The translations under genes were made by a program, and so were the position numbers. Of a stretch of 64,000 nt of DNA, positions 1 to 64,000 are shown piece by piece (position 1 is the stretch's first letter; every line of letters starts with the position of its first letter). The notes under the pieces were generated by a model. It made no database searches. It saw only the letters and a list, made by a program, of their open reading frames with translations, and had not been told where the DNA came from. The stretch comes from an uncultured virus (IMG/VR IMGVR_UViG_3300012953_000023) (Duplodnaviria > Heunggongvirae > Uroviricota > Caudoviricetes), in IMG/VR virus record IMGVR_UViG_3300012953_000023. One strand, written 5' to 3'.

Positions 1-104
1 ACAGCTCTTAGTTGTTTTTGTTTGATTTTGATTAATGAGATAACCTCGTTCATTTCAGAATTAGTTGAGATTCCATTGATTGCTTTGATTAAAGACTTTT
101 TCAT
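1..104 (-). CDS. Partial (runs off window start) paralog of the 369..641 protein
   Basis: ATG at 104 after GGAG SD; MKKSLIKAINGISTNSEMNEVISLIKIKQKQLRA nearly identical to the N-terminus of 369..641. Confidence 0.85.
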   Translation of the reverse strand, partial: MKKSLIKAINGISTNSEMNEVISLIKIKQKQLRA

Positions 105-135
105 AAATTCACTCCTTTTATTAATTTATATAGTT

Positions 136-164
136 ATTCTAACAGGTTTTTAGCAAAATGTACA
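136..164 (-). promoter_or_regulatory. Early-type promoter TGTACA-N17-TAGAAT
   Basis: Recurrent motif, 17-nt spacer, extended TG. Confidence 0.8.
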
Positions 165-177
165 GTGTTTTTTGCAA

Positions 178-369
178 TTAATTTGCAATTAATTCTTTAC
201 CCTCTGTAAGGCTACCAAATGGAGCCATCTTCAAAGATGTAACACCGCATCTATTGTCGAACTTCATCTTTTGTCTTTCTGCCACGTACTTGGCCAAAGA
301 TTTGGCCTTTTCGTCAGTAGGTGCATAGATGTAAAATTCCATCGTCATAACGTATCTTTCGTTATCCAT
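178..369 (-). CDS. Hypothetical early protein (likely start MDNERY at 369)
   Basis: ORF coupled to stop of upstream gene. Confidence 0.7.
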   Translation of the reverse strand: MDNERYVMTMEFYIYAPTDEKAKSLAKYVAERQKMKFDNRCGVTSLKMAPFGSLTEGKELIAN

Positions 370-641
370 TATGCCACCTGTAGGATTGTTAAAGGACAGT
401 TCCAAAGCCTTCCGTTAATTTCAACGACTGCTTTAGTTCTTTTAATTTTAGTAACAACACCCTTTTCAGATCCGTTCCTAGAATTAACAATTACATCAGA
501 TCCTACCGATATGCTTTGCTTAATATCGAATGCCTTAACTGCACGTAACTGCTTTTGTTTGATTTTAATTAGATCGATAACCTCGTTCATTTCTGCATTA
601 GTTGAGATTCCGTTGATTGCTTTGATTAAAGACTTTTTCAT
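369..641 (-). CDS. Small hypothetical early protein, possible SH3/KOW-like C-terminus
   Basis: Promoter and SD AAGGAG upstream; duplicated gene. Confidence 0.8.
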   Translation of the reverse strand: MKKSLIKAINGISTNAEMNEVIDLIKIKQKQLRAVKAFDIKQSISVGSDVIVNSRNGSEKGVVTKIKRTKAVVEINGRLWNCPLTILQVA

Positions 642-672
642 AAATTCACTCCTTTTATTAATTTATATAGTT

Positions 673-701
673 ATTCTAACAGGTTTTTAGCAAAATGTAC
701 A
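673..701 (-). promoter_or_regulatory. Early-type promoter TGTACA-N17-TAGAAT
   Basis: Identical to 136-164. Confidence 0.8.
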
Positions 702-1139
702 GTGTTTATTTGCAGAAACATGCATGTTTTTCGTATTACCGTGACCATAACATGTATTATATAACTTCGTTTCTCTTAAATAAGCTGATTTTTCCCATGG
801 TTGGTGTTCATACGAACACTCCCAATAGTTACGGCCTTTATACATATATCCGTCTACTAGTTCTTTTCTTAGAAACTGCTTAGCATGTACCATTTCGTGG
901 GCTACAGCTATCATAATATCCTCAAATTCCCACCCAGTTTTGGCTATTTCTATTTCAACCACCTTATGATCACCTGAACAATATCCCATTGCGTCGCCGT
1001 CTACACGCCTCTTAAAGGTAAGGTATATGGTTTTACTACGGAGGTTGATGATACCAAGGGTTCTCTGAAGGTTGTAGAGGTACTGAGATAGGTCTTCGCG
1101 ATGTGCTTTTTTAATACCTTTTACTACGATATGTGCCAT
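687..1139 (-). CDS. Putative zinc metallopeptidase
   Basis: AHEMVHAKQ (HExxH) plus downstream PWE motif. Confidence 0.7.
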   Translation of the reverse strand: MAHIVVKGIKKAHREDLSQYLYNLQRTLGIINLRSKTIYLTFKRRVDGDAMGYCSGDHKVVEIEIAKTGWEFEDIMIAVAHEMVHAKQFLRKELVDGYMYKGRNYWECSYEHQPWEKSAYLRETKLYNTCYGHGNTKNMHVSANKHCTFC

Positions 1140-1171
1140 ATATTTAACCCTTTTTCCATTTTGATATGACC

Positions 1172-1200
1172 ATTCTAACAGGTTTTTAGGTAAATGTACA
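1172..1200 (-). promoter_or_regulatory. Early-type promoter TGTACA-N17-TAGAAT
   Basis: Recurrent motif. Confidence 0.8.
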
Positions 1201-1213
1201 GTGTTTCTTTATA

Positions 1214-1292
1214 CTTTTTAGTTATATCCTTATAACTCGTCGAAATAAGGGTTTTCCTTATTCTTTTTGGTTATATCCTTATAACTCGTCGA
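1214..1292. repeat. 30-bp direct repeat (1214-1243 / 1263-1292) flanking a hairpin
   Basis: CTTTTT(A/G)GTTATATCCTTATAACTCGTCGA twice; AATAAGG-GTTTT-CCTTATT between. Confidence 0.85.
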
Positions 1293-1854
1293 TATTATGA
1301 AGGACATTTAGGTTATTTACTACCGCTAGGGTTACTATACCATTTGCTATGGTCATTTCTTCTTCAGTAAAGGATGTAAATATTACATTACCCCATGCGA
1401 CCTTAAAAAATACCAATTCGGTTAAATTAGGACTATCTGGCAATAATGGATTAGCCTCCTTTGCCTTTCCAGATTTTACTCCTCTATAAGTAGTCCATAT
1501 ATCAAGTGCATTAATAATATAAAAATATGTTTTTTGATTATCAGTTGGATTAGGGTTAGATAGTAAAAATTGTAACTCGCTCAGATTTACCTTTGACTTG
1601 TATTCTATCGACTTGAGTGAAGCTTCGTTCCGAACATGCTTCAGCAGTGAATTGTGATAACAACACTCGAACCCCATCATAATTGCGCGTTTGGCCTTCG
1701 AGTCGAGCACCCAGGTTGACGGCGTCTCCAATGACGGAATAGTCAAATCGAGATTCTGATCCCATGTTTCCGACGATGCAATCGCCGGTGTTGATACCAA
1801 TACCAACATCAATACGAGGTAACCCTTTTTCTTCAAGTTCTTTAATAAGTTCAT
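1279..1854 (-). CDS. Secreted/membrane protein (DUF5658-like D..TT....G..E.NP motif) overlapping the cyclase 3' end
   Basis: Signal-peptide-like N-terminus; LDIWTT..G..EANP motif; fills otherwise empty 1279-1555. Confidence 0.65.
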   Translation of the reverse strand: MNLLKNLKKKGYLVLMLVLVSTPAIASSETWDQNLDLTIPSLETPSTWVLDSKAKRAIMMGFECCYHNSLLKHVRNEASLKSIEYKSKVNLSELQFLLSNPNPTDNQKTYFYIINALDIWTTYRGVKSGKAKEANPLLPDSPNLTELVFFKVAWGNVIFTSFTEEEMTIANGIVTLAVVNNLNVLHNIDEL

Positions 1855-3388
1855 CTGCTGTCTCTATTATTTCTTCTGCTGCATTTATTGACATGTCAGC
1901 ATGGTTATTACAAGGAAGTGGTGCATTCCAAAAAGCCATTATACAATCGCCCATATATTTGTCTATTGTACCACCGTGTTTTAGTATGACTTTTGTCATT
2001 CGATCTAAATAATTATTTATAATTAAAACCAATCCCTCTGGGTCATTGTTGTTTTTATAATGTTCTGATATTGGAGTAAAGCCTACAATGTCCATAAAGA
2101 GAAATGTCATTTCTTCTCTTTTACCACCAAGCTTTAAAAGCCCTGGATTTTTTTGTAGTAACATTACTTGTCTTGGATCTAAATAAGTCTCAAATTGTTT
2201 CTTAATTTGTTGTCTTAGCATAAACTGTTTATAGAAATTATTAAAGCCCGCTGAGGTGAAGGATATTATATATAATATTAGTTGAAACGAAAGATCGAGG
2301 AGTATACCCCATTCGTACCAGAAGAAATATACAGAAGTTGCAGCAATTGCAACGTTCGAGAAGAAGACAACAAGCGATGCCCAAATCGGTAGATAATATA
2401 CCGTCAGAACCAGTATTAAAGATAAAATCAAACCAGCTAATATCTCCATTGAATCAGCCCATTGCGGACGAGATATAGAAGATCCATCCATTATAGTTTG
2501 TATTACAGAAGCCTGTAACTGATGAGGGTATACTAATCCCATCGGTGTTGATGTTTGTGGAACTATACCAGAAGCTGTAACTCCTACAATAACTGTTTTA
2601 CCATTCAAATTCGGTAATGCATCTACTCCATACACATAACTATCAAACGTAAAATTTGTATTAATCCATATAGATCCATTAGTATCAGTTTTTACTGGTT
2701 CATATGGTGGAATCATTACATCTAATATCCCAAAATCTTCGACATGCATCGTATATGATTTTTTATCTTGGAGTACTCTGATAGTTTCTAATGCAAATGA
2801 TGGATATAATTTATCGTTTACTTGTGATATTAAAGGTATTCTTCTTGTAACATTATCAACTTCTTGAGCTCCATTGATTAATCCTACACCCCAAGCTTCT
2901 GATTCTAACATTGGTATATTAGTTACTAATCCATCGTATTCATATGCATAATTGTATGGATCGCCTATACCTTTTATTGCTGTTCCTACATATGGTGCTT
3001 GATTACTTCTTCCTGCTGAGCTTGCATCCTGTGATAATATGATTCCATTATCTCTAATCCATGATGCAAATATTTCATCACCACCAAATCTATCTGGTTC
3101 TGGAAACATTATAGTAAATCCAATCATACCTGCATTTGCATTACGCAAATCAGATATCATCTGTGCATATGTTTGTCTTGGGAATGGATATTGTCCTAAT
3201 GCTTCTAGGCTATCTTCGCCTATATCAATTAATACAATTTGGTCTGAATGTTTATCAGGTAATGATTGGATATATTGATCAAAGGTATTTAATCTAGTTT
3301 CTTCTAATAACTGAGGATCTTGTACTCTTAAACCAATCAATAAAACAATTATTAATAATGTTGTCCATATTGAAGTAATGTATTTCAT
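1556..3388 (-). CDS. CHASE2-domain class III adenylate cyclase
   Basis: N-terminal TM, CHASE2 motifs (LIDIGE..LGQYPFPR), 3 TMs, catalytic FMDIVGFT, DKYMGD, GDAVNLGARLE. Confidence 0.92.
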   Translation of the reverse strand: MKYITSIWTTLLIIVLLIGLRVQDPQLLEETRLNTFDQYIQSLPDKHSDQIVLIDIGEDSLEALGQYPFPRQTYAQMISDLRNANAGMIGFTIMFPEPDRFGGDEIFASWIRDNGIILSQDASSAGRSNQAPYVGTAIKGIGDPYNYAYEYDGLVTNIPMLESEAWGVGLINGAQEVDNVTRRIPLISQVNDKLYPSFALETIRVLQDKKSYTMHVEDFGILDVMIPPYEPVKTDTNGSIWINTNFTFDSYVYGVDALPNLNGKTVIVGVTASGIVPQTSTPMGLVYPHQLQASVIQTIMDGSSISRPQWADSMEILAGLILSLILVLTVYYLPIWASLVVFFSNVAIAATSVYFFWYEWGILLDLSFQLILYIISFTSAGFNNFYKQFMLRQQIKKQFETYLDPRQVMLLQKNPGLLKLGGKREEMTFLFMDIVGFTPISEHYKNNNDPEGLVLIINNYLDRMTKVILKHGGTIDKYMGDCIMAFWNAPLPCNNHADMSINAAEEIIETADELIKELEEKGLPRIDVGIGINTGDCIVGNMGSESRFDYSVIGDAVNLGARLEGQTRNYDGVRVLLSQFTAEACSERSFTQVDRIQVKGKSERVTIFTI

Positions 3389-3460
3389 GCGTATATATCT
3401 ATTAATAATCCTTTTTTCTGATTGGGATAGCCGTATTTTCTTCTTATATAATATTTTAAA

Positions 3461-3721
3461 TTAGTTAAATTTTTTCTGAAGCCATTTGAATATTGCATAT
3501 ATTGTGAGCCCGTAAAACGCTAAAACACTCATAGGTAAAGCTATGTAAGCTAATTCCCATGGTGAAAGAAATAAAATTTCCCATGTAAAGTTTATTGCCG
3601 CTTCCGCATCACTTGTAGAAGTTGGTGTACCAACCTCATTTACAATATCGAGTTCATATTCAGTTAAAAAGTTTGTCCACTCTTCTTCAGTAAAACATAT
3701 AAGATCTTTTGGACATTCCAT
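3461..3721 (-). CDS. Small membrane protein
   Basis: C-terminal hydrophobic helix; 1 nt from upstream stop. Confidence 0.7.
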   Translation of the reverse strand: MECPKDLICFTEEEWTNFLTEYELDIVNEVGTPTSTSDAEAAINFTWEILFLSPWELAYIALPMSVLAFYGLTIYAIFKWLQKKFN

Positions 3722-3722
3722 A

Positions 3723-4436
3723 TTAATTACCCTGTGTTACACTGATAGAACAACCACCAACCGTTACACAATTTTGTGTAATAGAATATGATTGATCAGT
3801 TTGTCCTTGTTGTATTAAATTTAAAGTTGTTGGTTGTGAGCCATGTAAAGCTATATTAGCAGTATGTTCACCACCGTTTGTTTTTTGCAAAACATCTATA
3901 GTATTACCATCTGATGTTGTGTATAAGTTTAATTCTTTACGGCCATTATTTTTTTGTCTAACCCATATGTCATTATTATCACTAAAAATAAGAGATGTAA
4001 AAATATGTCCAGTAGTATCACCAGCATTCTGCTGATATCCTCTAAAATTATTGCCACCGCCATGTACATCTATTCTTGCATAATGACCACCGCCTTCAGT
4101 ACCATCATATACCCATGTTGTAGAATTCTTATTATTAAGTGAAACACCTTGACCCCATCGTATAGTATTATTACCATCTTCTATGTGCCAAATTTCTAAG
4201 ACATTCTCTGCAGTAGATGTATTTACTTGTTTAAAATCTATAGTAACACTATCCTTTATATAGCACCAATTGTCTTGATAGCATTGAATAGTATTATTAG
4301 CTCCTACTTGTTCTATAGTAAGATTTAAAGCGTCAGATTCTACGTTTTTTAATTCTATTAAATTATCCGCCCTGACGAATGATGATAATAACAGACTGGC
4401 CATCACCAACAATAATGTTATTTTTTCTACCTTCAT
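3723..4436 (-). CDS. Secreted curlin-like beta-repeat protein
   Basis: Signal peptide; Q-x-G-x-x-N type repeats; G/N/Q rich; next to csgG. Confidence 0.65.
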   Translation of the reverse strand: MKVEKITLLLVMASLLLSSFVRADNLIELKNVESDALNLTIEQVGANNTIQCYQDNWCYIKDSVTIDFKQVNTSTAENVLEIWHIEDGNNTIRWGQGVSLNNKNSTTWVYDGTEGGGHYARIDVHGGGNNFRGYQQNAGDTTGHIFTSLIFSDNNDIWVRQKNNGRKELNLYTTSDGNTIDVLQKTNGGEHTANIALHGSQPTTLNLIQQGQTDQSYSITQNCVTVGGCSISVTQGN

Positions 4437-5526
4437 TTTCTGTATCCAAAGTTAAATTGGTTCCTATAGGTATTTTAACCGAAACTACTCCGTTTACTTC
4501 TCTATAGAACCATATTTGACCTGCACCTTGGTCAATTATAGTATTATATTGAGTATCTTTATCGAACCCTGGTGCTATGGTTCCTTGTATATCGCCTGAT
4601 GCACTATCTAGTGCTGACTTACGATTAAAAATACTTACCTTTTCCAATGCCACCAATATGTCTTGTAAAAAGTCGACATCAAGTAAATCCATATCGAGTT
4701 CATTAAACTCTAGATTATCCTCAGCTAAAAAATCATCAGCTAAGTAGTCTGTATCGAGATCAGTGAAATCGAGAATATTGTTATCAGCACTCCCAGTTCC
4801 ATCACTTCTTTCATCTTGTCTTTCTTCAATTTCATTTGGTGGACTCACGATAAACATATTGTCTATCATATTTAAGTTAATATTACTTAATACAACTGGG
4901 TTACTTGGAATAGTGTTAAAACTTGAAACCATCGTTGCTTGATAAGCTTCAGTTAGTGTTACAACACCTCCTTCGTTGGTAACCGTTATTTCACCACTTG
5001 GAGAACAGTCGCCATCAATTGTACATTCAGTTTCAGGTAGAAGTATAACCAAGCTTCTTCCCAATTCATCAACCGAGGTTGTGAAATCTGTGCCTCTTAC
5101 TGCTATAGTTGCAGTCGGAGTTTCTATCTTTATATTTTCTTTAGGTACTAAACCTAATCTTCCTGTAGAAAATCGTGCTGTACCAGCCACGAATTTCATA
5201 GTCATATTCGCATCAGCTTTTTTATTAGGATCGTAATAGTATTCAGTAAGCGTTACTTCAGTATGTTCAGTTAAACGAACAACTGAATCATCTAAAAACT
5301 TTAGTAGCATACGGCCTTTAGCCGTTTCTACATGATCCATTTGCTGTATAGGCAAACCAAGTTCAGTGGTAATACTTTCGCCTGAGCGTGTTATACCACC
5401 ACTGCCCTTATGTTCTTCTATGCCGCCTATATCATCCGCGAAAGAAAGTGTACTAACTAATAAACTAGTCAGTAGTATCTTTTTGGACAATATTAACCAC
5501 AGCGTTTTCGCTATCGAATTCTGCAT
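4363..5526 (-). CDS. FecR-domain periplasmic protein (start uncertain)
   Basis: F.DDSVVRL and TPTATIAVRGTDF FecR signature; signal peptide; acidic linker. Confidence 0.85.
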   Translation of the reverse strand: MQNSIAKTLWLILSKKILLTSLLVSTLSFADDIGGIEEHKGSGGITRSGESITTELGLPIQQMDHVETAKGRMLLKFLDDSVVRLTEHTEVTLTEYYYDPNKKADANMTMKFVAGTARFSTGRLGLVPKENIKIETPTATIAVRGTDFTTSVDELGRSLVILLPETECTIDGDCSPSGEITVTNEGGVVTLTEAYQATMVSSFNTIPSNPVVLSNINLNMIDNMFIVSPPNEIEERQDERSDGTGSADNNILDFTDLDTDYLADDFLAEDNLEFNELDMDLLDVDFLQDILVALEKVSIFNRKSALDSASGDIQGTIAPGFDKDTQYNTIIDQGAGQIWFYREVNGVVSVKIPIGTNLTLDTENEGRKNNIIVGDGQSVIIIIRQGG

Positions 5527-6193
5527 TAATTACTCCATAACAGCTTGTTATGCCTGTTGGGCATGTACCAGATGTCTGAGTGATATCAATATCACCACTA
5601 CTTCCAATCCACTCCATAGTTAGAGATTGATCAGAACCATCTGATTGTGCTGTCATAAAATTATTTGAAGATCCAACAACATCAACGTTCCATGTAACGT
5701 CATCAGCATCAATATTGATATCCCAGACGTTTGAACTACCAGTAATATCTAGATCTAAATCTAATCTTTCAGATGAAGCATTGTAGCCCCAATCTATATC
5801 GAAAGTATTACTATTTCCAGTAATGTCTACATCAACGACTGAAGCATCAGCACTTCCGCCATATCCTACGTTCCAATCCCAGATATTACTATTACCTGTT
5901 AACTTTAAGTCAACGTCAGTATTATCAAATAAAGTTGGTCCGAAGATTTGGTTTAAGTTACCAATCATATCAATGTCCATAGTCACAGTGTTACCAGTTA
6001 AGACCCAATCAGTAGCACAATCGCCACTAGAGATAGATCCACATAACTTATTACCATAACCTACTTGGTCAATAGTTAAGTTTAGTGTATCTCCACTCTG
6101 GTCGAGTAAGATCTTGTTGTCGTTAGCGCCGGCAAAAGCAACTATAGGGCATAACAAAATTGCAAATGCGATATATCTATTTAACATTTTCAT
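5465..6193 (-). CDS. Secreted curlin-like beta-solenoid protein
   Basis: Signal peptide; repeated D.DI.G.SN units; DQ.G..N; directly after csgG. Confidence 0.7.
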   Translation of the reverse strand: MKMLNRYIAFAILLCPIVAFAGANDNKILLDQSGDTLNLTIDQVGYGNKLCGSISSGDCATDWVLTGNTVTMDIDMIGNLNQIFGPTLFDNTDVDLKLTGNSNIWDWNVGYGGSADASVVDVDITGNSNTFDIDWGYNASSERLDLDLDITGSSNVWDINIDADDVTWNVDVVGSSNNFMTAQSDGSDQSLTMEWIGSSGDIDITQTSGTCPTGITSCYGVINAEFDSENAVVNIVQKDTTD

Positions 6194-7087
6194 TTAGTTT
6201 TCCTCGTTTAAAGCGTGTTTATCGTTGCTCCCATCATCCTGATGAGGGTGGCGATGTCCTGCTTTTATTTCCCAAAAGTCTCTGTCATGACCTTGGTATA
6301 TTAGTTCCAACACAGCTGCTTCGATCGTTGATCTAAGCGAGCGTGTCACTGATTCATTTTCAGTTATCCCATCTTCTATTTCTACAAGCTGGGTACTCAT
6401 ATCGACGAATTTAAAAACATCATATCCATTAGCGACAGCCAAAATGGTTTTTGATGTTTGCACATTTAATAAAACTTCACCGGTCAATGTGCTAACCGCT
6501 CTTAAATGTACAGTTACTATATCTCTTCTGTAGGCTCGCGAAGTTCCTACTCCAAGATATCGTGCTCCTGCACCTCCAGTCTCGATGTTGGTGTCAAAAC
6601 CAATGACTCCTCCCTCGAGAATGATTCCAGCAAAAAGTAAAGGAGCTAATCCCGTTTCATCCTCTTTGCCATATTGTTCTCTAGTTGTTCTAACTATTTG
6701 TCGTTCTCTAGTTAAATGATCTAACCCTACTCTTTCAACAACTCTAAACCAACTTCCACCGCCTGCAGTTTTTAAAGCATCTATTAACATTGTAGATGCT
6801 CCTTGTGAAACGGCTGTTGAAAATAAAGCTGAATCTCCTTTTTGTTTTCTTTGTCCTGTTAAATCTGGAAAGTTATACACAGCTACTACAGGTTGTTTTT
6901 CTGGTGCTGGTAATTCTAATAATTCTTTATGTGTTGGTAAATGAACTACTATTGGGCTTTCTCTGCATTCACCATAATATTCCATTAAGCTGTTTTGACA
7001 ACTATCAGTCATACTAGGCATTCCAGCACAACTTGTTAGTACTATTATTGATAATAGTGATATTGCTTTTTTAGCCTGTTCCAGCAC
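6194..7087 (-). CDS. csgG: Curli secretion pore lipoprotein CsgG
   Basis: Lipobox LTSC; VAVYNFPDLTGQRK, STAVSQG, WFRVVERVGLDHLTRERQI, LEGGVIGFDTN. Confidence 0.92.
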   Translation of the reverse strand: MLEQAKKAISLLSIIVLTSCAGMPSMTDSCQNSLMEYYGECRESPIVVHLPTHKELLELPAPEKQPVVAVYNFPDLTGQRKQKGDSALFSTAVSQGASTMLIDALKTAGGGSWFRVVERVGLDHLTRERQIVRTTREQYGKEDETGLAPLLFAGIILEGGVIGFDTNIETGGAGARYLGVGTSRAYRRDIVTVHLRAVSTLTGEVLLNVQTSKTILAVANGYDVFKFVDMSTQLVEIEDGITENESVTRSLRSTIEAAVLELIYQGHDRDFWEIKAGHRHPHQDDGSNDKHALNEEN

Positions 7088-7625
7088 TTCCAGCTCCTAT
7101 AGGAATAACTATTGTAGTTTCAGATCCATCTTCTGCGGTAATTGTCATAATTATAACTTCTTCATCTTGTACACATGCGTATATTGATGCATCACAGGTT
7201 GTTCTTTGATAAGTAATAGTATTACCTTCTAATACGAAACTACCGAAGCTTGATTGTTGACAAGCTGGGTCAGTAACATCACATGAAGAAAATAAACTTT
7301 CTACTAATTGTTTACTAAGCTGTGCATATATTCTACTTTCTAAATTTCTCATAAATTTAGCTAGTGTTGTATTTTCAGCATCTCGCTCAGCTTGTAATAA
7401 AGCAGCTTCAATATCATCTGCAATTGCTTTTTTACGTGAAAATTCTTGGTTTTCTATAGTTAAATAGTGTGATGAAGTCCCTATACCACTAAACGAAGGA
7501 CTTTTAAATTTGTGTACTAATTCATCAGCGTATGCTGATGGTGTTGCTATTAATAATAGTGTAAAATAGAATATAAAATTAATTATTCCGCTTTTCATTT
7601 CTTTTTCCTCGCTTCTTCTTTGCAT
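7071..7625 (-). CDS. csgF: Curli assembly protein CsgF-like (start may be MKSGII)
   Basis: Signal peptide then ELVHKFKSPSFSG; F..NLESRIYAQLS; adjacent to csgG. Confidence 0.8.
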   Translation of the reverse strand: MQRRSEEKEMKSGIINFIFYFTLLLIATPSAYADELVHKFKSPSFSGIGTSSHYLTIENQEFSRKKAIADDIEAALLQAERDAENTTLAKFMRNLESRIYAQLSKQLVESLFSSCDVTDPACQQSSFGSFVLEGNTITYQRTTCDASIYACVQDEEVIIMTITAEDGSETTIVIPIGAGSAGTG

Positions 7626-7851
7626 TTTCTTTATATCTTAAGACTACGTTTACTTTTTGTTGTAATCTTATCATATCCTGATCTAACATCCTAGTTTGAT
7701 CTATAACTCTAATTAAAGCCATGTGCATTTTTTCTAGCTCAGGCTCAATTACAGTGTTTATAAAGTGCCAAATATACCAAATAAAATAACCCATTCCCAC
7801 AGCCATAACAGCTGGGAAACCGTAATCTGATACTAATTGACCTACATCCAT
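7579..7851 (-). CDS. Small membrane protein with coiled coil
   Basis: N-terminal TM (YGFPAVMAVGMGYFIWYIW). Confidence 0.75.
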   Translation of the reverse strand: MDVGQLVSDYGFPAVMAVGMGYFIWYIWHFINTVIEPELEKMHMALIRVIDQTRMLDQDMIRLQQKVNVVLRYKENAKKKRGKRNEKRNN

Positions 7852-8147
7852 TAATCTCTCCTAACATCAAGCTTTCCATCTTCAATGAAATTTTCTGCAC
7901 GAGCTATTCTATCAATATCTGGTGGTAAATCTAATGCACTAGATACTAATAAGTCAATTTTTATAATTTCGTTGCTCATTGTTCTCGCTCTATTCTCCAA
8001 GGATTGGCAAAACATCGTGAGTGTTTTTATTTGGTCTATTATACCAGCAAGGATTTGCTTTATAACAATAAATATAAAAACGCCCATGATGATTGACCCG
8101 GCTATAGGAGCGCCTACATCAGCAATCAACTTAAACACTTCATCCAT
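7851..8147 (-). CDS. Small membrane protein, similar in layout to 7579..7851
   Basis: N-terminal TM (VGAPIAGSIIMGVFIFIVI) plus coiled coil. Confidence 0.75.
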   Translation of the reverse strand: MDEVFKLIADVGAPIAGSIIMGVFIFIVIKQILAGIIDQIKTLTMFCQSLENRARTMSNEIIKIDLLVSSALDLPPDIDRIARAENFIEDGKLDVRRD

Positions 8148-8152
8148 ACGTT

Positions 8153-8160
8153 TATTTATA
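8153..8160 (-). promoter_or_regulatory. T4-type late promoter TATAAATA
   Basis: Exact consensus, intergenic, 5 nt before ATG. Confidence 0.75.
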
Positions 8161-8177
8161 ATAAAATTGATCTTAAA

Positions 8178-8495
8178 TCAGAAAGAAACAGAAATACCGC
8201 ATCCGCACGATGCCGTTTCTAAGGGGTTTGTTATTTTATAAAAAGAGTTTAATCCTTCAGTTACCCAATCTAATTGAGCTTCCTTAAGATATTCAAGGGA
8301 TTCATTATCTATTATTATTTGGAATTTGCCATAATCTAGGATATGGTCATCTTCTCTAATTTTTTCGCACCATTGTATAACATACTCATAACCATTACAA
8401 CCGCCACCAGTAACACCAATACGTATATCGGTGTTTCCCGATTCTTCGGTTTTTTTGAGTGTTTCAATTAATGCTGTGTCTGTTAAATCGAACAT
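8178..8495 (-). CDS. iscA: Fe-S cluster A-type carrier (IscA/ErpA family)
   Basis: RIGVTGGGCNG.EY and NP....CGCG.S motifs. Confidence 0.9.
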   Translation of the reverse strand: MFDLTDTALIETLKKTEESGNTDIRIGVTGGGCNGYEYVIQWCEKIREDDHILDYGKFQIIIDNESLEYLKEAQLDWVTEGLNSFYKITNPLETASCGCGISVSF

Positions 8496-8522
8496 TATAT
8501 TCTCCTAAGAGAACTGTCCTCA

Positions 8523-8777
8523 TTAATTAGTAAATGCTACACTTACTGCTAATGAAGAAGCTAGGCCTGTTAAAGTATCTTGGCCTCCTTTTTCAATATA
8601 TGCAACTTCTCCAGCTGCTAATGTCACAGTTGCTAGTGTTGTACCACCAGCATTTTTTTGTGTAATAACCTGAACACTTGTTTTATTATTAAGTACTCTT
8701 ACTAATTTAGCATTTCCAACGTTAGTTGCTGATGCTAAATTTACTTCTGAGCCTAATAGTTTAACTGTTGAAGCCAT
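8523..8777 (-). CDS. Hypothetical beta-rich protein
   Basis: ORF with SD GGAG. Confidence 0.7.
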   Translation of the reverse strand: MASTVKLLGSEVNLASATNVGNAKLVRVLNNKTSVQVITQKNAGGTTLATVTLAAGEVAYIEKGGQDTLTGLASSLAVSVAFTN

Positions 8778-8897
8778 ATTTTTCTCCCTTTTCCTTTTTT
8801 GTTAAAAACCAGTCTGAATATCTGAAAAAACCTTTTTTTTCATGACACCAAAACCAACCTCTATTATCACCTTGATCTTCATCAGTGTGATAATAAT

Positions 8898-9362
8898 TTA
8901 CACTTCCTCGAGCCTCGACATAAGTCTTTCGGCTCTGTTCGTTACTTGTTTGTACCATCTTGAATCTCTGCCTTCTACAGCAGCCTCTTTCCAATCACCA
9001 CATTGCAGCGCTGCGTTGTGCTTTTTAAATTTACTTAAGCGCGTAAGTCCCATATTAAACATCATATTTGCAACAACTTGTTTAACCTCTTGTGGGTAGC
9101 CGTCCCAACCATCATGTAATTTTTTGCAATCACTTATGACTGTCTCTACATCCTTGGCGAAGACTGATATAACTCTATCCTCTGAGACTGCAGTACCCAA
9201 CGCCAACCCGAATTCTGGGTCTCCTTCCAATACCAAGTGTCCAATGCCAAATGTAGCATAGCCAAGGTGATCATGATATATTTCATTTACTTGTCCCTCG
9301 TCTATTATTAATTGTTCTCTTAATTGATCTACATCAATATCTTTATTTTTATTAAAAAACAT
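8898..9362 (-). CDS. T4-type lysozyme (GH24)
   Basis: DEG...IY.D.LGY.T.GIGH; NM.FNMG; SRWY.Q...RA.R. Confidence 0.92.
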   Translation of the reverse strand: MFFNKNKDIDVDQLREQLIIDEGQVNEIYHDHLGYATFGIGHLVLEGDPEFGLALGTAVSEDRVISVFAKDVETVISDCKKLHDGWDGYPQEVKQVVANMMFNMGLTRLSKFKKHNAALQCGDWKEAAVEGRDSRWYKQVTNRAERLMSRLEEV

Positions 9363-9365
9363 AAT

Positions 9366-9719
9366 TTACTCTCCTAGTAATTCTAATTTTGCTGTCATAT
9401 ATTCAGCTGTTTGTTTAACAGCATTTAACCATTTTGTTGCACATTCTTGATATTCTATTTCTTCTTCATGTACATGTGGATGGCCAGGAACTGCACTAGT
9501 TCTATCTGCTATTGGTATACCGTAGGTTATAATTCTAGAATCTAAAATTGTATCATCTATAAATCCATCATATGTATAGCTTTGTTCATTACCATCTTCA
9601 TCATTATATGTTTGTGTTAATTCAGTTGTTGCACTATGACTTTCAACTGTAACTTTATATATTGATGAGACATTTGATTCGTCTCTTATTAATTGTGTTT
9701 TATAATTTAAAAATGCCAT
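9366..9719 (-). CDS. Hypothetical protein
   Basis: Tightly packed ORF. Confidence 0.7.
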   Translation of the reverse strand: MAFLNYKTQLIRDESNVSSIYKVTVESHSATTELTQTYNDEDGNEQSYTYDGFIDDTILDSRIITYGIPIADRTSAVPGHPHVHEEEIEYQECATKWLNAVKQTAEYMTAKLELLGE

Positions 9720-9727
9720 ATATTATC

Positions 9728-10510
9728 CTAGAAACAATTATTTGAATTAGAGAAACTACTAAATGAACCAGTATGCGTTGCTACCACAGTATCATTATAA
9801 CCAGTCCCTCTTAATGTTAATGTTGCAGTTACTGTAATACTTCTTTCAGATTGTGCGTAACATTCTGCTGTAGCTTGAGCATATATTCCACCACCGACTG
9901 ATTGACCATTTGATACGGTGTGGAAGCTATATGGGCCATAAGTAGCTCCATGTCCTGAGAACGCATTTTGTACTGATCCAGTGCCTGTAGAATCTGTTAA
10001 CTGATAAGAAAAATTTATTTTCATTGCATCAACAGCTCCTGATGCATAAGTTCTTGATCCACTATTAATATAAGTAGTTGATAATGTAGTCTGTGTTCCA
10101 CTTGGCTTATAATAAGTAGATGTTGCTGCTGAAAAATATTCTTTAAATTCTAAAGTTACAACATTATTATTTAGAGTAGCTTTTGCATACAGACCAACTG
10201 GATTTGCAAATACAATTCCTGATGTTACTGTTCTAGTTCCGGTCATTCCTAAACCTGAACTAGAATTTCTAACACCGTTTGCATTAGCTGTTAATAATGC
10301 AAAGTCGGCTGTATCTTCAGCCCCTCTGAATTCTCCGATTGAAATAGTACTACCAGATGTTGTATTAATACCATCACCGCCATCATACGTGGAACTAGGA
10401 TTTCCTATTCCTCTAACATCTGCGTCATTTAATGAAACAGTCGTACCTGATGATCCACCTACTTCTGTGTGGATTGCATTTAGTGATATGTTAGTTGTTG
10501 GTAATGCCAT
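9728..10510 (-). CDS. Putative tail-fibre/adhesin protein
   Basis: MALPTTNISLNAIHTEVGG..SLND N-terminus; G/S/T rich; late promoter upstream. Confidence 0.6.
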   Translation of the reverse strand: MALPTTNISLNAIHTEVGGSSGTTVSLNDADVRGIGNPSSTYDGGDGINTTSGSTISIGEFRGAEDTADFALLTANANGVRNSSSGLGMTGTRTVTSGIVFANPVGLYAKATLNNNVVTLEFKEYFSAATSTYYKPSGTQTTLSTTYINSGSRTYASGAVDAMKINFSYQLTDSTGTGSVQNAFSGHGATYGPYSFHTVSNGQSVGGGIYAQATAECYAQSERSITVTATLTLRGTGYNDTVVATHTGSFSSFSNSNNCF

Positions 10511-10526
10511 TTTTTATTTCCTATAT

Positions 10527-10534
10527 TATTTATA
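10527..10534 (-). promoter_or_regulatory. Late promoter TATAAATA
   Basis: Exact consensus, intergenic. Confidence 0.7.
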
Positions 10535-10535
10535 A

Positions 10536-11864
10536 TTAATCAATTACTATAAAACTATCATTATTGCTAGAAGAAGTTCCAAAGTACGTTGAAAATGCAT
10601 TAGTTTCTGTCCATGTCCAAATGCCGTAATATACGCTTCCAACTTGATATGCATAAAATGATGCACTTGTTCTAGCTAATGTTTTATCTGGTGATCCAGA
10701 TGCAGAAGTACTATTTAAATAAATTTTTACATTTGTAAATCCAGCATTTGTAAAGACACTACTACCCGTTATAGTTAAACCAAATGAAGTACCATTGGTT
10801 GTATTATTAAAAGAAGAATTTCTAAAAGTACCTATTGTCAATGAATTAGCTGATCTATTACTTCCACCGAAATTTATTGTTCCAGTATTAGGAAATGTAT
10901 CATCAGATAAAGTACCAGAGTTGACACCATAAGCATCGTAATAACCAGATGAATAGGTATAAGTACTACCATATAATTGTACAACCTGCCATTTTGGCGT
11001 CATGGTAAATGTATGTATACCTGGAGCTGTTGCAGTTGTACCTAAAAAGTCTGAAAACTTTATTTCTCCAGAAGATGGAACACCTGATACGGATCCTAAA
11101 AAGGTTCCATTAGTGTAATAATCTGACATTTTAACATCAGAACTATCTGCTCCACCATGTTCTTCCGCAATTCCGTTATTAAATGATGTTGTGATATCTG
11201 CACCATATATTTCTACATCGTAACCAGTTCCACTAGTTCCTAAATTATCTACGGCAGTTGTGCCAGAACTATCATATTCCCAAGCCCATGCAGTACCACC
11301 ATTATCAGATGAGCTGTATCGTGATGCACTAGATCTTGTAAATGTTTGCTGTGTTCCACTAGGTTTAGTAATTTTTATACTTTTAAATGTAGTATCGCTA
11401 TTACTAATACCGGTTCCGCTGAGACCAAATATGAACCATTTGCTGTTAGTGTTTGGTGATGGAGATGCATCTGGAATGCCCCATGTTATAGCTCTTATTG
11501 TTCTTGTGGTTCCACCGCCATCTGTAAATGATGTTGTGGCTGATCCAATATTTGATAAAGATTGAGATCTAAAATTTCCAGATGGGAATGCACCACTTGT
11601 TCCAGCTGCACCAAGGAAAGAAAATACTGCGTTTCCTCCTACTCCTGTAGTAAAATGATTTGCATGATACCCATAATGATCTCCTTGCCATTCCATAAAC
11701 ATTTGAAATTGATCTCCACCTGCAAGTTCATACTGTCTTTGTATCTGCAATAATGCATCAACGCCTGAAATCATGGTATTATCGTATAACTTATTTGTTA
11801 CTGTGGTTGAGGAGTTAGTTCCAGCATCTTGTAAAGCAAGTTCTCCTGAGGATATTATTGTCAT
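10536..11864 (-). CDS. Putative tail-fibre/virion adhesin
   Basis: G/S/T rich; MSDYY..GVPSSGEIKFSDFLG motif; internally repeated domain. Confidence 0.6.
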   Translation of the reverse strand: MTIISSGELALQDAGTNSSTTVTNKLYDNTMISGVDALLQIQRQYELAGGDQFQMFMEWQGDHYGYHANHFTTGVGGNAVFSFLGAAGTSGAFPSGNFRSQSLSNIGSATTSFTDGGGTTRTIRAITWGIPDASPSPNTNSKWFIFGLSGTGISNSDTTFKSIKITKPSGTQQTFTRSSASRYSSSDNGGTAWAWEYDSSGTTAVDNLGTSGTGYDVEIYGADITTSFNNGIAEEHGGADSSDVKMSDYYTNGTFLGSVSGVPSSGEIKFSDFLGTTATAPGIHTFTMTPKWQVVQLYGSTYTYSSGYYDAYGVNSGTLSDDTFPNTGTINFGGSNRSANSLTIGTFRNSSFNNTTNGTSFGLTITGSSVFTNAGFTNVKIYLNSTSASGSPDKTLARTSASFYAYQVGSVYYGIWTWTETNAFSTYFGTSSSNNDSFIVID

Positions 11865-12127
11865 TTTATAATTCCTGATATATGATCTTCGAATTCTTCT
11901 ATTTTTTCTGTACGATTTGGCCAGAGAATATATTCTTTTTCGGGATTCTGTTTTAGATTAGTTAATAATGGCAATATTGCATTATACAGCTTGTTTAATT
12001 TATCTTCAGCCTCTTGTAAAGATGCAGATGCACTTGAGGCTTCAGTAGTAACTTTTTGTACTGCCTCTAGTTCGTTTTCATCAACTGCAGTAAAGCCAAA
12101 GTCGAATTTATTTAAATCTATACTCAT
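11861..12127 (-). CDS. Conserved hypothetical T4-like protein
   Basis: FDFGFTAVDE..NPEKEYILWPNR. Confidence 0.75.
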   Translation of the reverse strand: MSIDLNKFDFGFTAVDENELEAVQKVTTEASSASASLQEAEDKLNKLYNAILPLLTNLKQNPEKEYILWPNRTEKIEEFEDHISGIIK

Positions 12128-12146
12128 ATTTAGTCCTCTATTAAAC

Positions 12147-12154
12147 TATTTATA
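12147..12154 (-). promoter_or_regulatory. Late promoter TATAAATA
   Basis: Exact consensus, intergenic, followed by SD GAGG. Confidence 0.7.
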
Positions 12155-12190
12155 AGCTTTTTAGTTTCTTTACGGGGGTTTTTCTTCTTT

Positions 12191-12430
12191 TTATTTGGAA
12201 CCACTTTCGCGCGAAAGGGGCTGTTCTCGTCGAACAGAATCTTGTGATATCTCGTCTTTATTCGTTTCTTCTTCATCGCCGTCCCAATTTAACTCAGTCA
12301 TTGATTTTTGTTTAATTTTTTGATTCTTTTTTCCGAAAATCTTATCGTAATTATCTCTATAATTGCCTTGGCCTTCGGTTTTTGTTTTTATCAAATCCCC
12401 AGTTATGTCATTTTTTGTTGTCATGCCCAA
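12191..12430 (-). CDS. Hypothetical protein
   Basis: KNDITGD...YRDNYDKIF. Confidence 0.6.
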   Translation of the reverse strand: MGMTTKNDITGDLIKTKTEGQGNYRDNYDKIFGKKNQKIKQKSMTELNWDGDEEETNKDEISQDSVRREQPLSRESGSK

Positions 12431-12585
12431 CCCTTAATAATATTAGCTATAATAAATATTGCACATATAACATTTAATCCAACGATAAATGTTCTAGTAA
12501 TTGCAACAACATTATCATATTCTTCAGTTTGTTCATCTGAAAAACTACCTATTGCATATTTCCAAATTGTCCATAGCTTATGCAT
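12421..12585 (-). CDS. Small membrane protein, 54 aa (not in ORF track)
   Basis: Hand translation MHKLWTIWKYAIGSFSDEQ...IIANIIKGWA; overlaps both neighbours by a few nt. Confidence 0.65.
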   Translation of the reverse strand: MHKLWTIWKYAIGSFSDEQTEEYDNVVAITRTFIVGLNVICAIFIIANIIKGWA

Positions 12586-12775
12586 AAACTATTTTTATTC
12601 CTCTTCTAACTAATTCATTTTTGCATTTCTGTTTTATTTTTGCTTTACCATTATCATTGTTTATATAATCAAACAATTCTTTTTTCGGCATTGTTTTTAT
12701 ATAAAAATGTTCTACTTTTTTACTATTACTTTTTCTATCTACAATAATTTGTGATGGTTTAAATTTTGTTGGCAT
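12578..12775 (-). CDS. Small basic hypothetical protein
   Basis: ORF in operon. Confidence 0.7.
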   Translation of the reverse strand: MPTKFKPSQIIVDRKSNSKKVEHFYIKTMPKKELFDYINNDNGKAKIKQKCKNELVRRGIKIVYA

Positions 12776-12776
12776 A

Positions 12777-12917
12777 TTACTTCCCCTGGCCTCTATATTT
12801 TTTAAAGCTACGCTTTTTATCTTTATTCATAGTAGAAGTATCGGGCCTACGACCTTGACTAGTTCCTTTCTTTATGCCTTGATGTGTTGATCCATAAGCT
12901 CCTGTTGATTTTGCCAT
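12777..12917 (-). CDS. Small basic protein, 46 aa (not in ORF track)
   Basis: Hand translation MAKSTGAYG...MNKDKKRSFKKYRGQGK; abuts both neighbours. Confidence 0.7.
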   Translation of the reverse strand: MAKSTGAYGSTHQGIKKGTSQGRRPDTSTMNKDKKRSFKKYRGQGK

Positions 12918-13508
12918 TTATACCTCTTTTATTTTTATATGTTTAAAGTTTCCTTTTATTTTTTCTCGTTCTCTGACCCATTCAGCACGAGGTGTTGATC
13001 TTTCATATCCTTTATCTTTTTGATAAACATTAGTAGCACCCATACCATCAAAACCTAATAACAGAATTTCTTCAAATCCTGCTTCACAAGCTAATAGTAG
13101 AGCTCTACTTCCGGATGAAATTTTTATTTCAGGTATTGATATAACACTGTCATTATCATCAACCCATGTAATATATATGAACTTTTTTGTTCCAGCTATT
13201 TGAGCGTTTTGTCTATCTCCTCTATTATTAGATATCATGGCTAAATTACCAAATGCTGTAGGTGCTATTGCTAAAGCAACATCAGCTGGTAATGGATCCC
13301 ATTCACTAAAATAGCAAAGATTCTTTTCACAATAATTAGTTTCATATATTATATGCTGCATATAACTATCTGTACATACAAGAGCATCAGGAACTTCTTT
13401 ATAAGCTCCATTACAACCATATACAAAATAGTTTGGATAATCCTTTCGGTAATCTATGTGTTTCCGAGATTCTCCGTTTCCTAATATGATTGCTTTCTTA
13501 CTCACCAA
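12918..13508 (-). CDS. Rossmann-like protein, possible glycosyltransferase-related
   Basis: ILGNGESR, YGCN, LLGFD motifs. Confidence 0.55.
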   Translation of the reverse strand: MVSKKAIILGNGESRKHIDYRKDYPNYFVYGCNGAYKEVPDALVCTDSYMQHIIYETNYCEKNLCYFSEWDPLPADVALAIAPTAFGNLAMISNNRGDRQNAQIAGTKKFIYITWVDDNDSVISIPEIKISSGSRALLLACEAGFEEILLLGFDGMGATNVYQKDKGYERSTPRAEWVREREKIKGNFKHIKIKEV

Positions 13509-14127
13509 TTATATGCCTATATATGTATTTCCATTTGTCAAACCTTGGATAATCATAGCATTCTATGTTATGATCGTGACCAACCAGTATTGGTTTTAAA
13601 CCTACCTTTTCGCCTGCTTTACAGTTTTCTGGTTTATCTTCTACCCACCAACATTCGCTTCCTTCAAATTTTATTAGCTCTTCGTCTTTATCAGCACCAC
13701 AGCCTAGATATACAAAGTCTTCCCATAGCTCTTCGCCGAATAGCATTTTAAGATTTTGTGTTCTTAATCTCTGTGCATATTTGTTAGTTGATAATGATGT
13801 TATACACACGAATTTATATCCATGTAACATATTTAATCTTTTCATATAGTATACTGCATCTCTAAGCGGTGGTAAAAAAGCTATTGCTGCAGAATCATTA
13901 AATTCTCTAACTAATTTTTTACCTTCAGATGGCTGTATGCCAAATCTTTCAGCAATATTGTATTTACTATCGTGTACTGTTTTAAATCCTTTAGTGTGTT
14001 GCATCCATTGCGTAAAAGCATAACCCCAATCGCAGAGAACTCCATCACAATCTACTAAGATTATTTTATCGCTTATATCATATGCCATTAGTGAAAGCTC
14101 CTTGGTGAACCATCTACAAATAACCAA
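13498..14127 (-). CDS. HAD-family 5'-nucleotidase-like (start likely MAYD at 14088)
   Basis: LVDCDGVL, ITS, K, VEDKPEN HAD motifs. Confidence 0.85.
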   Translation of the reverse strand: MVICRWFTKELSLMAYDISDKIILVDCDGVLCDWGYAFTQWMQHTKGFKTVHDSKYNIAERFGIQPSEGKKLVREFNDSAAIAFLPPLRDAVYYMKRLNMLHGYKFVCITSLSTNKYAQRLRTQNLKMLFGEELWEDFVYLGCGADKDEELIKFEGSECWWVEDKPENCKAGEKVGLKPILVGHDHNIECYDYPRFDKWKYIYRHIIGE

Positions 14128-14345
14128 TCGATATGCACTTGGCCTCTTGGGTCAAAATCACCAATTAAATCGCAGAATTTATCCCATGATGATACATCTT
14201 TATTATCTATCATAAGATTTTTTAGTTTTGGATTATCACCAATATCAACTACTACAATTGATGATCCATCTACTCTTTTGCCTACGAAACCGTTTTGTGG
14301 TTTTCGGCCTATATCGTTTAAATTAATTTTTTCCATTTTAATCAC
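14088..14345 (-). CDS. Hypothetical early protein
   Basis: Directly after promoter and SD. Confidence 0.7.
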   Translation of the reverse strand: MIKMEKINLNDIGRKPQNGFVGKRVDGSSIVVVDIGDNPKLKNLMIDNKDVSSWDKFCDLIGDFDPRGQVHIDWLFVDGSPRSFH

Positions 14346-14367
14346 TCCTAATTTGATTTATATAGAT

Positions 14368-14396
14368 ATTGTAACAGGTACTGGTGGAAATGTACA
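14368..14396 (-). promoter_or_regulatory. Early-type promoter TGTACA-N17-TACAAT
   Basis: Recurrent motif. Confidence 0.8.
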
Positions 14397-14424
14397 GTGT
14401 TTTCTGCAAAAAACATGCATGTTT

Positions 14425-14865
14425 TTAGCTTTGTGAAATGCGGTTTCTCAAGGAGGTTGAGGAGAAAGAATGATCTCTACTGTTATATACTATACGAATA
14501 TCACGTTCTTCGCAAATATTCTTAGCAGTAAAGTCTTTATTGAGGTAATCAGATCCTATGATTCTAACATCTATAGGTAATGAAAGGAATATATCCTTTA
14601 GTTCTTCTTCAGTATTATAGATAATTACATCATCTACATATCTTACAGCTGCAACTTGCAGTTGTCTTTCTACAATAGATTGAATAGGTTTATTCTTTTC
14701 AGGCCGATCAAGTGTAGGATCACATTGTAAAGCTACTACTAAGTAATCACATTCATTTTTAGCTTCTGCTAACATGGTAATATGGCCTGCATGTAATAAA
14801 TCAAAAGCTCCACAGGTTATCCCAACAGAGCCTTTTGTTTCATGATTTTGTAACCACTTAAGCAT
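14425..14865 (-). CDS. Cytidylyltransferase (TagD / glycerol-3-phosphate CT-like)
   Basis: GAFDLLHAGH, RYVD, SSTSLR. Confidence 0.88.
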   Translation of the reverse strand: MLKWLQNHETKGSVGITCGAFDLLHAGHITMLAEAKNECDYLVVALQCDPTLDRPEKNKPIQSIVERQLQVAAVRYVDDVIIYNTEEELKDIFLSLPIDVRIIGSDYLNKDFTAKNICEERDIRIVYNSRDHSFSSTSLRNRISQS

Positions 14866-15062
14866 TATTTAAAATGTTTCTTAATTGCTTCTATTTTATC
14901 TTCTGCATCTGCAATTTTAGCAATTTCTTTTTCCATAGTTTCTACTATATCAATATGTTCACCAATACCTGTAGAGTTTCTAACATATACTAATATATTT
15001 GCTTTTGCTACTTCGATTTCGCCTTCTAATTTTTTTATTAAAGCTTCTAATAAATAACTCAT
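14865..15062 (-). CDS. Small coiled-coil hypothetical protein (start MSYLL)
   Basis: GIGEH motif; SD GGAGG. Confidence 0.7.
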   Translation of the reverse strand: MSYLLEALIKKLEGEIEVAKANILVYVRNSTGIGEHIDIVETMEKEIAKIADAEDKIEAIKKHFK

Positions 15063-15063
15063 T

Positions 15064-15741
15064 TTACCTCCCAAAAAGTTTTCTTCTTTTATATTCATTA
15101 ATAGTATCTATTAATTTTTTTGTCCAATTGTCCCTGTCTTCTATAAAAACTTGAGGACCTTCATCTCCAGCAATACAGATAACTAATTGTTTAATTGGAC
15201 GCCCAGTTCTTTCTTCCCACATTATTGCATAAGCTGAAGCTTGAATAAAGTAATTTTCAATCCATTTTTTCTTTTTTAGTTTTGTGGATGTTTTCCAATC
15301 TATAATAGAATCAACTCCATTCCACTGACCAACTAAATCAACTCTACCTGCTAATCCTAAATGTTTAGAATATAGGCCAGCTTCTTGTGAATAAACTTTA
15401 GTTACACATTCGTCTAAAATTGGTTGTACATCTTTAAATGTTTGTATATTATTTGGCATTACACCTTCTAAATAATTTTCATCATTAGCTAGGTATTTTT
15501 CAATAACTGTATGAACAGTTGTACCTCTTCGTGATGCTCTATAAGATACTTTGTTTGCTTCTTCTTCTCCAACTCTAGCTCTCCAAGCTTGTATTGCTTC
15601 TTCTGATAGAATTTTTAGTACTGTAGTAACTGATGGATATTCCTTTCCTTCAGGATCTTTATATACTCTACCTTTTGGACTTGTTTCAGCTACTAAATCG
15701 CCGTATCCTAATTCTACTGGTTCATGTTTAAAGTTTTGCAT
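15064..15741 (-). CDS. PD-(D/E)xK exonuclease (Cas4/RecB-like)
   Basis: YPSVTT, RGT.VH, AGRVD, IIDWKT, Q..AY. Confidence 0.88.
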   Translation of the reverse strand: MQNFKHEPVELGYGDLVAETSPKGRVYKDPEGKEYPSVTTVLKILSEEAIQAWRARVGEEEANKVSYRASRRGTTVHTVIEKYLANDENYLEGVMPNNIQTFKDVQPILDECVTKVYSQEAGLYSKHLGLAGRVDLVGQWNGVDSIIDWKTSTKLKKKKWIENYFIQASAYAIMWEERTGRPIKQLVICIAGDEGPQVFIEDRDNWTKKLIDTINEYKRRKLFGR

Positions 15742-16420
15742 TTTCTACCATTTCCTTGGTCATTAAGAAATCTCTGACCATTCCACTTCTAACAATATCT
15801 TTCCATGAAAATTCTATTACATCAAAATCTTTCATGTGTTCCAAGATATGTACGAAATTTATAATACCTTTTTGTTCTGTTTGTTTTGTAAAATCTGATT
15901 GATGATAATCACCACTAAAAATAATTTTACTATTATCTCCCATACGAGTTATGATAGAACACAGCTCGTGGTAATTACAATTTTGAGCTTCATCAACTAC
16001 AATAATTGAATTGTTTATGGTTAAACCGCGTAAGAATGACGTGGTTAAAAATTCTAAATGTTTAAAAGCATTTAATTTTTGAAATGCATCTTTATCGTCA
16101 AACAAATCACCGATTAATGATTTATATATTGACTTATATGCTTCTTCCTTTTCTTCTTGAGTACCTGGTAAAAATCCCATATCTCTAGTAGGTACAGCTG
16201 ATCTAACAATTACTACTTTTTCATAAGAATTATCTTTAGATAGAACTGATTCCAATGCAAGGTATAGAGCAATAAAGGTTTTACCTGTACCAGCTGACCC
16301 AGTCATTGCAATATTCTGCTTATCTTTCCACCCATCAAAAACCACAGCCTGAGCTTGTGTCATTGGTTCTCTTTTAATTAAATGTTCTAGACGAATTCTA
16401 GATGGTTTCTTAGCATTCAT
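15728..16420 (-). CDS. phoH: PhoH-family ATPase
   Basis: GSAGTGKT, GFLPG, RG.T, DEAQN, GD..QSD. Confidence 0.93.
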   Translation of the reverse strand: MNAKKPSRIRLEHLIKREPMTQAQAVVFDGWKDKQNIAMTGSAGTGKTFIALYLALESVLSKDNSYEKVVIVRSAVPTRDMGFLPGTQEEKEEAYKSIYKSLIGDLFDDKDAFQKLNAFKHLEFLTTSFLRGLTINNSIIVVDEAQNCNYHELCSIITRMGDNSKIIFSGDYHQSDFTKQTEQKGIINFVHILEHMKDFDVIEFSWKDIVRSGMVRDFLMTKEMVENAKL

Positions 16421-16665
16421 TTTGTTTTAATGTTATCCTTAAGTCTTGGCGGTAATCCGGATTTAATCTTATCTTGCACTTCTTTCCACCCAGCACCTGC
16501 TCTATCTAAAACAGATTTACCACCATCGTAATCAATACCAGGTGCTGATAAAATGACTTGTTTTAAGTGAGGATTATCTATTTTAAATTGATCAAGTTTT
16601 GTATAACTCATCATATGTTCTTCGATTTCACCGGTTTCTTTATTTTCAAAATCGTAACTAGGCAT
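16417..16665 (-). CDS. FmdB-like small protein
   Basis: MPSYDF.N..TGE pattern, usual position upstream of phoH. Confidence 0.65.
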   Translation of the reverse strand: MPSYDFENKETGEIEEHMMSYTKLDQFKIDNPHLKQVILSAPGIDYDGGKSVLDRAGAGWKEVQDKIKSGLPPRLKDNIKTK

Positions 16666-17212
16666 AATTAAACCATCCTGGGATATCTCGTTTTGTCCAA
16701 ACCATATTGAACCTTTCTTGTTTAGTTTGATAGAATGCTCGATAAGATTTAACAGGATCTGATAAAAAGCATTCTGGATTTGATTTCATAGCAAGTTTAA
16801 ATTGTGTCATACTTCCTTCTGGTATATTCTTAGGTAGTAATCCTAATTCCAATCCAAGCACATGTTCAGTTTTGTGTGTCTTACCATACCTATATGTATA
16901 CTCTCTGCAAAGTGCAACAAAATGTTCATAATGCCATCTGTAATTTTGTGATGATTCTCTTGTCCATACGGTACAAGGATGATTGAAATGGACAGCTTTG
17001 TATAGCAAGTTCTCACGCCTTTCATTATCTAACTTGTAATAATTAACCATTCTTTTACCGGATTTAGATGGTCTTTTTTCCAAAGTTCCATCCAACATCC
17101 TATGAGCTGTTGAGAGCATTTGTCCTGACTCAACAATCATTTTTGGCACGTGTTTATCACATTGCTGTTGTGCTGCTTTCACTGGATCATTGTCTAATAT
17201 AAAAATGTTCAT
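16658..17212 (-). CDS. Pyrimidine-dimer DNA glycosylase-like protein
   Basis: MNIFILD..P..AAQ..CDKH..KM..E..Q.LST; HPC..W; EY..RYGK.H. Confidence 0.75.
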   Translation of the reverse strand: MNIFILDNDPVKAAQQQCDKHVPKMIVESGQMLSTAHRMLDGTLEKRPSKSGKRMVNYYKLDNERRENLLYKAVHFNHPCTVWTRESSQNYRWHYEHFVALCREYTYRYGKTHKTEHVLGLELGLLPKNIPEGSMTQFKLAMKSNPECFLSDPVKSYRAFYQTKQERFNMVWTKRDIPGWFNYA

Positions 17213-17220
17213 AATATAGT

Positions 17221-17249
17221 ATTATACCACAATTTAGTGGAAAAGTACA
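17221..17249 (-). promoter_or_regulatory. Early-type promoter TGTACT-N17-TATAAT
   Basis: One mismatch to the recurrent motif. Confidence 0.7.
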
Positions 17250-17267
17250 GGTTTCCCTGTACTTTTC
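17240..17267 (-). terminator. Hairpin, probable terminator, overlapping the promoter -35
   Basis: 12-bp perfect stem GAAAAGTACAGG/CCTGTACTTTTC with GAAA loop. Confidence 0.65.
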
Positions 17268-17276
17268 GTGCGAGTC

Positions 17277-17489
17277 TTATTTTCCTCCCATTTGTATAGC
17301 TTTCATTTCGGTTAGATGTTGATCTATATAAGACGCCTTTTTAAGCATCTTTGCAGCTAATACATCTTTACCTCTTTTTAGTAATTTTTTTCGATAGTGT
17401 AGTGTCTCTTTTTTATCTCTTTTAAGACGTTCAATGGATTGACAATTCATAAGCATGTTCCTTAATGTTGTTAATATTGATACTATCAT
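17277..17489 (-). CDS. Small basic hypothetical protein (start likely later Met)
   Basis: ORF. Confidence 0.6.
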   Translation of the reverse strand: MIVSILTTLRNMLMNCQSIERLKRDKKETLHYRKKLLKRGKDVLAAKMLKKASYIDQHLTEMKAIQMGGK

Positions 17490-17502
17490 AATATAGCTTT
17501 TA

Positions 17503-17934
17503 TTACTTTGCTATCAAACCAGGAAATGCATCCTGACAAAGTTTTCTAGTTATTCCCATTAGTTTTTTATGCAAAATTTTATCTTTTGCTCTAATGAATA
17601 ACTCAGCTTCGGTGTGATGAACACTTTCCAAAAGCTGGATAAACTTGGTTTCTCTTCTTAAAGGCTTCATCTTATCAGCGACAGGCCCTTTAAAGTAGAG
17701 ATTAAATTCTCTAAATCTTTTATATAGTGAACTGGGTGCGTGTCCTTCAGGTGCATCGTCTGGTTTATACGGCGGTGCTCCTTCTGGCATGACACATACG
17801 ACATCTTTGTCGAATGCTATTCGGATGATATCCCGTAATGCTGGGCTATCATGTTCTCTTAGAAAGTCGATTCTTTCTTCTCTTGTTGCTAATTTATTAG
17901 CTTCTTTAAATATCTCAGGCAATAATTTTTTCAT
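17503..17934 (-). CDS. Conserved hypothetical T4-like protein
   Basis: PEGAPPY, RE..FIQLLE.VH..EA; follows rnh. Confidence 0.75.
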   Translation of the reverse strand: MKKLLPEIFKEANKLATREERIDFLREHDSPALRDIIRIAFDKDVVCVMPEGAPPYKPDDAPEGHAPSSLYKRFREFNLYFKGPVADKMKPLRRETKFIQLLESVHHTEAELFIRAKDKILHKKLMGITRKLCQDAFPGLIAK

Positions 17935-18784
17935 TGTTATAAAATTCCTCCACAACTTCAATCAATAGATTGCATCTTTTCTTAATTAAATAATTTAAAA
18001 CTCGCATTTTCATTGCTACTTTTTGCTCGTTATAATTATATATAATGTTTTCTTGGATAGTTTCTGGGACTTCTGTTAAATCAATTAAGGTTTTATTTCT
18101 TTGATAATTACGATATATTTCATCGTCCATTACTGATCTTAAGTCATCTGAATTTTCTAACCATTCAGCTATCCTGGTTTTTCTTAATGGCGTTTGCTTT
18201 TTATCAGAAACAAATGTATCATCATCTGATAACACATTTGGGATGCCATCCCCTGTATCACCTTTCATAATATGATTAAAAAGATATGTTCTAGGATTTT
18301 CATCCTTCACAAATTTCTTTTGAATAGGTGAAAATTGTTTAACATTGTTAAACTTTTGTAATTGAATAAAATCCTTATCAGATGATACTATCATCATAGG
18401 TTCATTCATTCCAAACTCTTGTGATTGTAGAACTAGTGATGCTATTACGTCATCAGCTTCTACACCTTCCATATGTACAACTTTATAAGGAAGATTTTCT
18501 TTAATTTCGTCTCGTACTAAATGTAAAATTCTAAAGATTTCATTCCAATCTTGATCGGATGCATCTCTATTCTTTTTACGCTTGGCTTTGTAGTAAGGGT
18601 AGTAATCTTTACGCCAGGTATTCATACCGTCAGCACATATTACCATTTGTCCGTATTCGTCTCTATAACGTTTGTTATACATTCTTATACTGTTTAGAAT
18701 CATATGTCGAATCATAGATTCATCGTTTAATTTCTGCACTATAATATTCGAAAGTGCAATTTGGCTATAATCAAGTAATATCAT
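17915..18784 (-). CDS. rnh: T4 RNase H (5'-3' exonuclease)
   Basis: YKAKR, EADD, SSDKDFIQL, GDTGDGIPN. Confidence 0.93.
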   Translation of the reverse strand: MILLDYSQIALSNIIVQKLNDESMIRHMILNSIRMYNKRYRDEYGQMVICADGMNTWRKDYYPYYKAKRKKNRDASDQDWNEIFRILHLVRDEIKENLPYKVVHMEGVEADDVIASLVLQSQEFGMNEPMMIVSSDKDFIQLQKFNNVKQFSPIQKKFVKDENPRTYLFNHIMKGDTGDGIPNVLSDDDTFVSDKKQTPLRKTRIAEWLENSDDLRSVMDDEIYRNYQRNKTLIDLTEVPETIQENIIYNYNEQKVAMKMRVLNYLIKKRCNLLIEVVEEFYNNEKIIA

Positions 18785-19115
18785 TTTTTTTATTCATCGC
18801 TTTTATTTTAATATAGAGGCTATCAAGATCCTTATGAAGTGAATGTTCCATGCCCACATATCTAGATAATAGGGCATATAGTAAATTTACTACCACGAAA
18901 GCATCACGACTTTCTCTATATGTTTCATCTCTGAGATCTATACCAGCTAATAGATTAATATCATGTTTAGAAATTGCATCTATTTCATCATCAATTATAT
19001 CAAATAAATGCTGTGATATTTCTACTAAACTTTCTGAAATATCTCTAATTATTTCTTCTTCAGTTTTTTCCCTGGTGATTCTTTCACCTGTAGGAAACTG
19101 TATTATTTCTCCCAT
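18771..19115 (-). CDS. Hypothetical protein
   Basis: ORF after promoter. Confidence 0.7.
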   Translation of the reverse strand: MGEIIQFPTGERITREKTEEEIIRDISESLVEISQHLFDIIDDEIDAISKHDINLLAGIDLRDETYRESRDAFVVVNLLYALLSRYVGMEHSLHKDLDSLYIKIKAMNKKNDIT

Positions 19116-19122
19116 TTTAGAT

Positions 19123-19151
19123 ATTATACCATAGTTTTAGTTAAATGTACA
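19123..19151 (-). promoter_or_regulatory. Early-type promoter TGTACA-N17-TATAAT
   Basis: Recurrent motif. Confidence 0.8.
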
Positions 19152-19154
19152 GAG

Positions 19155-19577
19155 TTATTTCAATGTTTTTACAGTTTGTCCACCGATTTTACATGAAATA
19201 ATTCCATTATAATAATCTTCTGTTAACAGCACTTCTCTATCAAATTGTTCTTTTGCTTCCATATATGCACATTCACCTTTTGTTTTACATAAATGTAGTA
19301 TTTCTCTATAGAACATTTCAGTTCCTTGAGTATCAACATCGCTTTTAAGGTGTTTATTAGATCCATAGTAATCTTTCCAATCAGATTCAACCAATAGTTT
19401 TTTTCTACGTTTTCTTGTTTTTGTGATTGGTAAGGTCTTTTTAAACCAAAAGAATTTTTTTCCGACATATTTTTTATTAGTTGCTCTATTAGTAATTAAA
19501 TAAACAAACCCATAATACACATCTGAACTAAACTCAGATGGTGGTTCCCAAATACGACCATGATATTTCCATTCCAT
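19155..19577 (-). CDS. GIY-YIG endonuclease
   Basis: GFVYLITN...KYVGKK, YYGS, E, YYN. Confidence 0.85.
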   Translation of the reverse strand: MEWKYHGRIWEPPSEFSSDVYYGFVYLITNRATNKKYVGKKFFWFKKTLPITKTRKRRKKLLVESDWKDYYGSNKHLKSDVDTQGTEMFYREILHLCKTKGECAYMEAKEQFDREVLLTEDYYNGIISCKIGGQTVKTLK

Positions 19578-19582
19578 ATATG

Positions 19583-19590
19583 TATTTATA
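19583..19590 (-). promoter_or_regulatory. Late promoter TATAAATA
   Basis: Exact consensus 5 nt before ATG. Confidence 0.7.
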
Positions 19591-19729
19591 CGTCAAAATC
19601 AAGATCGTTATCTTCCTCTATTACCGCACTTCCACATTTAGGACAATATATAGGTCCTTCATGATCTTCTTCAAATTCAACATAACTACGATTAAAGCAA
19701 TACTCACAATCTATTGTGATTTTATCCAT
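19586..19729 (-). CDS. Small zinc-ribbon protein, 47 aa (not in ORF track)
   Basis: Hand translation MDKITIDCEYC...YCPKCG; SD AAGGAG. Confidence 0.75.
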   Translation of the reverse strand: MDKITIDCEYCFNRSYVEFEEDHEGPIYCPKCGSAVIEEDNDLDFDV

Positions 19730-19738
19730 GGAATCTCC

Positions 19739-19957
19739 TTATCCTAGTTTTTCTTTTAGCTGGTCATATCCGCCAATTTTATCGCCGTCTATAATAATTT
19801 GTGGAAATGTCCTTGCAGTTGGAAATTTTTCTATCATTTCTTCTCTACTAAAATCCTTTCCTAATTGAAAATATTTCCATTCTTTTAATTTTTGAGTACA
19901 TAACACTTTTGCCATATCGCAAAAAGGGCACTGTTCCTTTCCATATATTTCTATCAT
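19739..19957 (-). CDS. nrdC: Glutaredoxin
   Basis: CPFC, TFPQI, IGGY. Confidence 0.92.
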   Translation of the reverse strand: MIEIYGKEQCPFCDMAKVLCTQKLKEWKYFQLGKDFSREEMIEKFPTARTFPQIIIDGDKIGGYDQLKEKLG

Positions 19958-20163
19958 TTTTCTAATCCTAATCCTATTATAAGAAATGACATCATCATTC
20001 CTCCAATTACTACAAATTGTATTATGGCAGGAACTACTACAAATATTTTCATAGCATCAAAATTTCCTGTCATAAAAAAGTCTCCACCGTTTTGCCATTC
20101 TTTAACTTCTTCTGGTGTTGCTTCGCGTGGCTTATCAAGCAATAATTCTAATTGCTGTGGCAT
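19954..20163 (-). CDS. Small membrane protein
   Basis: C-terminal hydrophobic segment. Confidence 0.65.
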   Translation of the reverse strand: MPQQLELLLDKPREATPEEVKEWQNGGDFFMTGNFDAMKIFVVVPAIIQFVVIGGMMMSFLIIGLGLEK

Positions 20164-21236
20164 TATAAACTTAATCCTTTTAATGTACCTTCATCAACAT
20201 CTTGCTTAACACCACCTGTAACATAAGATGTAATTTCTGTTTCTTGTGGTGCAACTTGTACACTACTACCAGCAATCCATTTTTCTGTCCATGGCAATGG
20301 ATTTAACTTTGGAACTGTATATGGACATGGTAAATTAATAGCTCTCATTCTTTTGCAACCAATCCATTCAATATAATCCTTTAAAATTGTTTCGTTTAAT
20401 CCTATCATTGAGCCATCTTTAAATAAATAATGTGCCCATTCCTTTTCTTGTTCTATAACTTTAGTAAATAAATCTATTGCCTGTGGTTCCATTTCTTTAG
20501 ATATTTTTTCAAAGTCTTTATCTTCAGCTATCATTTTTTTAAGTATAGTAGTTGTGCCAGCTAAATGAGTATTTTCATCTCTTGCTATAAACTTAATAAT
20601 TTTTGCATTGCCTTCCATTTTCTTAAGTTCAGCAAATGCCCAGCTACATGCAAATGACACATAAAACCTTACACCTTCTAATGCATTTGCTGATAACATA
20701 CACATCCATAATGCTCTTTTATGATCCATCCTATTAGTTGCAGAATTATTACAATCTATCAGGTCGTCATAATATTTTGCAATATCGTTACCACAATCTA
20801 AAATTTCTTTTATATCTAACATATTATCAAATACATATGATGGATCAGGATATACGTTACGTATAATATGAGTGTATGATCTACTATGAATTGTTTCAAA
20901 GAAAGACCAAGTTTCTACCCAGTTTTCTACTTCTGGTAAAGATGCTATAGGTAAAAACGCCATGTTCGGAGCTCTTCCTTGCACTGAATCAAGTAAAATT
21001 TGTCTTTTTAAATTTGATGTAAAAATATGTTGTTCGTGTTCTGTAAGAGTATCAAAGTCTTTCTTATCTTTTGAAATATCTACCTCTTCGGGTCTCCAAA
21101 AGAATCCAAGTTGCTTTTCTGTTATCTTTTCTAACTGTGGGTATTTAACTAAATCAAACCTTTGAATATCTACGCCTTCGTCTAAAAACATATTTTTGAG
21201 CAGATGAGATTTACTAGATTTCTTAAGTATCGCCAT
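20163..21236 (-). CDS. nrdB: Ribonucleotide reductase class Ia beta
   Basis: FFWRPEE, ETIHSRSY, EGVRFY, RDENTH, VAPQE. Confidence 0.97.
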   Translation of the reverse strand: MAILKKSSKSHLLKNMFLDEGVDIQRFDLVKYPQLEKITEKQLGFFWRPEEVDISKDKKDFDTLTEHEQHIFTSNLKRQILLDSVQGRAPNMAFLPIASLPEVENWVETWSFFETIHSRSYTHIIRNVYPDPSYVFDNMLDIKEILDCGNDIAKYYDDLIDCNNSATNRMDHKRALWMCMLSANALEGVRFYVSFACSWAFAELKKMEGNAKIIKFIARDENTHLAGTTTILKKMIAEDKDFEKISKEMEPQAIDLFTKVIEQEKEWAHYLFKDGSMIGLNETILKDYIEWIGCKRMRAINLPCPYTVPKLNPLPWTEKWIAGSSVQVAPQETEITSYVTGGVKQDVDEGTLKGLSL

Positions 21237-21248
21237 TATTATTCCTTA

Positions 21249-23573
21249 TTAAATTTTGCAACTGTCACAATCTTCATCATCGAGTTCAACTGTTACTGTT
21301 GCGGTTGTACCACTATCATATGTGTGGTGTTCGTCGTCTTGCATTTCTCCAGCACCGTCATATGTATTAAAATAGTATAATTGTTTTAATCCATATTTGT
21401 ATGCAGTTACTAAGTCCTGAATCATTGCTGACATTGGAATCTTATTATCCTCAAACTTTTCTGGATTATAAGATGTATTAACCGATATCCCTTGGTCAAT
21501 ATATTTTTGCAATATAGCACAAATTTTTAAATAGCCGTCAGGTGATTCTTGATCCCATAATAAATCATATTTATTTTTGAGATGGTGATAACCTGGTACG
21601 ACTTGAGCTAAAACTCCGTCTTTAGATTGCTTATATGATACTAAAGCTCTTGGAGGTTCAATACCATTTGTACTATTACTAATCTGTGCACTTGTTTCAG
21701 CAGGCATTAATGCCATGAGGGTACTATTTCGGATGCCTGTGGCTTTAAGTTGAGTTCTCAGCTTGTCCCACGGTAATCTTTCAGTATTCCCTATTAGATT
21801 ATCTATTGCACTTTTATATGTATCATTTGGCAGTTCCCCACGGGCATATTTTGTATCATTATTTGCAGGTATTTTGCCTTTTTCTTCAGCTAAATTTGCT
21901 GAAGCTTTAATTAAATAGTATGACCATGCTTCAGCATATTCATCTATAATAGAGAATGCTTCTTCATTGTATTTTAAACCTCTTTTTGCTAAGAAATAAG
22001 CTAGGTTAATAATACCAATTCCTAATGGTCTTCTATTTTTTGTTCCGTTTTCTGCCGCGGCAATAGGATAGTTTTGATAATCTAATAATTCGTCTAAAGC
22101 CCTTACAGATAAATCACAGTACTTTTCAAACTCTTTAGTATCATTTATTAATCCCCAATTAATTGCAGATAATGTACAAAGAGATATTTCTCCTGTATGA
22201 TCGTCGTATGCTTCTAATGGACTAGTTGGTAGATCAATTTCACAACATAAATTGCTCATTCTGATTGGAGCCTTTTTAGGATCAAATGCACCATGTTCAT
22301 TTGCATGATCTACATTCATTATATAAATTCTGCCAGTATCCTTTCTTTCAGTTAATAGCATTTGGAATACTTCAAGTGCAGGTAAAGTTTTCTTTCTGAT
22401 ACTATATGCTCTTTCATATTTTTCGTATAATTCTTTAAATTTATCTTGGTCGTCAAAGAAAGATTCATATAATCCTGGCACATCGTGCGGATCAAAGAAA
22501 GTAATATTACCGCCAGAGAGTAATCTTTCATACATTACTTTATTTAATTGAAATGCATAATCCATATGACGAACTCTTGTTTCTTCTGTACCTTTATTAT
22601 TTTTAAGTACAATTAAATCTTCAAATTCATAATGCCATACTGGTAAATAAACTGTTGCTGCACCGCCACGAACTCCACCTTGTGAACAGCTCTTTACAGC
22701 ACTTTGAAAATATTTAAGGAATGGTATTAATCCCGTATGTACTACAGAACCATCCCCTACTTTTGCTCCTGCTGCTCTAATAGAACCAGCACCTATTCCT
22801 ATACCTGCCTTTTTGCTTATATATTTAACAATACTAGTAGCAGTAGCATTAATAGAATCGAGAGAGTCTCCAGATTCAATAAGTACACAGGAACTAAATT
22901 GGCGAGTCGGAGTTCTAACTCCCGCCATAATCGGAGTGGGAAGTGAAATATAAAATTGAGAAATCGCATCATAATAATCCTTAACATATTTTAATCTATT
23001 TTCTTTTGGATAGTTCATAAACAATGTTGCAGAAACCATCATGTAAAGCATTTGAGGTGTTTCATAATGGGTTTTATCTCTACGGTCTTGTACTAAATAC
23101 TTTCCTCTAAACTGCTCCATACCAGCATATGTGAATGTATCATCCCTATCATGCTTTATATATGAATCCAGCTCATCTATTTCTTCTCGAGAATAGTTTT
23201 CCATTATTGCACCATCATAAACCTCTCTACTAATATTTTCTATAATTAGGTGAGCTAAAGGCCATGGTTTATAGTCGCCATATACTTCTTTTCTTAGCTT
23301 ATATGATATAAGCCTTGCTGCAACAAATTGGTAATTGGGGGTATGCTCTGATATAAGCTCTGAGGCACTCTTAATAAGAAGTTCATGAATATCATAAGCT
23401 GGTATCTTATCATAGAGTTGTATATTTGATCTGAGCTCTATCTCCGACATACTGACCCCAGTAATGCCTTCAACGGCCCATTCGAGTACTTTGTGTACTT
23501 TATCTAAATCAAATTCTTGAAGCGTTCCATCACGCTTTGTAACTTTAATCGACATTATATTGGTTCCGTTCAT
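21249..23573 (-). CDS. nrdA: Ribonucleotide reductase class Ia alpha
   Basis: ATP cone, FSSC, SNLCCEI, LYY, C-terminal CDSC. Confidence 0.97.
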   Translation of the reverse strand: MNGTNIMSIKVTKRDGTLQEFDLDKVHKVLEWAVEGITGVSMSEIELRSNIQLYDKIPAYDIHELLIKSASELISEHTPNYQFVAARLISYKLRKEVYGDYKPWPLAHLIIENISREVYDGAIMENYSREEIDELDSYIKHDRDDTFTYAGMEQFRGKYLVQDRRDKTHYETPQMLYMMVSATLFMNYPKENRLKYVKDYYDAISQFYISLPTPIMAGVRTPTRQFSSCVLIESGDSLDSINATATSIVKYISKKAGIGIGAGSIRAAGAKVGDGSVVHTGLIPFLKYFQSAVKSCSQGGVRGGAATVYLPVWHYEFEDLIVLKNNKGTEETRVRHMDYAFQLNKVMYERLLSGGNITFFDPHDVPGLYESFFDDQDKFKELYEKYERAYSIRKKTLPALEVFQMLLTERKDTGRIYIMNVDHANEHGAFDPKKAPIRMSNLCCEIDLPTSPLEAYDDHTGEISLCTLSAINWGLINDTKEFEKYCDLSVRALDELLDYQNYPIAAAENGTKNRRPLGIGIINLAYFLAKRGLKYNEEAFSIIDEYAEAWSYYLIKASANLAEEKGKIPANNDTKYARGELPNDTYKSAIDNLIGNTERLPWDKLRTQLKATGIRNSTLMALMPAETSAQISNSTNGIEPPRALVSYKQSKDGVLAQVVPGYHHLKNKYDLLWDQESPDGYLKICAILQKYIDQGISVNTSYNPEKFEDNKIPMSAMIQDLVTAYKYGLKQLYYFNTYDGAGEMQDDEHHTYDSGTTATVTVELDDEDCDSCKI

Positions 23574-23586
23574 TTTATTAGGTTAT

Positions 23587-23615
23587 ATTATACCATACTT
23601 TTGGCATAATGTACA
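23587..23615 (-). promoter_or_regulatory. Early-type promoter TGTACA-N17-TATAAT
   Basis: Recurrent motif upstream of nrdA. Confidence 0.8.
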
Positions 23616-23618
23616 ATG

Positions 23619-23948
23619 TTATTTTGCTTTTATTTTGAGCCTTCGCTCCATTTCTTCTATTCTCTTGATAAGATCTGGGTAAGCATCAAATTCATGTAAT
23701 TCTTTACATGGATGAGAATTGCCTTCTAGCTTATCTAGTCGCTCTGCGGCTAAAGGATACTGTTTTCTAAATTTTGCATCCTTTTTAGCTAGTTCAAGAT
23801 CATATCGTTCAGCAAAATATTGCATAAACCTATCAACTTGTTTTTGGAACCAGATACCCATAGTTGTACCTTGGAACCATTGATAAAACGAACTACCAAT
23901 AATTGATGATAATATAGACTTTAACGATAGTACAATTAGCCAATGCAT
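23619..23948 (-). CDS. Hypothetical protein with hydrophobic N-terminus
   Basis: ORF coupled to lipase. Confidence 0.7.
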   Translation of the reverse strand: MHWLIVLSLKSILSSIIGSSFYQWFQGTTMGIWFQKQVDRFMQYFAERYDLELAKKDAKFRKQYPLAAERLDKLEGNSHPCKELHEFDAYPDLIKRIEEMERRLKIKAK

Positions 23949-23949
23949 A

Positions 23950-24711
23950 TTATTTCTCTTTTTTGGCTAATGCTTTAATAGCCTTAACGTAATGAGGCAT
24001 ACCGTGATCTACAACTCCGTCAAAGAATTTAAATCTTTTCCATGAGTTTAAAATACCATAAAGTGTATCTGCCCATGTTGGCTTTAATGCCTTATCACCA
24101 AATCTATTAAAGTATATCATTTCACCGTGATGTCTAAACCCTAACCATGCTGGTGGGATTCTACATACGATATCATTGTTATTCATAAATCTGTAATGAT
24201 CACAATGAATGTTTTTGATAAATTTAGGTCCACCAACTCTTGGTGATCCAAATGTAAATAATTCTTCTGGCTTATATCTTGTAGAGCTAATAGTTGCCAT
24301 TGCTGCACCTAAGCTATGACCTGTAAAGTATACATCTTTTCTTACTTTTAGTTGGTCATTGTGCTCTAATTCTTTTAAGATATCCATCCATAAGTCGTTT
24401 ACTTCCTCTTGGAATCCACCATGGACTTTACCGCCAGCTACTGCTGCTTGTTTAACTAATTTTAAATCAGCTAAAACATCGTTTAATTTTGAAGGTTCTG
24501 TTCCTCTGAAAGCAAACCATAAATCGTTTCTATCTTTTGCTATTAGAACTTCCGCTCCACCCTTACTAATTAATTTTACTTGTGCAAATCCTAATTTTTT
24601 ACCAGCATTCTCTGCAGGTTTAGGATTCATATACGCAATTGCAGATAGTTTAGCTGCTACTTCAGCTCTTTCCCATACTGTCAACTGTTCTTTCATTCTA
24701 GTTGTCGCCAT
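23950..24711 (-). CDS. Class 3 lipase (alpha/beta hydrolase)
   Basis: AFRGT, VHGGF, TGHSLG, TFGSPRVG, DIV..IP, DH. Confidence 0.9.
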   Translation of the reverse strand: MATTRMKEQLTVWERAEVAAKLSAIAYMNPKPAENAGKKLGFAQVKLISKGGAEVLIAKDRNDLWFAFRGTEPSKLNDVLADLKLVKQAAVAGGKVHGGFQEEVNDLWMDILKELEHNDQLKVRKDVYFTGHSLGAAMATISSTRYKPEELFTFGSPRVGGPKFIKNIHCDHYRFMNNNDIVCRIPPAWLGFRHHGEMIYFNRFGDKALKPTWADTLYGILNSWKRFKFFDGVVDHGMPHYVKAIKALAKKEK

Positions 24712-25198
24712 TTTCTTTCTCCACTTTAATTTCAACTGCTCCAGCATCTTCATCATTAATTGTCACATCCCTATAATAAACTATCACCTCGCCGAGCTGA
24801 TTTATATATCTTTTAATTTCTTGAGTATTATAAGACATAAGCTCATAATCATCAACCGTCATAGCTACAAATACAATATCTCCGCCATGTTTTTTCTTTA
24901 TATCATCGATAAATTTATCGAGATACGTATACCCTTCTGGATATAAATCTTCTCTACCTAATTTACAATTAGATTTTTTAGTTTCTGGATCCTTTAAACA
25001 ATTTTCAATTATTACAGTATCTGAAACTACATACCATTTAGGTTCTTTTAAATCTATTGCTCTAGGCATTACTGGCTGAACAATATCGATTTTAACTGGT
25101 TTTGTAATTATTTCAACTTCTCTAGGAGCCTGTTGAAGTAACGAACAACCACTAATCGTTAAGAGTGCTAATACGCTGACTATCTGCTTCAATTGCAT
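24698..25198 (-). CDS. Outer-membrane lipoprotein, o-spanin-like
   Basis: Lipobox ISGC, Pro-rich, overlaps upstream i-spanin-like gene. Confidence 0.75.
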   Translation of the reverse strand: MQLKQIVSVLALLTISGCSLLQQAPREVEIITKPVKIDIVQPVMPRAIDLKEPKWYVVSDTVIIENCLKDPETKKSNCKLGREDLYPEGYTYLDKFIDDIKKKHGGDIVFVAMTVDDYELMSYNTQEIKRYINQLGEVIVYYRDVTINDEDAGAVEIKVEKENGDN

Positions 25199-25544
25199 CG
25201 AATGCCTCCTTTGTTCTAGTGTTTGCTCTTTTCTCAATCATACCAGGTTTAGCACTTGCTAATTTAGATAAGTTATGGCGTCTAAATATATCCATATACT
25301 CAGCCATCTCTGCCTCGTATGCTTGATTTCTGACTTGTAGCCCTGAAAGGGCTTGAGTTGTTTTTTGAAGATTTCCTTGAATAGCCTCGATTGTGGCTTT
25401 TTGTTCTTGATCTCTTAGATCTTGAGCCAATATTACTTTGGCTTGCTCGTCCAATTTATTTTTCATTGGTACAACAGCTAGGTTATAATATAAAAATCCC
25501 GATACGGCTAAAGAGCCTATAATTCCAATCAATATTTTATTCAT
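25152..25544 (-). CDS. i-spanin-like protein
   Basis: N-terminal TM plus long coiled coil. Confidence 0.75.
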   Translation of the reverse strand: MNKILIGIIGSLAVSGFLYYNLAVVPMKNKLDEQAKVILAQDLRDQEQKATIEAIQGNLQKTTQALSGLQVRNQAYEAEMAEYMDIFRRHNLSKLASAKPGMIEKRANTRTKEAFDAIEADSQRISTLND

Positions 25545-25546
25545 AA

Positions 25547-25786
25547 TTATTCTTTATTTGCTTTTATAGTTTCTTGGTTCCTTTTGGCTTCAAGTTTTCT
25601 GGTTTTTTCTAATCTAGCAGATCTCTTGGCTAACATTCTTTCTACGAATTTTTTACCTTCTTTTGTTCTGCCGTCATAACGTCTTTGTACGTCTTTCTTC
25701 TTTTTTACTGCATCTGCAGGTAGAGAAACACCAGCGCCAGCTACTGAATTAGCTGCAACTTCCCAAATGTCTTTAAATGATTTCAT
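25547..25786 (-). CDS. Small basic protein with capsid-targeting-like N-terminus
   Basis: MKSFKDIWE; DGRTKE motif. Confidence 0.7.
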   Translation of the reverse strand: MKSFKDIWEVAANSVAGAGVSLPADAVKKKKDVQRRYDGRTKEGKKFVERMLAKRSARLEKTRKLEAKRNQETIKANKE

Positions 25787-26370
25787 CTTTTTATCTCTCT
25801 ATTAGTTATATATAATTCTTGGTTAGTTAAAGGATGATTAACCTTATAGATATTCTGATTAAATAATCTATCTATAGGTTCTAGGTATTCTTCAATCTTA
25901 ACCTTAGATTTTTCTAATGCTATAATTTCTCCAGTAACAGGTGAACATATATCTTCTGTTAATGAATATGTTCCAGGTCTTAGTTTATCATCTTCCTGAA
26001 ACCAAGCTGATTCTTCAAGTTCTTCCATTTCATCAGCTGTTAAAATGTCGGACATAACTTTTTGTATTTCTTTTTCAGTTAGTCCAGTATGTTCTTTTAT
26101 TAAAAATAAGGCCGCGGCATAGGTTGCTAATTTTGAGCCTCCGCCAGGAGCCTTTTGTAATAGTCTTTTAATATTAAAAACTAATCTATGGAAAACAGTG
26201 TAAGCAGATTTTTCAGCTGGTGTTGATAAAGTTTTAGCTTTCTTTAATACTTTACCTTTATCATCAATTATCCCATACTGAAAAGCTTTCGTTTTATCCC
26301 AAGACGTTGTTAACATTCTTAGAAAACGAAATGCGTAAAATAAATCTCCTGCTCTTGATACTATTCCCAC
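25783..26370 (-). CDS. Conserved hypothetical T4-like protein (likely GTG start at 26370)
   Basis: AFQYGIIDDKGK, FHRLVFNIKRL; SD AAGGA. Confidence 0.75.
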   Translation of the reverse strand: MGIVSRAGDLFYAFRFLRMLTTSWDKTKAFQYGIIDDKGKVLKKAKTLSTPAEKSAYTVFHRLVFNIKRLLQKAPGGGSKLATYAAALFLIKEHTGLTEKEIQKVMSDILTADEMEELEESAWFQEDDKLRPGTYSLTEDICSPVTGEIIALEKSKVKIEEYLEPIDRLFNQNIYKVNHPLTNQELYITNREIKR

Positions 26371-26741
26371 TATAAATTCCTTAAAACTCCTACAATATAT
26401 GGATCCATTGGTACGTCTAATTTTTCTTTTTCTGGCAAATAATGTAAAAATACTAAGAATGGCTTTATATAATGCCAATGATTCTCATCTATTTTGTACC
26501 AAAGCATCCTATTTGCAGCTTCTATTCCAAAGCAGTTATAAATTACAATTAGATGATTTAATATCAATCTTTCTTGTAAATCATTATGTGCTTCGTATCG
26601 GCTTAAGAGTCTTTTAACATACTTAAACCTATTAACATCTTCCCTAAATTCATTAACATCTATGCACTCAGGATTATTATAATGTTGAGATGCATAAAGC
26701 TTAAAATTCTTTCTATTTAGCTTATCAAATATTTTCATCAT
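26370..26741 (-). CDS. Conserved hypothetical T4-like protein
   Basis: Y.NP.C, RLILNH.I..YN.FG. Confidence 0.78.
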   Translation of the reverse strand: MMKIFDKLNRKNFKLYASQHYNNPECIDVNEFREDVNRFKYVKRLLSRYEAHNDLQERLILNHLIVIYNCFGIEAANRMLWYKIDENHWHYIKPFLVFLHYLPEKEKLDVPMDPYIVGVLRNL

Positions 26742-26746
26742 ATAGT

Positions 26747-26754
26747 TATTTATA
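26747..26754 (-). promoter_or_regulatory. Late promoter TATAAATA
   Basis: Exact consensus 5 nt before ATG. Confidence 0.75.
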
Positions 26755-26756
26755 AA

Positions 26757-27116
26757 CTATTTGTTTATATAAATTTCAACCTTTGACTTATATTTCTTAG
26801 CAATTTGTTGTACTTTTCTATCTTTAGCAAATTTATCTAGTGATGCTTTTTTACCATAAAATTCTAAAGATGCTGGTTGTGTATCGCCTCCATCAAAACT
26901 AGAGATATGCATACCTTTAATTTTACTAATTAATTTATCCATATAATCCATTTCAGCTTGTGTAAATCCAAAATCATCATTAAATTTATTAGATGAATTT
27001 CCTTTTACAACTTCGATATATGCTCTAGCTTCATGACCTCTACGATCTCTATCTTTCCAGTTCTTTAAGTCTTTTACGCCTTCAGTTAGTTTTTGTCTGA
27101 ATTGAAAAAAATTCAT
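26757..27116 (-). CDS. Putative internal virion protein
   Basis: MNFFQFRQKLTE CTS-like leader. Confidence 0.65.
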   Translation of the reverse strand: MNFFQFRQKLTEGVKDLKNWKDRDRRGHEARAYIEVVKGNSSNKFNDDFGFTQAEMDYMDKLISKIKGMHISSFDGGDTQPASLEFYGKKASLDKFAKDRKVQQIAKKYKSKVEIYINK

Positions 27117-27856
27117 TAGTCTGATTCTCCCTCACCAGCATCATAGTTTTTATCGACATAGTTAAAGAATTCTTTTCTTTTCTCTTTGTCTAACTCTTGA
27201 GGTGATTTAACTCCAAATTTCTTTAATGCCTTTTGAAAGAAAGCTTGATATTTCTTTTGCTTATCAGTTTCTTCACTCTTAGGTTTTTCATGAGTGTATC
27301 CAAGCTTTTTCATTCTTTCGTGATCTTCAGGCTTTTCAGCTTTATACTCTTTGCCTGTTTTAGGATCATACATCATATGAGGTTCAAAAGCTTCTTCTAA
27401 ATCTTCTTCCTCTTTGACGTCTTCGAAAAGCTCTGGATATAGATCTTCTAGATCTTCTGAATCCATTCCCATAATATCAGGATCCATCATCATATTAACA
27501 ATAGCCTGTTTATCGCCAGAAATGTCAGCCATACCTCTACCTTTAGCTTTAATTTTTACTTTATGTTTTTTTTGAGCATCAGCAGTAACTTTTCTATCTC
27601 CGACATAATCGACATCAATAGTAGTTTTACCTTTACCTGCTTTTAACTTCTTTTCTTTAATGTTGCTACCATCAGCTTTCATTCCTGATTTTTTAACAAC
27701 ATGCTTCTTTTTAAAATCCTTTTCGCCAGATTGTGGACCATTTTTACCAGATGGTGCTTTTGGTTCCTCAACTTCCTTAACGGATTTTTTACCCTCAAGC
27801 ACATCGCTAACTGATGCAGCAATGCTTTGAGTTTCTTTATCATGCAATTTTGCCAT
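27116..27856 (-). CDS. Charged multi-module protein, putative internal virion polyprotein
   Basis: Short modules separated by (L/V/I)xE acidic linkers. Confidence 0.65.
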   Translation of the reverse strand: MAKLHDKETQSIAASVSDVLEGKKSVKEVEEPKAPSGKNGPQSGEKDFKKKHVVKKSGMKADGSNIKEKKLKAGKGKTTIDVDYVGDRKVTADAQKKHKVKIKAKGRGMADISGDKQAIVNMMMDPDIMGMDSEDLEDLYPELFEDVKEEEDLEEAFEPHMMYDPKTGKEYKAEKPEDHERMKKLGYTHEKPKSEETDKQKKYQAFFQKALKKFGVKSPQELDKEKRKEFFNYVDKNYDAGEGESD

Positions 27857-27870
27857 TTTATTTTCCTCTC

Positions 27871-28170
27871 TTATTGTATGAAAAGCATTCCTGTAATCCC
27901 AGTGGCTGCTGCCGCGATGACTACCCAGAATATTTTATTTATTACACTTACTGTAGAAGCATTAGATCTAACTAATCCTTCTAGCCTATCAACTCTATTT
28001 ATAAGAGTTAAGATTTGTTCTCCTTGTTGTTTACCAAACTCTGTCAGAGTAACAATCTTTTCTTCAGCGCGTGCCAAAGCTATAATAGCTTCAGACATAC
28101 GATCTATTTTTTCTTCTATACGGTCAAGCCTTTGGGCCTGTTCAGCTCTTTGTTCCGCTGCTGTACTCAT
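27871..28170 (-). CDS. Coiled-coil protein with C-terminal TM
   Basis: RLDRIEEKIDR; hydrophobic C-terminus. Confidence 0.75.
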   Translation of the reverse strand: MSTAAEQRAEQAQRLDRIEEKIDRMSEAIIALARAEEKIVTLTEFGKQQGEQILTLINRVDRLEGLVRSNASTVSVINKIFWVVIAAAATGITGMLFIQ

Positions 28171-28432
28171 ACTTATATATCCTACATCTAAGTGGCGTTA
28201 CGCCTTTTATTAATCTATGGTACTCTCCTTTTTTAATGTCAAATACCATACCCTTTTTTAGTAGCCAAGGTAAACAATTTTGTAATTGGAATTGCCATCC
28301 TTCGCCATCTAAAATTTCTACTTCCCTGTCTTCCATATCACGGTGCCAAACATATTCCTCGTCTGGATTTTCTGGTTTGAATTCTCTTATAGATCCTTCT
28401 TCCCAGTATGGTTTACCAAAAGTAATTTCCAC
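28142..28432 (-). CDS. Cupin-like small protein
   Basis: WHRD.EDR and EYHRLIKG. Confidence 0.65.
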   Translation of the reverse strand: MEITFGKPYWEEGSIREFKPENPDEEYVWHRDMEDREVEILDGEGWQFQLQNCLPWLLKKGMVFDIKKGEYHRLIKGVTPLRCRIYKYEYSSGTKS

Positions 28433-28781
28433 CGCCTTTTAATCCTAAATCTTTTGCGTACTTGGGTAATCTACAAGACCAATAACCTGGAGAGAGTTTA
28501 TCTGTTTTAGTATCGCAGTTGTGTCGTGATGCAAAATTTCTAGCTGCGTCGCGATCATTAATTTTAGAAGTAAGACCACCCTTTTCGTCTCCAAAGTTTA
28601 TTTTCTTTATATTACCAGTTTTTGGGTTTTTAACATATACAACATATTTTTTAGGACCTGAACTTCTACTTGGCTTATTAAGCTCTGGATCAGGACCTTC
28701 AATCATTGGTTGCTCTAAAGGAACATATTTTCCTTCGTATAAACCAAATCTGTCTTGTGTATGTTCTAAAAAACTATTCAT
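28413..28781 (-). CDS. Conserved hypothetical viral protein
   Basis: KKYVVYV...NFGD, F.SRHNC, GYWSC. Confidence 0.72.
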   Translation of the reverse strand: MNSFLEHTQDRFGLYEGKYVPLEQPMIEGPDPELNKPSRSSGPKKYVVYVKNPKTGNIKKINFGDEKGGLTSKINDRDAARNFASRHNCDTKTDKLSPGYWSCRLPKYAKDLGLKGGGNYFW

Positions 28782-29221
28782 ATTTTTTTAAATGTTCTCA
28801 CTATTTTACTTAAAATCATTTTTATAGCTGTAAAATACGCCCAACCATAACCATAAAATATATGGAATGTATGATTTTTTTCTATTGCAGATTTAGGGCC
28901 AAATTTCTTTGTCCAATTATCTACATATTCTCCTTTATATCTTAATACTGCGTGTGATGTTTTCCATTTACTAGGTCCTACACAACAAATACCAGCTTGG
29001 TGTGTTATTAACATCCACCACATTTTAATATGGCTTTCACCACATAATCGATATAATATAGAAAGTGAATAATCCTCGCAATCGCCTACGTATTTACCTT
29101 CTGCATCTGCAGAATATATTATTTTCCATGCATCGGCCATGCCGTATTGCTCTTTATCTTTTCTGTATTTCCATTTGCTATTAAATGAAGATACAATTTT
29201 ATTTCTAGCCTTTTTATCCAT
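28778..29221 (-). CDS. Transglutaminase-like cysteine protease
   Basis: GDCEDY, HAVL, DN catalytic triad pattern. Confidence 0.7.
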   Translation of the reverse strand: MDKKARNKIVSSFNSKWKYRKDKEQYGMADAWKIIYSADAEGKYVGDCEDYSLSILYRLCGESHIKMWWMLITHQAGICCVGPSKWKTSHAVLRYKGEYVDNWTKKFGPKSAIEKNHTFHIFYGYGWAYFTAIKMILSKIVRTFKKI

Positions 29222-29659
29222 TTATCCGCCAAATTCGTGGCCAGCAACTCTTTTCATTTGTTTTACAAACTCTTTATAGTCTGGCTTATTTTTATAAAGT
29301 TTAATTGTAACCTCAGGTCTATCTTTTCCTTTGATTCTCCAATTATATCCTTTATCCTTGTGTTCAGGTTTAGAAGTTGCAACAACTCTTCTTTTAAATC
29401 CAGCTTCCCAAGATTCACCTTTATTCTTACCTTCAGTGGCAACTAATTTCCATCCTTGCCTTTTCATCTTATCTGCTGTCTTACCATCAACTTTTCTAGT
29501 ATATCTACCTTTTTTGACAGTATATTTTTCTGCGCCTTCTTCTACTTCTTCTGGTACACAGTTTGGAACTTCTTTACCATTCTTAGTTTTAGTTCCTACT
29601 TGCTTATATCCTGGCCAGCATGGACCTTTGTTTTCATAAAATTCTTTAAAATCTATCAT
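29222..29659 (-). CDS. Putative internal virion protein
   Basis: MIDFKEFYE leader; CWPGY...VPNCVP module. Confidence 0.7.
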   Translation of the reverse strand: MIDFKEFYENKGPCWPGYKQVGTKTKNGKEVPNCVPEEVEEGAEKYTVKKGRYTRKVDGKTADKMKRQGWKLVATEGKNKGESWEAGFKRRVVATSKPEHKDKGYNWRIKGKDRPEVTIKLYKNKPDYKEFVKQMKRVAGHEFGG

Positions 29660-29904
29660 TATTTTCGTACTCCTTTTTCTAAATCATATAGAAAAGCTTT
29701 GTTTCTAGCTTGGCCCTTTGTGGTAACTTTTAATCCTACTAATCTACCAACGTTATTTACCAGTTCGGTGTTACCCTTTCTTAAATCTTTTTCTAATTTA
29801 GATTGAACATCTTTAAGCACAACTTTAATAATATTTGGTATATCCATTACTAATGGTGCTCTTTCGTCAACATTGTGTTTTCTAAATTCTTGGAAAGATT
29901 TCAT
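29659..29904 (-). CDS. Putative internal virion protein
   Basis: MKSFQEFRKHNVDE leader. Confidence 0.7.
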   Translation of the reverse strand: MKSFQEFRKHNVDERAPLVMDIPNIIKVVLKDVQSKLEKDLRKGNTELVNNVGRLVGLKVTTKGQARNKAFLYDLEKGVRK

Positions 29905-30377
29905 TTTAGTCTATCTATTTCCTTTTTGATTTTTTTATATTCTGGGCCGCCGTGCTTAACGTCCATTAATTTATTATATAGATCTACTACTTTTTCCATA
30001 TCTTTAGCTTTAACTTCATTAACTTCTTCATCAAACATTCCAGAATCTTTCATCATTTTTAAAGCATCTTTTTTTGCTTTTTCTGCATTTGATTTTGAAA
30101 TCTTTTCAACTGCCTTTTTAATCATAGCTAAACGCTTCTTTTTATCTGCATCTGATAAAGCTTCAAAAGTTAATTCTTCTTTTTGAACATCTTCGTTAGC
30201 TAACCTTAAAGCATCTTTAACCATAGGATCATTTGCTAATCCCTTTTTCATATTTTCGATTTTTTTATGAGCACCTGTCATATTTCCACCCATATCTAAT
30301 GCTATTTTCACAGCAGCAGATACTAAAGATGATGGAAATTTACCTCTATACTTTTCTCTTAATTCTTTAAATTTCAT
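29901..30377 (-). CDS. Putative internal virion protein
   Basis: MKFKELRE leader; internal xxE linkers. Confidence 0.7.
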   Translation of the reverse strand: MKFKELREKYRGKFPSSLVSAAVKIALDMGGNMTGAHKKIENMKKGLANDPMVKDALRLANEDVQKEELTFEALSDADKKKRLAMIKKAVEKISKSNAEKAKKDALKMMKDSGMFDEEVNEVKAKDMEKVVDLYNKLMDVKHGGPEYKKIKKEIDRLK

Positions 30378-30382
30378 TTTTT

Positions 30383-31708
30383 TTATCCTTTTACCTTAGC
30401 GGCTAAATCTTTGTCAGCTTTACCCCATGTACCGCTTGACTTAGTTACAAATGAATTAACTCTTGCTAATCCCCATTGAATTGGTGTAGTGCCTGGTCTG
30501 TGTCCAGTTCTCCATGCAGCTACTCCTCTATCAAAAACTTTCTTTAATATACCATAAGGCATTCCACTTTTATCAGCTTTCTTTTGAATAGCCTTTTTAG
30601 CTCCGCCTTTATCCTCTACTACATAATCTTCAAATGTAAAACTTTCACCGTACATTTGCTTATATTTTTTAGTATGTTTAGATGTTTTAGTTTTAGCTGT
30701 CGCATCACCAGGAGCTGGTTTATAAGCTGCTGGGTTGTCGTCATCCATTTTTGATTGTTTCTTAAATTGTGCTGCTCTTTTATCTTGTGTAGATTTTGCT
30801 AAACCTTTATGATATTTCTTAGGTCTCTTCTTTTTATCTTCGTTTTGGCCAGGTGTATCTTTTTTATATTTTTTAGTTAATTCATCAGTTCCATCACAAC
30901 CTGCCATTGTTTCTACAGATTCTAACCAAACTCTTTTTCTAAAATCACCAAAATTAACTAATAGATAGTTACTACCTTTATGTTGAATTGTTCCAACCTC
31001 TCCAGATTCTTTTAATTTAACTGCTTCGCCTTCGTTAAATAGATTTCCTTCAATATATTCTTCCCTTGTTTCTGAAAGCTTTGGTAATTCAACATGTGGC
31101 CTTACTGATTCTTTCTTTAATCCCATTCCTTTACGAACAGCATAATATAATTCAGTTCCATCTCCTGGAACACCAGATGAAAATGCTCTCAAGTCTCCAG
31201 CAGCTGCAGCTGTTCTCATTTTAGATGAAGACATTCCTGATATTCCTTCAGCATCTGGATCTCTTTCTCCAGCTGAAACAACTTTAATTGCACCTTCAAA
31301 TTGATAAAAGCCATGTTTTGCCTTTACTCCATTATACTTATTTAATAGAATATCAAATTCTTTGATCCTATCAGATCCTGCAACCATTGTTACTTTTGTA
31401 AAACCTTGATCATACAATTTAGTAGCAATATCCATAACATGACGAACATCGCTGTCAGCCATTATATTTCTTGCATGTTTTGGGAATATTTTACGTAGGA
31501 ATTTTATTTTATCTTTAAATTGTAATGGATTCTTTTTAGCGTCTTGTGATTTAGATGCATAAATTCTATACGCACCGCCACGAGCTATTTTCTTAAGAGT
31601 AGTAAATAACTTTTCGTGCCCTGTCGTCGGAGGGTTAAACCTGCCAAAAACAAATGTTATTTCTTTGGTTTCCTCGACCAAATAGTCGGAGAATCTTTTA
31701 ATTTCCAT
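30383..31708 (-). CDS. HxGH nucleotidyltransferase (cytidylyl/NMNAT-like) with extra C-terminal modules
   Basis: FGRFNPPTTGH, GSDR, MSSSKMR; C-terminal RG.AAW..GHRPG..WG.ARVNSF domain. Confidence 0.8.
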   Translation of the reverse strand: MEIKRFSDYLVEETKEITFVFGRFNPPTTGHEKLFTTLKKIARGGAYRIYASKSQDAKKNPLQFKDKIKFLRKIFPKHARNIMADSDVRHVMDIATKLYDQGFTKVTMVAGSDRIKEFDILLNKYNGVKAKHGFYQFEGAIKVVSAGERDPDAEGISGMSSSKMRTAAAAGDLRAFSSGVPGDGTELYYAVRKGMGLKKESVRPHVELPKLSETREEYIEGNLFNEGEAVKLKESGEVGTIQHKGSNYLLVNFGDFRKRVWLESVETMAGCDGTDELTKKYKKDTPGQNEDKKKRPKKYHKGLAKSTQDKRAAQFKKQSKMDDDNPAAYKPAPGDATAKTKTSKHTKKYKQMYGESFTFEDYVVEDKGGAKKAIQKKADKSGMPYGILKKVFDRGVAAWRTGHRPGTTPIQWGLARVNSFVTKSSGTWGKADKDLAAKVKG

Positions 31709-31723
31709 TATCCTCGGTTCCCA

Positions 31724-32959
31724 TTAGTTAGGATTATCCCAACCTTTTATAATATCTTTGCTGAAATTATTAGTAGAAAATTCTAATCGGTCTACTAACT
31801 TAACAGCACCACCTTCCATACGATCTATAGCAACAAAACCTTCAGGGTTGGTTACTTTAAATCCGGATGTTGTTTTTACAAACGTCCCAATCTTTGATAG
31901 TTTGTTTAGTTTATTTATAAGAATTAATTTACTATCAATCACTAAATTCTGTAAATCGAATATCATTTGTAAGTTTTTTAAATTACTTTTATTGAAAAAT
32001 TTTAATAGTTCGTCTCTTTTTGATATTTGTATATCTTTGCCAGCTTTTGATGATCTTTTATCTATTTCTTTTGCATATCTGTCATTAACAAACATGATTA
32101 ATCCAGTAGCATGTTTTTTGGTATTTTTAATTCTTTGTCCCTGCCTTACCATTCTATTATTGTAAATATTAACAATAAGGTTTAATTCTTTATTAGACTC
32201 TAATTCTGCTAATGTATTACTCTGTATAGTTCTAAATATTTTACCAGCTGATGATAACTTCTGTGATAATAATAAAGTTTCTTTAGCGGTAAGTGTAGCC
32301 GTTCCAGATAAGTCTGGTAATGTAGCATCAACCATCCATACATCTTTTGTTTTTCTTAATTTTGGTACTATTTCTTTGCCAAACTCTGCTGTCATTGTTT
32401 CAAACGTTGCTCCAGAATATGTTGTATGCCAGACAACTCCAATCTTAGCTGATCCAATCTCTTTAGCAAGAGGATTATCAATAGGTACTGCATAAGCAAT
32501 AGTGTTAGGATGAAACACCAAATGAGTAATTCCATTTATTTTTTCCTTCTTTAAATCTGAGTTATCAAACATAAAATCACCTTGTATAACATCTTTAATG
32601 CCAAGATCTTTTAAATTATCAAACGCTAACTTTAACTTTTTGTTAAGGTCTCCTGAGGTATCTGCATCAATATCTGCATGATTTTTATACACTTTAGGGT
32701 TTTTTGCAAAGATTCCTTTTTTGGCTACAAAGAACTGGCCATCACTAGGATCTAATCCTGCAAATACAGCGGGGGCCCCGTCCCACTTTACGGTAATGTC
32801 CACAGGTGCTTTTGCATTACCAGATAACATATCCCTCAAAGATCTAAGCGCTAGGATAGCTTGGCGGGCCCCCTTGACTCCTCCATCAAGGATTAAATCC
32901 TCTATGTGTGTCATGTGAGTGTTTTTAGATTCGGATAAGTATGTTGTTAATTTTTTCAT
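31724..32959 (-). CDS. ATP-dependent ligase-fold nucleotidyltransferase (DUF6267-like)
   Basis: Motif I KWDG, QGDFMF, motif IV EGFV, motif V VKLV. Confidence 0.7.
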   Translation of the reverse strand: MKKLTTYLSESKNTHMTHIEDLILDGGVKGARQAILALRSLRDMLSGNAKAPVDITVKWDGAPAVFAGLDPSDGQFFVAKKGIFAKNPKVYKNHADIDADTSGDLNKKLKLAFDNLKDLGIKDVIQGDFMFDNSDLKKEKINGITHLVFHPNTIAYAVPIDNPLAKEIGSAKIGVVWHTTYSGATFETMTAEFGKEIVPKLRKTKDVWMVDATLPDLSGTATLTAKETLLLSQKLSSAGKIFRTIQSNTLAELESNKELNLIVNIYNNRMVRQGQRIKNTKKHATGLIMFVNDRYAKEIDKRSSKAGKDIQISKRDELLKFFNKSNLKNLQMIFDLQNLVIDSKLILINKLNKLSKIGTFVKTTSGFKVTNPEGFVAIDRMEGGAVKLVDRLEFSTNNFSKDIIKGWDNPN

Positions 32960-34347
32960 TATTTTCCTGCCTTTACATATACGGCTGATTCACTACCTTT
33001 AGAACCAGCATAGTTAACGAAATGTGTTACTAAAGCATTAGCTGTTTGTCCACCAGCTTTATCGATATAATAAGCAACATATGTACAAGCTAATTTAGCT
33101 GAAATCCAAGTCCAATCTTTTTTAGAAAGTTCTTCTTTAAATTCGTCATATGAAGTATTCTTATAGAAATGATTAAATAAAGTATAGTAAGCTTTAGTTT
33201 CTCTAACCTTGCCAGCTTCTATACTTTTAGCCATTTTTTTAATACCAGATGCATGGTCTGGTAATTTTTTCCTAGTTTCTCTTTGAACATAATCCTGCAT
33301 TGGTCCCCATGAAATACCACCGCCTCTGGCATTCTTACCTTTAATCTCAGCTTTTATAGTTCCGCCTGGTGTTCCATCCTTTAATATCATTGAACCATCG
33401 TCATATACAAGCTCTGCAGATTTAGATGACCAATAGGTAGCTGAGCCTCTGTCAGCTTCTAGTTTAAATCCGTTATATTTGTGCATATCAACATCGGGTG
33501 GAACTTGATTATTAAATTCTTTTATTGGTGGTGGGAATTTTATTTCTGGACCTTTAAGAGATATTCCAACTAATCTACGATTGTTAAAATGTTCTAATAA
33601 AGATTTATTATATGAGGTAATATTTGATGTTTTTAGTTCTTTTAATGAGAATGAATTATCTATTGCCCATATATCTCCTGGATTCCATTTATCATCTTTA
33701 AGTGGTTTGAATCCAGTGTTTTTAAATGCTATATCTTTACCAGCATAAATGTCCGCCATTCCTCTGGTTCCTCGATATAGTTTCATTCCTTTTTTTACAT
33801 AACCTTTTTGTATTAATAGTTTACTAATATTGTATGATGATGTAAACCATGGACCTTCTAGTTTAAGCATATTATCTAAACTTTCATCAACATCAATTCC
33901 TTTGGCCGCGCCTTTTAAAATATCAAGTGTAAAAAAGCTTTCATCATGATTATAACCATGCAATAACATTGCTGATAACATTAAACAATTATGGGATTCG
34001 GTTAATTTAGTATTTGCTGTTCCGCCACCAGCACCACCACCTGCTCCGCCAAATACTTTTGCTTTACCTATTTGAGTGTTTTTATAGGTTTTGCCATCAG
34101 TTCCATTTAAGAAGAATCCAACCTTATAGCCAGCTTTGACATATGCATCAATTATTTTAATAGCTTCTTCAGGGTCGGCAACTTTAAATGAACCTCCTTT
34201 TGCAAGTTCTATAGGTTTACCATCTTGAATTAATCTTTTTAATATTTCTGTTCTAATAACACCAGTATTGCCATTAGGCTTTTCCCATTCGGGATTTCCC
34301 ATAGGAACTAGTTTTTCATAAATTTCATGAGATTTAAATTTAAGCAT
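32959..34347 (-). CDS. Putative PD-(D/E)xK restriction-like nuclease
   Basis: TES, KWNPGDIW, GISLK. Confidence 0.6.
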   Translation of the reverse strand: MLKFKSHEIYEKLVPMGNPEWEKPNGNTGVIRTEILKRLIQDGKPIELAKGGSFKVADPEEAIKIIDAYVKAGYKVGFFLNGTDGKTYKNTQIGKAKVFGGAGGGAGGGTANTKLTESHNCLMLSAMLLHGYNHDESFFTLDILKGAAKGIDVDESLDNMLKLEGPWFTSSYNISKLLIQKGYVKKGMKLYRGTRGMADIYAGKDIAFKNTGFKPLKDDKWNPGDIWAIDNSFSLKELKTSNITSYNKSLLEHFNNRRLVGISLKGPEIKFPPPIKEFNNQVPPDVDMHKYNGFKLEADRGSATYWSSKSAELVYDDGSMILKDGTPGGTIKAEIKGKNARGGGISWGPMQDYVQRETRKKLPDHASGIKKMAKSIEAGKVRETKAYYTLFNHFYKNTSYDEFKEELSKKDWTWISAKLACTYVAYYIDKAGGQTANALVTHFVNYAGSKGSESAVYVKAGK

Positions 34348-34366
34348 ATGCCCTCCTCGTTATATC

Positions 34367-34374
34367 TATTTATA
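34367..34374 (-). promoter_or_regulatory. Late promoter TATAAATA
   Basis: Exact consensus, intergenic, followed by SD GAGGAGG. Confidence 0.78.
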
Positions 34375-34379
34375 AAGAT

Positions 34380-34553
34380 TTAAGCATCAAAAAAGGGATT
34401 TGGTAAAATATTTCCTTCGTCGTCAAACCTTATAATTTTTTGTTCGTGCAAGATACTCAACATTTTTTCAGTTCCAACTCTTAACCCTGTATGGTAAGCA
34501 GTATAAGAACTACCAGCTATACAAATAGCTGTTATGATTATCATTTCAATCAT
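34380..34553 (-). CDS. Small membrane-anchored protein, 57 aa (not in track)
   Basis: Hand translation MIEMIIITAICIAGSSY...NPFFDA. Confidence 0.6.
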   Translation of the reverse strand: MIEMIIITAICIAGSSYTAYHTGLRVGTEKMLSILHEQKIIRFDDEGNILPNPFFDA

Positions 34554-34701
34554 CAAGTACTACTCGGTGCATTTCTGAATGATAACCTTTTGCAGTCATC
34601 TGTGAATGAAATTTTATAGCTTCTTTCATTGATTCAAATAAATATTCAGCTACTAAAACCTCTCTATCTTCGTCCGTTACTATAACTCTCCAGCTTTCCA
34701 T
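34546..34701 (-). CDS. Small hypothetical protein, 51 aa (not in track)
   Basis: Hand translation MESWRVIVTDEDRE...; coupled start/stop. Confidence 0.6.
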   Translation of the reverse strand: MESWRVIVTDEDREVLVAEYLFESMKEAIKFHSQMTAKGYHSEMHRVVLDD

Positions 34702-34937
34702 TATCCAGTCCTCATATATTTTTCAACAGGTTTTAACTCAATAAACTTTCTACGAGACTTTGAAAATTGTTTCATAGGAGATTTAAATTGAGTATACCTT
34801 TTAGTTCCAGTGGTTTTATAGCCAACACAATGTCCTTGGCCATTTATAATGTAAGTATGATTAGGAACTTTATATCCTACATTATCCCAATTAGTTATTT
34901 CTTTAAGAGCTTTAAGATCTTTCGTGTATGTAGACAT
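34701..34937 (-). CDS. Hypothetical early protein
   Basis: EITNW...PNHTYI...F.KSRRKF. Confidence 0.72.
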   Translation of the reverse strand: MSTYTKDLKALKEITNWDNVGYKVPNHTYIINGQGHCVGYKTTGTKRYTQFKSPMKQFSKSRRKFIELKPVEKYMRTG

Positions 34938-35229
34938 CTATTCTCTCCGCATATTTTAGAGGTAATTCTCTATCGTATCCTCTAAATCCTTTTCCATCTA
35001 AAATGGATTGTCTTGTTCTAGGTCCTCTACCATGTAGAGTAACTCTATATCTTGGTAGCTTTTGAGGTGGGTTTTTACTATAACCATGCTCAAATCTATA
35101 TTCAATCATTTTTTCTTTTCGTTTATTGATTTTATTAATAGAGATTACTGATTTTCTAATTGTTTCTATTTCTAACATATCACCAGCACATTCAGTATGT
35201 GCAGTCATTACATAAGCATCTGTTCTCAT
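34912..35229 (-). CDS. Hypothetical early protein (start MRTDAY)
   Basis: RYRV..HGRGPR; ATG 1 nt after upstream stop. Confidence 0.72.
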   Translation of the reverse strand: MRTDAYVMTAHTECAGDMLEIETIRKSVISINKINKRKEKMIEYRFEHGYSKNPPQKLPRYRVTLHGRGPRTRQSILDGKGFRGYDRELPLKYAERIDVYIHERS

Positions 35230-35230
35230 A

Positions 35231-35386
35231 TTAATACCCCGACGTTGTGCATGAATATTCTGTTGAACAATTAACTGTTCCACATACGCATTCGTTTCTT
35301 TCTAGCCTTGCTTTTTCTGCAAGTTCCTCTTGGATAGTCGGTGCTCCGACCATATCTCTGATTTGATCTTCAGTATATTTATCCAT
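35231..35386 (-). CDS. Small Cys-rich early protein, 51 aa (not in track)
   Basis: Promoter and SD AAGGAG; MDKYTEDQ...CVCGTVNCSTEYSCTTSGY. Confidence 0.7.
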   Translation of the reverse strand: MDKYTEDQIRDMVGAPTIQEELAEKARLERNECVCGTVNCSTEYSCTTSGY

Positions 35387-35414
35387 TTTCACTCCTTTTT
35401 TTATTATTATAGTT

Positions 35415-35443
35415 ATTATACCACATGTTTAAGAATTTGTACA
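35415..35443 (-). promoter_or_regulatory. Early-type promoter TGTACA-N17-TATAAT
   Basis: Recurrent motif. Confidence 0.8.
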
Positions 35444-35455
35444 GTGTTTTCTGCA

Positions 35456-35596
35456 TTAAACCCTATTATCAATTTGATCGACTAAACTGTGGATTTTGTC
35501 GACTGCTTGTTCTTGTAATTCCATTTTTTCTTCTAGAGCGTCAATCTTTTTGATTAACGCATCCAGTTTAGCAATTACTACTTCAATTCTTGCCAT
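35456..35596 (-). CDS. Small coiled-coil protein, 46 aa (not in track)
   Basis: Hand translation MARIEVVIAKLDALIKKID...; SD GGAG. Confidence 0.65.
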   Translation of the reverse strand: MARIEVVIAKLDALIKKIDALEEKMELQEQAVDKIHSLVDQIDNRV

Positions 35597-35937
35597 TATA
35601 ATACTCCTGTCCATCTGACGCTATCTTGCCAGCCATCTTTAAAAATGTTTCCTCTAGCAAAGTTTTTAGCTGGAGCTTTCCAGGATTTAGCCATTAGTAA
35701 ATCGCCAGGTTGAAATGCTTCACCCGTTTTATTGTCTGTACCCTTTGGTGGGTTTAAAACGATAAATCCATTACAGCTTCCTTCTCTAAGAAATCTGATA
35801 AAGTTTCTGTTAACTTCTATTTCGACCTTTGGTCCTTCTAGGCTTTCAGCATTAGATCTGATTCTCCAAGCTTTGAAGTCATTCTCCATTTGCTTAGCTA
35901 CTAATTCTGCCTGTTTAATTATTTTTGCCTTATCCAT
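35596..35937 (-). CDS. Hypothetical early protein
   Basis: GDLLMA.SWKAPAKNFARGNI. Confidence 0.75.
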   Translation of the reverse strand: MDKAKIIKQAELVAKQMENDFKAWRIRSNAESLEGPKVEIEVNRNFIRFLREGSCNGFIVLNPPKGTDNKTGEAFQPGDLLMAKSWKAPAKNFARGNIFKDGWQDSVRWTGVL

Positions 35938-35968
35938 AAATTCACTCCTTTTATTAATTTATATAGAT

Positions 35969-35997
35969 ATTGTAACAGGTATTGAGGCAAATGTACA
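35969..35997 (-). promoter_or_regulatory. Early-type promoter TGTACA-N17-TACAAT
   Basis: Recurrent motif. Confidence 0.8.
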
Positions 35998-36047
35998 GTG
36001 TTTTCTGCAAAAAACTTGCAGAAAGTTAGCCTATGTATCACTCTGAC

Positions 36048-36124
<77 letters not shown>

Positions 36125-36128
36125 ATTG

Positions 36129-36788
36129 TCAGACTACATCGTCTAGTGGGAAAATGTTATAGATAACATCTCCTACCGCTTTTGCGATTTCAATATGCTC
36201 CTTTTGAGTTCCGTTTTCAGACCGTAATTGTATGTAATGGATCCAAGATCTTAGAGTACCATTTACATACATTCTTGACATTGTTAATCCTTCGGGTAAT
36301 ACAGCTCTTGCTTGTTCTTTTGCTATACCAGCATTTACAGCCCATTCATAAGCTTGTCTACACCGTTCGATTACAACTTCTTGATAAGCTTCCCATACGT
36401 AATTTATGGAATCTTCTAATGGTAAATCAATACTATTCTGTCTGTTCTTATTATCTTGTAATCTAGCTTCTCTTGTAGTGAATGACATATCCTGAGTTGG
36501 ATCTGCATACCTTTGTGAGAATTCTTGAAAAGAAAAAGATCTGTGTCTTAATATTTGTCTACCGATATCTCTTGTAGTTTCTATTTCTAAACATGCACTT
36601 ACCATTTCCAATGGAGACCAGTGCTTGTGTTTAATTAGATATTGTACTAGCTTCTCAGCCGTTTTCTCATTGTTTTGATTGCCAGGATTAGATACCCTTG
36701 CACAATAAGCGACCAGTTGGAGGAGGTCGTCGCTTAACTCTGTCTCCTCCGCTGGTCGACTATATGATATAAGTTTCACATTAAACAT
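36129..36788 (-). CDS. thyX: Flavin-dependent thymidylate synthase
   Basis: RHRSFSFQEFSQRY, EQARAVLP. Confidence 0.96.
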   Translation of the reverse strand: MFNVKLISYSRPAEETELSDDLLQLVAYCARVSNPGNQNNEKTAEKLVQYLIKHKHWSPLEMVSACLEIETTRDIGRQILRHRSFSFQEFSQRYADPTQDMSFTTREARLQDNKNRQNSIDLPLEDSINYVWEAYQEVVIERCRQAYEWAVNAGIAKEQARAVLPEGLTMSRMYVNGTLRSWIHYIQLRSENGTQKEHIEIAKAVGDVIYNIFPLDDVV

Positions 36789-36791
36789 ATA

Positions 36792-36971
36792 TTAGTCACT
36801 TTTTACCAAAGTGTATACACCCCATGCGAGGCCTACCCACGCGAGTAGTTTGGCAATTCCGCCAAATAAAACCACTGAACCACAGACAACAATTAGTGAA
36901 ATTCCATCCCAAGATGTTCTTTCTCCTAATCTATCCATAACCCAGTCTTTTGCGTTTAGTAACATATTCAT
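36792..36971 (-). CDS. Small membrane protein, 59 aa (not in track)
   Basis: ERTSWDG plus two hydrophobic helices; SD AGGAG. Confidence 0.7.
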   Translation of the reverse strand: MNMLLNAKDWVMDRLGERTSWDGISLIVVCGSVVLFGGIAKLLAWVGLAWGVYTLVKSD

Positions 36972-36983
36972 ATATTTTCTCCT

Positions 36984-38363
36984 TTATACTTTAAAGTCTG
37001 CATATTGATCAGGTTTATCCCGATCACCAAACTTATTTATTGGTTTGTCGGGTATCATATCAGACATAATATCTGACTGAGCCGACTCTTCTACATCATA
37101 TAATTTCATGCGGGAACGATCGATACCAATAACAAATCGTTTAAATTTGGTAGGATCGTTATAACGATTTTTCAATTGTTTTACCATTATTTGACCTAGC
37201 TCATCAAGTTCCTCTGTTGATATTAAAGCGAACATTAAATCAGCTGTCGCTGGTAAACCAAATGATTCCGAAGTGTCCTCCAATCCAACATCAGTATTAC
37301 TGAAGCCAGACCTAGTCGTTTGCGTTGCCGAAACGATAGGGACGTTAAATTCGACAGCAAGGCCACGAAGTTCTTCCGCTATAGCTTTGATGTACGAATA
37401 ACTATTTATGCTTCCACCCATACCTTTCATACGGCTAGATGCACAAATATTTAAATAATCCACATAGATTATATCAGGCAAGAAGTTCTTTTTAAGCTTT
37501 AATTCGTTTAATAAAGCTCTGAAGTGCCCGACATGGGCAGCACCCGTTGGGTACTCTTTAACAATAAGTTTTCCGATTGTGCCTGTAGCAATCTTTTGAA
37601 TCTTATTATCAAATACATTTTTAGGTAATGTCTCTAATTGCTGTATCGGTAAATCCATAAGATTAGCATCGATACGTTCAGCAATTCTTTCTTCAGCCAT
37701 TTCCATAGTAACATATAAAACATTTTTGCCTTGCTCGAGAACTGATGCAGCACAGTGACACATGAATAAAGATTTACCTACACCAGTACCTGCAAGAGCA
37801 ATATTTAATGTTTTGTTTGGCAGTCCGCCTTTTGTAATTTTATTAAAGTAATCTAAATCAAATGGTATACGATTTTCAGTGCGATTATAAAAATCAAAAC
37901 GATCATCAGAATTATCAATATAATCATGCCCTACAGCTTGATCAAACGAAACTCCTAAGGCAGTAGATAATATTTCAGGTATTGCACCTTCAGTTTTTTC
38001 TTTATCTTTTCCATCAATGATTTGAATGGATTCCATAATAGCATTATATACTGCACGATCTCTACACCATTTTTCAGATTCTTTAATTAGGTAATCAGTA
38101 TCGACATCAGATTTAGATTTTATCTCATTGATAAGATTTGTTGCATTTAGCATAACCTCATCTGGTGCTGAGATTTTTCCTAATTCTAACTCTAGTACTT
38201 TCCCTGTTGGAAGCTTATTATGTCTAGCAACAAATTGAGTTACTAAATCAAAAATAATTTTGTGTGTTCCTTCAAAATAATCTTTTCTTAGATAGGGTAC
38301 TACTCTTCGGCAGTATTCTTCATTATGTATTAGATGATTTAGGATGTGTGTCTGCAGTTCCAA
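36984..38363 (-). CDS. 41: Replicative helicase gp41
   Basis: AGTGVGKS, VDYLNIC, TQTTR, KNRY. Confidence 0.96.
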   Translation of the reverse strand: MELQTHILNHLIHNEEYCRRVVPYLRKDYFEGTHKIIFDLVTQFVARHNKLPTGKVLELELGKISAPDEVMLNATNLINEIKSKSDVDTDYLIKESEKWCRDRAVYNAIMESIQIIDGKDKEKTEGAIPEILSTALGVSFDQAVGHDYIDNSDDRFDFYNRTENRIPFDLDYFNKITKGGLPNKTLNIALAGTGVGKSLFMCHCAASVLEQGKNVLYVTMEMAEERIAERIDANLMDLPIQQLETLPKNVFDNKIQKIATGTIGKLIVKEYPTGAAHVGHFRALLNELKLKKNFLPDIIYVDYLNICASSRMKGMGGSINSYSYIKAIAEELRGLAVEFNVPIVSATQTTRSGFSNTDVGLEDTSESFGLPATADLMFALISTEELDELGQIMVKQLKNRYNDPTKFKRFVIGIDRSRMKLYDVEESAQSDIMSDMIPDKPINKFGDRDKPDQYADFKV

Positions 38364-38655
38364 TCTTTGCCTCTTTCTTTTCTAGTGATTCAGATATTAT
38401 ATATTGTAATAGTGCACCTAGATAATTATTAAATTCTTCATCATTCGTCAAATCTTCAGGTTCACATTCACCAGAGTCGTTTAGTTGCCAATTAAATGAT
38501 AAAGTCGCATTATCATTTTCTACATCTTCGCTAACTGAAACGGCTCCATACGTAAATATAACATCTTTCCATTTACCTTTCAATAACCGTATTGCATAGA
38601 ATTCGCTTGCCGCGTTTTCTACCATTTTAAAATCGTTATTGGATATATTATACAT
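38323..38655 (-). CDS. gp40-like protein (syntenic between uvsX and 41)
   Basis: Position and size as T4 gene 40; sequence match not confirmed. Confidence 0.55.
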   Translation of the reverse strand: MYNISNNDFKMVENAASEFYAIRLLKGKWKDVIFTYGAVSVSEDVENDNATLSFNWQLNDSGECEPEDLTNDEEFNNYLGALLQYIISESLEKKEAKIGTADTHPKSSNT

Positions 38656-38675
38656 GGTTTCCTTACTCTTGTACA
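38647..38675 (-). promoter_or_regulatory. Early-type promoter TGTACA-N17-TATAAT
   Basis: Recurrent motif. Confidence 0.7.
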
Positions 38676-39721
38676 GTGTTATCTGGGTCTATTTCAACAT
38701 CTAATAATGGCTTATGTCCGATTGAATAATAGCTTTTTACAAATTTCTTAAAGTCTGTTTCTTTAAAAATTGGATCCCAAAATTCTTTTGTGAGTGTATC
38801 TTTTTCTCTTACTTTAGGTTCCATAACTTCTCCAGTAGCATGATCTACTCTTGCATACCAACCAACATTTGGTTTAGTTACATAACCTCCTGCTAATCCT
38901 ACATCTAGTAATCCACCGTATGGTGCAATACCACCTTCCCATGTAACTGCAACTGGAATCTTAGATTTTTCTTTTACAAACCTAGATTTCTCTACATTAA
39001 TAATAAAGTTGTAACCTTTAACTTCTCCGCCTTTTTTCTGTTGTTGTCTTCCAACAATCCAGATATTATCAGCTGAGTAATAGATACCAGTTCCGCCTGA
39101 AACAATTGCTTTAGGGAATAAACCAATTTCTTGGTAGGTATGATTAACAGCAAGTAAAGGGATATTCTTCATGGTTAGATAAGGAGTGACCATTCGGAAT
39201 AATCCCTTCAATGCTTTAGCTCTTGACATATCAGCCACTGACTTTTCATTGAGTGCATCTTCTAATTCTTTCTTAGATGCAAGGTTACCAATTGAATCGA
39301 TGACGACAATAACTTTATCGTTTCTTTCAATTGTATCTAATTGATTTACTAAATCAAATTTTAACTGCTCTACATCTGTAATTGGTGTGTGTAATACACG
39401 AGATGTATCAATACCAAATGCTTCAAAGTATGATTGTGGTGAACCAAACTCTGAATCATAAAACATTAACACAGCATCATCGTGTTCTTTTAAATAAGCA
39501 CCAGCCATTAGTAAAGCAAATGATGTTTTAAAGTGTTTACTTGGACCAGCTAAAACTGTAAGACCAGAAGTTAATCCTCCATCAATATCACCTGATAGTG
39601 CAACGTTTACCATTGGTACATCTGTTGTCACCATTTCTTTTTCGCCAAAATAGACAGATTTATCTAGTACTTCAGTACCTTTAATTCTACTATTCTTTTT
39701 TAATTTATCCATTATTGACAT
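38663..39721 (-). CDS. uvsX: RecA-like recombinase UvsX (start MSIMDK)
   Basis: AGPSKHFKT, DSEFG, IDSIGNLASKKE; SD GGAG. Confidence 0.96.
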   Translation of the reverse strand: MSIMDKLKKNSRIKGTEVLDKSVYFGEKEMVTTDVPMVNVALSGDIDGGLTSGLTVLAGPSKHFKTSFALLMAGAYLKEHDDAVLMFYDSEFGSPQSYFEAFGIDTSRVLHTPITDVEQLKFDLVNQLDTIERNDKVIVVIDSIGNLASKKELEDALNEKSVADMSRAKALKGLFRMVTPYLTMKNIPLLAVNHTYQEIGLFPKAIVSGGTGIYYSADNIWIVGRQQQKKGGEVKGYNFIINVEKSRFVKEKSKIPVAVTWEGGIAPYGGLLDVGLAGGYVTKPNVGWYARVDHATGEVMEPKVREKDTLTKEFWDPIFKETDFKKFVKSYYSIGHKPLLDVEIDPDNTVQE

Positions 39722-39722
39722 A

Positions 39723-39974
39723 TTATTTTCTCCTATATGCTCCGAGCTGTTGTGATCTTTCGTATTTACGAGTTCTTGCAATAGCTTCTTTTTTCTTTCT
39801 TCTACGTTTTTGAGCTGGTTTTTCAAAGAATTCTCTTTTACGTACTTCTTGTACAATACCTGCTCTATCGCATTGCTTTTTAAACTTTCTTAACGCTACC
39901 TCAAAAGGCATTGGTTTAGATGGTCTTTTATCTCTAGGATGTCTTTTCCTAGCTTTTAAATCTACACTAGGCAA
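39723..39974 (-). CDS. rpsU: Ribosomal protein bS21
   Basis: [10 protein letters not shown]....G...[11 protein letters not shown]...RRRKK. Confidence 0.9.
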
Positions 39975-40470
39975 CGAACTCCTCCCCTGGCTCCCAACTG
40001 CATCCAGTTAAGCCTCCAGCTTTGAGTGCCTTTAATGTTCTTAATACTTCTTGTGCATTTCTGCCAGTATCAAGTGCATTTACAGACACATGTTGAATAA
40101 CTTGGTGAGGATCAACAATAAAGGTTGCTCTATAGCATACTCCTTCTGGTTTATTCACTATACCAAGTTTCCAGCTTAGCCCTAAGCCACAATCTGCAGC
40201 AAGTGAATGTTGAATATTGCCAATTAGTGTATTTTCTTGTTTCCAAGCTAATTTACAAAATTCGTTATCTCCACTTAGGCCAATAACATTTGCTTCATCT
40301 ACTAGAATATCCATTGCAGATATTTCGGTTGGACAAATAAATGTAAAATCTTTTGGATAAAAATAAATAACATTCCAATGGTTTTTAACTAACTCACATG
40401 GACCCATATTATTTTCTTTATCTATTCCCATTAAATTAAATTCTGGGAAATGGTTTCCTACTGTTAACAT
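39967..40470 (-). CDS. Peroxiredoxin (AhpC family)
   Basis: [25 protein letters not shown]. Confidence 0.92.
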
Positions 40471-40496
40471 ATCTTCTCCTGATTAATATATGTACT

Positions 40497-40525
40497 ATTA
40501 TACCATACTTTAGTCGTTTTGTACA
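40497..40525 (-). promoter_or_regulatory. Early-type promoter TGTACA-N17-TATAAT
   Basis: Recurrent motif. Confidence 0.75.
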
Positions 40526-41391
40526 TGGTTAAATTGAATATTTTGCTCTTTTTCTCTATCATCTCTTTCATATTGAGATCTATAGTTATTATTTATCTCA
40601 ATAGCTTTATTTAAAAGAGTTAATTCTTTAGAATACTTTGAAAAAGCTAATGTATCTTTAGGGAAACATGCTCCTCCGTATCCTTGCTTTCCATCAAATC
40701 CTGGAACTTTAGTATGTGATGGTGCTATCCTTTCATCAGCTCCAACTGCTTTAATAATTTTATTAAAGTTTACATTACCATGTGATCTACACACATCGTA
40801 TAGCTGATTAAAGAAAGTAACCTTTGTAGCTAGAAATGAGTTAATAGTGTATTTTACAAATGATGCCTCTTCCAAAGTCATATGATACGATGGACACCAA
40901 TTGCATAAACTATATTTATCATAATAGCTTTCTAGCAATTCCGTTTTATCTTCATTGCCACCAAAGATATGAAACTCTGGATTTACAAATTGTTCACAAG
41001 CTGATTTTTCTGTCAAAAATTCTGGATTATATACTACATTACACATTCCAGTATACATTTCTATAACGCTTGGTGTTACTGTAGATTTTATAACAATTAA
41101 AGTTTCTTTATTACAGTTGGATAAAATGTTCATTACTGAATCCAATATGCTAGTATCAATGTCTCCATCATCACCCATTGGTGTAGGAACACATACAAAT
41201 ATTAAATCAGCATTAGAATCAACTAAACTTAAAGTATCTTCATCTGTATGTCCATATTTTGGATCTATAATTTTTTTGTGAACTTTAGTATTTGAAAATC
41301 CATAATCAACTGCTTTTCCTACAAAACCATGTCCTATGATTCCTAATCTTAACCTTCCTTCTAGCTTTCTTGATAATTCTGATATTCTCAT
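40510..41391 (-). CDS. UDP-glucose/GDP-mannose 6-dehydrogenase family
   Basis: GHGFVG, CVPTP, KST, NPEFL, GYGGACFPKD. Confidence 0.9.
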   Translation of the reverse strand: MRISELSRKLEGRLRLGIIGHGFVGKAVDYGFSNTKVHKKIIDPKYGHTDEDTLSLVDSNADLIFVCVPTPMGDDGDIDTSILDSVMNILSNCNKETLIVIKSTVTPSVIEMYTGMCNVVYNPEFLTEKSACEQFVNPEFHIFGGNEDKTELLESYYDKYSLCNWCPSYHMTLEEASFVKYTINSFLATKVTFFNQLYDVCRSHGNVNFNKIIKAVGADERIAPSHTKVPGFDGKQGYGGACFPKDTLAFSKYSKELTLLNKAIEINNNYRSQYERDDREKEQNIQFNHVQND

Positions 41392-42164
41392 TCTGCTTCT
41401 CCATACCAATCCCAACGGCCATGGTCTTCTTCTAATATATGAAACTGTGGATTCCAACCATAGAGTTTTAATACCGTTGGATCAGCACATGTGTGTTCTC
41501 TTTCACCAGTTACTTCTTTAATTGGTAAGTTGTTTTCTGGCCAGATTTTATTTGCCATATCTGCTACATTTACTGGCTTTCCATTACCTACATCAATTGC
41601 TTTAAATTTATTTGACATATCCCAAAAGTTTTCAATACAAATATGTATTGCTGAGCAAACATCTGCAACATGTGTCCAATCTCTAGTGTGATTAGTTAAA
41701 TAAGTTAGTGATGGATCTTTTCTTAATAAAGCGTCATATAACATATCTTTTCTACTATCAGGTCCATAAACAGTATGGAATCTTAATCCAATAGAATTTA
41801 CATCTTTTGCAATATGTTCCATAGCCCATTTAGTAGTTGCGTATGGTGATTGCCACCATTCATATACTGATGACGAAGATGCATATATGATTGGAACATC
41901 TTGTTCTTTACAAGAATCAAAAATGTATTGTGATGCAATAACATTTGTATGCCAATATTCTTCTGGTTCTTCGTGTGATTTACGTACTCCAGCTAATGCT
42001 GCTAAATGTATAACCATATCAAACGGAGATACATCTATATTTTTTGCGTCTCTAATATCACCACTATATTCTGTGATATCATATTTTTGGTGATAGGTAT
42101 CTAGGAAATGATTTGCTATAAAGCCTCTTCTATGTCCTTGGGTACCTGTTAATAAAATTTTCAT
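41388..42164 (-). CDS. NAD-dependent nucleotide-sugar epimerase/dehydratase
   Basis: HLAA.AGVR, ASSSSVY, YATTK, RFHTVYGP, RDWTHV. Confidence 0.9.
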   Translation of the reverse strand: MKILLTGTQGHRRGFIANHFLDTYHQKYDITEYSGDIRDAKNIDVSPFDMVIHLAALAGVRKSHEEPEEYWHTNVIASQYIFDSCKEQDVPIIYASSSSVYEWWQSPYATTKWAMEHIAKDVNSIGLRFHTVYGPDSRKDMLYDALLRKDPSLTYLTNHTRDWTHVADVCSAIHICIENFWDMSNKFKAIDVGNGKPVNVADMANKIWPENNLPIKEVTGEREHTCADPTVLKLYGWNPQFHILEEDHGRWDWYGEAE

Positions 42165-43375
42165 AAAAATGCCTCCAAACTATTTTCATCTCTATCATAA
42201 TCATATTTTCTAGCTAAATTATTTTGGAATAAGTATTTAGTTTCAATTAAATCTCTTCTGTTTTCTAACACTGCTTTTACTTCAGTTGCCATATCTTTAG
42301 CTGTTGCAAATGGAACATTTTGACATATATGATTATAGTTTTTCATAGGATCAATAACTTCTAAATCCCTTGGTAATCCCATAATAGCTTTAGCTTCATC
42401 AATATTTAGATATCTATCTTCAGTTGGATGAGCTACTACTTTAGGTAAATGAACTACAAATGCTCCAATATAATTAACTGGAATAATTGTACCTCTCAAC
42501 ATAATGTTTCCACCTGCTTCTAATTTTGCATGTTTACGTCTCGCCTTTGCAGCTTCTCTTTCAAACTCTGGATATTCATCCATCCATTCTGCAATTGTTC
42601 CATGCTTAATTCCCATTTTCATTAACCTAGATTCAATGGTTACAGATTTTTCTTCGTCCTTTACTGATTGTGAATAATCATAATGTGACATTCCGCCTTT
42701 TACAACCTCTAACATATATTTGTAATAAGGATCATCTTTACTTGGTGTCTTTTTATTTAATACTTCAGTTTGAAAGTTACTTTTTACTCCAAGGATTAAC
42801 TCTTGAATTGTTGGTCTTTCTTTATCAAAATAATTTAGTACAGGAATTCTATTTCCAAAATGTTCTTTATCCCAGAAAAAGAAGAATGTTCTTTTTCGAT
42901 ATTGAGGACTTCCGTGATTTAAACTCTTTGTTAAATAGATCGAGAAGTTGTACCCATTTTCTTGGCCAAGTTGATACAACTTCTCTCTCATGAATGCACC
43001 TATCTTTCCGGCTAGACCTGGTGCATTCTCTCCCCACAGTACTTTTGGTCTAACCTCTTGTAAAACAAATTCAGATGATTTTTCCATCCATTGATTATTT
43101 TGGTTTTCTTCTCCATGCGAATTATGATAAGTACTCAAACCAGCACATGGACATACAGATGACACAACATCAACTTGTTCTAATTTAATGTTAGGTTCTT
43201 CATCTAAAACATGATATGGAATACTTAGCCCTTGTTCATAATAATGCTTAATTAAGTGTTCTTCATTACCCATAAATCCAGAATATGTCATTAGATATTC
43301 TGGTTTTTTTCCATAAGCCTCATCTGAAGCTAATATTTCACCACCGATTAGTGGTACTATTCCTGCATGTTTCAT
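42161..43375 (-). CDS. Divergent C5-cytosine methyltransferase-like protein
   Basis: PCAGLS (IV), ENAPG (VI), PQYRKR (VIII), R.L...E...IMGLP (IX); motif I degenerate. Confidence 0.75.
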   Translation of the reverse strand: MKHAGIVPLIGGEILASDEAYGKKPEYLMTYSGFMGNEEHLIKHYYEQGLSIPYHVLDEEPNIKLEQVDVVSSVCPCAGLSTYHNSHGEENQNNQWMEKSSEFVLQEVRPKVLWGENAPGLAGKIGAFMREKLYQLGQENGYNFSIYLTKSLNHGSPQYRKRTFFFFWDKEHFGNRIPVLNYFDKERPTIQELILGVKSNFQTEVLNKKTPSKDDPYYKYMLEVVKGGMSHYDYSQSVKDEEKSVTIESRLMKMGIKHGTIAEWMDEYPEFEREAAKARRKHAKLEAGGNIMLRGTIIPVNYIGAFVVHLPKVVAHPTEDRYLNIDEAKAIMGLPRDLEVIDPMKNYNHICQNVPFATAKDMATEVKAVLENRRDLIETKYLFQNNLARKYDYDRDENSLEAFL

Positions 43376-44205
43376 CCTAAAAAATCCTCTAATGATGATG
43401 CGTTCTTTGCTTTAATTGCATCCTTATAAGCTTTTGACCATTGAATGAAGCAAGTAACTCGTTCTTCTCCTTTCCATGGTCCATTTGCTAATACTTTAGT
43501 TTTTAACGCTACGTAATCTGGGTACATTTCAGCTAATTGTCTGTGTACTTGATTACTTAATTCAACTGTTCTATATTCTGAACAACCGCCTTTTGCATTA
43601 GTGGCCGATATTGAAACTCTGTATCTCGTTGTAATTCTATTAGCAAATCCTTGTGTTAACAACTGTAGATTGGCATGAAAATCTTGAGAAGTTTGTAACT
43701 TATCCCATACAATATTTCTTGGTAAATTTTTTGAATCAAAGTAACAATTAGTCATAATCCTTACATTGTTTTGATGTGGCCAATATTTTAAATCTGGTAC
43801 TACCCATGATGTTGAAAATCCTCCATGATAAATTTGTTCTTCGTCACACCACTTGTTAAATGTATCAAATGCATCGTCATATTCATCTTCAGTCATATCA
43901 CGAGTTTCCCATTTAGTATCTAGATGCTCTGGTGCTGGCCCTTTGTACTTAAAATATTCCATATCATCATCAAGGACCATATGTCTCGTACCATAAAACT
44001 CATCCCATATCCATTGTCTTGTAGGTGATAACCCTTTAATAGATGCTGGTAATTCGAGAACTTTGTCTCCATATATATCACGCATTTCGTCAACCTCATG
44101 TGGTTGCACAGTAAACTTTACTTTTTGTTTCCATTTATCAGGTAGATTTTCATAAGTTTTTTGTTTATGAGTTCTTCCTAATGTTGGTATAATCAAATGT
44201 TCCAT
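43372..44205 (-). CDS. DNA glycosyltransferase-like (GT-A; TAGT/hmC-glucosyltransferase-like)
   Basis: IPTLGR, VLDDD, QDF..NLQLL..G, GGC. Confidence 0.7.
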   Translation of the reverse strand: MEHLIIPTLGRTHKQKTYENLPDKWKQKVKFTVQPHEVDEMRDIYGDKVLELPASIKGLSPTRQWIWDEFYGTRHMVLDDDMEYFKYKGPAPEHLDTKWETRDMTEDEYDDAFDTFNKWCDEEQIYHGGFSTSWVVPDLKYWPHQNNVRIMTNCYFDSKNLPRNIVWDKLQTSQDFHANLQLLTQGFANRITTRYRVSISATNAKGGCSEYRTVELSNQVHRQLAEMYPDYVALKTKVLANGPWKGEERVTCFIQWSKAYKDAIKAKNASSLEDFLG

Positions 44206-44206
44206 T

Positions 44207-44503
44207 TTATACTCCTGCTAGTGTTCTGGCTAAATTATTAATTAAAAACATTAATCCTACGCCATTTAATAAAATTAATGCTCTATCTTTCCATATTACT
44301 GATACAAGCAGCCATAGGAATATTCCCATTACTGAAAGATATAAATCATATACTTGCATACCTTCAACACCTCTTAATGACATAGCAACTAAAACGAATG
44401 CTGATGCAATCCATTTTAGATACCAGTCTAATGTGTATTTTGGTGTTGCTGATTTAAAAATTCTTTTACTGTTCTTAATTTCCTTTGGATCAAATTCTGT
44501 CAT
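44207..44503 (-). CDS. Small 3-TM membrane protein
   Basis: WYLKW, WKDRALILLN. Confidence 0.72.
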   Translation of the reverse strand: MTEFDPKEIKNSKRIFKSATPKYTLDWYLKWIASAFVLVAMSLRGVEGMQVYDLYLSVMGIFLWLLVSVIWKDRALILLNGVGLMFLINNLARTLAGV

Positions 44504-44927
44504 ATTCTATACCTGCTTCTCTAAAAAGTTCAATTGTATCTGCTCCGCTATCTGCCCATTTTTTTGGTACTGCATCTGCTTTATAAACGACCCTCTTAAC
44601 TCCTACTTGAATTAATCCTTTTGCACATTCGCTACAAACCGGAAGCCCTGAAATATATATAGTAGCTCCTTGCAATGATACTCCATTGTATGTAGCATTG
44701 TAAATACAATTCATTTCTGCATGAACTACGTATTTGTATTTTTTATCTCTATTATAATATCTTTCATCTGTATCAATAATTCCACGAGGAAATCCATTAT
44801 AACCTTGTGCTAGTACTTGGCCCTTTTCTCCGATTGCAACTGCACCAATTTTTGTGCTTGGATCTTTTGACCAAGTAGATACTTCCTGTGCTAAGGAAAT
44901 ATATCTTTTATCCCATTTACTTGACAA
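44490..44927 (-). CDS. cd: dCMP deaminase (likely TTG start)
   Basis: SKDPST.IGA, GYNG, HAEMN, PVCSEC. Confidence 0.92.
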   Translation of the reverse strand: MSSKWDKRYISLAQEVSTWSKDPSTKIGAVAIGEKGQVLAQGYNGFPRGIIDTDERYYNRDKKYKYVVHAEMNCIYNATYNGVSLQGATIYISGLPVCSECAKGLIQVGVKRVVYKADAVPKKWADSGADTIELFREAGIEYDRI

Positions 44928-45603
44928 GATTAAAGTGCCTCTCATACACATGTAGGTTTTGTACTTGCCAATGAATATCACCATGGTTTAGGACAACACC
45001 TTCAAAATATAAATCATCTCTTAGCATATCCATCACATGTTTTTGCCAAGCATAATCATTACGATAACCAAAGATTACGTCATTAGATCGCATTTGTACG
45101 ACTGCATGTAATGCATTATCTCTTATGTAATAGGTTACTGCATTAGTGCAAATAAAGTCGTTTTTACCTTGTTCTTTATATTCAATCCAAATACTTGGTC
45201 TTTGATAAATCATTGATGCTCTACGAGAATCTGGATTTTTTAATAATTCTTTAAGTACTTTATCGTATTGTTTGTGATACTTTTTAGACCAAATTAAATG
45301 ACCATAGTTTGAATTAATTTCACCATGAATATTTGCAGTGTATTGCCAGGCTTGTGGTGGCTCTTTATCACCTTCAGGATAGATATCAGTTATATTAGTT
45401 GATTGACTGGCATACCAGCGTAATTCATCTTCGATATATTCTTGATTAGGTTTACCAAAGATAGCTGGGCCATCTGCATAAAAGTTAGCACCAATCATTT
45501 CAATTGTTTTAGCACCTGTTTTATCAATAGTAAATCTTTCATTACGAAGTTCATTAATAAAATAGCTTTTTACTTGATCAATTTCTAATGCAATACTAGT
45601 CAT
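44917..45603 (-). CDS. 42: dCMP hydroxymethylase-like (T4 gp42 family)
   Basis: NSNYG, DFICTN, MRSNDVIFGYRNDYAWQ (Asp at the dCMP-specificity position), NLHVYERHF. Confidence 0.85.
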   Translation of the reverse strand: MTSIALEIDQVKSYFINELRNERFTIDKTGAKTIEMIGANFYADGPAIFGKPNQEYIEDELRWYASQSTNITDIYPEGDKEPPQAWQYTANIHGEINSNYGHLIWSKKYHKQYDKVLKELLKNPDSRRASMIYQRPSIWIEYKEQGKNDFICTNAVTYYIRDNALHAVVQMRSNDVIFGYRNDYAWQKHVMDMLRDDLYFEGVVLNHGDIHWQVQNLHVYERHFNLVK

Positions 45604-45928
45604 TTTTATTCCTATTAAATGCATCTTTACTTGCGTCTTGGCCAGGGATTCCACCTCTGCAATAAGCAACAAAGAACGATGCATAGTTAATTAAATCTTT
45701 ACCTGAGTCTTCGAGTGATTCAAAGTTTGGTGTGTAATCTTCTGATTGCATTGCTTCCATTACAGACATCATACGCAACATTTTTGCATGCATAATGTCA
45801 TGAATGGTTGTAATACCATTGGGGTAATAATCAGCTTGAGTTATCTTAGAATTTGGGTTCTGATAATCGTTTGATTTTTTAGTTTGTAATTCAGCACACT
45901 CTTGTAATACTTTTAGCGATTCTTTCAT
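45596..45928 (-). CDS. Nucleotide-modification-associated domain protein (Nmad1/DUF1599-like)
   Basis: KKSNDY, K.LR, ESLEDS..DLINYA. Confidence 0.7.
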   Translation of the reverse strand: MKESLKVLQECAELQTKKSNDYQNPNSKITQADYYPNGITTIHDIMHAKMLRMMSVMEAMQSEDYTPNFESLEDSGKDLINYASFFVAYCRGGIPGQDASKDAFNRNKND

Positions 45929-45952
45929 ATCAATTTTCCATAATTTAGTAAT

Positions 45953-45981
45953 ATTATACCATACTTTTTAGTAAATGTACA
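45953..45981 (-). promoter_or_regulatory. Early-type promoter TGTACA-N17-TATAAT
   Basis: Heads the modification cluster. Confidence 0.8.
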
Positions 45982-45989
45982 GGGTTTTT

Positions 45990-46412
45990 TTAGTCTTCTG
46001 GTGTATAAATTATACCTTGCTCATTTAAAACTTGCTTATTCCAAAGATGACCCTTTTCAGTGTCTTCCTTACTTTGTCCAAAATAAGGAACTGCATGGCA
46101 ATCATCTATCATTGTTTGATTTATACTATGGGTTGAATCTCCTAAGAATAACTCTCCCAATATTCTGCCAAATTTTCCTTTATCGTGAGACAAAAGTTGT
46201 ATCTCTTGATCTTTCAATAAGCCTTCAAGATGATACTTTGATTGTTTACCATAAAACTTTTCTTCTAGGTCTCTAGTTCTAGATTCAGGTGTATCAATAC
46301 CCATCATTCTAACTCTTTGTTTTTTGTAAACCATTCCAAAACCTAGATCTATATCTACGTCTACAGTGTCGCCATCTACGACTCGTGTAACTTCTACTTT
46401 ATATCTATACAT
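45990..46412 (-). CDS. Thermonuclease (SNase-like)
   Basis: VVDGDT, R..GIDTPE, GKFGRIL. Confidence 0.88.
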   Translation of the reverse strand: MYRYKVEVTRVVDGDTVDVDIDLGFGMVYKKQRVRMMGIDTPESRTRDLEEKFYGKQSKYHLEGLLKDQEIQLLSHDKGKFGRILGELFLGDSTHSINQTMIDDCHAVPYFGQSKEDTEKGHLWNKQVLNEQGIIYTPED

Positions 46413-46827
46413 AATTGTGTTGTCTATGCTCCTTTTTAGTTTCCCAATCTTCTATTGCTCTTCTTATAGAATCCTCTGCAAGAACAGAACAATGGATTTT
46501 TATTGGTGGCAACTCAAGTGCTTCGGCAATATCTTTGTCCTTTACTTGTTTTGCTTCTTCTATTGTTTTTCCTCTAAGCATTTCAACAAACATTGTAGAT
46601 GATGCGATAGCAGAACCACAACCATAGGTTTTAAATTTTACATCTAAAATTTCTTCAGTTTCTGGATCTAATTTTAAATCTAGTTTCATAACATCACCAC
46701 ATGCTGGTGCACCTGATAGTCCAGTTACAACATTAGGGTCATTAGGATCAAATCTTCCAACGCCGTGTTTTGCTGGATTATTTAAAACTTCTTCGAATCT
46801 ATCTACTACTTTTTTACTGTATGCCAT
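46405..46827 (-). CDS. iscU: Fe-S scaffold IscU
   Basis: GAPACGD, FKTYGCGSAIAS, LPPIKIHCS. Confidence 0.95.
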   Translation of the reverse strand: MAYSKKVVDRFEEVLNNPAKHGVGRFDPNDPNVVTGLSGAPACGDVMKLDLKLDPETEEILDVKFKTYGCGSAIASSTMFVEMLRGKTIEEAKQVKDKDIAEALELPPIKIHCSVLAEDSIRRAIEDWETKKEHRQHNYV

Positions 46828-46831
46828 ATAA

Positions 46832-47386
46832 CTATTTATAAAAGATGTGGTTGTCTATGTGCACAGTTTTATTTAATGAGTCGGCCCAATATGGATAAAT
46901 ACTATCAGCATGATAGTGTGTAGCATCTTCCGTAATATCACCAAACTCACCTTGTAAAATTCGTTCAGCTGTAATCAAGCTAAATATCCATGTTGCACTA
47001 TCGACTGGTTCATCAGACTTTCCATCACAATACCAACTAAATTGACACATATGACGAATAGGTACCATGTTTCCTTTCCAATTTACTTTCATTTTTGCTT
47101 CATATACAACATCACAAATATTGCTAGGATAGTCAGGATGTTTAACTCTATTTTGAACTACTTGTGCAACTGCTATCTTACCTGCAACTGGTTGGTTACC
47201 AGCTTCAAAATAAATATTCTTGGCTAAACATACTTGTTCTTCTTGATATTCATTAAATTCTATTACATGTCCATGAAATGTGACGTTATCTTGCGCATGT
47301 ATTTTAGAAGAAACGAATGCTATCCAGAGAGGTAGTGTAACTACTATTGTAATTTTAATTATGTTTTTATGAAACCATTTTTCCAT
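46832..47386 (-). CDS. Cell wall hydrolase (SleB/Hydrolase_2)
   Basis: CLA.NIYFEA, V..NRV, CQFSW, HIFY. Confidence 0.9.
   Translation of the reverse strand: MEKWFHKNIIKITIVVTLPLWIAFVSSKIHAQDNVTFHGHVIEFNEYQEEQVCLAKNIYFEAGNQPVAGKIAVAQVVQNRVKHPDYPSNICDVVYEAKMKVNWKGNMVPIRHMCQFSWYCDGKSDEPVDSATWIFSLITAERILQGEFGDITEDATHYHADSIYPYWADSLNKTVHIDNHIFYK
46833..46840 (-). promoter_or_regulatory. Late promoter TATAAATA
   Basis: Exact consensus 5 nt before iscU ATG. Confidence 0.72.
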
Positions 47387-47387
47387 C

Positions 47388-47783
47388 TTATGCCTCTCTA
47401 TCTAAATCCCAAAGTATTTTAACACCTTTTCTAGTTCTGTTTATGAACAATTTATATTTGGATTGTTCTTCTCTCCACTCTCTTACCCAAGATTGTCCAT
47501 CCCTCTCTGCATCTGCAAAAACAGCATTAGTAACTACAATCGGTATTAATATTAAAGCATGTATAATAATGCTTGTAACTATGTCGTAATTAATAAACCC
47601 CATGTAGTATATTGCAATTAAGCCAAAGAACGCACTCCACATACAAAATAAAACTAACATAAAATATGCTTGTAAACTAGGTTCTGGCACATATTTTAAT
47701 GGGTTATATCTTACATCCATTACAACTCTCCATGAATCTACTATCCACATAAAAAATCTTCTATATAAATTTGGTTTTTTCAT
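47388..47783 (-). CDS. Membrane protein
   Basis: Two hydrophobic helices. Confidence 0.72.
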   Translation of the reverse strand: MKKPNLYRRFFMWIVDSWRVVMDVRYNPLKYVPEPSLQAYFMLVLFCMWSAFFGLIAIYYMGFINYDIVTSIIIHALILIPIVVTNAVFADAERDGQSWVREWREEQSKYKLFINRTRKGVKILWDLDREA

Positions 47784-47792
47784 AATATTCTC

Positions 47793-48710
47793 CTATAAAT
47801 TATTTCTAAATACAAATTCAATTGCTCTTTCTGCTTCTCTTCCTATATCTCTTTTCTGATACCAACCACCAGTATCGTTATCAAGATCTCTGCATAAGTA
47901 CTCTATTTCTTTTGATGTAATTGGATATCCTCTAGACATTGCATTACCTGCAGTTGATACCATAATCTGATACATCTTAGCATACCAGCCTGATCCTTGA
48001 ATTGCTTTATAATCTTCTACTTGATTTTTGTTTACAAAAGGGCAGTCTGCATATCCTGTCCATGTAAAGTTAGTGTTATTGAGTGTTCCTTTTCTGTGTT
48101 CAATGAGTCCTTTTTTGATAGCATCTGGAAGCTTATCGAAAAACGATTCATTTGGTACGACATACTTGTGTTTTTCCATGATAGATTTGGGATCCAAGAT
48201 TTTGCCATTGTGTGAGAATATAAAGTTGTAAGCTCCTTTGTATTTACTTGGTACGTAGTACATTCTGCTGAGATCTTTTGTTTGGGCATCTGCGATGTCT
48301 CCTATTTCTTTGTTAAGTGCAAACCAAAAATGTTTAATTTTATCAGCTTCTACATTTTCAGTTAATGGGAATATTAATCTAAACTTTGGTTGCTGTTTAG
48401 TAGATGATGCTGTGGAGTAACAAACATATTTATATTGAGAATATTTCTTTTCAATATCTTTTATATCTCCTTCATAATCATCTACATCAACTGCTGCCCA
48501 GCCTGACCAGTTTAGAACATGAGCATTAGCTCTAGTAGTATCTGCTACATAAGTAGCTGGACTAATTAATGGTGCGTCTTTTTTCTTTTTGTATTTATTT
48601 GATTCTGATAAACTATACAGCACTTGCTCAAACTGCTCAAAGGACTCGTAGTCCATTCGCTTTTCAGTTTTGTTATCGTATATCGAATCAAATATCGTTA
48701 AACTTACCAT
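47793..48710 (-). CDS. Archaeo-eukaryotic primase/polymerase-like protein (start MVSLT)
   Basis: VDVDD, YST.SS, PKFRLIFPL, D.SRMYY; helical C-terminal domain. Confidence 0.7.
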   Translation of the reverse strand: MVSLTIFDSIYDNKTEKRMDYESFEQFEQVLYSLSESNKYKKKKDAPLISPATYVADTTRANAHVLNWSGWAAVDVDDYEGDIKDIEKKYSQYKYVCYSTASSTKQQPKFRLIFPLTENVEADKIKHFWFALNKEIGDIADAQTKDLSRMYYVPSKYKGAYNFIFSHNGKILDPKSIMEKHKYVVPNESFFDKLPDAIKKGLIEHRKGTLNNTNFTWTGYADCPFVNKNQVEDYKAIQGSGWYAKMYQIMVSTAGNAMSRGYPITSKEIEYLCRDLDNDTGGWYQKRDIGREAERAIEFVFRNNL

Positions 48711-49089
48711 GATTGTCTTTGTGACTAGGGGCCTCCCATCCATCTGGTTTTATTAAATCTGGTACTCCAAGAGGATTTGGCCTTGAAGGTTTTCTACCGA
48801 CTTCTTTTTGCATATTAGCTTTCAGTACTTCGTCCCATGCTTTATATGGATCAACTCCAAAGGCATCAAGTGTACCAATTGCAACAACACATAGATCAAT
48901 AAGACCATCAACGACTTCTTCTGCGTCGTTTAACATATATGCATGTCTTGTTTCATCTAATTCTTCTTGTAAAAATGCTATCCTAAACTTTAAAAATTCT
49001 TTTAGTTTTTCAGGATTATTTTCAACCCATTGCCTAGTTAAATACTTGGATTGCATTATATGAATATCTTCTACCCAGTTTTTACTCAT
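48688..49089 (-). CDS. MazG-like all-alpha NTP pyrophosphohydrolase
   Basis: EELDE, EVVDGLID, ANM.K, D..KP.GW. Confidence 0.85.
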   Translation of the reverse strand: MSKNWVEDIHIMQSKYLTRQWVENNPEKLKEFLKFRIAFLQEELDETRHAYMLNDAEEVVDGLIDLCVVAIGTLDAFGVDPYKAWDEVLKANMQKEVGRKPSRPNPLGVPDLIKPDGWEAPSHKDNHGKFNDI

Positions 49090-49385
49090 GATGGCATTAC
49101 TATATCTTTGTTAGGTGTTACTATTCTGTTTTTTCCACTCATTTGATCTATTTGTTCTTTTAATTGATCAATAGGTGCAACAGTAAATAGTACATGATTA
49201 TTTGATATTGTTACTCCTTCATGAGCATTTGTATAAGCCATAAAAGGAATGAATTGAATTTTTCCTTCGCCTCCTGGCAATAAATTAAATCCATTTGAAA
49301 TAGTTACACTATCTTCGTTTTTTGTTACATCTCCGATTATTTCTTCACCGGAAACAAGTCTTATTAATAATTGTTCTGTTTTCAT
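49086..49385 (-). CDS. Sm-fold-like hypothetical protein
   Basis: IRLVSGEEIIG. Confidence 0.7.
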   Translation of the reverse strand: MKTEQLLIRLVSGEEIIGDVTKNEDSVTISNGFNLLPGGEGKIQFIPFMAYTNAHEGVTISNNHVLFTVAPIDQLKEQIDQMSGKNRIVTPNKDIVMPS

Positions 49386-49409
49386 TTAAACATTTCTCCA
49401 TTTTGATAT

Positions 49410-49438
49410 ATTATACCACATCTTGTGTATAATGTACA
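49410..49438 (-). promoter_or_regulatory. Early-type promoter TGTACA-N17-TATAAT
   Basis: Recurrent motif. Confidence 0.8.
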
Positions 49439-49442
49439 GTGT

Positions 49443-51968
49443 TTATCCAAAAAAATCTTCAAGGGTAGATATCTCTTCTGATGACCAGCCTACAGCTGAT
49501 AGTATTGGATCAATCGGATCCAGGAAGGTTTTTTGAAATTGTAAATCGTAGTCAATATACTTATGTAATCCAAACTCTTCTGGTAAGAAGTCCATGAATG
49601 CAATTACATTTTCATGTAAACGATTAGGTTGTTTCAAATATACGAATTTAATCTTTTCGCCATTTTGAACTTTTGTATACTTTTTAGATAATGAAAGATC
49701 ATCTATTTGGCTATTGTACAATAATGCGCCACGAACGTGAATCGGTGTACCTTTCCTATAGATGTTTCCGCCAGTACCTTTAAAGTCATTTACTTTTGAT
49801 ATTCCTCTAGGGAATGCAATCTGATGTGGAGGTAAAGTATTAAAATATCCCTTAAACTGATCGATTGCTTTTTGTGTTTCTGCTTCTGAGCCAGACATAA
49901 TAACTTTAAATATAGCTTTTAGAGCATCACGACATGGTTCTGGTGTTGAAGATTTAATGGCTTCAATACCCATAATTTTTAGTTTAGGTGTTTTATACCT
50001 TACACCCTCGTTATCATGCACATTTAAAATGTATCGCTTTTTAGCTGTCCATAATCCACGGTCTGCAATAGCTTCTCGTTTCATAACCATACGATTGCTT
50101 ACACCGCCAAGCATTTGATATAAATTATCATACGATTTTTCGAGTACTGGTTCTAAATCTTTTTCGCAAACTTTATCCAAGAAATCAATAGGATTTGGTG
50201 GATTAATAGCTTTAACTAAATCATCTAGGCATACATACAAACTGTCTGTGTCGATTGCAAGTACATAGTCCTTATAGGTTTTCCCGTTTCGCAGGATACG
50301 ATTGAGATGTCCATTAATGGCATGTTCGGCCCATCGTATAGTAAGTTGTCCTGTAAGTGTAATTGCCTCAGCAATTCTTTGGTCGAAGAACCTGAAATAT
50401 CTGTTGCCCATAGCACCGTAAAGAGAATTAAGCAGAATTTTAATAGCCATCTGCTTATTTTCTGCAAGAGATATATCCCTTTCAATTGAATATAGTTTTT
50501 GTTTATCATCTTTATCTACCTTTTGTAATTCTTTTTGTGCATTAATCATATCCTTTTTGATACCAACTCTTTCATTATACATCTCATCAATAATCATTGG
50601 AACAATGCCTGGACGATTAGTATTAAAATATTGGCCACTAGCTGATAACGCTTTTCCGTTATTATTTAGTGCTTGTGAATCTGTGAGAACAGCTTCAATA
50701 TCAACCTTTGTTACCTCTCCTTCTGCAATAGTTTCAGGTGACATGTTGTATTGCATAATAATTGAAGGGTATAGTGAGTTGAGATCAAAGCTGACCACAT
50801 TATCGTGAATTCCTACATGGGGATCTTTAACATATCCACCAGGATAATTTGATTTGGTTTTATCTTCTGAGAAGGGTACTACGATTTTATTTTCATGCAA
50901 CTTACGATATATAATAGTATCCCAGATTGCAGTAGTACCAAAAGTGTCTTGGTAATTAACACCACCCTTATAAGCAATAGTCATGGCTAGAGTAATAAGT
51001 CCCATTTTATCTTCCAACCTATCAACCAATTCTACGTCTTTAATGTTATAATCAATAAACTTTTGATGATCATTCATATACAAAGAAAATAGTGAACCAT
51101 GCTCTTCATAGCTTAATTTCTTTTCTCCAAGTACAACATGAGCAATATGATCAAGTCGATAAGATTCTTGTGCACCGTAAGTATAACCAAACTTAATAAA
51201 AAGTTCCATATAATCCAGCATTGAAATGCCTTTGATTTCGTATGCAGTTTGAGAACGACCTTGTTTAGTAATTTCTCTACGTTCAATCATTCCCCATGGA
51301 CTTAATCTTTTAACATATGCATCGCCAAGCAAACGATGTATTCGATTTACCAAATATGGCATATCAAAGAATCTTGTGTTCCATCCAGTAATAACATCAG
51401 GACAGTTAGAAGGTAGTGACCAATGAGTTACAAAGTCAATAAGTAAATCGGCTTCTGTAGCACATTTTTTATAAACAACTCTATGACTTTTCATTAGAGA
51501 GTTTTCTACGTTATAATCACCTAATCCCCAGACATAATATGTATTATCAATATTGTTTTTAAGACAAATAGCAGTAACTACATTATCAGCTCTATCAGGC
51601 TCAGGAAATCCATCGTCGGATTGAACCTCGATATCGATAGTAGTAACATTAATTAGATTACGATTAAATTCAATATGTCCAGGATATTCGTCATTAATAA
51701 ATGCCGATATGTAACGAGTGTTGCCATAGATATCTCTACCTGCTACATGTTTGTTTTGGTTTACCCATTCATTAGCATCTCGCATAGAATCAAAATGCAC
51801 TTCTCCAACTGGAGTATCGTCTAGTGCTTTCCAATTAGTTGGTCGATTTGTTGAAACGTAAAGAGTTGGTTTGTATTTGATTTTTTGTTGGATTCTTTTA
51901 CCATTGTCGTAACCACGATATAATAGCATATTGCCATATCGCGAAACGTTAGTGTAGAATTTCATCAT
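49443..51968 (-). CDS. 43: Family B DNA polymerase gp43
   Basis: DIE exo I, DLNSLYPS, K..LNSLYG, DTDS, C-terminal clamp motif LEDFF. Confidence 0.97.
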   Translation of the reverse strand: MMKFYTNVSRYGNMLLYRGYDNGKRIQQKIKYKPTLYVSTNRPTNWKALDDTPVGEVHFDSMRDANEWVNQNKHVAGRDIYGNTRYISAFINDEYPGHIEFNRNLINVTTIDIEVQSDDGFPEPDRADNVVTAICLKNNIDNTYYVWGLGDYNVENSLMKSHRVVYKKCATEADLLIDFVTHWSLPSNCPDVITGWNTRFFDMPYLVNRIHRLLGDAYVKRLSPWGMIERREITKQGRSQTAYEIKGISMLDYMELFIKFGYTYGAQESYRLDHIAHVVLGEKKLSYEEHGSLFSLYMNDHQKFIDYNIKDVELVDRLEDKMGLITLAMTIAYKGGVNYQDTFGTTAIWDTIIYRKLHENKIVVPFSEDKTKSNYPGGYVKDPHVGIHDNVVSFDLNSLYPSIIMQYNMSPETIAEGEVTKVDIEAVLTDSQALNNNGKALSASGQYFNTNRPGIVPMIIDEMYNERVGIKKDMINAQKELQKVDKDDKQKLYSIERDISLAENKQMAIKILLNSLYGAMGNRYFRFFDQRIAEAITLTGQLTIRWAEHAINGHLNRILRNGKTYKDYVLAIDTDSLYVCLDDLVKAINPPNPIDFLDKVCEKDLEPVLEKSYDNLYQMLGGVSNRMVMKREAIADRGLWTAKKRYILNVHDNEGVRYKTPKLKIMGIEAIKSSTPEPCRDALKAIFKVIMSGSEAETQKAIDQFKGYFNTLPPHQIAFPRGISKVNDFKGTGGNIYRKGTPIHVRGALLYNSQIDDLSLSKKYTKVQNGEKIKFVYLKQPNRLHENVIAFMDFLPEEFGLHKYIDYDLQFQKTFLDPIDPILSAVGWSSEEISTLEDFFG

Positions 51969-51995
51969 ATAGTTGTCACCTTTAATATAGAGTAT

Positions 51996-52024
51996 ATTAT
52001 ACCATAACTAGATACATTTGTACA
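51996..52024 (-). promoter_or_regulatory. Early-type promoter TGTACA-N17-TATAAT
   Basis: Recurrent motif upstream of gp43. Confidence 0.8.
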
Positions 52025-52045
52025 GTGTTATTTTGCAGAAAGTTT

Positions 52046-52065
52046 GGGGGAAGTTTCCTCCCCCC
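52046..52065 (-). terminator. GC-rich hairpin, probable terminator
   Basis: GGGGGAG-GAAA-CTTCCCC stem; weak U-tail. Confidence 0.6.
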
Positions 52066-52084
52066 GCATGAATATAGCAGTTGC

Positions 52085-52225
52085 TTACCAGGTTCCTATC
52101 TGTAACCACATGATAAACGGAGCTATTCCTAAGATTGCTCCACATGTAAGTACCATAATAAGAATTCCATGTAAGGTCTCCGCTATGTCGTCATATTTAT
52201 TCATATAATGTATAATATGTTTCAT
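52085..52225 (-). CDS. Small membrane protein, 46 aa (not in track)
   Basis: SD GGAG; MKHIIHYMNKYDDIAETLHGILIMVLTCGAILGIAPFIMWLQIGTW. Confidence 0.65.
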   Translation of the reverse strand: MKHIIHYMNKYDDIAETLHGILIMVLTCGAILGIAPFIMWLQIGTW

Positions 52226-52278
52226 AGCTGTTCTCCAGTAAAAAAGTTTATTACTTATCTACCGGGTGTTCGCTGATA

Positions 52279-52740
52279 CTAGCCTTTCAAAAAAGATTTT
52301 TTCTTTGATGCCCCAGCAGACCCTATATCGATCTTCCTAGGACGCCTTTCTTCTGGAAGTTCAACTCTGGCATACACCACGAGTATCCCATTCTCTAAAT
52401 CGGCACCATCTATTACGACAAATTCTGAGAGACGGAAGCTCTTCTCAAATTTGCGGGATGAAATACCTTTCCACGCATATTCTCTTTCGTTGTTATCGTT
52501 ATCTACAGCACCCCTGACCTTTAAGATACCATCCTTAACTTCCAGTGAGATGTCTTCTTGAGTGAATCCTGCTACTGCAAGTTCAATTAAAAATTTCTCA
52601 TCATCTATCTTCACAATATTGTGAGGTGGATAGTTGTCGTTTCCAGATCTAGCTGAAGAGTGAATTGCTTCGAGTTCGTCAAATAACCCCTCGAATCCTA
52701 CGAATAATGAACGAGGCACGTTCAAGTTAGTTCTTACCAT
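52279..52740 (-). CDS. Small heat-shock protein Hsp20 (IbpA-like)
   Basis: NYPPHNI, ELAVAGF, GISSRKF, A.LENGIL. Confidence 0.93.
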   Translation of the reverse strand: MVRTNLNVPRSLFVGFEGLFDELEAIHSSARSGNDNYPPHNIVKIDDEKFLIELAVAGFTQEDISLEVKDGILKVRGAVDNDNNEREYAWKGISSRKFEKSFRLSEFVVIDGADLENGILVVYARVELPEERRPRKIDIGSAGASKKKSFLKG

Positions 52741-52803
52741 TTTGCTTTCCTCCTATATGTTTAGCAAGGTTAATCGGACCCAATAAATTTGGCATCCTAC
52801 TTT

Positions 52804-52811
52804 TATTTATA
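52804..52811 (-). promoter_or_regulatory. Late promoter TATAAATA
   Basis: Exact consensus, intergenic. Confidence 0.72.
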
Positions 52812-52926
52812 CTAGATTTAGTTCTAGTTCAAGAAATAATAAGAAATTATATTTTAATAATATAGACTTATTATTTTATTGATCCTACCTGATTTCATAA
52901 GGTTATGAAATTTTTTCCAGGCTTTA

Positions 52927-53364
52927 TTAATTTTTTTCGCCATTGCTGTTTCCTATGTTGTATTTAGGACACAGTTCCCATTGCGATTTTTCTTTAAATG
53001 GAATGACCTTTATTTGACGCAATGGTGCTAAGCTCTTTGATGCTTCTGGATTAATTTTAGTTACTAATCCCCAGTCTGCTAAAAGAGTTGCAATTGTGTT
53101 CCTTCTCTCTAGGTCATTCTCTATAAGATTAGATGGTTTTCCATCTAATAAAAATAGTTCTTTAAAGTGAACTATAAAATATCGACCTTGCTTATGCAAG
53201 ATGTGACATGACTGGTATAATTTTTGATCTTTTCTAGATGCGACTCCAATTCTGGTTAGAGTCTCTCTGATCTTTAAAAAATCGTCCGGTTCGTTTAGTG
53301 TGACTTCCAACATACTTGCTGGGGTCCAATCTTTAACTTCAATATTATTGTTTTCGTTTTCCAC
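52927..53364 (-). CDS. regA: Translational repressor RegA
   Basis: DDFLKIRETLTRIG, LYQSCHILHKQG.Y.IVHFKE. Confidence 0.96.
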   Translation of the reverse strand: MENENNNIEVKDWTPASMLEVTLNEPDDFLKIRETLTRIGVASRKDQKLYQSCHILHKQGRYFIVHFKELFLLDGKPSNLIENDLERRNTIATLLADWGLVTKINPEASKSLAPLRQIKVIPFKEKSQWELCPKYNIGNSNGEKN

Positions 53365-53728
53365 CTTTATAAATCCTTTGTTTCAATTGTTCAATTTGTT
53401 CATTATTAAGTAATGATAAAACGGACTTAGCTTTTTCATCGCTATATCCATAATATTCTTTTATTACTTCAAGATTGGCTACTTCTTGTGGTTTTACCCA
53501 TTTTGTGAACCTTTTCTTTTTCTTAATTATATTTATAAGAAAATGATATTGAAGCTTACTATCTAGGTGGTGATTTATGTTCATTTCATTTGCATATAAA
53601 ATAGTATCTGGAAAAAAAGACAATCCTCTGTTTATAATAAAAGCATTGTATTCCTTTTCAGTTACATCGTCAACCATAATATCCTTTTTGGTATTATTGA
53701 TTGAGCCTAAATATTCAAACGGATTCAT
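53345..53728 (-). CDS. 62: Clamp loader small subunit gp62
   Basis: FIINRGLS, YYGYS..KA; synteny. Confidence 0.9.
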   Translation of the reverse strand: MNPFEYLGSINNTKKDIMVDDVTEKEYNAFIINRGLSFFPDTILYANEMNINHHLDSKLQYHFLINIIKKKKRFTKWVKPQEVANLEVIKEYYGYSDEKAKSVLSLLNNEQIEQLKQRIYKGGKRKQ

Positions 53729-53967
53729 TCGAATTTAAGCTCCTGTTGTGAATTATCCATGAGTTGATGTGCAATATACATTTCTGCATCAACTCTGGTA
53801 TCACACAATTTTTCTTCTATAATAATCTTTTTATTATTATATGCTACTGCTCTAAATCTATGAGTATCAACGCTATAATGAACTTCTACTATTTGCCATG
53901 TTACTGGTCCATCATCTATCATTTCTGTTGCTTCTCCTGTTACTGGATTAATCGTATATTTTTTCAT
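53725..53967 (-). CDS. Hypothetical protein inserted between 44 and 62
   Basis: Coupled ATGA overlaps on both sides. Confidence 0.7.
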   Translation of the reverse strand: MKKYTINPVTGEATEMIDDGPVTWQIVEVHYSVDTHRFRAVAYNNKKIIIEEKLCDTRVDAEMYIAHQLMDNSQQELKFE

Positions 53968-54899
53968 TTAAATTTAACTCCTGCCATAATTTCAGTACAA
54001 CAAGCTACTAAATTAAGCTCATGATCGGCAACAAAAGAATTTTTGTATTGATAATCTGCAAGTATAAGAACCATTTGTGGAATACTACTTGGTTCTATAA
54101 ACTCATTCATATTGTCATACATTTTTCTAAATAGAGATGCTGGATCTGAGTCAATGTTATTACTAACCCATTGTCTCATTTTTTTAAAGTCCTTCATTTT
54201 CAAAGAACTCATTAGTTCGTTTACTGATATATCGTTTAATGAAACTAATATACCAGAATCTATAACACCGGATGTGCTATATCTTTGTAATTCGTTTATA
54301 ACCCTTCGCCAATCTGGCATGTACTTCATTATTAATTCTGCTAGGACACTTGTTTCATATTTAATTCCTTCATCGTCAAGAATGAGCATTAAGCGAGACA
54401 TCATAACTGAGCATAACCTATTTGCATCTTTCTTTGGAATGTTAAATTCTACGACTGAGCATCTAGAATGAAGTGGTTCAATAATTCTGTTTTTAAAATT
54501 ACATGTTAAAATAAATCTACAGTTACCACTAAACTCTTCGATAAATCCACGAAGAGCTGGTTGTGTAGACTGTGGATTAAGGTAGTCCGCTTCGTCGAGG
54601 ATAACTACTTTGTAGCCTCCTTGGAGTGAGACCGACGAAGCGAACTGTTTAATCTTATTTCTAAGTGTATCAATTCCAGATTCTTCTGAACCATTAACTA
54701 ACAAATAATCTAAATCTAATTCGTTACATAGAGCTTTAGCAACTGTTGTTTTACCTAGACCAGCTGTGCCAGTCAGAAGCATATTGTGTAATTCACCTCC
54801 GTTAACAATATCTTCAAAAGTTTTCTTTATGTGTGCAGGTAATACACAGTCATTTATAGTTTTTGGTCTATACTTTTCTACCCATAAAAATTCATTCAC
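53964..54899 (-). CDS. 44: Clamp loader large subunit gp44
   Basis: WVEKYRP, GTAGLGKT, DEAD, SRC. Confidence 0.96.
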   Translation of the reverse strand: MNEFLWVEKYRPKTINDCVLPAHIKKTFEDIVNGGELHNMLLTGTAGLGKTTVAKALCNELDLDYLLVNGSEESGIDTLRNKIKQFASSVSLQGGYKVVILDEADYLNPQSTQPALRGFIEEFSGNCRFILTCNFKNRIIEPLHSRCSVVEFNIPKKDANRLCSVMMSRLMLILDDEGIKYETSVLAELIMKYMPDWRRVINELQRYSTSGVIDSGILVSLNDISVNELMSSLKMKDFKKMRQWVSNNIDSDPASLFRKMYDNMNEFIEPSSIPQMVLILADYQYKNSFVADHELNLVACCTEIMAGVKFK

Positions 54900-55155
54900 C
54901 TAAAACCTCCCAACCTTCTACAGTATCTATTCTAAAAGCTCTCCATGCATTTTTATCAAGTGACCACACTGGAAATGCTTCCATGTTTTCAGCTTTATAA
55001 TTAAACTTAGTAGCTACACCGTTTGCTTCTAGTACTGTTGGATTGAGTGTACAAGGCATGACTCTTAATTCACCAGAGTCAATTTTTCTGAATGATACCG
55101 TTACGGTACCCTTTTTTAACGCATCAAGTAGTTGTTTTTGTTCTGTTTGTTTCAT
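54892..55155 (-). CDS. WYL/SH3-like small protein
   Basis: V.F.K..GE.R.M.CTL, WR.FR. Confidence 0.7.
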   Translation of the reverse strand: MKQTEQKQLLDALKKGTVTVSFRKIDSGELRVMPCTLNPTVLEANGVATKFNYKAENMEAFPVWSLDKNAWRAFRIDTVEGWEVLGE

Positions 55156-55168
55156 AATATATTCCTTC

Positions 55169-55195
55169 AAAAATAAAGGGGGAATTGCTCCCCCT
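55169..55195 (-). terminator. Intrinsic terminator
   Basis: AGGGGGA-GCAA-TTCCCCCT followed by TTATTTTT. Confidence 0.8.
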
Positions 55196-55199
55196 AGTA

Positions 55200-55481
55200 T
55201 TATTCGTCGTCTACAACGACTTCGTCAACACCCATGGTATCGGCCACTGGGACCATACCTTCTGGAGCTTCTTGACCTTGAGCAGCAGATGCAGCATTTA
55301 AAAACGCTACTGTTCTGTTTCTCAATCCGCCAACTTGCTCTAGCTCTTGCCCTTCGAAACCACCACGTCTTGAGCACATATCAATGATTTGTACAAACGT
55401 TGCGATATCTTGAAGCGAAAGCTGAGGTGCTTCCGATTGTTCGCCTTCCTGTGGAAGGACTTTACTATCTAATTCAGCCAT
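55200..55481 (-). CDS. Conserved hypothetical late protein
   Basis: IID..S.RGGF...EL..VG; own late promoter and terminator. Confidence 0.78.
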   Translation of the reverse strand: MAELDSKVLPQEGEQSEAPQLSLQDIATFVQIIDMCSRRGGFEGQELEQVGGLRNRTVAFLNAASAAQGQEAPEGMVPVADTMGVDEVVVDDE

Positions 55482-55583
55482 TTTTTTCTCCTTTGCAAAG
55501 TAGACTAATTAAGAGAGACCCGAACCATTCGGCATCTTCTCGCATTATCCTCATAATATTATGAGAATTTCTTACTGCCATAT

Positions 55584-55591
55584 TATTTATA
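55584..55591 (-). promoter_or_regulatory. Late promoter TATAAATA overlapping the gp45 stop
   Basis: Exact consensus. Confidence 0.7.
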
Positions 55592-56258
55592 CAGCAAATG
55601 TTGATGATTTCTCTAAAGCTATAAAATAATCTATTGGATAATCATTATTTGTCCAGTTAGATATTAGCTTTGAAGAAATATTAACAAAGTAATCGCCAGG
55701 TAATAACTTTAAGTTTGGCATATTAACAACAAAGTTAAAGTTTGCCTTACATACGTTATCGCTGTCGAGTTCCATTTCAAAAGTATTTGAAGTCGAATCC
55801 TTTTCGTCAAATACTTTTGCAATTACCTTTCCGTTATCACCACTAATTGCTAAATCAGTGTGACCTAAAACAGCACCAGCTTGCTTTAATGCTTTTAATT
55901 GATCATTAGTAATACTAATACCAAGTTCGCATTCAGGCATTGTGATGTCTTTAGACGGTTGGGTTAAAATTTCTATTTCAGAAAAGTAGTATCTTACTTT
56001 TTGTCCAGAACCAGAGATAAGAACTGACTTATCTTCGAAGGTTAATGTTGGATCTTCAATAAGACTATATACTGATAGAAATTCGTTTAGGTCATAAATT
56101 CCAAACTCTACCGGAAAGTCTTCAACAATTTGAGCATTAGCTAGAATTGTCTTGGCTTCCGAAATAGTTTTTAACTGCTGACCAGGTTTAAACACAACGT
56201 TAGGATTAACGGTTGCGTAGTTTTTTAATACATTTATAGTTTCATTACTTAATTGCAT
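55587..56258 (-). CDS. 45: Sliding clamp gp45
   Basis: LS.ET..VLKN...VN, FGIYDLNEFL, Y.IALE. Confidence 0.95.
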   Translation of the reverse strand: MQLSNETINVLKNYATVNPNVVFKPGQQLKTISEAKTILANAQIVEDFPVEFGIYDLNEFLSVYSLIEDPTLTFEDKSVLISGSGQKVRYYFSEIEILTQPSKDITMPECELGISITNDQLKALKQAGAVLGHTDLAISGDNGKVIAKVFDEKDSTSNTFEMELDSDNVCKANFNFVVNMPNLKLLPGDYFVNISSKLISNWTNNDYPIDYFIALEKSSTFAV

Positions 56259-56282
56259 ATCTTTTCCTCATTTAATACATAT

Positions 56283-56311
56283 ATTATATCATATATTCCT
56301 GTTATTGTACA
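56283..56311 (-). promoter_or_regulatory. Early-type promoter TGTACA-N17-TATAAT
   Basis: Recurrent motif. Confidence 0.75.
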
Positions 56312-56595
56312 GGTTTATTTTCACTATCATGGATCGAAAGTGCAATTATAGCATAGTGTAAAACTTTCTGTAGATCTTTTCTTGCATCTCCAGTTTCTCC
56401 TTTACGTCCATACCTTTGTGCGTATTTCAATACATTACCTATTGCAAAGCCCATACCATGGCCACAGTCAGTTATAAACTCAGTTGACTGAAATTTATTT
56501 CTGCTATAATGGCTATCGTATGTGCTATCAATATAATTCTGGAGCTCTTGTATTAGAGCTCCTTCATTAAACTTATAATTAATTTTTTTACTCAT
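56302..56595 (-). CDS. DUF3310-like protein
   Basis: HY, GF..GNVLKY..RYG.K, DL.K..HY. Confidence 0.8.
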   Translation of the reverse strand: MSKKINYKFNEGALIQELQNYIDSTYDSHYSRNKFQSTEFITDCGHGMGFAIGNVLKYAQRYGRKGETGDARKDLQKVLHYAIIALSIHDSENKPVQ

Positions 56596-57709
56596 AGCTA
56601 TCCTCTGATTCTATTTCTTGTTCTTCGCTATCTAAAGCACCTGAATCTACTTTAGTGTAGAGATCTAGGAATGCTTCTTTTGTATCATCATCGAACCTTG
56701 AGATACATAGATCAATTGCTTTTAGTTTATCTCCAAAGATTGCATATGATTGTGTAATATGACATAGCCTTCTTGTTGAAACTACTTCATCGACACCGTC
56801 ATCTTCAAATGTCTTTCTGATTATATCTGCCCAAGTAACTAGCTTTTCAGCAAATTCTTTATCAATTGAGCCAAACTTTTCCATATGCTTAAGCACAATT
56901 TTTGTTTCAATTGATTTAGCTGGGAATTGTTGATCTATTGATATAGTAAATCTTTCTAGGAAAGCCTCATCTATGATTGATGCAGCTGTAAACCTACCAT
57001 CATCTGAACCTTTACCTTTTGTATTAGCTGTAGCAATTATGTTGAATCCTGGTTGTGGAGTAATTGTTTCACCCGTCTTTTTAACCAAGACTGGCTTACC
57101 TTCCAATATACCTTGTAAACACATAATTTTATTTGTAGCTCTATCAATTTCATCGAGCAATAAAACTGCACCGTTTTCCATCGCTTTAAGAACTGGGCCT
57201 TTAGAGAATACAGTTTCTCCGTTAATAAGTCTAAATCCGCCAAGTAAATCGTCCTCATCTGTTTCTGGGTTGATTTGTACTCTAATAAACTCTCTGTTTA
57301 ATTTAGCACATGATTGTTCAACCATAAAGGTTTTACCATTACCTGATAATCCAGATATGTACATTGGATAAAACATTTCTGATTTTATTACTTTAGTTAC
57401 ATCTTTGAAAAAACCCCATGGTACAAAAGTATCATCTACTGATGCGAAGTTTTTCTCTTGATTAACTATTGATTGCATACTTAAGGTTGTGTTGTCCTTA
57501 ATTGGCTCTTCTCTGATTGGTAAAATCACAGCTGATAGATCATATTGACCTCTGGTTTCACCTTTTGTTTCTAGTAAAGGTGCCCAATCTTTTTTGGTAT
57601 AACCTAAAGATTTTGCTATTTTTACTATTGTAGCCTTTCTAAAAATTGTAGTATCTGGATATTGCTCAATTAGCTTATCCAAAATGTTCTTAGTATTCAC
57701 GTTTATCAT
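56588..57709 (-). CDS. MoxR/CobS-like AAA+ ATPase
   Basis: GLSGNGKT, LLDEID, ATANTKG, AFLERF. Confidence 0.9.
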   Translation of the reverse strand: MINVNTKNILDKLIEQYPDTTIFRKATIVKIAKSLGYTKKDWAPLLETKGETRGQYDLSAVILPIREEPIKDNTTLSMQSIVNQEKNFASVDDTFVPWGFFKDVTKVIKSEMFYPMYISGLSGNGKTFMVEQSCAKLNREFIRVQINPETDEDDLLGGFRLINGETVFSKGPVLKAMENGAVLLLDEIDRATNKIMCLQGILEGKPVLVKKTGETITPQPGFNIIATANTKGKGSDDGRFTAASIIDEAFLERFTISIDQQFPAKSIETKIVLKHMEKFGSIDKEFAEKLVTWADIIRKTFEDDGVDEVVSTRRLCHITQSYAIFGDKLKAIDLCISRFDDDTKEAFLDLYTKVDSGALDSEEQEIESEDSYE

Positions 57710-57743
57710 AATATAATTCACTCCTTTTTTGATTTATAGTAGT

Positions 57744-57772
57744 ATTGTACCATAGTTTTGGTTAAATGTACA
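57744..57772 (-). promoter_or_regulatory. Early-type promoter TGTACA-N17-TACAAT
   Basis: Recurrent motif. Confidence 0.8.
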
Positions 57773-57796
57773 GTGTTTTCTGCAATTAATTTGAAA

Positions 57797-59980
57797 TTAA
57801 ACTGCAACCGCCTTACCAAACTTTGTCATTAAATTTTTATTTGTTTTCTTTTTATTTGAGTATTTTTTAAATGCCGATCTTATCTGGCTATCAGAAGCTT
57901 CTTCAGATATTTCAAATGTATCTTCAGTATCTACTCCAAATTTATCACCTCTTACAACATAATAATTATCATATCCAAATACATTCTTAAATTCAATGCA
58001 TCTGTTTTTTGTATTTTCTTTAATTTTAGATTTTCTAAAATTCTGAAATTCTGATGAATACCAATCATTATCTGTATGATATGCATCCATAATTTTATGG
58101 TTTAATTCTTTAGAACCATTAGCTACAAAGAATCCCATAGTGTTAATACCATATCTTTTCTTAAGATTTTTGTATAGATCTTCAGTTCCTTTTCTTCCTT
58201 TATCTCTTAAAAGAGCTCTTTTGCCATCAATTGTGATTTGAGTTTTTCCATCCCAGTAAGCACCAGATGAAGTTTCTACTCTTTTTACATTTAATTTATG
58301 ATCTTCATATATTCTAAGTCTATTTGTATCACCATCAGTGATAGATAAAAGTGTAACATTTTCTAATTGATGTTTAGCTTTGAATTTTTTAATTAGTGAA
58401 TGAGTAACAATTAAAGCTTGATTAAGAGGAGTAGAACCCCAGTCTTCTTCTACTGGCTTTATGTTATCGTTATATGAGCCTCTTCCCCAATCAGTTCTAG
58501 CATATAACCACTTTAATGCTTCTTCAAAATCATTTTTCTTTAAAGAACTATGTATCAATTGTGGCATTGATAATGAATCCATTGAAACGTCTCCATCGCT
58601 ATAATCTTCATGACTGTAATTTGTTCCAGTAGTGAAAGCGAAAACTTCGAATGGAATATTTACAGCTTTACAGAAAATAACACTATGGATAATTTGATCT
58701 AGAACATTGTGCAATTGATCGCACATAGATCCAGAATAATCTACTAGCATAAACATACCATGATTTTTTGCGTCAGCTAAGTGTGTAGTTTTTGCAAAAA
58801 TATCTTCTGATACTCTATAACTATGCAATTTGTTTACATCAATTCTTCCGGTTTTGGCCGTTTGAGCATGCATCCATCTTGTAGCAGCTTTTCTTTGTTC
58901 AAATTCTTTAACTGCTGGAACAACTGATTTTTTTACCTTTTTAATGTAATCTTTAAACTCTGATTCCATTTTTTGAGTAAGAACTCCATTATCATAGTTA
59001 TCAGAATAGTAACTATCATCTTTATAAAGTTCTATCATTCTGTTTAGCTTTTCATACCTTTTATCCATAAGATCGCTATGTAAAACAACAGCTTTATTAG
59101 ATTTTTCTTTATTAATACCATTTCCGTACATTACATCAGTAGTTTCAGGTATTAATGATTCTTCCATTGCTCTAAAAATTTCATCAGTGACTGATACGTC
59201 TTCATCGGTATGCTCAGGTTGAGGATTGGTTGAAGAGTTTGATTCTTCTTCTGTTGTTTCTGTATCTTCATCAACTTCATTATTAGAGGAGGATTGTTCA
59301 TCTTTAGTATTTTCTTCTTGTTCATAATCGTTCTCCATGTCGTCGTGGCCCATAGATGTAGGATCTTCATTATCTTCTTGATCATTATCTTCTACATCTG
59401 GTTCAGGCATTTGTGGAGGATTCATAAGTTCCTCTTGATTTTCTTTTGTATAAGCTAGGATTTCTCTAACAACATCTAAGACTTCTGAAAATTCTTCAGT
59501 TGTCATAGTTTTATGAAAAAGGTTTTGTTCTTCAGCATTAAATGGTACATCTACCAAATTACCTACTTTAGCTTCAAGATTAATTTTATCAATTAGTTTT
59601 ACTTTATCCCAATCGATGTTATCTACATCGCCAAAAAATTCATCGGCTACTAGTTTTTTATATCCTCTTGACATTGGACCAACTAGGCCAGGATAATCTT
59701 TCTTGATTTTTTTCTCAATCCTAGCATCTTCTACAACATTAATATATGATCTAGGGCATCCTTCTAATTTTTCTGGTGAATCATGCCAACCTTCAAATGG
59801 TGTATATAACGCATGACCTACTTCGTGTCCAATTAAAAGATCTGTTACATCTTTAGTAACATTATCCCATGCAGGTAAACCTAATACTCTATTTTTGATA
59901 TCGAACCAGGCAGTTTGATAGTTGCCGCTTTTAACGGTAATATCTTCTTTGGCTAGTAATTTTGCGATTGTAGTATTAAT
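57797..59980 (-). CDS. Metallopeptidase-VWA (CobT-like) protein, about 727 aa, apparent ATT start
   Basis: Frame open 306 nt upstream of track start, encoding HEVGH and NVVEDARIE; VWA DYSGSM, TPL, TDG. Confidence 0.85.
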   Translation of the reverse strand: MNTTIAKLLAKEDITVKSGNYQTAWFDIKNRVLGLPAWDNVTKDVTDLLIGHEVGHALYTPFEGWHDSPEKLEGCPRSYINVVEDARIEKKIKKDYPGLVGPMSRGYKKLVADEFFGDVDNIDWDKVKLIDKINLEAKVGNLVDVPFNAEEQNLFHKTMTTEEFSEVLDVVREILAYTKENQEELMNPPQMPEPDVEDNDQEDNEDPTSMGHDDMENDYEQEENTKDEQSSSNNEVDEDTETTEEESNSSTNPQPEHTDEDVSVTDEIFRAMEESLIPETTDVMYGNGINKEKSNKAVVLHSDLMDKRYEKLNRMIELYKDDSYYSDNYDNGVLTQKMESEFKDYIKKVKKSVVPAVKEFEQRKAATRWMHAQTAKTGRIDVNKLHSYRVSEDIFAKTTHLADAKNHGMFMLVDYSGSMCDQLHNVLDQIIHSVIFCKAVNIPFEVFAFTTGTNYSHEDYSDGDVSMDSLSMPQLIHSSLKKNDFEEALKWLYARTDWGRGSYNDNIKPVEEDWGSTPLNQALIVTHSLIKKFKAKHQLENVTLLSITDGDTNRLRIYEDHKLNVKRVETSSGAYWDGKTQITIDGKRALLRDKGRKGTEDLYKNLKKRYGINTMGFFVANGSKELNHKIMDAYHTDNDWYSSEFQNFRKSKIKENTKNRCIEFKNVFGYDNYYVVRGDKFGVDTEDTFEISEEASDSQIRSAFKKYSNKKKTNKNLMTKFGKAVAV

Positions 59981-60010
59981 AATTCACTCCTTTTATTAAT
60001 TTATATATGT

Positions 60011-60039
60011 ATTGTACCAGGTTTGGGCACATTTGTACA
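60011..60039 (-). promoter_or_regulatory. Early-type promoter TGTACA-N17-TACAAT
   Basis: Recurrent motif. Confidence 0.8.
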
Positions 60040-60083
60040 GTGTTTTCTGCAAAATAATTGCAGAAACATGCATGATAAGTGAC

Positions 60084-60159
60084 TGGTGGAGCTGATAGGA
60101 ATCGAACCTACGACCTACTGGATGCAAACCAGTCGCTCTCCCTACTGAGCTACAGCCCC
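60084..60159 (-). tRNA. tRNA-Ala(UGC)
   Basis: Acceptor GGGGCTG/CAGCTCC with G3:U70, anticodon arm ACTGG-TTTGCAT-CCAGT, encoded CCA. Confidence 0.95.
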
Positions 60160-61874
60160 TACTTTATCTTGGAAAAGTTTCTATCTTTAAAGAACTCTAT
60201 TTTACTTCTAAATTTATTCTCTAATACATCGCCCTTATGGGATATGATGAATACATTAGAACCATCTTCTAGCGTATCCAATATTTTTGTAAGGTTATCA
60301 ATGCCGTCCATATCTAAACTTGAATCAAACGTTTCGTCTAATACTAATAGATTAGTCGATGCACTATTTTTCATTTTGGCTATTTGCCTCCATGTAAAGA
60401 GTAGTGCTAGGTCAATTCTTTGTTTTTCACCTTCACTAAACGACGCATAGTTAAATGAATCTCTGTGTCTTGATCTAATTGTCTCACCAAAATTTTCATC
60501 TAAGTGAAATGCTACAAAGAAATCTAACACTTGCAGATACTGGTTAATAAGACGATTCATTACTGGTAAATATTGTTTAATTACTTTCGTCTTGATACCA
60601 GTATCTTTAAGCATTTCCCCTATAACTTCATTATATGTTCTTTCTTCAACATAAGCTAATTTCTTTTCGGTTGAAGAATCTTTCTTTTTTCTTAAAGAAT
60701 TTAATTCAGCCTTTGCTGTTTTTACATCACCTGTTTGATTCTGTAAATTGTCTATTTCTTTTTGTGTTCTTCCTACTTCTTTCTGTAAAAGAGTTATCTT
60801 TTCATTATTAGAATTAATTCTTTGTTGCTTCTGTCTCAACTGATTTAAGTTATTAAGAATTTCTTTACCTTCTTTTTCTAAAATGTTAACTTCTTTTACT
60901 AACTGTGATTGCTGATCTTGTACATCTTTAGCTTTTCGTTTTAAATCACCTAGTTTTGTGTCTTTAATCTGTGTAGTAATTTCTTGTTCACAGGTTGGAC
61001 AGTTGTCGTTTTCTTCAAAAAATCTAGCATCTTCGACTAAAGCTCTTATTTGGTTTTTAAAGTCTTTATCGTAAGCCTTTATATCAGACATTTTATCATT
61101 AAAGAATTTATATTCCTTTTCCTCTCCTGCTAGCATTGTAGTCAAGTTTTTACCTAGATCTTTTGATTCTTGGAATATCTCTTTAATTTCTTCTTTATAA
61201 ACTTCTATTGACTCTCTTTTCTTTTCGATTTGTTCATCATTTAAAGATTGTAAATCTTTTATGTATTTAGATTGTCCATCTATTTTGGTTTTAAATAAAT
61301 CAATGTTATGGTTTATATCAATTAAATCTTCTCTAATCTTTGCATTTCTTTCTTTTAGCAATTGATTCATTTTACTAAATATATTAATATCTAATAAATC
61401 TTCAATGACAGAACGTCTTGACCACGCTGGTAGTTGCATAAACGGAATGAATGAGCTACTTCCTAATACAACTACTTGGTGGAAACTTTTATGATTTAGT
61501 TTAAGTATATTACTTTCCAAATACTTTTGATAATCTCTTACATTGGACGCTTGGTTTATCATATTACCATTTTGCCAAATCTCAAATTTTGTTGGTTTTA
61601 TTGATCTAACTATTTTAAATTGAGAACCACCAATATCAAACTCAACCTGTACTTCGGTTTGCTTCTTATTAATTGAATTCATTAATTGCTTTTTATTAAT
61701 GTCTCTATGTGGTTTACCGAATAAACCAAATGATAAAGCGTCAAGTAAAGTTGATTTACCTGCTCCGTTTTGGCCTACGATAAGTGTTGTTGGTGATTTT
61801 GTTAAATTTATTGTTATAGGATCGTTTCCTGTGGATAAAAAATTCTTCCAGGAAACAGACTTAAAATGTATCAT
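60159..61874 (-). CDS. 46: Recombination ATPase gp46 (Rad50-like)
   Basis: GQNGAGKS, CPTC hook, FSEGE, LDE..D, ISH. Confidence 0.96.
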   Translation of the reverse strand: MIHFKSVSWKNFLSTGNDPITINLTKSPTTLIVGQNGAGKSTLLDALSFGLFGKPHRDINKKQLMNSINKKQTEVQVEFDIGGSQFKIVRSIKPTKFEIWQNGNMINQASNVRDYQKYLESNILKLNHKSFHQVVVLGSSSFIPFMQLPAWSRRSVIEDLLDINIFSKMNQLLKERNAKIREDLIDINHNIDLFKTKIDGQSKYIKDLQSLNDEQIEKKRESIEVYKEEIKEIFQESKDLGKNLTTMLAGEEKEYKFFNDKMSDIKAYDKDFKNQIRALVEDARFFEENDNCPTCEQEITTQIKDTKLGDLKRKAKDVQDQQSQLVKEVNILEKEGKEILNNLNQLRQKQQRINSNNEKITLLQKEVGRTQKEIDNLQNQTGDVKTAKAELNSLRKKKDSSTEKKLAYVEERTYNEVIGEMLKDTGIKTKVIKQYLPVMNRLINQYLQVLDFFVAFHLDENFGETIRSRHRDSFNYASFSEGEKQRIDLALLFTWRQIAKMKNSASTNLLVLDETFDSSLDMDGIDNLTKILDTLEDGSNVFIISHKGDVLENKFRSKIEFFKDRNFSKIK

Positions 61875-61880
61875 ACTATA

Positions 61881-62942
61881 TTATACTACCTCTAGATTTT
61901 GTGCTTCAGTATAAAGCTTTCTTAATTCAACTTTGATATGTTCTTTATCTAAATCAGTGTCAACTGCTTCAACGTAGGAATCTAATAATTCGGTTGTATC
62001 TTCTAATGAGACCTTATCATCTTCAACGCTATCGCCTAGATATTCTTCAAAGCTTTCAGCTATTTTTAGCTCATAGGTATTTACACTTTGTAGCTTATCA
62101 ACAAATTTATCAAACATATACAAATCATTTTTATTTAATACTATAAGTTTAATAAATTTATTTTCAAACTGTGACATATCTATGTTATCATAATTGTTTT
62201 TAGTATCGTCATAGATTACCTTTTTAAACATAGTAATTGGATTACGAACAGCTTCAATTTCTCTAGTATCTGTGTCTAATACATGGAAAAATTTAGGATC
62301 ATCTACATCTGCCCAAGTAAATTCCATTTGTGAACCTAGATAGTGAACATTATCTCTACTTGATTTAGTATGGAAATGCCCTGATAGAACCATTTCAAAC
62401 CTAGAAAACACATCTGCATTCATTCCATGCGGATTAGGTACTCCAGCCATCATATCAAAACCTTTTAATTCCAGGTGAGCTCCAAGTATTGAAGCTTCAC
62501 ATTGTAAAGCCCACTTAGTGTATTCTTCGTAATTAGAATTATTAATCCAAGGGATAACTGCAACTTTGCATCCATCATAATCTAACACCTTAGGTTTCAT
62601 TATGATGTTTACATTTGTTGTAAAGTAACCAAGAAGTTCTTTAAGAGAACATAGTTCGTTTGTATTTTTAAAATAAACATCATGATTACCGGGGATGATA
62701 TCCATAGTAATACCCATGTCCCGCATAGGCTCAAGAAAATGTTTACGATTAGCATTAAGTGCTTTAAAATTAACAAACTTACGATGCTCATAATAATCTC
62801 CTAAATGGAGTATTTGAGTTATGTTGTGTTCTTTAAGATATGGAAAAAATACTTCTGTATAGAATCTATCATTATAGTTAAGAAATATATCCGATGAATT
62901 TCTAACACCACAATGGGTGTCATTCAATATTGCTACCTTCAT
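61881..62942 (-). CDS. 47: Recombination nuclease gp47 (Mre11-like)
   Basis: DTH.G, LGD, GNHD, SGHFH. Confidence 0.95.
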   Translation of the reverse strand: MKVAILNDTHCGVRNSSDIFLNYNDRFYTEVFFPYLKEHNITQILHLGDYYEHRKFVNFKALNANRKHFLEPMRDMGITMDIIPGNHDVYFKNTNELCSLKELLGYFTTNVNIIMKPKVLDYDGCKVAVIPWINNSNYEEYTKWALQCEASILGAHLELKGFDMMAGVPNPHGMNADVFSRFEMVLSGHFHTKSSRDNVHYLGSQMEFTWADVDDPKFFHVLDTDTREIEAVRNPITMFKKVIYDDTKNNYDNIDMSQFENKFIKLIVLNKNDLYMFDKFVDKLQSVNTYELKIAESFEEYLGDSVEDDKVSLEDTTELLDSYVEAVDTDLDKEHIKVELRKLYTEAQNLEVV

Positions 62943-62945
62943 TAA

Positions 62946-63506
62946 TTACCTCATGAATAGCTCTAATTTTTCACGAGCCTTTTCTTCTTTTGCGAACTTT
63001 TTAATTTTAGTGTCTTTATCTCTTACCTGTGATATTCTTTGTCTCAAGGTATCGACATAAGCCATAGTTTCAGCTGCCATTTCGTTATCCATTCCAGCTT
63101 CTACAAATTCCTCAATGCCCATTTTTTCAATAAATCTAAACTTAATATCTTGTTGTTTCTTTTCCTTAGTGATTCTTCGGATAAAGGCAAAATAGCAAAT
63201 CTGTGTGAAATATGAAAAGGCATTTGGTTTACCAGTTCTTGTTGCAGTTTCAAGATTATAGTTTCCTATAGCCCTTAAGCAATTTTCAACTGCATCCATT
63301 ACCATTTCTTCCCGATAGGTATACCTCACAAAGTTCGGTCTATGAGATAGGCCTTCTGCAATTTTGATAAAACATCTTGCAATGTAATCTGTGACTTTTG
63401 GTATTTCTTTACCTTTGGATTCTGCTTGATTCTTTTCGCTGACATAATCAACAACGGCTAATGAAAATTCTTTGTTGTTAATATAATGTGCTTTATTTTT
63501 ACTCAT
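62946..63506 (-). CDS. 55: Late sigma factor gp55
   Basis: HYINNKEF, IAEGLS.RPNF..Y, NAFSYFTQI.Y.AF.RRI.KEK. Confidence 0.95.
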   Translation of the reverse strand: MSKNKAHYINNKEFSLAVVDYVSEKNQAESKGKEIPKVTDYIARCFIKIAEGLSHRPNFVRYTYREEMVMDAVENCLRAIGNYNLETATRTGKPNAFSYFTQICYFAFIRRITKEKKQQDIKFRFIEKMGIEEFVEAGMDNEMAAETMAYVDTLRQRISQVRDKDTKIKKFAKEEKAREKLELFMR

Positions 63507-63529
63507 TAGTATTCTCCATAATTACTAGT

Positions 63530-63558
63530 ATTATACCATAGTTTTAGCCAAATGTACA
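63530..63558 (-). promoter_or_regulatory. Early-type promoter TGTACA-N17-TATAAT for gp55
   Basis: Recurrent motif. Confidence 0.8.
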
Positions 63559-63593
63559 GGGTTAATTAAATTGAATTCTTTTGCAGAAAACAC

Positions 63594-63622
63594 TGTACAA
63601 AACGCATTTTATATGATATAAT
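63594..63622 (+). promoter_or_regulatory. Plus-strand early-type promoter TGTACA-N17-TATAAT
   Basis: Full consensus including upstream TGCAGAAAACAC and extended TG. Confidence 0.75.
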
Positions 63623-63654
63623 AATATAGCATACCGGGGAGGGAATAATATAGA

Positions 63655-64000
63655 CTAATGTATAGTCTCAGGTTTATCATCGGCGACTGATTCATTATCA
63701 TATTCTTCTTCCATGGTATACTCTTCTCTCAACATATCGCGATACTTATCAATCAACTCAGTATTCGACTCAATTTTAGCCTCTGGTTGATCTTTCTGTA
63801 GCACGAAGTTAATATAGTTTTGTTGTATGTTTTCATCGATCTTAACTGATGCGATGATTCTATTTTTCATAATCTTAAATAAGGAAGCTTTAGTAAAAGG
63901 AAACCAAGGGGATAATGTATATCCACCTAGCATATTCTGATTAAGCAATACAGGCCTTTCAACTAAATAATTGTTTTCATTATTCTGATTGACAAGAGCT
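63655..64000 (-). CDS. Hypothetical protein, 5'-truncated by window end
   Basis: Frame stays open to 64000. Confidence 0.7.
   Translation of the reverse strand, partial: ALVNQNNENNYLVERPVLLNQNMLGGYTLSPWFPFTKASLFKIMKNRIIASVKIDENIQQNYINFVLQKDQPEAKIESNTELIDKYRDMLREEYTMEEEYDNESVADDKPETIH

Follow-up and report, generated by a model that had tools for sequence, protein, structure and literature searches.

A viral curli-type secretion cassette in an uncultured phage and a possible route from pore or fibre state to cAMP through FecR/RIN-like and CHASE2 proteins

The window, a stretch of 64,000 nt from an uncultured virus, a marine T4-like phage, gives the coordinates used throughout. On its minus strand (1279-8160) lies the "viral type VIII secretion (curli)" cassette already published for SAR11-type T4-like phages, and the copy is complete. 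Ten ORFs were confirmed there in the ORF listing of the window, and the Pfam matches for CsgF, CsgG, FecR and CHASE2/cyclase agree with the gene order and domain assignments of the original prediction. A mechanism in which the state of the pore or fibre is passed through a FecR/RIN-like protein and CHASE2 to cAMP is put forward tentatively, as plausible though not quite probable. The cassette reads as follows in gene order:

8153-8160, minus strand: TATAAATA, T4-type late-promoter motif at the cassette head (motif search)
7851-8147, minus strand: small membrane protein 1, 98 aa, N-terminal TM helix followed by a charged helical tail (phrog_18771)
7579-7851, minus strand: small membrane protein 2, 90 aa (phrog_18771)
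7071-7625, minus strand: CsgF-like protein with signal peptide (PF10614, phrog_35372)
6194-7087, minus strand: CsgG outer-membrane channel lipoprotein (PF03783)
5465-6193, minus strand: curlin-like beta-solenoid 1, 242 aa, signal peptide, about 8 repeats with a G-x-S-N motif
4363-5526, minus strand: exported FecR/RIN-fold protein, 387 aa (PF04773)
3723-4436, minus strand: curlin-like protein 2, 237 aa, signal peptide (curlin-1 profile, BLASTP)
3461-3721, minus strand: accessory 86-aa protein with a C-terminal TM helix (TM prediction)
1556-3388, minus strand: CHASE2 receptor adenylate cyclase, 610 aa (PF05226 and PF00211)
1279-1854, minus strand: overlapping ORF, 191 aa, signal-peptide-like N-terminus (open frame, weak DUF5658 match)

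The genes at the first three junctions overlap by 1, 47 and 17 nt, those at the fourth abut exactly, and those at the next two overlap by 62 and 74 nt; spacers of 1 and 72 nt follow, and the last two genes overlap by 299 nt. Curlin-1, FecR and curlin-2 are joined by the long conserved overlaps of 62 and 74 nt. Occurrence was counted in the 80 closest viral contigs, with the loci that extend far enough as denominator. Small protein 1 was found in 78/78, small protein 2 and CsgF each in 80/80, curlin-1 in 73/73 and curlin-2 in 56/56. The absence of FecR and cyclase from the csgFG loci of related phages had been named beforehand as refuting the original prediction; both co-occur with csgFG throughout (65/65 and 45/45, respectively). 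The order curlin-1, FecR, curlin-2, cyclase is the same in HTVC008M, in Melnitz and in all 45 of the viral loci that are long enough. Gene order and overlaps remain strictly conserved even between diverged phages whose cyclases share as little as 39% identity.

The claimed promoter motif TATAAATA is indeed present ahead of the first cassette gene, only 5 nt before its ATG. Its copies in the window are no more frequent than expected (14 against 15.9), and all 14 lie on the coding strand. In 58/82 related loci a copy is located no more than 80 nt ahead of the first cassette gene, at 5-6 nt in 33 of the 58, whereas one is found upstream of internal cassette genes in 0-1 of 45-83 related loci. The window also encodes a gp55-like late sigma factor (62946-63506). 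The cassette is predicted to be, probably, a single late transcription unit; the evidence for transcription is weak, and this counts against the mechanism.

The original prediction knew of no phage in which the complete linkage had been characterised, but it is already described. For podoviruses and myoviruses, PMC9599517 (mSystems 2022) reports a viral cluster of small "HK" genes, CsgF, CsgG, CsgA/B, FecR, a further CsgA/B and adenylate cyclase, and the GenBank annotation of Melnitz already labels these genes. Gene content and order agree with those of the pelagiphage isolates HTVC008M and Melnitz, whose proteins are 35-48% identical to those of the window; there is no essential difference, and the window represents one more uncultured member of this viral T8SS. 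The CHASE2 domain is not named (0 occurrences) in PMC7029224, PMC9004378 or the accessible text of PMC9599517.

The CsgF-like protein scores 38.2 bits against PF10614 (E 1.9e-9; cut-off 25.8), also matches phrog_35372 and has no sequence match to a solved CsgF. CsgG (PF03783, E 1.2e-50) has an LTSC lipobox and aligns with E. coli CsgG (4uv2) over residues 47-275 (E 4e-47). The csgF gene adjoins csgG, which is followed by the first curlin-like gene. The two proteins described as curlin-like repeat proteins both miss Pfam Curlin_rpt (E 3.2 and no match) and the NCBIfam curlin thresholds, and their putative curlin nature is based on orthologues, profile and fold model. In detail, curlin-like protein 1 is modelled as a beta-solenoid with the solved CsgA as best structural match, and orthologues of curlin-like protein 2 in Melnitz and HTVC008M pass Curlin_rpt. 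The curlin-1 profile matches curlin-like protein 2 (E 1.1e-7), as does BLASTP between the two (E 4e-4), and by this sequence similarity the second protein is a distant paralogue of the first. The two Sec-exported, curlin-type solenoid proteins are likely the cargo of the CsgG/CsgF channel.

In comparison with the curli system of E. coli (CsgG, CsgF, CsgE, CsgA/B, CsgD), the window has a homologous CsgG, a CsgF match and cargo-like beta-solenoids modelled as nearest to a solved CsgA, whereas no CsgE, CsgC or CsgD family was found by Pfam or NCBIfam among the ten cassette proteins, which include a FecR-fold protein and a cyclase as extra components. The absence of a CsgE-like family fits a suggestion in PMC7029224 and PMC9599517 that the CsgG pore is ungated and admits nutrients or cofactors during infection. 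Such an import channel is extremely unlikely here, as it has no explanation for CsgF, the pair of secreted solenoid proteins, the FecR/RIN-like protein or the cyclase, and the modelled RIN-like fold points to a pore that is plugged and not open.

The same two sources also propose fibre production alone, by which curli-like fibres aggregate hosts ("sibling capture") or shield the cell from other phages, with FecR and the cyclase confined to regulating expression or secretion. In its favour, the cassette encodes CsgG, CsgF and a pair of curlin-type proteins that bear signal peptides. It also agrees with the podovirus versions, often without cyclase according to PMC9599517; pore and fibre can thus work without the cyclase, a point that counts against the mechanism proposed here. 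However, clumping was not observed in Melnitz infections (PMC9004378), and the cyclase is never missing in myovirus-type loci (45/45). Late-lytic cAMP would moreover have no obvious transcriptional target, as neither the cassette nor the scanned window ORFs include a gene of CsgD-like or CRP-like type. Fibre production alone appears somewhat unlikely, although it has to be taken seriously.

The FecR protein (PF04773, E 7.4e-11) consists of a signal peptide, a folded domain (31-241), an acidic linker, conserved and about 70 residues long (243-311), and a small beta domain (315-387). In the fold model, the folded half is similar to two domains, that of PupR signalling and RIN, the periplasmic plug of type-1-secreted RTX adhesins, which suggests a periplasmic FecR-type domain together with a RIN beta-sandwich fold. 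This dual likeness, as modelled, is new here; the model is only moderate (pLDDT 70.2, pTM 0.48), and this is counted against the mechanism. The protein carries only a cleavable-looking signal peptide and lacks both a transmembrane helix and a cytoplasmic anti-sigma domain, and the cassette contains no ECF sigma factor or TonB-dependent transducer by Pfam and PHROG, which sets it apart from FecA-FecR and PupB-PupR. RTX repeats and T1SS genes are likewise absent from the cassette. In the MpIBP adhesin (5ix9, PMC5550230) and the LapA/LapG/LapD system, RIN is the N-terminus of a giant adhesin, whereas in the phage it would be a stand-alone, Sec-exported protein of 387 aa. The channel in RTX-adhesin retention is TolC-like, and in the phage it is CsgG. 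The inner-membrane partner also differs, being LapD, a c-di-GMP receptor, in the LapA system and the CHASE2 cyclase in the phage.

The cyclase matches CHASE2 (PF05226, E 2.1e-41, residues 13-327), Guanylate_cyc (PF00211, E 9.6e-19) and phrog_35576 (E 2.5e-201). Its predicted topology, with TM segments at 4-22, 316-334, 335-353 and 362-380, places CHASE2 (23-315) in the periplasm and the class III cyclase in the cytoplasm. Residues D433, K477, D481, N558 and R562 are invariant among 26 aligned cyclases, and D549 is present in at least 90% of them. D433 and D481 are presumably the two metal Asp residues, K477 and D549 the substrate Lys and Asp, and N558 and R562 the transition-state Asn and Arg. 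The catalytic residues also line up with those of the adenylate cyclase CyaB (3r5g). Both alignments bear out the claim that the full catalytic set is kept, and to judge from its sequence the cyclase looks active. The CHASE2 domain is kept in 26/26 aligned cyclases, which argues for regulated rather than constitutive synthesis.

In the mechanism proposed, the infected cell would gain the CsgG/CsgF outer-membrane channel, the curlin cargo, the FecR/RIN-like protein and the inner-membrane CHASE2 cyclase. The FecR/RIN-like protein would sit beneath the CsgG channel, or be threaded into it by its acidic linker, and may signal to CHASE2 in the periplasm what state the pore or fibre is in; CHASE2 would in turn set cAMP synthesis in the cytoplasm. 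That these proteins touch at all, which way a signal would run and what the cAMP would do are inferred.

Two bacterial systems are similar in part. In the NsrA-CyaD1/CyaD2/CyaK-Clr pathway of S. meliloti, CHASE2 adenylate cyclases are likewise switched on by an outside protein via an outer-membrane protein, NsrA (introduction of PMC13001267). NsrA is a beta-barrel and not CsgG, curlins are missing, and Clr serves as receiver, whereas no cNMP-binding protein or domain was found among the scanned window ORFs, which counts against the mechanism. The periplasmic FecR-domain protein SMc02177 of this species is a Clr/cAMP target gene product and is not needed for signal perception (PMC5498481). In the Burkholderia "BiofilmReg" operon of a LysM-FecR protein and a CHASE2 kinase (PMC5192318), the gene of the secreted FecR-domain protein directly precedes the CHASE2 sensor gene. 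There, the output is a histidine kinase with a response regulator, FecR carries LysM, and a secretion pore is missing.

The neighbourhoods of CHASE2 genes were surveyed in 201 alphaproteobacterial genomes, with 150 CHASE2 matches and 150 of 308 FecR matches listed. A FecR match lies within 5 kb of at least 22 of the 150 CHASE2 matches listed, mostly just upstream on the same strand. The other 128/150 are without a FecR neighbour among the matches listed, and this is counted against the mechanism. FecR and CHASE2-cyclase genes overlap in a Paceibacterota locus. FecR adjoining CHASE2 thus recurs independently in bacteria.

The bacterial genes most closely related to the cyclase (80 loci, 9-kb neighbourhood) lie in adhesin loci that also carry type-1 secretion genes, which is new here. 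A FecR-type ORF is located within 9 kb in 25/80 loci and is missing in 55/80, the latter again counting against the mechanism; 15/26 FecR-type ORFs beside bacterial cyclases are frames of at least 870 aa. The giant ones that were scanned carry RTX, cadherin or BapA-like repeats, and in several loci a giant RTX protein with an N-terminal FecR/RIN domain is directly upstream of the cyclase. The sequence of one FecR-type ORF is similar to that of the RIN plug 5ix9 (E 6.7e-6). An HlyD-type fusion protein is encoded within 9 kb in 33/80 loci, mostly adjoining a type-1 ABC exporter, and some loci add a TolC-like protein or a LapG-family protease. The linkage of csgG with CHASE2 is not general in bacteria, which counts against the mechanism: among the matches listed, 0/49 of the CsgG-family ones lie within 50 kb of CHASE2, csgG is found in 0/80 of the closest cyclase loci, and FecR and cyclase accompany only 1/70 non-phage csgG loci.

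The chromosome of a Henriciella MAG (L173) carries csgF, csgG, curlin, FecR and CHASE2 cyclase in the phage order, a copy that is also new here. The pelagiphage papers state that FecR and cyclase are absent from bacterial T8SS operons, whereas this locus has both. In the tree, its cyclase is the sister of the phage clade (97% SH-like support), and the block seems to have come from a bacterial lineage in one piece.

Such joint inheritance, together with the intact catalytic residues, could also mean that the phage uses cAMP alone for host takeover, the auxiliary cyclase reprogramming metabolism or disturbing nucleotide signalling and its adjacency to curli genes reflecting common descent only. 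We regard this as quite unlikely in view of the CHASE2 sensor domain kept in all 26 aligned cyclases, the independent recurrence of FecR-CHASE2 adjacency in bacteria and the gene order and overlaps that persist at 39% cyclase identity.

The Henriciella module sits among ordinary metabolic and transport genes and not lysis genes, which speaks against the published proposal (PMC9004378) that CsgG/CsgF form a gated secretin- or pinholin-like channel triggering or timing lysis, with cAMP as part of the clock. The late-promoter motif at the cassette head and a lysozyme-domain gene at 8898-9362, about 750 nt upstream of the cassette, would suit this proposal. CsgG, being in the outer membrane, cannot depolarise the inner membrane, and the curlin-like proteins and the FecR protein are left without a role; lysis timing is therefore judged improbable.

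The FecR-CHASE2 loci, the RIN fold and the Henriciella copy together make the proposed link from pore or fibre through FecR to CHASE2 more plausible than gene order alone would. A wider and more doubtful generalisation is that a FecR/RIN plug with a CHASE2 cyclase is a general device turning the state of a surface fibre into cAMP, used with two secretion machines. If true, the plug in Alphaproteobacteria would form the N-terminal part of a giant RTX adhesin retained in the pore of type-1 secretion, while the Henriciella lineage and marine phages would use a separate plug protein serving the CsgG pore and curlin fibres. The phage could then sense whether a fibre is out, pulled on or touched, by neighbour cells or a second phage, and time late events by cAMP.

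Of the two small proteins at the cassette head, both said to be transmembrane, both genes are present and the first has a TM segment (19-37), whereas no segment of the second exceeds the hydropathy cut-off. They match phrog_18771 (E 1e-23 and E 2.5e-25, respectively), and since this family is common to both, the second is considered a paralogue of the first. In PMC9599517, one or two small genes before csgF are labelled histidine kinase ("HK"); neither protein has a kinase domain by Pfam, NCBIfam or Atlas, and the label found no support in these searches. No Pfam or NCBIfam family was found for small protein 1, and its nearest named Atlas cluster is YvrJ (0.87), a lead only. The 86-aa protein has a TM segment at 60-78, no family match (Pfam, PHROG, NCBIfam) and relatives only in L007, L065 and L079, that is, in 3/56 viral loci reaching far enough past csgG.

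The N-terminus of the overlapping ORF is read in the +1 frame of the 3′ end of the cyclase gene (299-nt overlap), and its C-terminal part past the cyclase stop is DUF5658-like (E 2.3e-4, below the gathering score). The predicted overlapped secreted protein is present as an ORF with a signal-peptide-like N-terminus, but its frame is open over an overlap of 290-340 nt in only 9/46 loci with a complete cyclase, a count that includes the window and one incomplete ORF of 119 codons. In the other loci the frame closes within 5-49 codons, except for an unrelated 165-codon ORF in L027 and L031. The cyclase motif GSESRFDY accounts for part of the conservation of the ORF, which it forces.

The window belongs to a T4-like phage and carries, nearly all on the minus strand, homologues of T4-type genes (a gp55-like late sigma factor, gp46/47, gp45, gp44/62, gp43, gp41, UvsX, NrdAB and RegA). 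At its low end, ten tightly packed minus-strand ORFs occupy positions 1279-8147. The gene-by-gene description of this cassette in the original prediction is correct, because the ORFs, their Pfam and PHROGs domains, signal peptides, repeats and junctions agree with it.

Main features of the cassette
7071-7625, minus strand: CsgF (Pfam, PHROGs)
6194-7087, minus strand: CsgG (Pfam, PHROGs)
5465-6193, minus strand: first curlin-like protein (curlin-1)
4363-5526, minus strand: FecR-domain protein (Pfam, PHROGs)
3723-4436, minus strand: second curlin-like protein (curlin-2)
1556-3388, minus strand: CHASE2 and class III cyclase protein (Pfam, PHROGs)
1279-1854, minus strand: 191-aa ORF beginning within the cyclase gene

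The cassette genes overlap by 1, 47, 17, 62 and 74 nt or are otherwise separated by gaps of 0-72 nt. The two ORFs ahead of csgF encode paralogous small membrane proteins, both of phrog_18771, for which the label 'histidine kinase' was unsupported by Pfam, NCBIfam and Atlas searches. A HesB/IscA-like gene (PF01521; 8178-8495, minus strand) of Fe-S cluster assembly is located immediately upstream of the cassette and also precedes it in many related contigs.

The cassette is widespread in ocean viromes, as one scan of IMG/VR with a CsgG alignment recovered a relative in at least 554 viral contigs. The best 80 of these were compared, which are the closest relatives by construction and leave podovirus-type versions outside the sample. 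Counting only contigs that reach far enough, csgF was present in 80/80, the small genes in 80/80 and 78/78, curlin-1 in 73/73, FecR in 65/65, curlin-2 in 56/56 and the cyclase in 45/45. FecR and the cyclase thus co-occur with csgFG in related phages, as had been predicted. The gene order is identical in the cultured phages HTVC008M and Melnitz. No phage record matched the cassette by megablast; protein searches did find relatives.

The module is real, intact and strongly conserved, yet already known. The available text of PMC7029224 describes csgF/csgG and their neighbors in pelagimyophages, and that of PMC9004378 proposes a role in lysis timing, with no clumping observed. The full cluster (small 'HK' genes, CsgF, CsgG, CsgA/B, FecR, a second CsgA/B and adenylate cyclase) is set out in the available text of PMC9599517 for podoviruses and myoviruses, with trees pointing to Alphaproteobacteria, matches in metatranscriptomes and the cassette at all 65 stations examined. 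Consequently, the view that this linkage was uncharacterised in a phage did not hold. CHASE2 goes unmentioned in the available text of these three papers.

The T4-type late-promoter motif TATAAATA (8153-8160, minus strand) lies 5 nt ahead of the first cassette ATG. In 58 of 82 loci it occurs no more than 80 nt ahead of the first gene, at a spacing of 5-6 nt in 33 of them, and it almost never precedes internal cassette genes. This placement would fit a single late unit with a minimal leader or none. Parts of csgG, curlin-1, FecR, curlin-2 and csgF are covered at 90-99% identity by contigs of three runs labelled as RNA. These contigs are weak evidence for transcription of the cassette, as the runs are represented by contigs only, with their RNA nature guessed for two, possible DNA carry-over, and strand, start and level unreadable. 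Downstream of the cassette, three sigma-70-like promoter matches (136-164, 673-701 and 1172-1200, minus strand; TGTACA, 17 nt, TAGAAT, with TG ahead of the second hexamer) are spaced about 500 nt apart, each preceding a small ORF, and probably serve the units that follow as early or middle promoters. A 22-nt direct repeat is also located on this side, at about 1240-1300.

On either side of the FecR gene lies an ORF whose product has a signal peptide and G-x-S-N repeats with a period of 23-26 residues. Against Pfam Curlin_rpt, curlin-1 of the window gave an E value of 3.2 and curlin-2 no match; the gathering score is passed by both Melnitz orthologues and by the second HTVC008M protein, which also bears a PA14 domain. 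The family profile of curlin-1 matches curlin-2 of the window (E 1.1e-7). At E 1e-3 or better it also picks up ORFs in 19 of the 70 non-phage csgG loci, and several of these ORFs directly adjoin csgG or csgF. The AlphaFold2 model of curlin-1 (33 sequences, pLDDT 84.5) is an all-beta solenoid. Foldseek returned nothing for this model at E <= 1e-3 (FapC ranked 3rd and E. coli CsgA 40th), and a search of PDB sequences with the curlin-1 profile found no relative. In an exhaustive VIA structure search, the best match of the model was a solved CsgA. The predicted solenoid is read as curlin-type, subject to the reservation that repeats inflate Z.

In the cyclase, hydropathy indicates a helix at residues 4-22, a periplasmic CHASE2 domain at 23-315, three further helices and a cytoplasmic cyclase domain. 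The functional roles of the catalytic residues of class III cyclases are well established. Across 26 aligned cyclases, D433, K477, D481, N558 and R562 do not vary, and at least 90% of the sequences retain D549. In the Pseudomonas adenylate cyclase CyaB (3r5g), the segments aligned with these residues are FSDIRGFT, IDKFVGDC and RMDYTIIGREVNLASRLE; Lys477 of the phage corresponds to Glu in the guanylate cyclase Cya2 (2w01). To our knowledge, the ligands of CHASE2 cyclases are largely unknown. Among the window ORFs scanned, no cNMP-binding protein was found.

The 191-aa ORF at the 3′ end of the cyclase gene is in the +1 frame, with an overlap of 299 nt, and shows a signal-peptide-like N-terminus followed by a DUF5658-like part. 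Of 46 related loci, counting the window, 9 keep this frame open across the overlap (one ends early, at 119 codons), and in most other loci it shuts after 5-49 codons. Loci L027 and L031 have an unrelated ORF of 165 codons. The start of this ORF looks like a lineage-specific overprinted gene start.

The model of the FecR protein (30 sequences, pLDDT 70.2, pTM 0.48) is folded at residues 31-241 and has a small beta domain at 315-387, with a low-confidence stretch at 243-311. The linker is 66-77 residues long in 30/30 homologues, about 30% acidic, and has conserved L-D motifs. The FecR family profile found no relative among PDB sequences.

The search for the module in bacteria was based on the 80 csgG loci closest to that of the phage in bacterial genome bins, of which 10 were phage-like contigs with the small genes and 70 were others. 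A single one of these 70 contains csgF, csgG, a curlin-1 relative of 504 aa, FecR and a CHASE2 cyclase, arranged as in the phage. This is a Henriciella MAG contig (396 kb, GC 0.52), in which the module, without the small genes, has TonB-dependent receptor genes on one side and metabolic genes on the other. In a FastTree phylogeny of 102 rows (midpoint root), the cyclase of this module is the sister of the 27 phage cyclases, with SH-like support of 97%. When 251 genomes of its order were searched with the Henriciella FecR protein, the protein itself and one weak match were retrieved. The module is therefore present in at least one bacterium, although rare among bacteria, contrary to the statement in the available text of PMC9599517 that FecR and cyclase are not in bacterial T8SS operons.

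About ten contigs in bacterial bins (L166-L175, L193 and L249, with L167 and L172 among them) bear the phage-form cassette with the small genes. Their bins are assigned to Sphingobacteriales, Synechococcus, Saprospirales, Planctomycetaceae and others (GC of L249, 0.33), and they have the look of phage sequence placed in bacterial bins. Separately, relatives of curlin-1 and of FecR and a 241-aa ORF follow one another on an alphaproteobacterial MAG contig (L250, 8012-10823) among transposase/integrase remnants. Neither csgG nor a cyclase is in view there, and the stretch may be a decayed or mobile piece of the module.

FecR adjoining CHASE2 is a bacterial habit. Among 201 alphaproteobacterial genomes, CHASE2 occurs in 91 and FecR in 95. 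A listed FecR match lies within 5 kb of 22 of the 150 CHASE2 matches listed, and within 1.5 kb of 15, mostly immediately upstream on the same strand; the count rests on 150 of 308 FecR matches, and the rough chance expectation is below 1 (308 matches over about 0.7 Gb). In a Paceibacterota locus the FecR and CHASE2-cyclase genes overlap, and PMC5192318 documents the pair in Burkholderia and Pseudomonas. A Micropepsaceae locus (L004) has a FecR relative without a CHASE2 neighbor.

The closest bacterial relatives of the cyclase (80 loci, 32-45% identity) are mostly from Alphaproteobacteria. None of the 80 has a csgG or curlin-1 relative within 9 kb. A FecR-type ORF occurs in 25, and 15 of the 26 such ORFs are frames of at least 870 aa; those scanned have an N-terminal FecR domain followed by RTX, cadherin-like, Ig-like or BapA-like repeats. 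One of these matches 5ix9 by sequence (E 6.7e-6). The available text of PMC5550230 identifies this structure as RIN, the N-terminal domain by which the 1.5-MDa RTX adhesin MpIBP reaches into the periplasm; it is proposed to be too big for a TolC-like pore and so to anchor the adhesin on the cell. An HlyD-type fusion protein is found in 33 of the 80 loci, mostly with an adjacent type-1 ABC exporter, and its gene often abuts that of the cyclase. In some loci there is a TolC-like protein or a protease of the LapG family (Peptidase_C93). For instance, Afipia birgiae encodes adhesin, ABC, HlyD and CHASE2 cyclase on a single strand. Neither a FecR-type ORF nor an HlyD-type protein is present in 35 of the 80. 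In five alphaproteobacterial loci (L109, L123, L132, L101 and L129), CHASE2 cyclases adjoin giant RTX/cadherin adhesins with an N-terminal FecR/RIN domain, and type-1 secretion genes are also present, sometimes with a LapG-family protease. This arrangement is Lap-like, with the cyclase in the place that LapD would take.

Peptidase_C93 is a family of transglutaminase-like cysteine proteinases that includes LapG. A 147-aa ORF of the window (28778-29221, minus strand) matches it weakly (E 1e-4; 22.6 bits, under the cut-off of 27) and has a GDCEDY motif in common with a Bradyrhizobium LapG-family protein. It was kept apart from the cassette as a LapG-like protease because it has no signal peptide and is 20 kb off.

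A trans-envelope signalling system, leading from the csg pore through FecR to the CHASE2 cyclase, was the central idea of the original prediction. Pore, two fibre-type cargo proteins, periplasmic FecR/RIN-fold protein and periplasm-sensing cyclase are always inherited together among the viral contigs compared, and the FecR/RIN fold recurs beside related cyclases in bacteria with another pore and another fibre. The idea is a reasonable hypothesis, now with an independent comparative argument. The FecR/RIN-like protein would lie beneath the CsgG channel, where its acidic linker may hold it; the lumen of the Melnitz CsgG/CsgF pore is predicted to be positively charged in the available text of PMC9004378. 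It would couple the state of pore or fibre to CHASE2, which would set cAMP. According to the available text of PMC13001267, an outer-membrane protein can feed CHASE2 cyclases in a S. meliloti pathway.

Against this model stand the majority of bacterial CHASE2 genes, which are without a FecR neighbor, the lack of CsgG-CHASE2 linkage in bacteria at large (0/49 CsgG-family matches, among the CHASE2 matches listed) and the podovirus versions of the cassette, which can be without the cyclase (available text of PMC9599517). Should the FecR/RIN-CHASE2 reading prove wrong, this is one more copy of a known cassette, which provides SAR11-type hosts with an envelope machine otherwise absent from them. 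If true, the reading would offer a concrete mechanism, testable in E. coli, and would join the regulation of giant RTX adhesins with CHASE2 cyclases, fields unlinked in the literature searched, where no paper was found that connects CHASE2 to RTX adhesins or to LapG.

Elsewhere in the window, a NifU-like gene (PF01592) of Fe-S cluster assembly is located at 46405-46827 on the minus strand. A minus-strand gene run at 40510-45684 encodes UDP-glucose dehydrogenase-like, NAD epimerase, C5-cytosine methylase-like, TET-associated glycosyltransferase (TAGT), DUF6552, dCMP deaminase and thymidylate-synthase-like proteins, a content that suggests putative DNA hypermodification with sugars.

Follow-up and report, generated by a model that had tools for sequence, protein, structure and literature searches.

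Three conserved genes of a T4-like pelagimyophage may encode head-packaged enzymes, including an RNA-ligase-like protein and a TxGH/SxxKxR nucleotidyltransferase

Three adjacent genes, here designated A, B, and C, were found in a 64-kb stretch of viral DNA (hereafter, the window). We consider it rather likely that they encode enzymes that are packaged into the phage head and ejected into the host, with B and C forming a ligase-like unit, A acting as its partner, and all three belonging to one late transcription unit. The B-C unit probably functions in joining nucleic acids. The source is a T4-like phage that infects marine SAR11 bacteria (i.e., a pelagimyophage), and the trio is located within its replication region, with gp43, UvsX, and gp41 upstream and RNase H and RNR downstream according to a scan of the window open reading frames (ORFs).

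The trio consists of three minus-strand ORFs, found exactly at the coordinates that the initial annotation had named: A (462 aa; 32959..34347; phrog_1462), B (411 aa; 31724..32959; DUF6267, a putative RNA-ligase-like covalent nucleotidyltransferase), and C (441 aa; 30383..31708; a leader followed by a nucleotidyltransferase domain, a small middle module, and DUF5824). All motifs quoted in that annotation are present, at the positions given below, and they exceed chance expectation because their key residues are invariant in alignments of diverse homologs. The start codon of B and the stop codon of A overlap by one base. On the same strand, a T4-type late-promoter-like motif, TATAAATA (34367..34374), was identified by sequence reading and pattern matching; its end is separated from the A start codon by 19 nt. 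A ribosome-binding site for A, GAGGAGG (34352..34358, minus strand), was also read from the sequence. Of 45 distinct IMG/VR upstream regions, 43 have TATAAATA within the 90 nt preceding the A homolog. Across the whole window this motif is not over-represented (14 found vs 15.9 expected), but each of the 14 copies lies on the coding strand. A, B, and C are probably the leading genes of a late transcription unit. The window also encodes a cytosine-modification set, which comprises a C5-methylase-like gene, a TET-associated glycosyltransferase, and a dCMP deaminase.

Capsid-targeting sequences of T4 are short N-terminal segments in which positions 4, 7, 8, and 10 have roles, as described in the available text of the source, and Alt of T4 provides a precedent for an enzyme as capsid-targeted cargo in the same text (PMC9026906). 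The T4 internal proteins IPII and IPIII begin with MKTYQEFIAE and IPI begins with MKTFKEF (NC_000866), and the proteins of the trio likewise carry a short N-terminal leader. These leaders correspond to residues 1-11 of A, ending in I-Y-E (34315..34347, minus strand), residues 1-10 of B, MKKLTTYLSE (32930..32959, minus strand), and residues 1-12 of C, MEIKRFSDYLVE (31673..31708, minus strand). The leaders are disordered in both available models, with pLDDT <50 at residues 1-10 of A and residues 1-11 of B. Key positions agree between the T4 head proteins and the trio (hydrophobic/aromatic at 4 and 7, aliphatic at 8, and Glu at 10), and B, with Leu at position 8, is in the same register as IPII and IPIII. 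A leader pattern of [FYL]..[FYH].{0,2}[LIVF].E near the N-terminus was found in 27 of 38 members of the A family, 21 of 46 of the B family, and 22 of 31 of the C family, compared with a frequency of <0.001 at internal positions; IPII and IPIII in the T4 record match this same pattern. The leader is missing from about half of the B-family sample. Within the window the pattern matched 3 of 111 proteins, a rate that is circular because the expression was written after these proteins had been seen. The capsid-targeting-like leaders that had been noticed on all three proteins are thus borne out by their families, and one conserved, disordered T4-type leader is common to three unrelated families.

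Because each N-terminus bears a T4-type head-loading tag, the trio is probably injected together with the DNA. By analogy with IPII, IPIII, and Alt, each leader would direct its protein to the prohead scaffolding core, a T4-type prohead protease would remove the leader by cutting after an (L/I/V)-x-E site, and the mature enzyme would be retained in the head and later ejected into the cell along with the DNA. The genes are late in both T4 and the trio, and relatives of the trio encode a protease of the same family as that of T4. This T4-type prohead protease (PF03420) was found in three of the four related records searched, the exception being a 39-kb fragment, and was not found within the 64-kb window. 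Unlike IPI, IPII, IPIII, and Alt, the putative cargo here consists of three large proteins of other families, namely, a ligase-like enzyme, a TxGH nucleotidyltransferase, and the unassigned protein A.

Evidence from the virions of relatives is consistent with such delivery. ORF91 of cyanophage S-SCSM1, which shares 42% identity with C over 266 aa, was detected in virions by mass spectrometry (PMC9602691), and the cytidylyltransferases of S-SZBM1 and S-CREM2 were likewise detected, according to the portions of the proteome reports available. Virion association of this cyanophage NMNAT-like/cytidylyltransferase family appears in print in the accessible text of three reports (PMC9602691, PMC9146016, and PMC10665884). 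N-termini were inspected for two of the C homologs detected in virions (S-SCSM1 ORF91 and S-SZBM1 gp136), and both have the leader. The A homolog of S-SCSM1, ORF90, is annotated as "virion protein" in GenBank. The B homologs of S-SZBM1 and S-SCSM1 are absent from the virion proteins listed in the available portions of those reports, and both copies are leaderless. The proteome authors caution, in the text available, that CsCl preparations can contain abundant non-structural proteins as contaminants. Taken together, the T4-like leaders, the conserved late-promoter motif, the C homologs in virion proteomes, and the label of the A homolog make the virion delivery proposed at the outset plausible.

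The motifs of a covalent nucleotidyltransferase are present in B, namely, KWDG (residues 58-61; 32777..32788), QGDF (126-129), EGFV (373-376), and VKL (386-388), the last two (motifs IV and V) spanning 31796..31843, all on the minus strand. Across 46 sequences with 35-62% identity, H18, K58, D60, G61, G127, D128, E373, G374, and K387 are invariant. K58 of motif I is the predicted AMP-accepting lysine. The B model (pLDDT 91.7, pTM 0.88) was searched against 48,161 chains, and the six best rows were RNA ligases. About 20 of the best 50 rows were RNA or DNA ligases and the others matched only the helical insert; ligases also prevail among the weak Foldseek rows. No sequence-profile relation was detected between B and the RNA ligases listed below. 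The structural comparison suggested initially supports B, with RNA ligases as best neighbors, and fails for A, for which no PDB match was obtained.

The RNA ligases compared with B were Naegleria NgrRnl (5cot), T4 Rnl2 (2hvq and 1s68), Trypanosoma REL1 (1xdn), the ligase domain of fungal Trl1 (6n0t and 9r3w), and T4 Rnl1 (9do4). Like these, B combines a motif I lysine within KxDG with the EG of motif IV and a lysine in motif V, and it has no OB domain, for which there is no room because B ends 24 residues past K387. Unlike these, B has a single motif V lysine (K387-L-V), invariant N-terminal histidines (H15 and H18), a capsid leader, and a helical domain of ~130 residues inserted before motif IV. 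In the secondary structure of the model, this insertion (residues 225-352; 31904..32287, minus strand) lies between the first nucleotidyltransferase part and motif IV. Many cyanophage homologs lack it or have a shorter version; for the S-SCSM1 homolog, the profile match covers positions 1-206 and 312-376 only, and tblastn coverage of B is partial in many records. Based on the model, B is best described as an RNA-ligase-like covalent nucleotidyltransferase without an OB domain. Its reaction would most likely proceed through a Lys58-AMP intermediate, followed by sealing or joining of polynucleotide ends.

The assignment of C to the HxGH class also stands. Its motifs are GRFNPP (residues 22-27), GH (30-31), and SSKMR (161-165), and G22, R23, P26, P27, T28, G30, H31, S160, K163, and R165 are invariant in 32 sequences. 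The TxGH/SxxKxR domain (residues ~17-200; 31109..31660, minus strand) matches phrog_3041, "cytidyltransferase" (E 1e-98), and scores 20.2 bits against Pfam CTP_transf_like (PF01467), for which the cut-off is 21. This domain is followed on the minus strand by a small barrel-like middle module (residues 215-269; 30902..31066; phrog_4808, E 7e-4), which is a separate ORF in phage Syn1 (Syn1_162), and by DUF5824 (residues 296-434; 30407..30823; PF19141, E 4e-18, 66.2 bits vs cut-off 25). C shares TxGH and SxxKxR motifs with NMN/NaMN adenylyltransferases (NMNATs) and phosphopantetheine adenylyltransferase (PPAT), and is akin to the "NMNAT-like/cytidylyltransferase" virion proteins of cyanophages S-SCSM1, S-SZBM1, S-CREM2, and S-CBWM1. 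Similarity to NMNATs is weak and sub-threshold, and, unlike them, C scores far under curated cut-offs (17.4 bits vs 341 for the NadR NMNAT equivalog). C is a divergent nucleotidyltransferase with NMNAT and PPAT as the nearest types, set apart from these and from the cyanophage proteins by its fusion to the middle module and DUF5824 and by its coupling to the ligase-like B. Its substrate may be a phosphate acceptor resembling NMN or phosphopantetheine, or else the 5' end of a polynucleotide.

Co-conservation of the three genes, raised as a check in the initial annotation, holds in close relatives. At 61 IMG/VR loci, the sequence continues for at least 2600 bp beyond A; B is the next gene at all 61 (one falls outside the overlap rule and was read from the table), and C comes in turn at 60, the single miss being a contig end. 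Essentially every close relative whose sequence extends far enough keeps the A-B-C order. A C-like domain was found by BLASTP in 10 of 26 long B-family representatives, in both orders, and by Pfam in 8 of 23 representatives; these fusions in other phages, with either domain first, suggest that B and C share a pathway. Among the 26 long proteins, none had A joined to B or C. A was not detectable in three of five complete related genomes, and its slot in C48C1, S-SZBM1, and HTVC008M holds non-homologous genes. A would be a lineage-restricted partner of B-C.

Gene A encodes a conserved phage protein that matches phrog_1462 (E 4e-28) and no Pfam family. Its leader is followed by a small N-terminal beta domain and, after a glycine-rich linker at residues 99-110, by an alpha/beta core and a C-terminal part that combines beta and helical structure. 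Its AlphaFold2 model (pLDDT 86.5, pTM 0.63) gave 13 matches in BFVD at E<=0.001, every one an uncharacterised phage protein. The alignment of 38 sequences has 53 invariant columns, including E117, H119, DDKWNPGD (D218-D225), SLK (S263-L264-K265), RGGG, NYAGS, and two glycine-rich loops. NPGDIW (residues 222-227; 33667..33684) and GISLK (261-265; 33553..33567), both on the minus strand, had been read as a PD-(D/E)xK-like nuclease, a label that is an interpretation and not an observation; no significant nuclease match was obtained by profile, Foldseek, or VIA-align. The possible nuclease function is suggested by the motif and by weak language-model leads, in which the named clusters nearest to the core are the restriction enzymes HpaII, HaeIII, and MspI (0.83-0.87, below the 0.9 lead threshold). 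Like these CCGG/GGCC type II enzymes, A has an invariant helix glutamate, P-G-D, and S-x-K. Unlike them, it has no profile or structural match and carries a helix (243-255 in the model) between the GISLK strand and the strand after D225. The spacing from P-G-D to S-x-K is long (40 residues), which presumably resembles that of Cfr10I and NgoMIV, enzymes with S-x-K variant active sites.

Other explanations of the trio were weighed against head-packaged enzymes with a B-C joining unit. The trio may be an injected counter-defence kit, in which B and C repair tRNA/RNA or restore NAD+/nucleotides and A is a PD-(D/E)xK nuclease that attacks unmodified host DNA and spares modified phage DNA. The invariant E117, D225, and S-x-K265 of A, its restriction-enzyme leads, the cytosine-modification genes of the window, and the weak NMNAT-like signals of C are compatible with this idea, as is an N-terminal P-loop kinase of the AAA_33/Zeta-toxin type on one B-family representative (P0243). 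However, no end-healing kinase or phosphatase for RNA repair was found in the gene block of the trio, no Nampt-type partner was found among the window ORFs scanned, C falls far short of the NadR cut-off, and, in the model of A, a helix parts the two strands taken to be catalytic. Also, among >100 SAR11 genomes, a restriction-modification system is encoded in only one, according to the available part of the source (PMC7029224), so that a rationale based on defence loses weight in this host. We regard this explanation as unlikely. A cytoplasmic role in replication appears similarly improbable. B would then be the strand-sealing ligase for Okazaki fragments or nicks that is otherwise missing from Kyanoviridae-type phages, C a metabolic helper, and the leaders and virion detections incidental. 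The location within the replication module fits this role, as do the presence of DUF6267 in four of four related complete genomes, none of which has a DNA_ligase_A_M or RNA_ligase Pfam match, and the leaderless cyanophage copies of B that are unreported in virions in the available text. Yet B lacks the OB domain typical of DNA ligases, the late-promoter motif is kept upstream of A, a T4-type leader is common to three unrelated families, and C homologs were repeatedly detected in virion proteomes, as far as the accessible parts of those reports extend.

For A by itself, a non-enzymatic function is possible, if doubtful: it may be a head-internal or ejection protein, structural or DNA-associated like the T4 internal proteins, that is merely co-transcribed with B-C. 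The lack of a detected enzyme family or fold, the virion label of its S-SCSM1 homolog, and the absence of A fusions among the 26 long B-family proteins agree with such a function, and the unrelated genes at its position in the three phages named above fit a variable cargo slot. In contrast, the 53 invariant columns include clustered polar/charged residues and the two glycine-rich loops, a pattern that resembles an active site or a ligand-binding site more than it does a packing protein.

Phages of the T4-like type that infect SAR11 or picocyanobacteria rank with the most abundant viruses of the sea. The window is the replication region of a T4-like marine myovirus, with a G+C content of ~33% and nearly all genes on the minus strand. 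Pfam searches identified genes for gp46/47-like, gp45, gp44/62, RegA, gp43, and UvsX proteins and for DnaB-type gp41, ThyX, RNR, RNase H, and PhoH. At the DNA level, it is similar to pelagimyophage HTVC008M, Melnitz phages, phage C48C1, and cyanomyoviruses. The three adjacent genes considered here, namely, A (32959-34347, minus strand; 462 aa), B (31724-32959, minus strand; 411 aa), and C (30383-31708, minus strand; 441 aa), lie exactly where the initial annotation placed them, and every motif that it quoted is present. A and the start of B overlap by one base, B and C are separated by 15 bases, and 5 bases lie between C and the next ORF. Because the motif residues of all three proteins are invariant in diverse homologs, these motifs are not chance strings.

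The capsid-targeting system of T4, in which a short N-terminal leader directs internal proteins to the head, is textbook knowledge. A, B, and C belong to three unrelated families, and their N-termini are alike across divergent members. The initial annotation had described leaders resembling capsid-targeting sequences on all three, and these are indeed present, are similar to those of T4 IPII and IPIII, and end at the prohead-protease site (L/I)-x-E. A leader pattern, [FYL]..[FYH].{0,2}[LIVF].E with its start at one of residues 1-7, was found in 27 of 38 members of the A family, 21 of 46 members of the B family, and 22 of 31 members of the C family; its frequencies at internal positions of the same families are 0.00025, 0.00071, and 0, respectively. 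T4 IPII and IPIII (translated from NC_000866) both begin with MKTYQEFIAE and fit the pattern, IPI of the same genome begins with MKTFKEF, and the leader of B, MKKLTTYLSE, is in exact T4 register. The leaders are disordered in the structure models of A and B. For T4, the first 10 residues of IPIII are reported to be enough for head targeting, which depends mainly on residues 4 and 7, and residues 8 and 10 to be those needed for processing; foreign enzymes, nucleases included, have been packaged via a T4 leader (PMC9026906).

Among the 111 ORFs of the window, the strict pattern occurs in three, which are A, B, and C (0.59 expected, P ~0.02), a test that is circular since the pattern was written after viewing them. 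Six more ORFs downstream of C (25547-30377, minus strand; starts at 25786, 27116, 28781, 29659, 29904, and 30377) have leaders that look like those of T4 IPI or IPIII by eye and fail the strict pattern. Most of these ORFs are small, basic, and without a family.

Upstream of A, we found the motif TATAAATA at 34374-34367 (minus strand), with its end 19 nt ahead of the start codon and followed by GAGGAGG. In IMG/VR, 43 of 45 distinct upstream regions of A homologs contain the same motif no more than 90 nt ahead of the gene, and their flanks diverge. There is thus good comparative support for a putative T4-type late promoter at this position, and on this motif evidence A, B, and C may be expressed late. 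In the window as a whole the motif is not enriched (14 copies found vs. 15.9 expected), and all 14 copies are on the coding minus strand. Several of them were observed a few bases ahead of ORF starts.

In the cyanophage S-SCSM1, mass spectrometry of virions detected 45 proteins, including ORF91, annotated as NMNAT (PMC9602691), and this protein shares 42% identity with C across 266 residues. Its neighbor ORF90 is an A homolog with the GenBank label "virion protein" and is not named in the available text of the virion paper. According to the corresponding reports (the literature on these phages includes PMC9146016 and PMC10665884), 30 proteins were detected in S-SZBM1, including a 362-aa cytidylyltransferase, and 52 in S-CREM2, including the cytidylyltransferase ORF154; the S-CREM2 report also lists S-CBWM1. 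Two N-termini of virion-detected C homologs were read, those of S-SCSM1 ORF91 and S-SZBM1 gp136, and both carry a T4-like leader. In S-SZBM1 and S-SCSM1, the B homologs are leaderless and are not listed as virion proteins in the text available. The gene numbers of S-SZBM1 were assigned by length and order. Leader presence goes with virion detection in these few available cases. The authors of the S-SCSM1 paper caution, in its available text, that abundant proteins may carry over into virion preparations.

Virion delivery, proposed for all three proteins by the initial annotation, is plausible from data on homologs: C homologs are reported from S-SCSM1, S-SZBM1, and S-CREM2 virions and one A homolog is so labelled, but the accessible portions of these sources report no B homolog in virions. 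A T4-type prohead protease was found in three of four related records, and the record that misses it is a 39-kb fragment; none (gp21, Peptidase_S77) was found among the window ORFs scanned.

Over its full length, B matches Pfam DUF6267 (E = 3e-102), and it is also assigned to phrog_455. This family is very widespread, with 2582 representatives at the 50% identity level matching at E ≤ 0.001. Searches of PDB sequences with B, either as a single sequence or as a 46-sequence profile, returned nothing of note, and DUF6267 alone matches B in Pfam, with no match to the ligase families RNA_ligase, DNA_ligase_A_M, and RNA_lig_T4_1. The AlphaFold2 model of B (pLDDT 91.7, pTM 0.88) was compared with known structures in two ways. 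Foldseek returned no row at E ≤ 0.001, and its weak rows are mostly DNA and RNA ligases. In an exhaustive VIA-align search over 48,161 chains, six RNA ligases rank at the top: Naegleria NgrRnl (5cot; score 8.1, 186 residues, 3.9 Å), Trl1 (6n0t; 7.8, 196, 4.5 Å), Trl1 again (9r3w; 7.7, 207, 4.9 Å), T4 Rnl2 (2hvq; 7.5, 181, 4.0 Å), Trypanosoma REL1 (1xdn; 7.4, 193, 4.3 Å), and a second T4 Rnl2 entry (1s68; 7.3, 182, 4.3 Å). These matches are mutually consistent and span the entire non-helical part of B, and the model contains the nucleotidyltransferase fold common to solved ligases. The best structural neighbors of B by VIA-align are thus RNA ligases, in line with the ligase fold that the initial annotation had read from its motifs.

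The conserved residues agree with this fold. Motif I (K58-W-D60-G61) is invariant in 46 sequences with 35-62% identity to B, and so are E373, G374, and K387 of motifs IV and V, which are on strands 374-379 and 384-388 of the model; together, K58-x-D60-G61, E373-G374, and K387 occupy the places expected of motifs I, IV, and V. Motif V is without the second lysine (K387-L-V389). R391 is nearly invariant and K344 invariant in the B family, and from this conservation either might stand in for it. The protein stops 24 residues past K387, with one short helix there in the model, so that the OB-fold domain and motif VI are absent from B. The architecture of the predicted structure is of the RNA ligase type, rather than that of a DNA ligase or capping enzyme, and a ligase chemistry, with a covalent lysyl-NMP intermediate and strand joining, is predicted for B, as is its substrate. 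Short versions of DUF6267, namely, S-SCSM1 ORF257 (4407-5291 in its locus, L005) and those of many cyanophage records, were also found; they are without most of the helical insert and without the leader, and their genes are away from the C gene.

Residues ~1-200 of C match PHROG families of "cytidyltransferase" (E = 1e-98 and 1e-66). Against Pfam PF01467 (CTP_transf_like), C scores 20.2 bits, just under the cut-off of 21, and fused relatives, for example P0245 and P0389, exceed this cut-off with 30.3 and 30.8 bits, respectively. The motifs are T28-T-G30-H31 and S160-S-S-K163-M-R165, in which T28, G30, H31, S160, K163, and R165 are invariant among 32 sequences. The (H/T)xGH and ISxTxxR-like signatures of an HxGH-class nucleotidyltransferase are therefore both present and invariant, and the class first assigned to C can be retained. 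For NMNAT, the equivalog level was not reached (TIGR01526, nadR_NMN_Atrans, 17.4 bits vs. a cut-off of 341; TIGR00482, 14.8 vs. 112), and the profile of C found NMNAT chains in PDB at E = 0.34 and 1.3 only, so that a likeness to NMNAT is only a hint at the sequence level. The remainder of C comprises a small module (residues 215-269), the match of which is a separate ORF in phage Syn1, and DUF5824 (residues 296-434). Separate from C, the window holds another, canonical cytidylyltransferase-like gene at 14425-14865 (minus strand; 146 aa; PF01467, E = 8e-16).

Gene fusions and gene order link these families. By BLASTP, 10 of 26 B-family representatives with at least 500 residues bear a C-like domain, either before or after B; by Pfam, eight of the 23 long representatives scanned contain CTP_transf_like, and one contains a P-loop kinase (AAA_33/Zeta_toxin). 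Among the metagenome proteins, P0242 has a relative of the window ORF 28413-28781 joined to B, P0243 a P-loop kinase joined to B, and P0245 has B joined to C, DUF5824, and a relative of the window ORF 29222-29659. These fusions indicate that cargo genes of the block are joined in varying combinations elsewhere.

For gene order, the comparison took the best 80 IMG/VR loci encoding a relative of A (46-93% identity), of which 61 have at least 2600 bp downstream. B follows A on the same strand in all 61 (60 by an overlap rule, and L086, which that rule missed, by inspection), and in 48 of them its start is no more than 200 bp from A. C follows in 60; the exception, L074, ends inside B. Co-conservation of the trio is thus borne out among close relatives, but it becomes looser further out, where the A profile found a homolog in two of five complete related genomes, each adjoining B or C. 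The genes in the position of A in C48C1, S-SZBM1, and HTVC008M were considered as A homologs and ruled out by hhalign (probabilities of 0.2-0.9%). C is present in all five complete genomes and DUF6267 in all four searched; in S-SCSM1, B is far from A and C. These distributions suggest that the B-C pair is the conserved unit and A a clade-restricted partner.

A itself belongs to phrog_1462, for which no function is annotated, and has no Pfam or NCBIfam family. Its model is locally confident (pLDDT 86.5), and the packing of its domains is less certain (pTM 0.63). Foldseek found nothing resembling A in PDB (best E = 2.1), and its matches in BFVD are uncharacterised phage proteins only. Searches of PDB sequences with A, B, and C, single or as profiles, gave matches to TPR, eS8, MogR, and S-layer proteins, all of which were rejected as noise. 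The initial annotation had taken A for a PD-(D/E)xK-like nuclease, a reading that was not borne out by profile searches or by Foldseek against PDB: no PD-(D/E)xK or other nuclease family of Pfam matched A, the 38 relatives aligned with it, or its core by itself with E up to 1-10, and NCBIfam gave no PD-(D/E)xK match. What the nuclease reading rests on is the set of invariant candidate catalytic residues E117, D225, and K265, with S263 at the second acidic position (S-x-K), and language-model neighbors from the HpaII, HaeIII, and MspI restriction-enzyme clusters (0.83-0.87, below the lead threshold of the tool). It is weakened by the lack of a nuclease profile match and by a helix that separates the two putative catalytic strands in the model. 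We regard a nuclease function of A as a lead that is rather unlikely to hold. A genuine PDDEXK_1 gene is located at 15064-15741 (minus strand), beside PhoH; unlike A, this real PD-(D/E)xK member of the phage is visible by profile (Pfam E = 6e-8).

Taken together, we lean toward a model in which A, B, and C are made late, enter the prohead by means of their leaders, undergo trimming by the prohead protease, and are ejected together with the DNA, with B-C acting as a nucleic-acid-joining unit. A competing reading makes B a cytoplasmic replication ligase. This is a less likely reading. Four of four related genomes have no recognisable DNA or RNA ligase family, yet all four have DUF6267; however, such a role would leave the leaders, the late promoter, and the missing OB domain unexplained. 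Two narrower functions were suggested by the initial annotation. Repair of tRNA in the classic manner calls for a kinase plus a phosphatase, and since neither was found in the A-B-C block, tRNA repair by B-C is unsupported. A weak Pfam match to tRNA_lig_CPD (23.3 bits) in the ORF 27116-27856 corresponds to an acidic low-complexity stretch and was rejected as evidence for RNA repair. NAD rescue would require an established NMNAT together with a second, partner enzyme, and this version is likewise unsupported.

A more speculative extension of the head-loading model, which we consider a long shot, assigns the cutting to A. In this scenario, A would be a divergent restriction-type endonuclease with an S-x-K variant site that is loaded into the head, injected, and cuts unmodified cytosine-containing sites in host DNA, with the phage DNA made immune through modification by the methylase-like and glycosyltransferase gene products of the window, and the co-injected B and C would keep the phage genome or transcripts intact. 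If true, A-B-C would be a pre-made kit to cut the host and seal the phage, active before any phage gene expression.

The virion association of a "cytidylyltransferase/NMNAT-like" protein is already in print. In our literature searches, no paper was found naming DUF6267, PF19782, DUF5824, or PF19141, and a search for capsid targeting sequence together with cyanophage matched only a T4 review. No paper found in these searches describes a ligase-type fold for DUF6267, its link to C through fusions, or a T4-type leader on such large enzymes. The predicted fold and the fusion tie to the virion "cytidylyltransferase" would make a testable enzyme pair out of three annotations whose meaning has been obscure, and the T4 capsid-targeting system would extend from small internal proteins and Alt to a large-enzyme family. 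If these enzymes are injected ready-made, infection of slow-growing, streamlined hosts would, in its first minutes, rely on proteins that the phage delivers instead of on newly made ones.

Several other gene sets of the window were also observed. The segment 40510-45684 (minus strand) is a probable DNA cytosine-hypermodification gene set, with genes for a UDP-glucose dehydrogenase-like protein, an NAD-dependent epimerase, a C5-cytosine methylase-like protein (404 aa), a TET-associated glycosyltransferase (TAGT), DUF6552, a dCMP deaminase, and a thymidylate-synthase-like protein; no TET/JBP dioxygenase was found among the window ORFs scanned. At 1556-7625 (minus strand), genes for curli secretion (CsgG- and CsgF-like) occur with a gene for a FecR-domain protein, adjoined by a gene for a 610-aa protein in which a CHASE2 sensor is joined to an adenylate/guanylate cyclase domain. 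Such a CsgG/CsgF curli-type cluster is typical of pelagimyophages, and the accessible text of that study makes no mention of the cyclase neighbor (PMC7029224). A SegE-type GIY-YIG homing endonuclease gene (19155-19577, minus strand) lies between the RNase H and RNR genes, and a class-3 lipase/esterase gene is found beside two Rz-like spanin candidates (23950-25544, minus strand).
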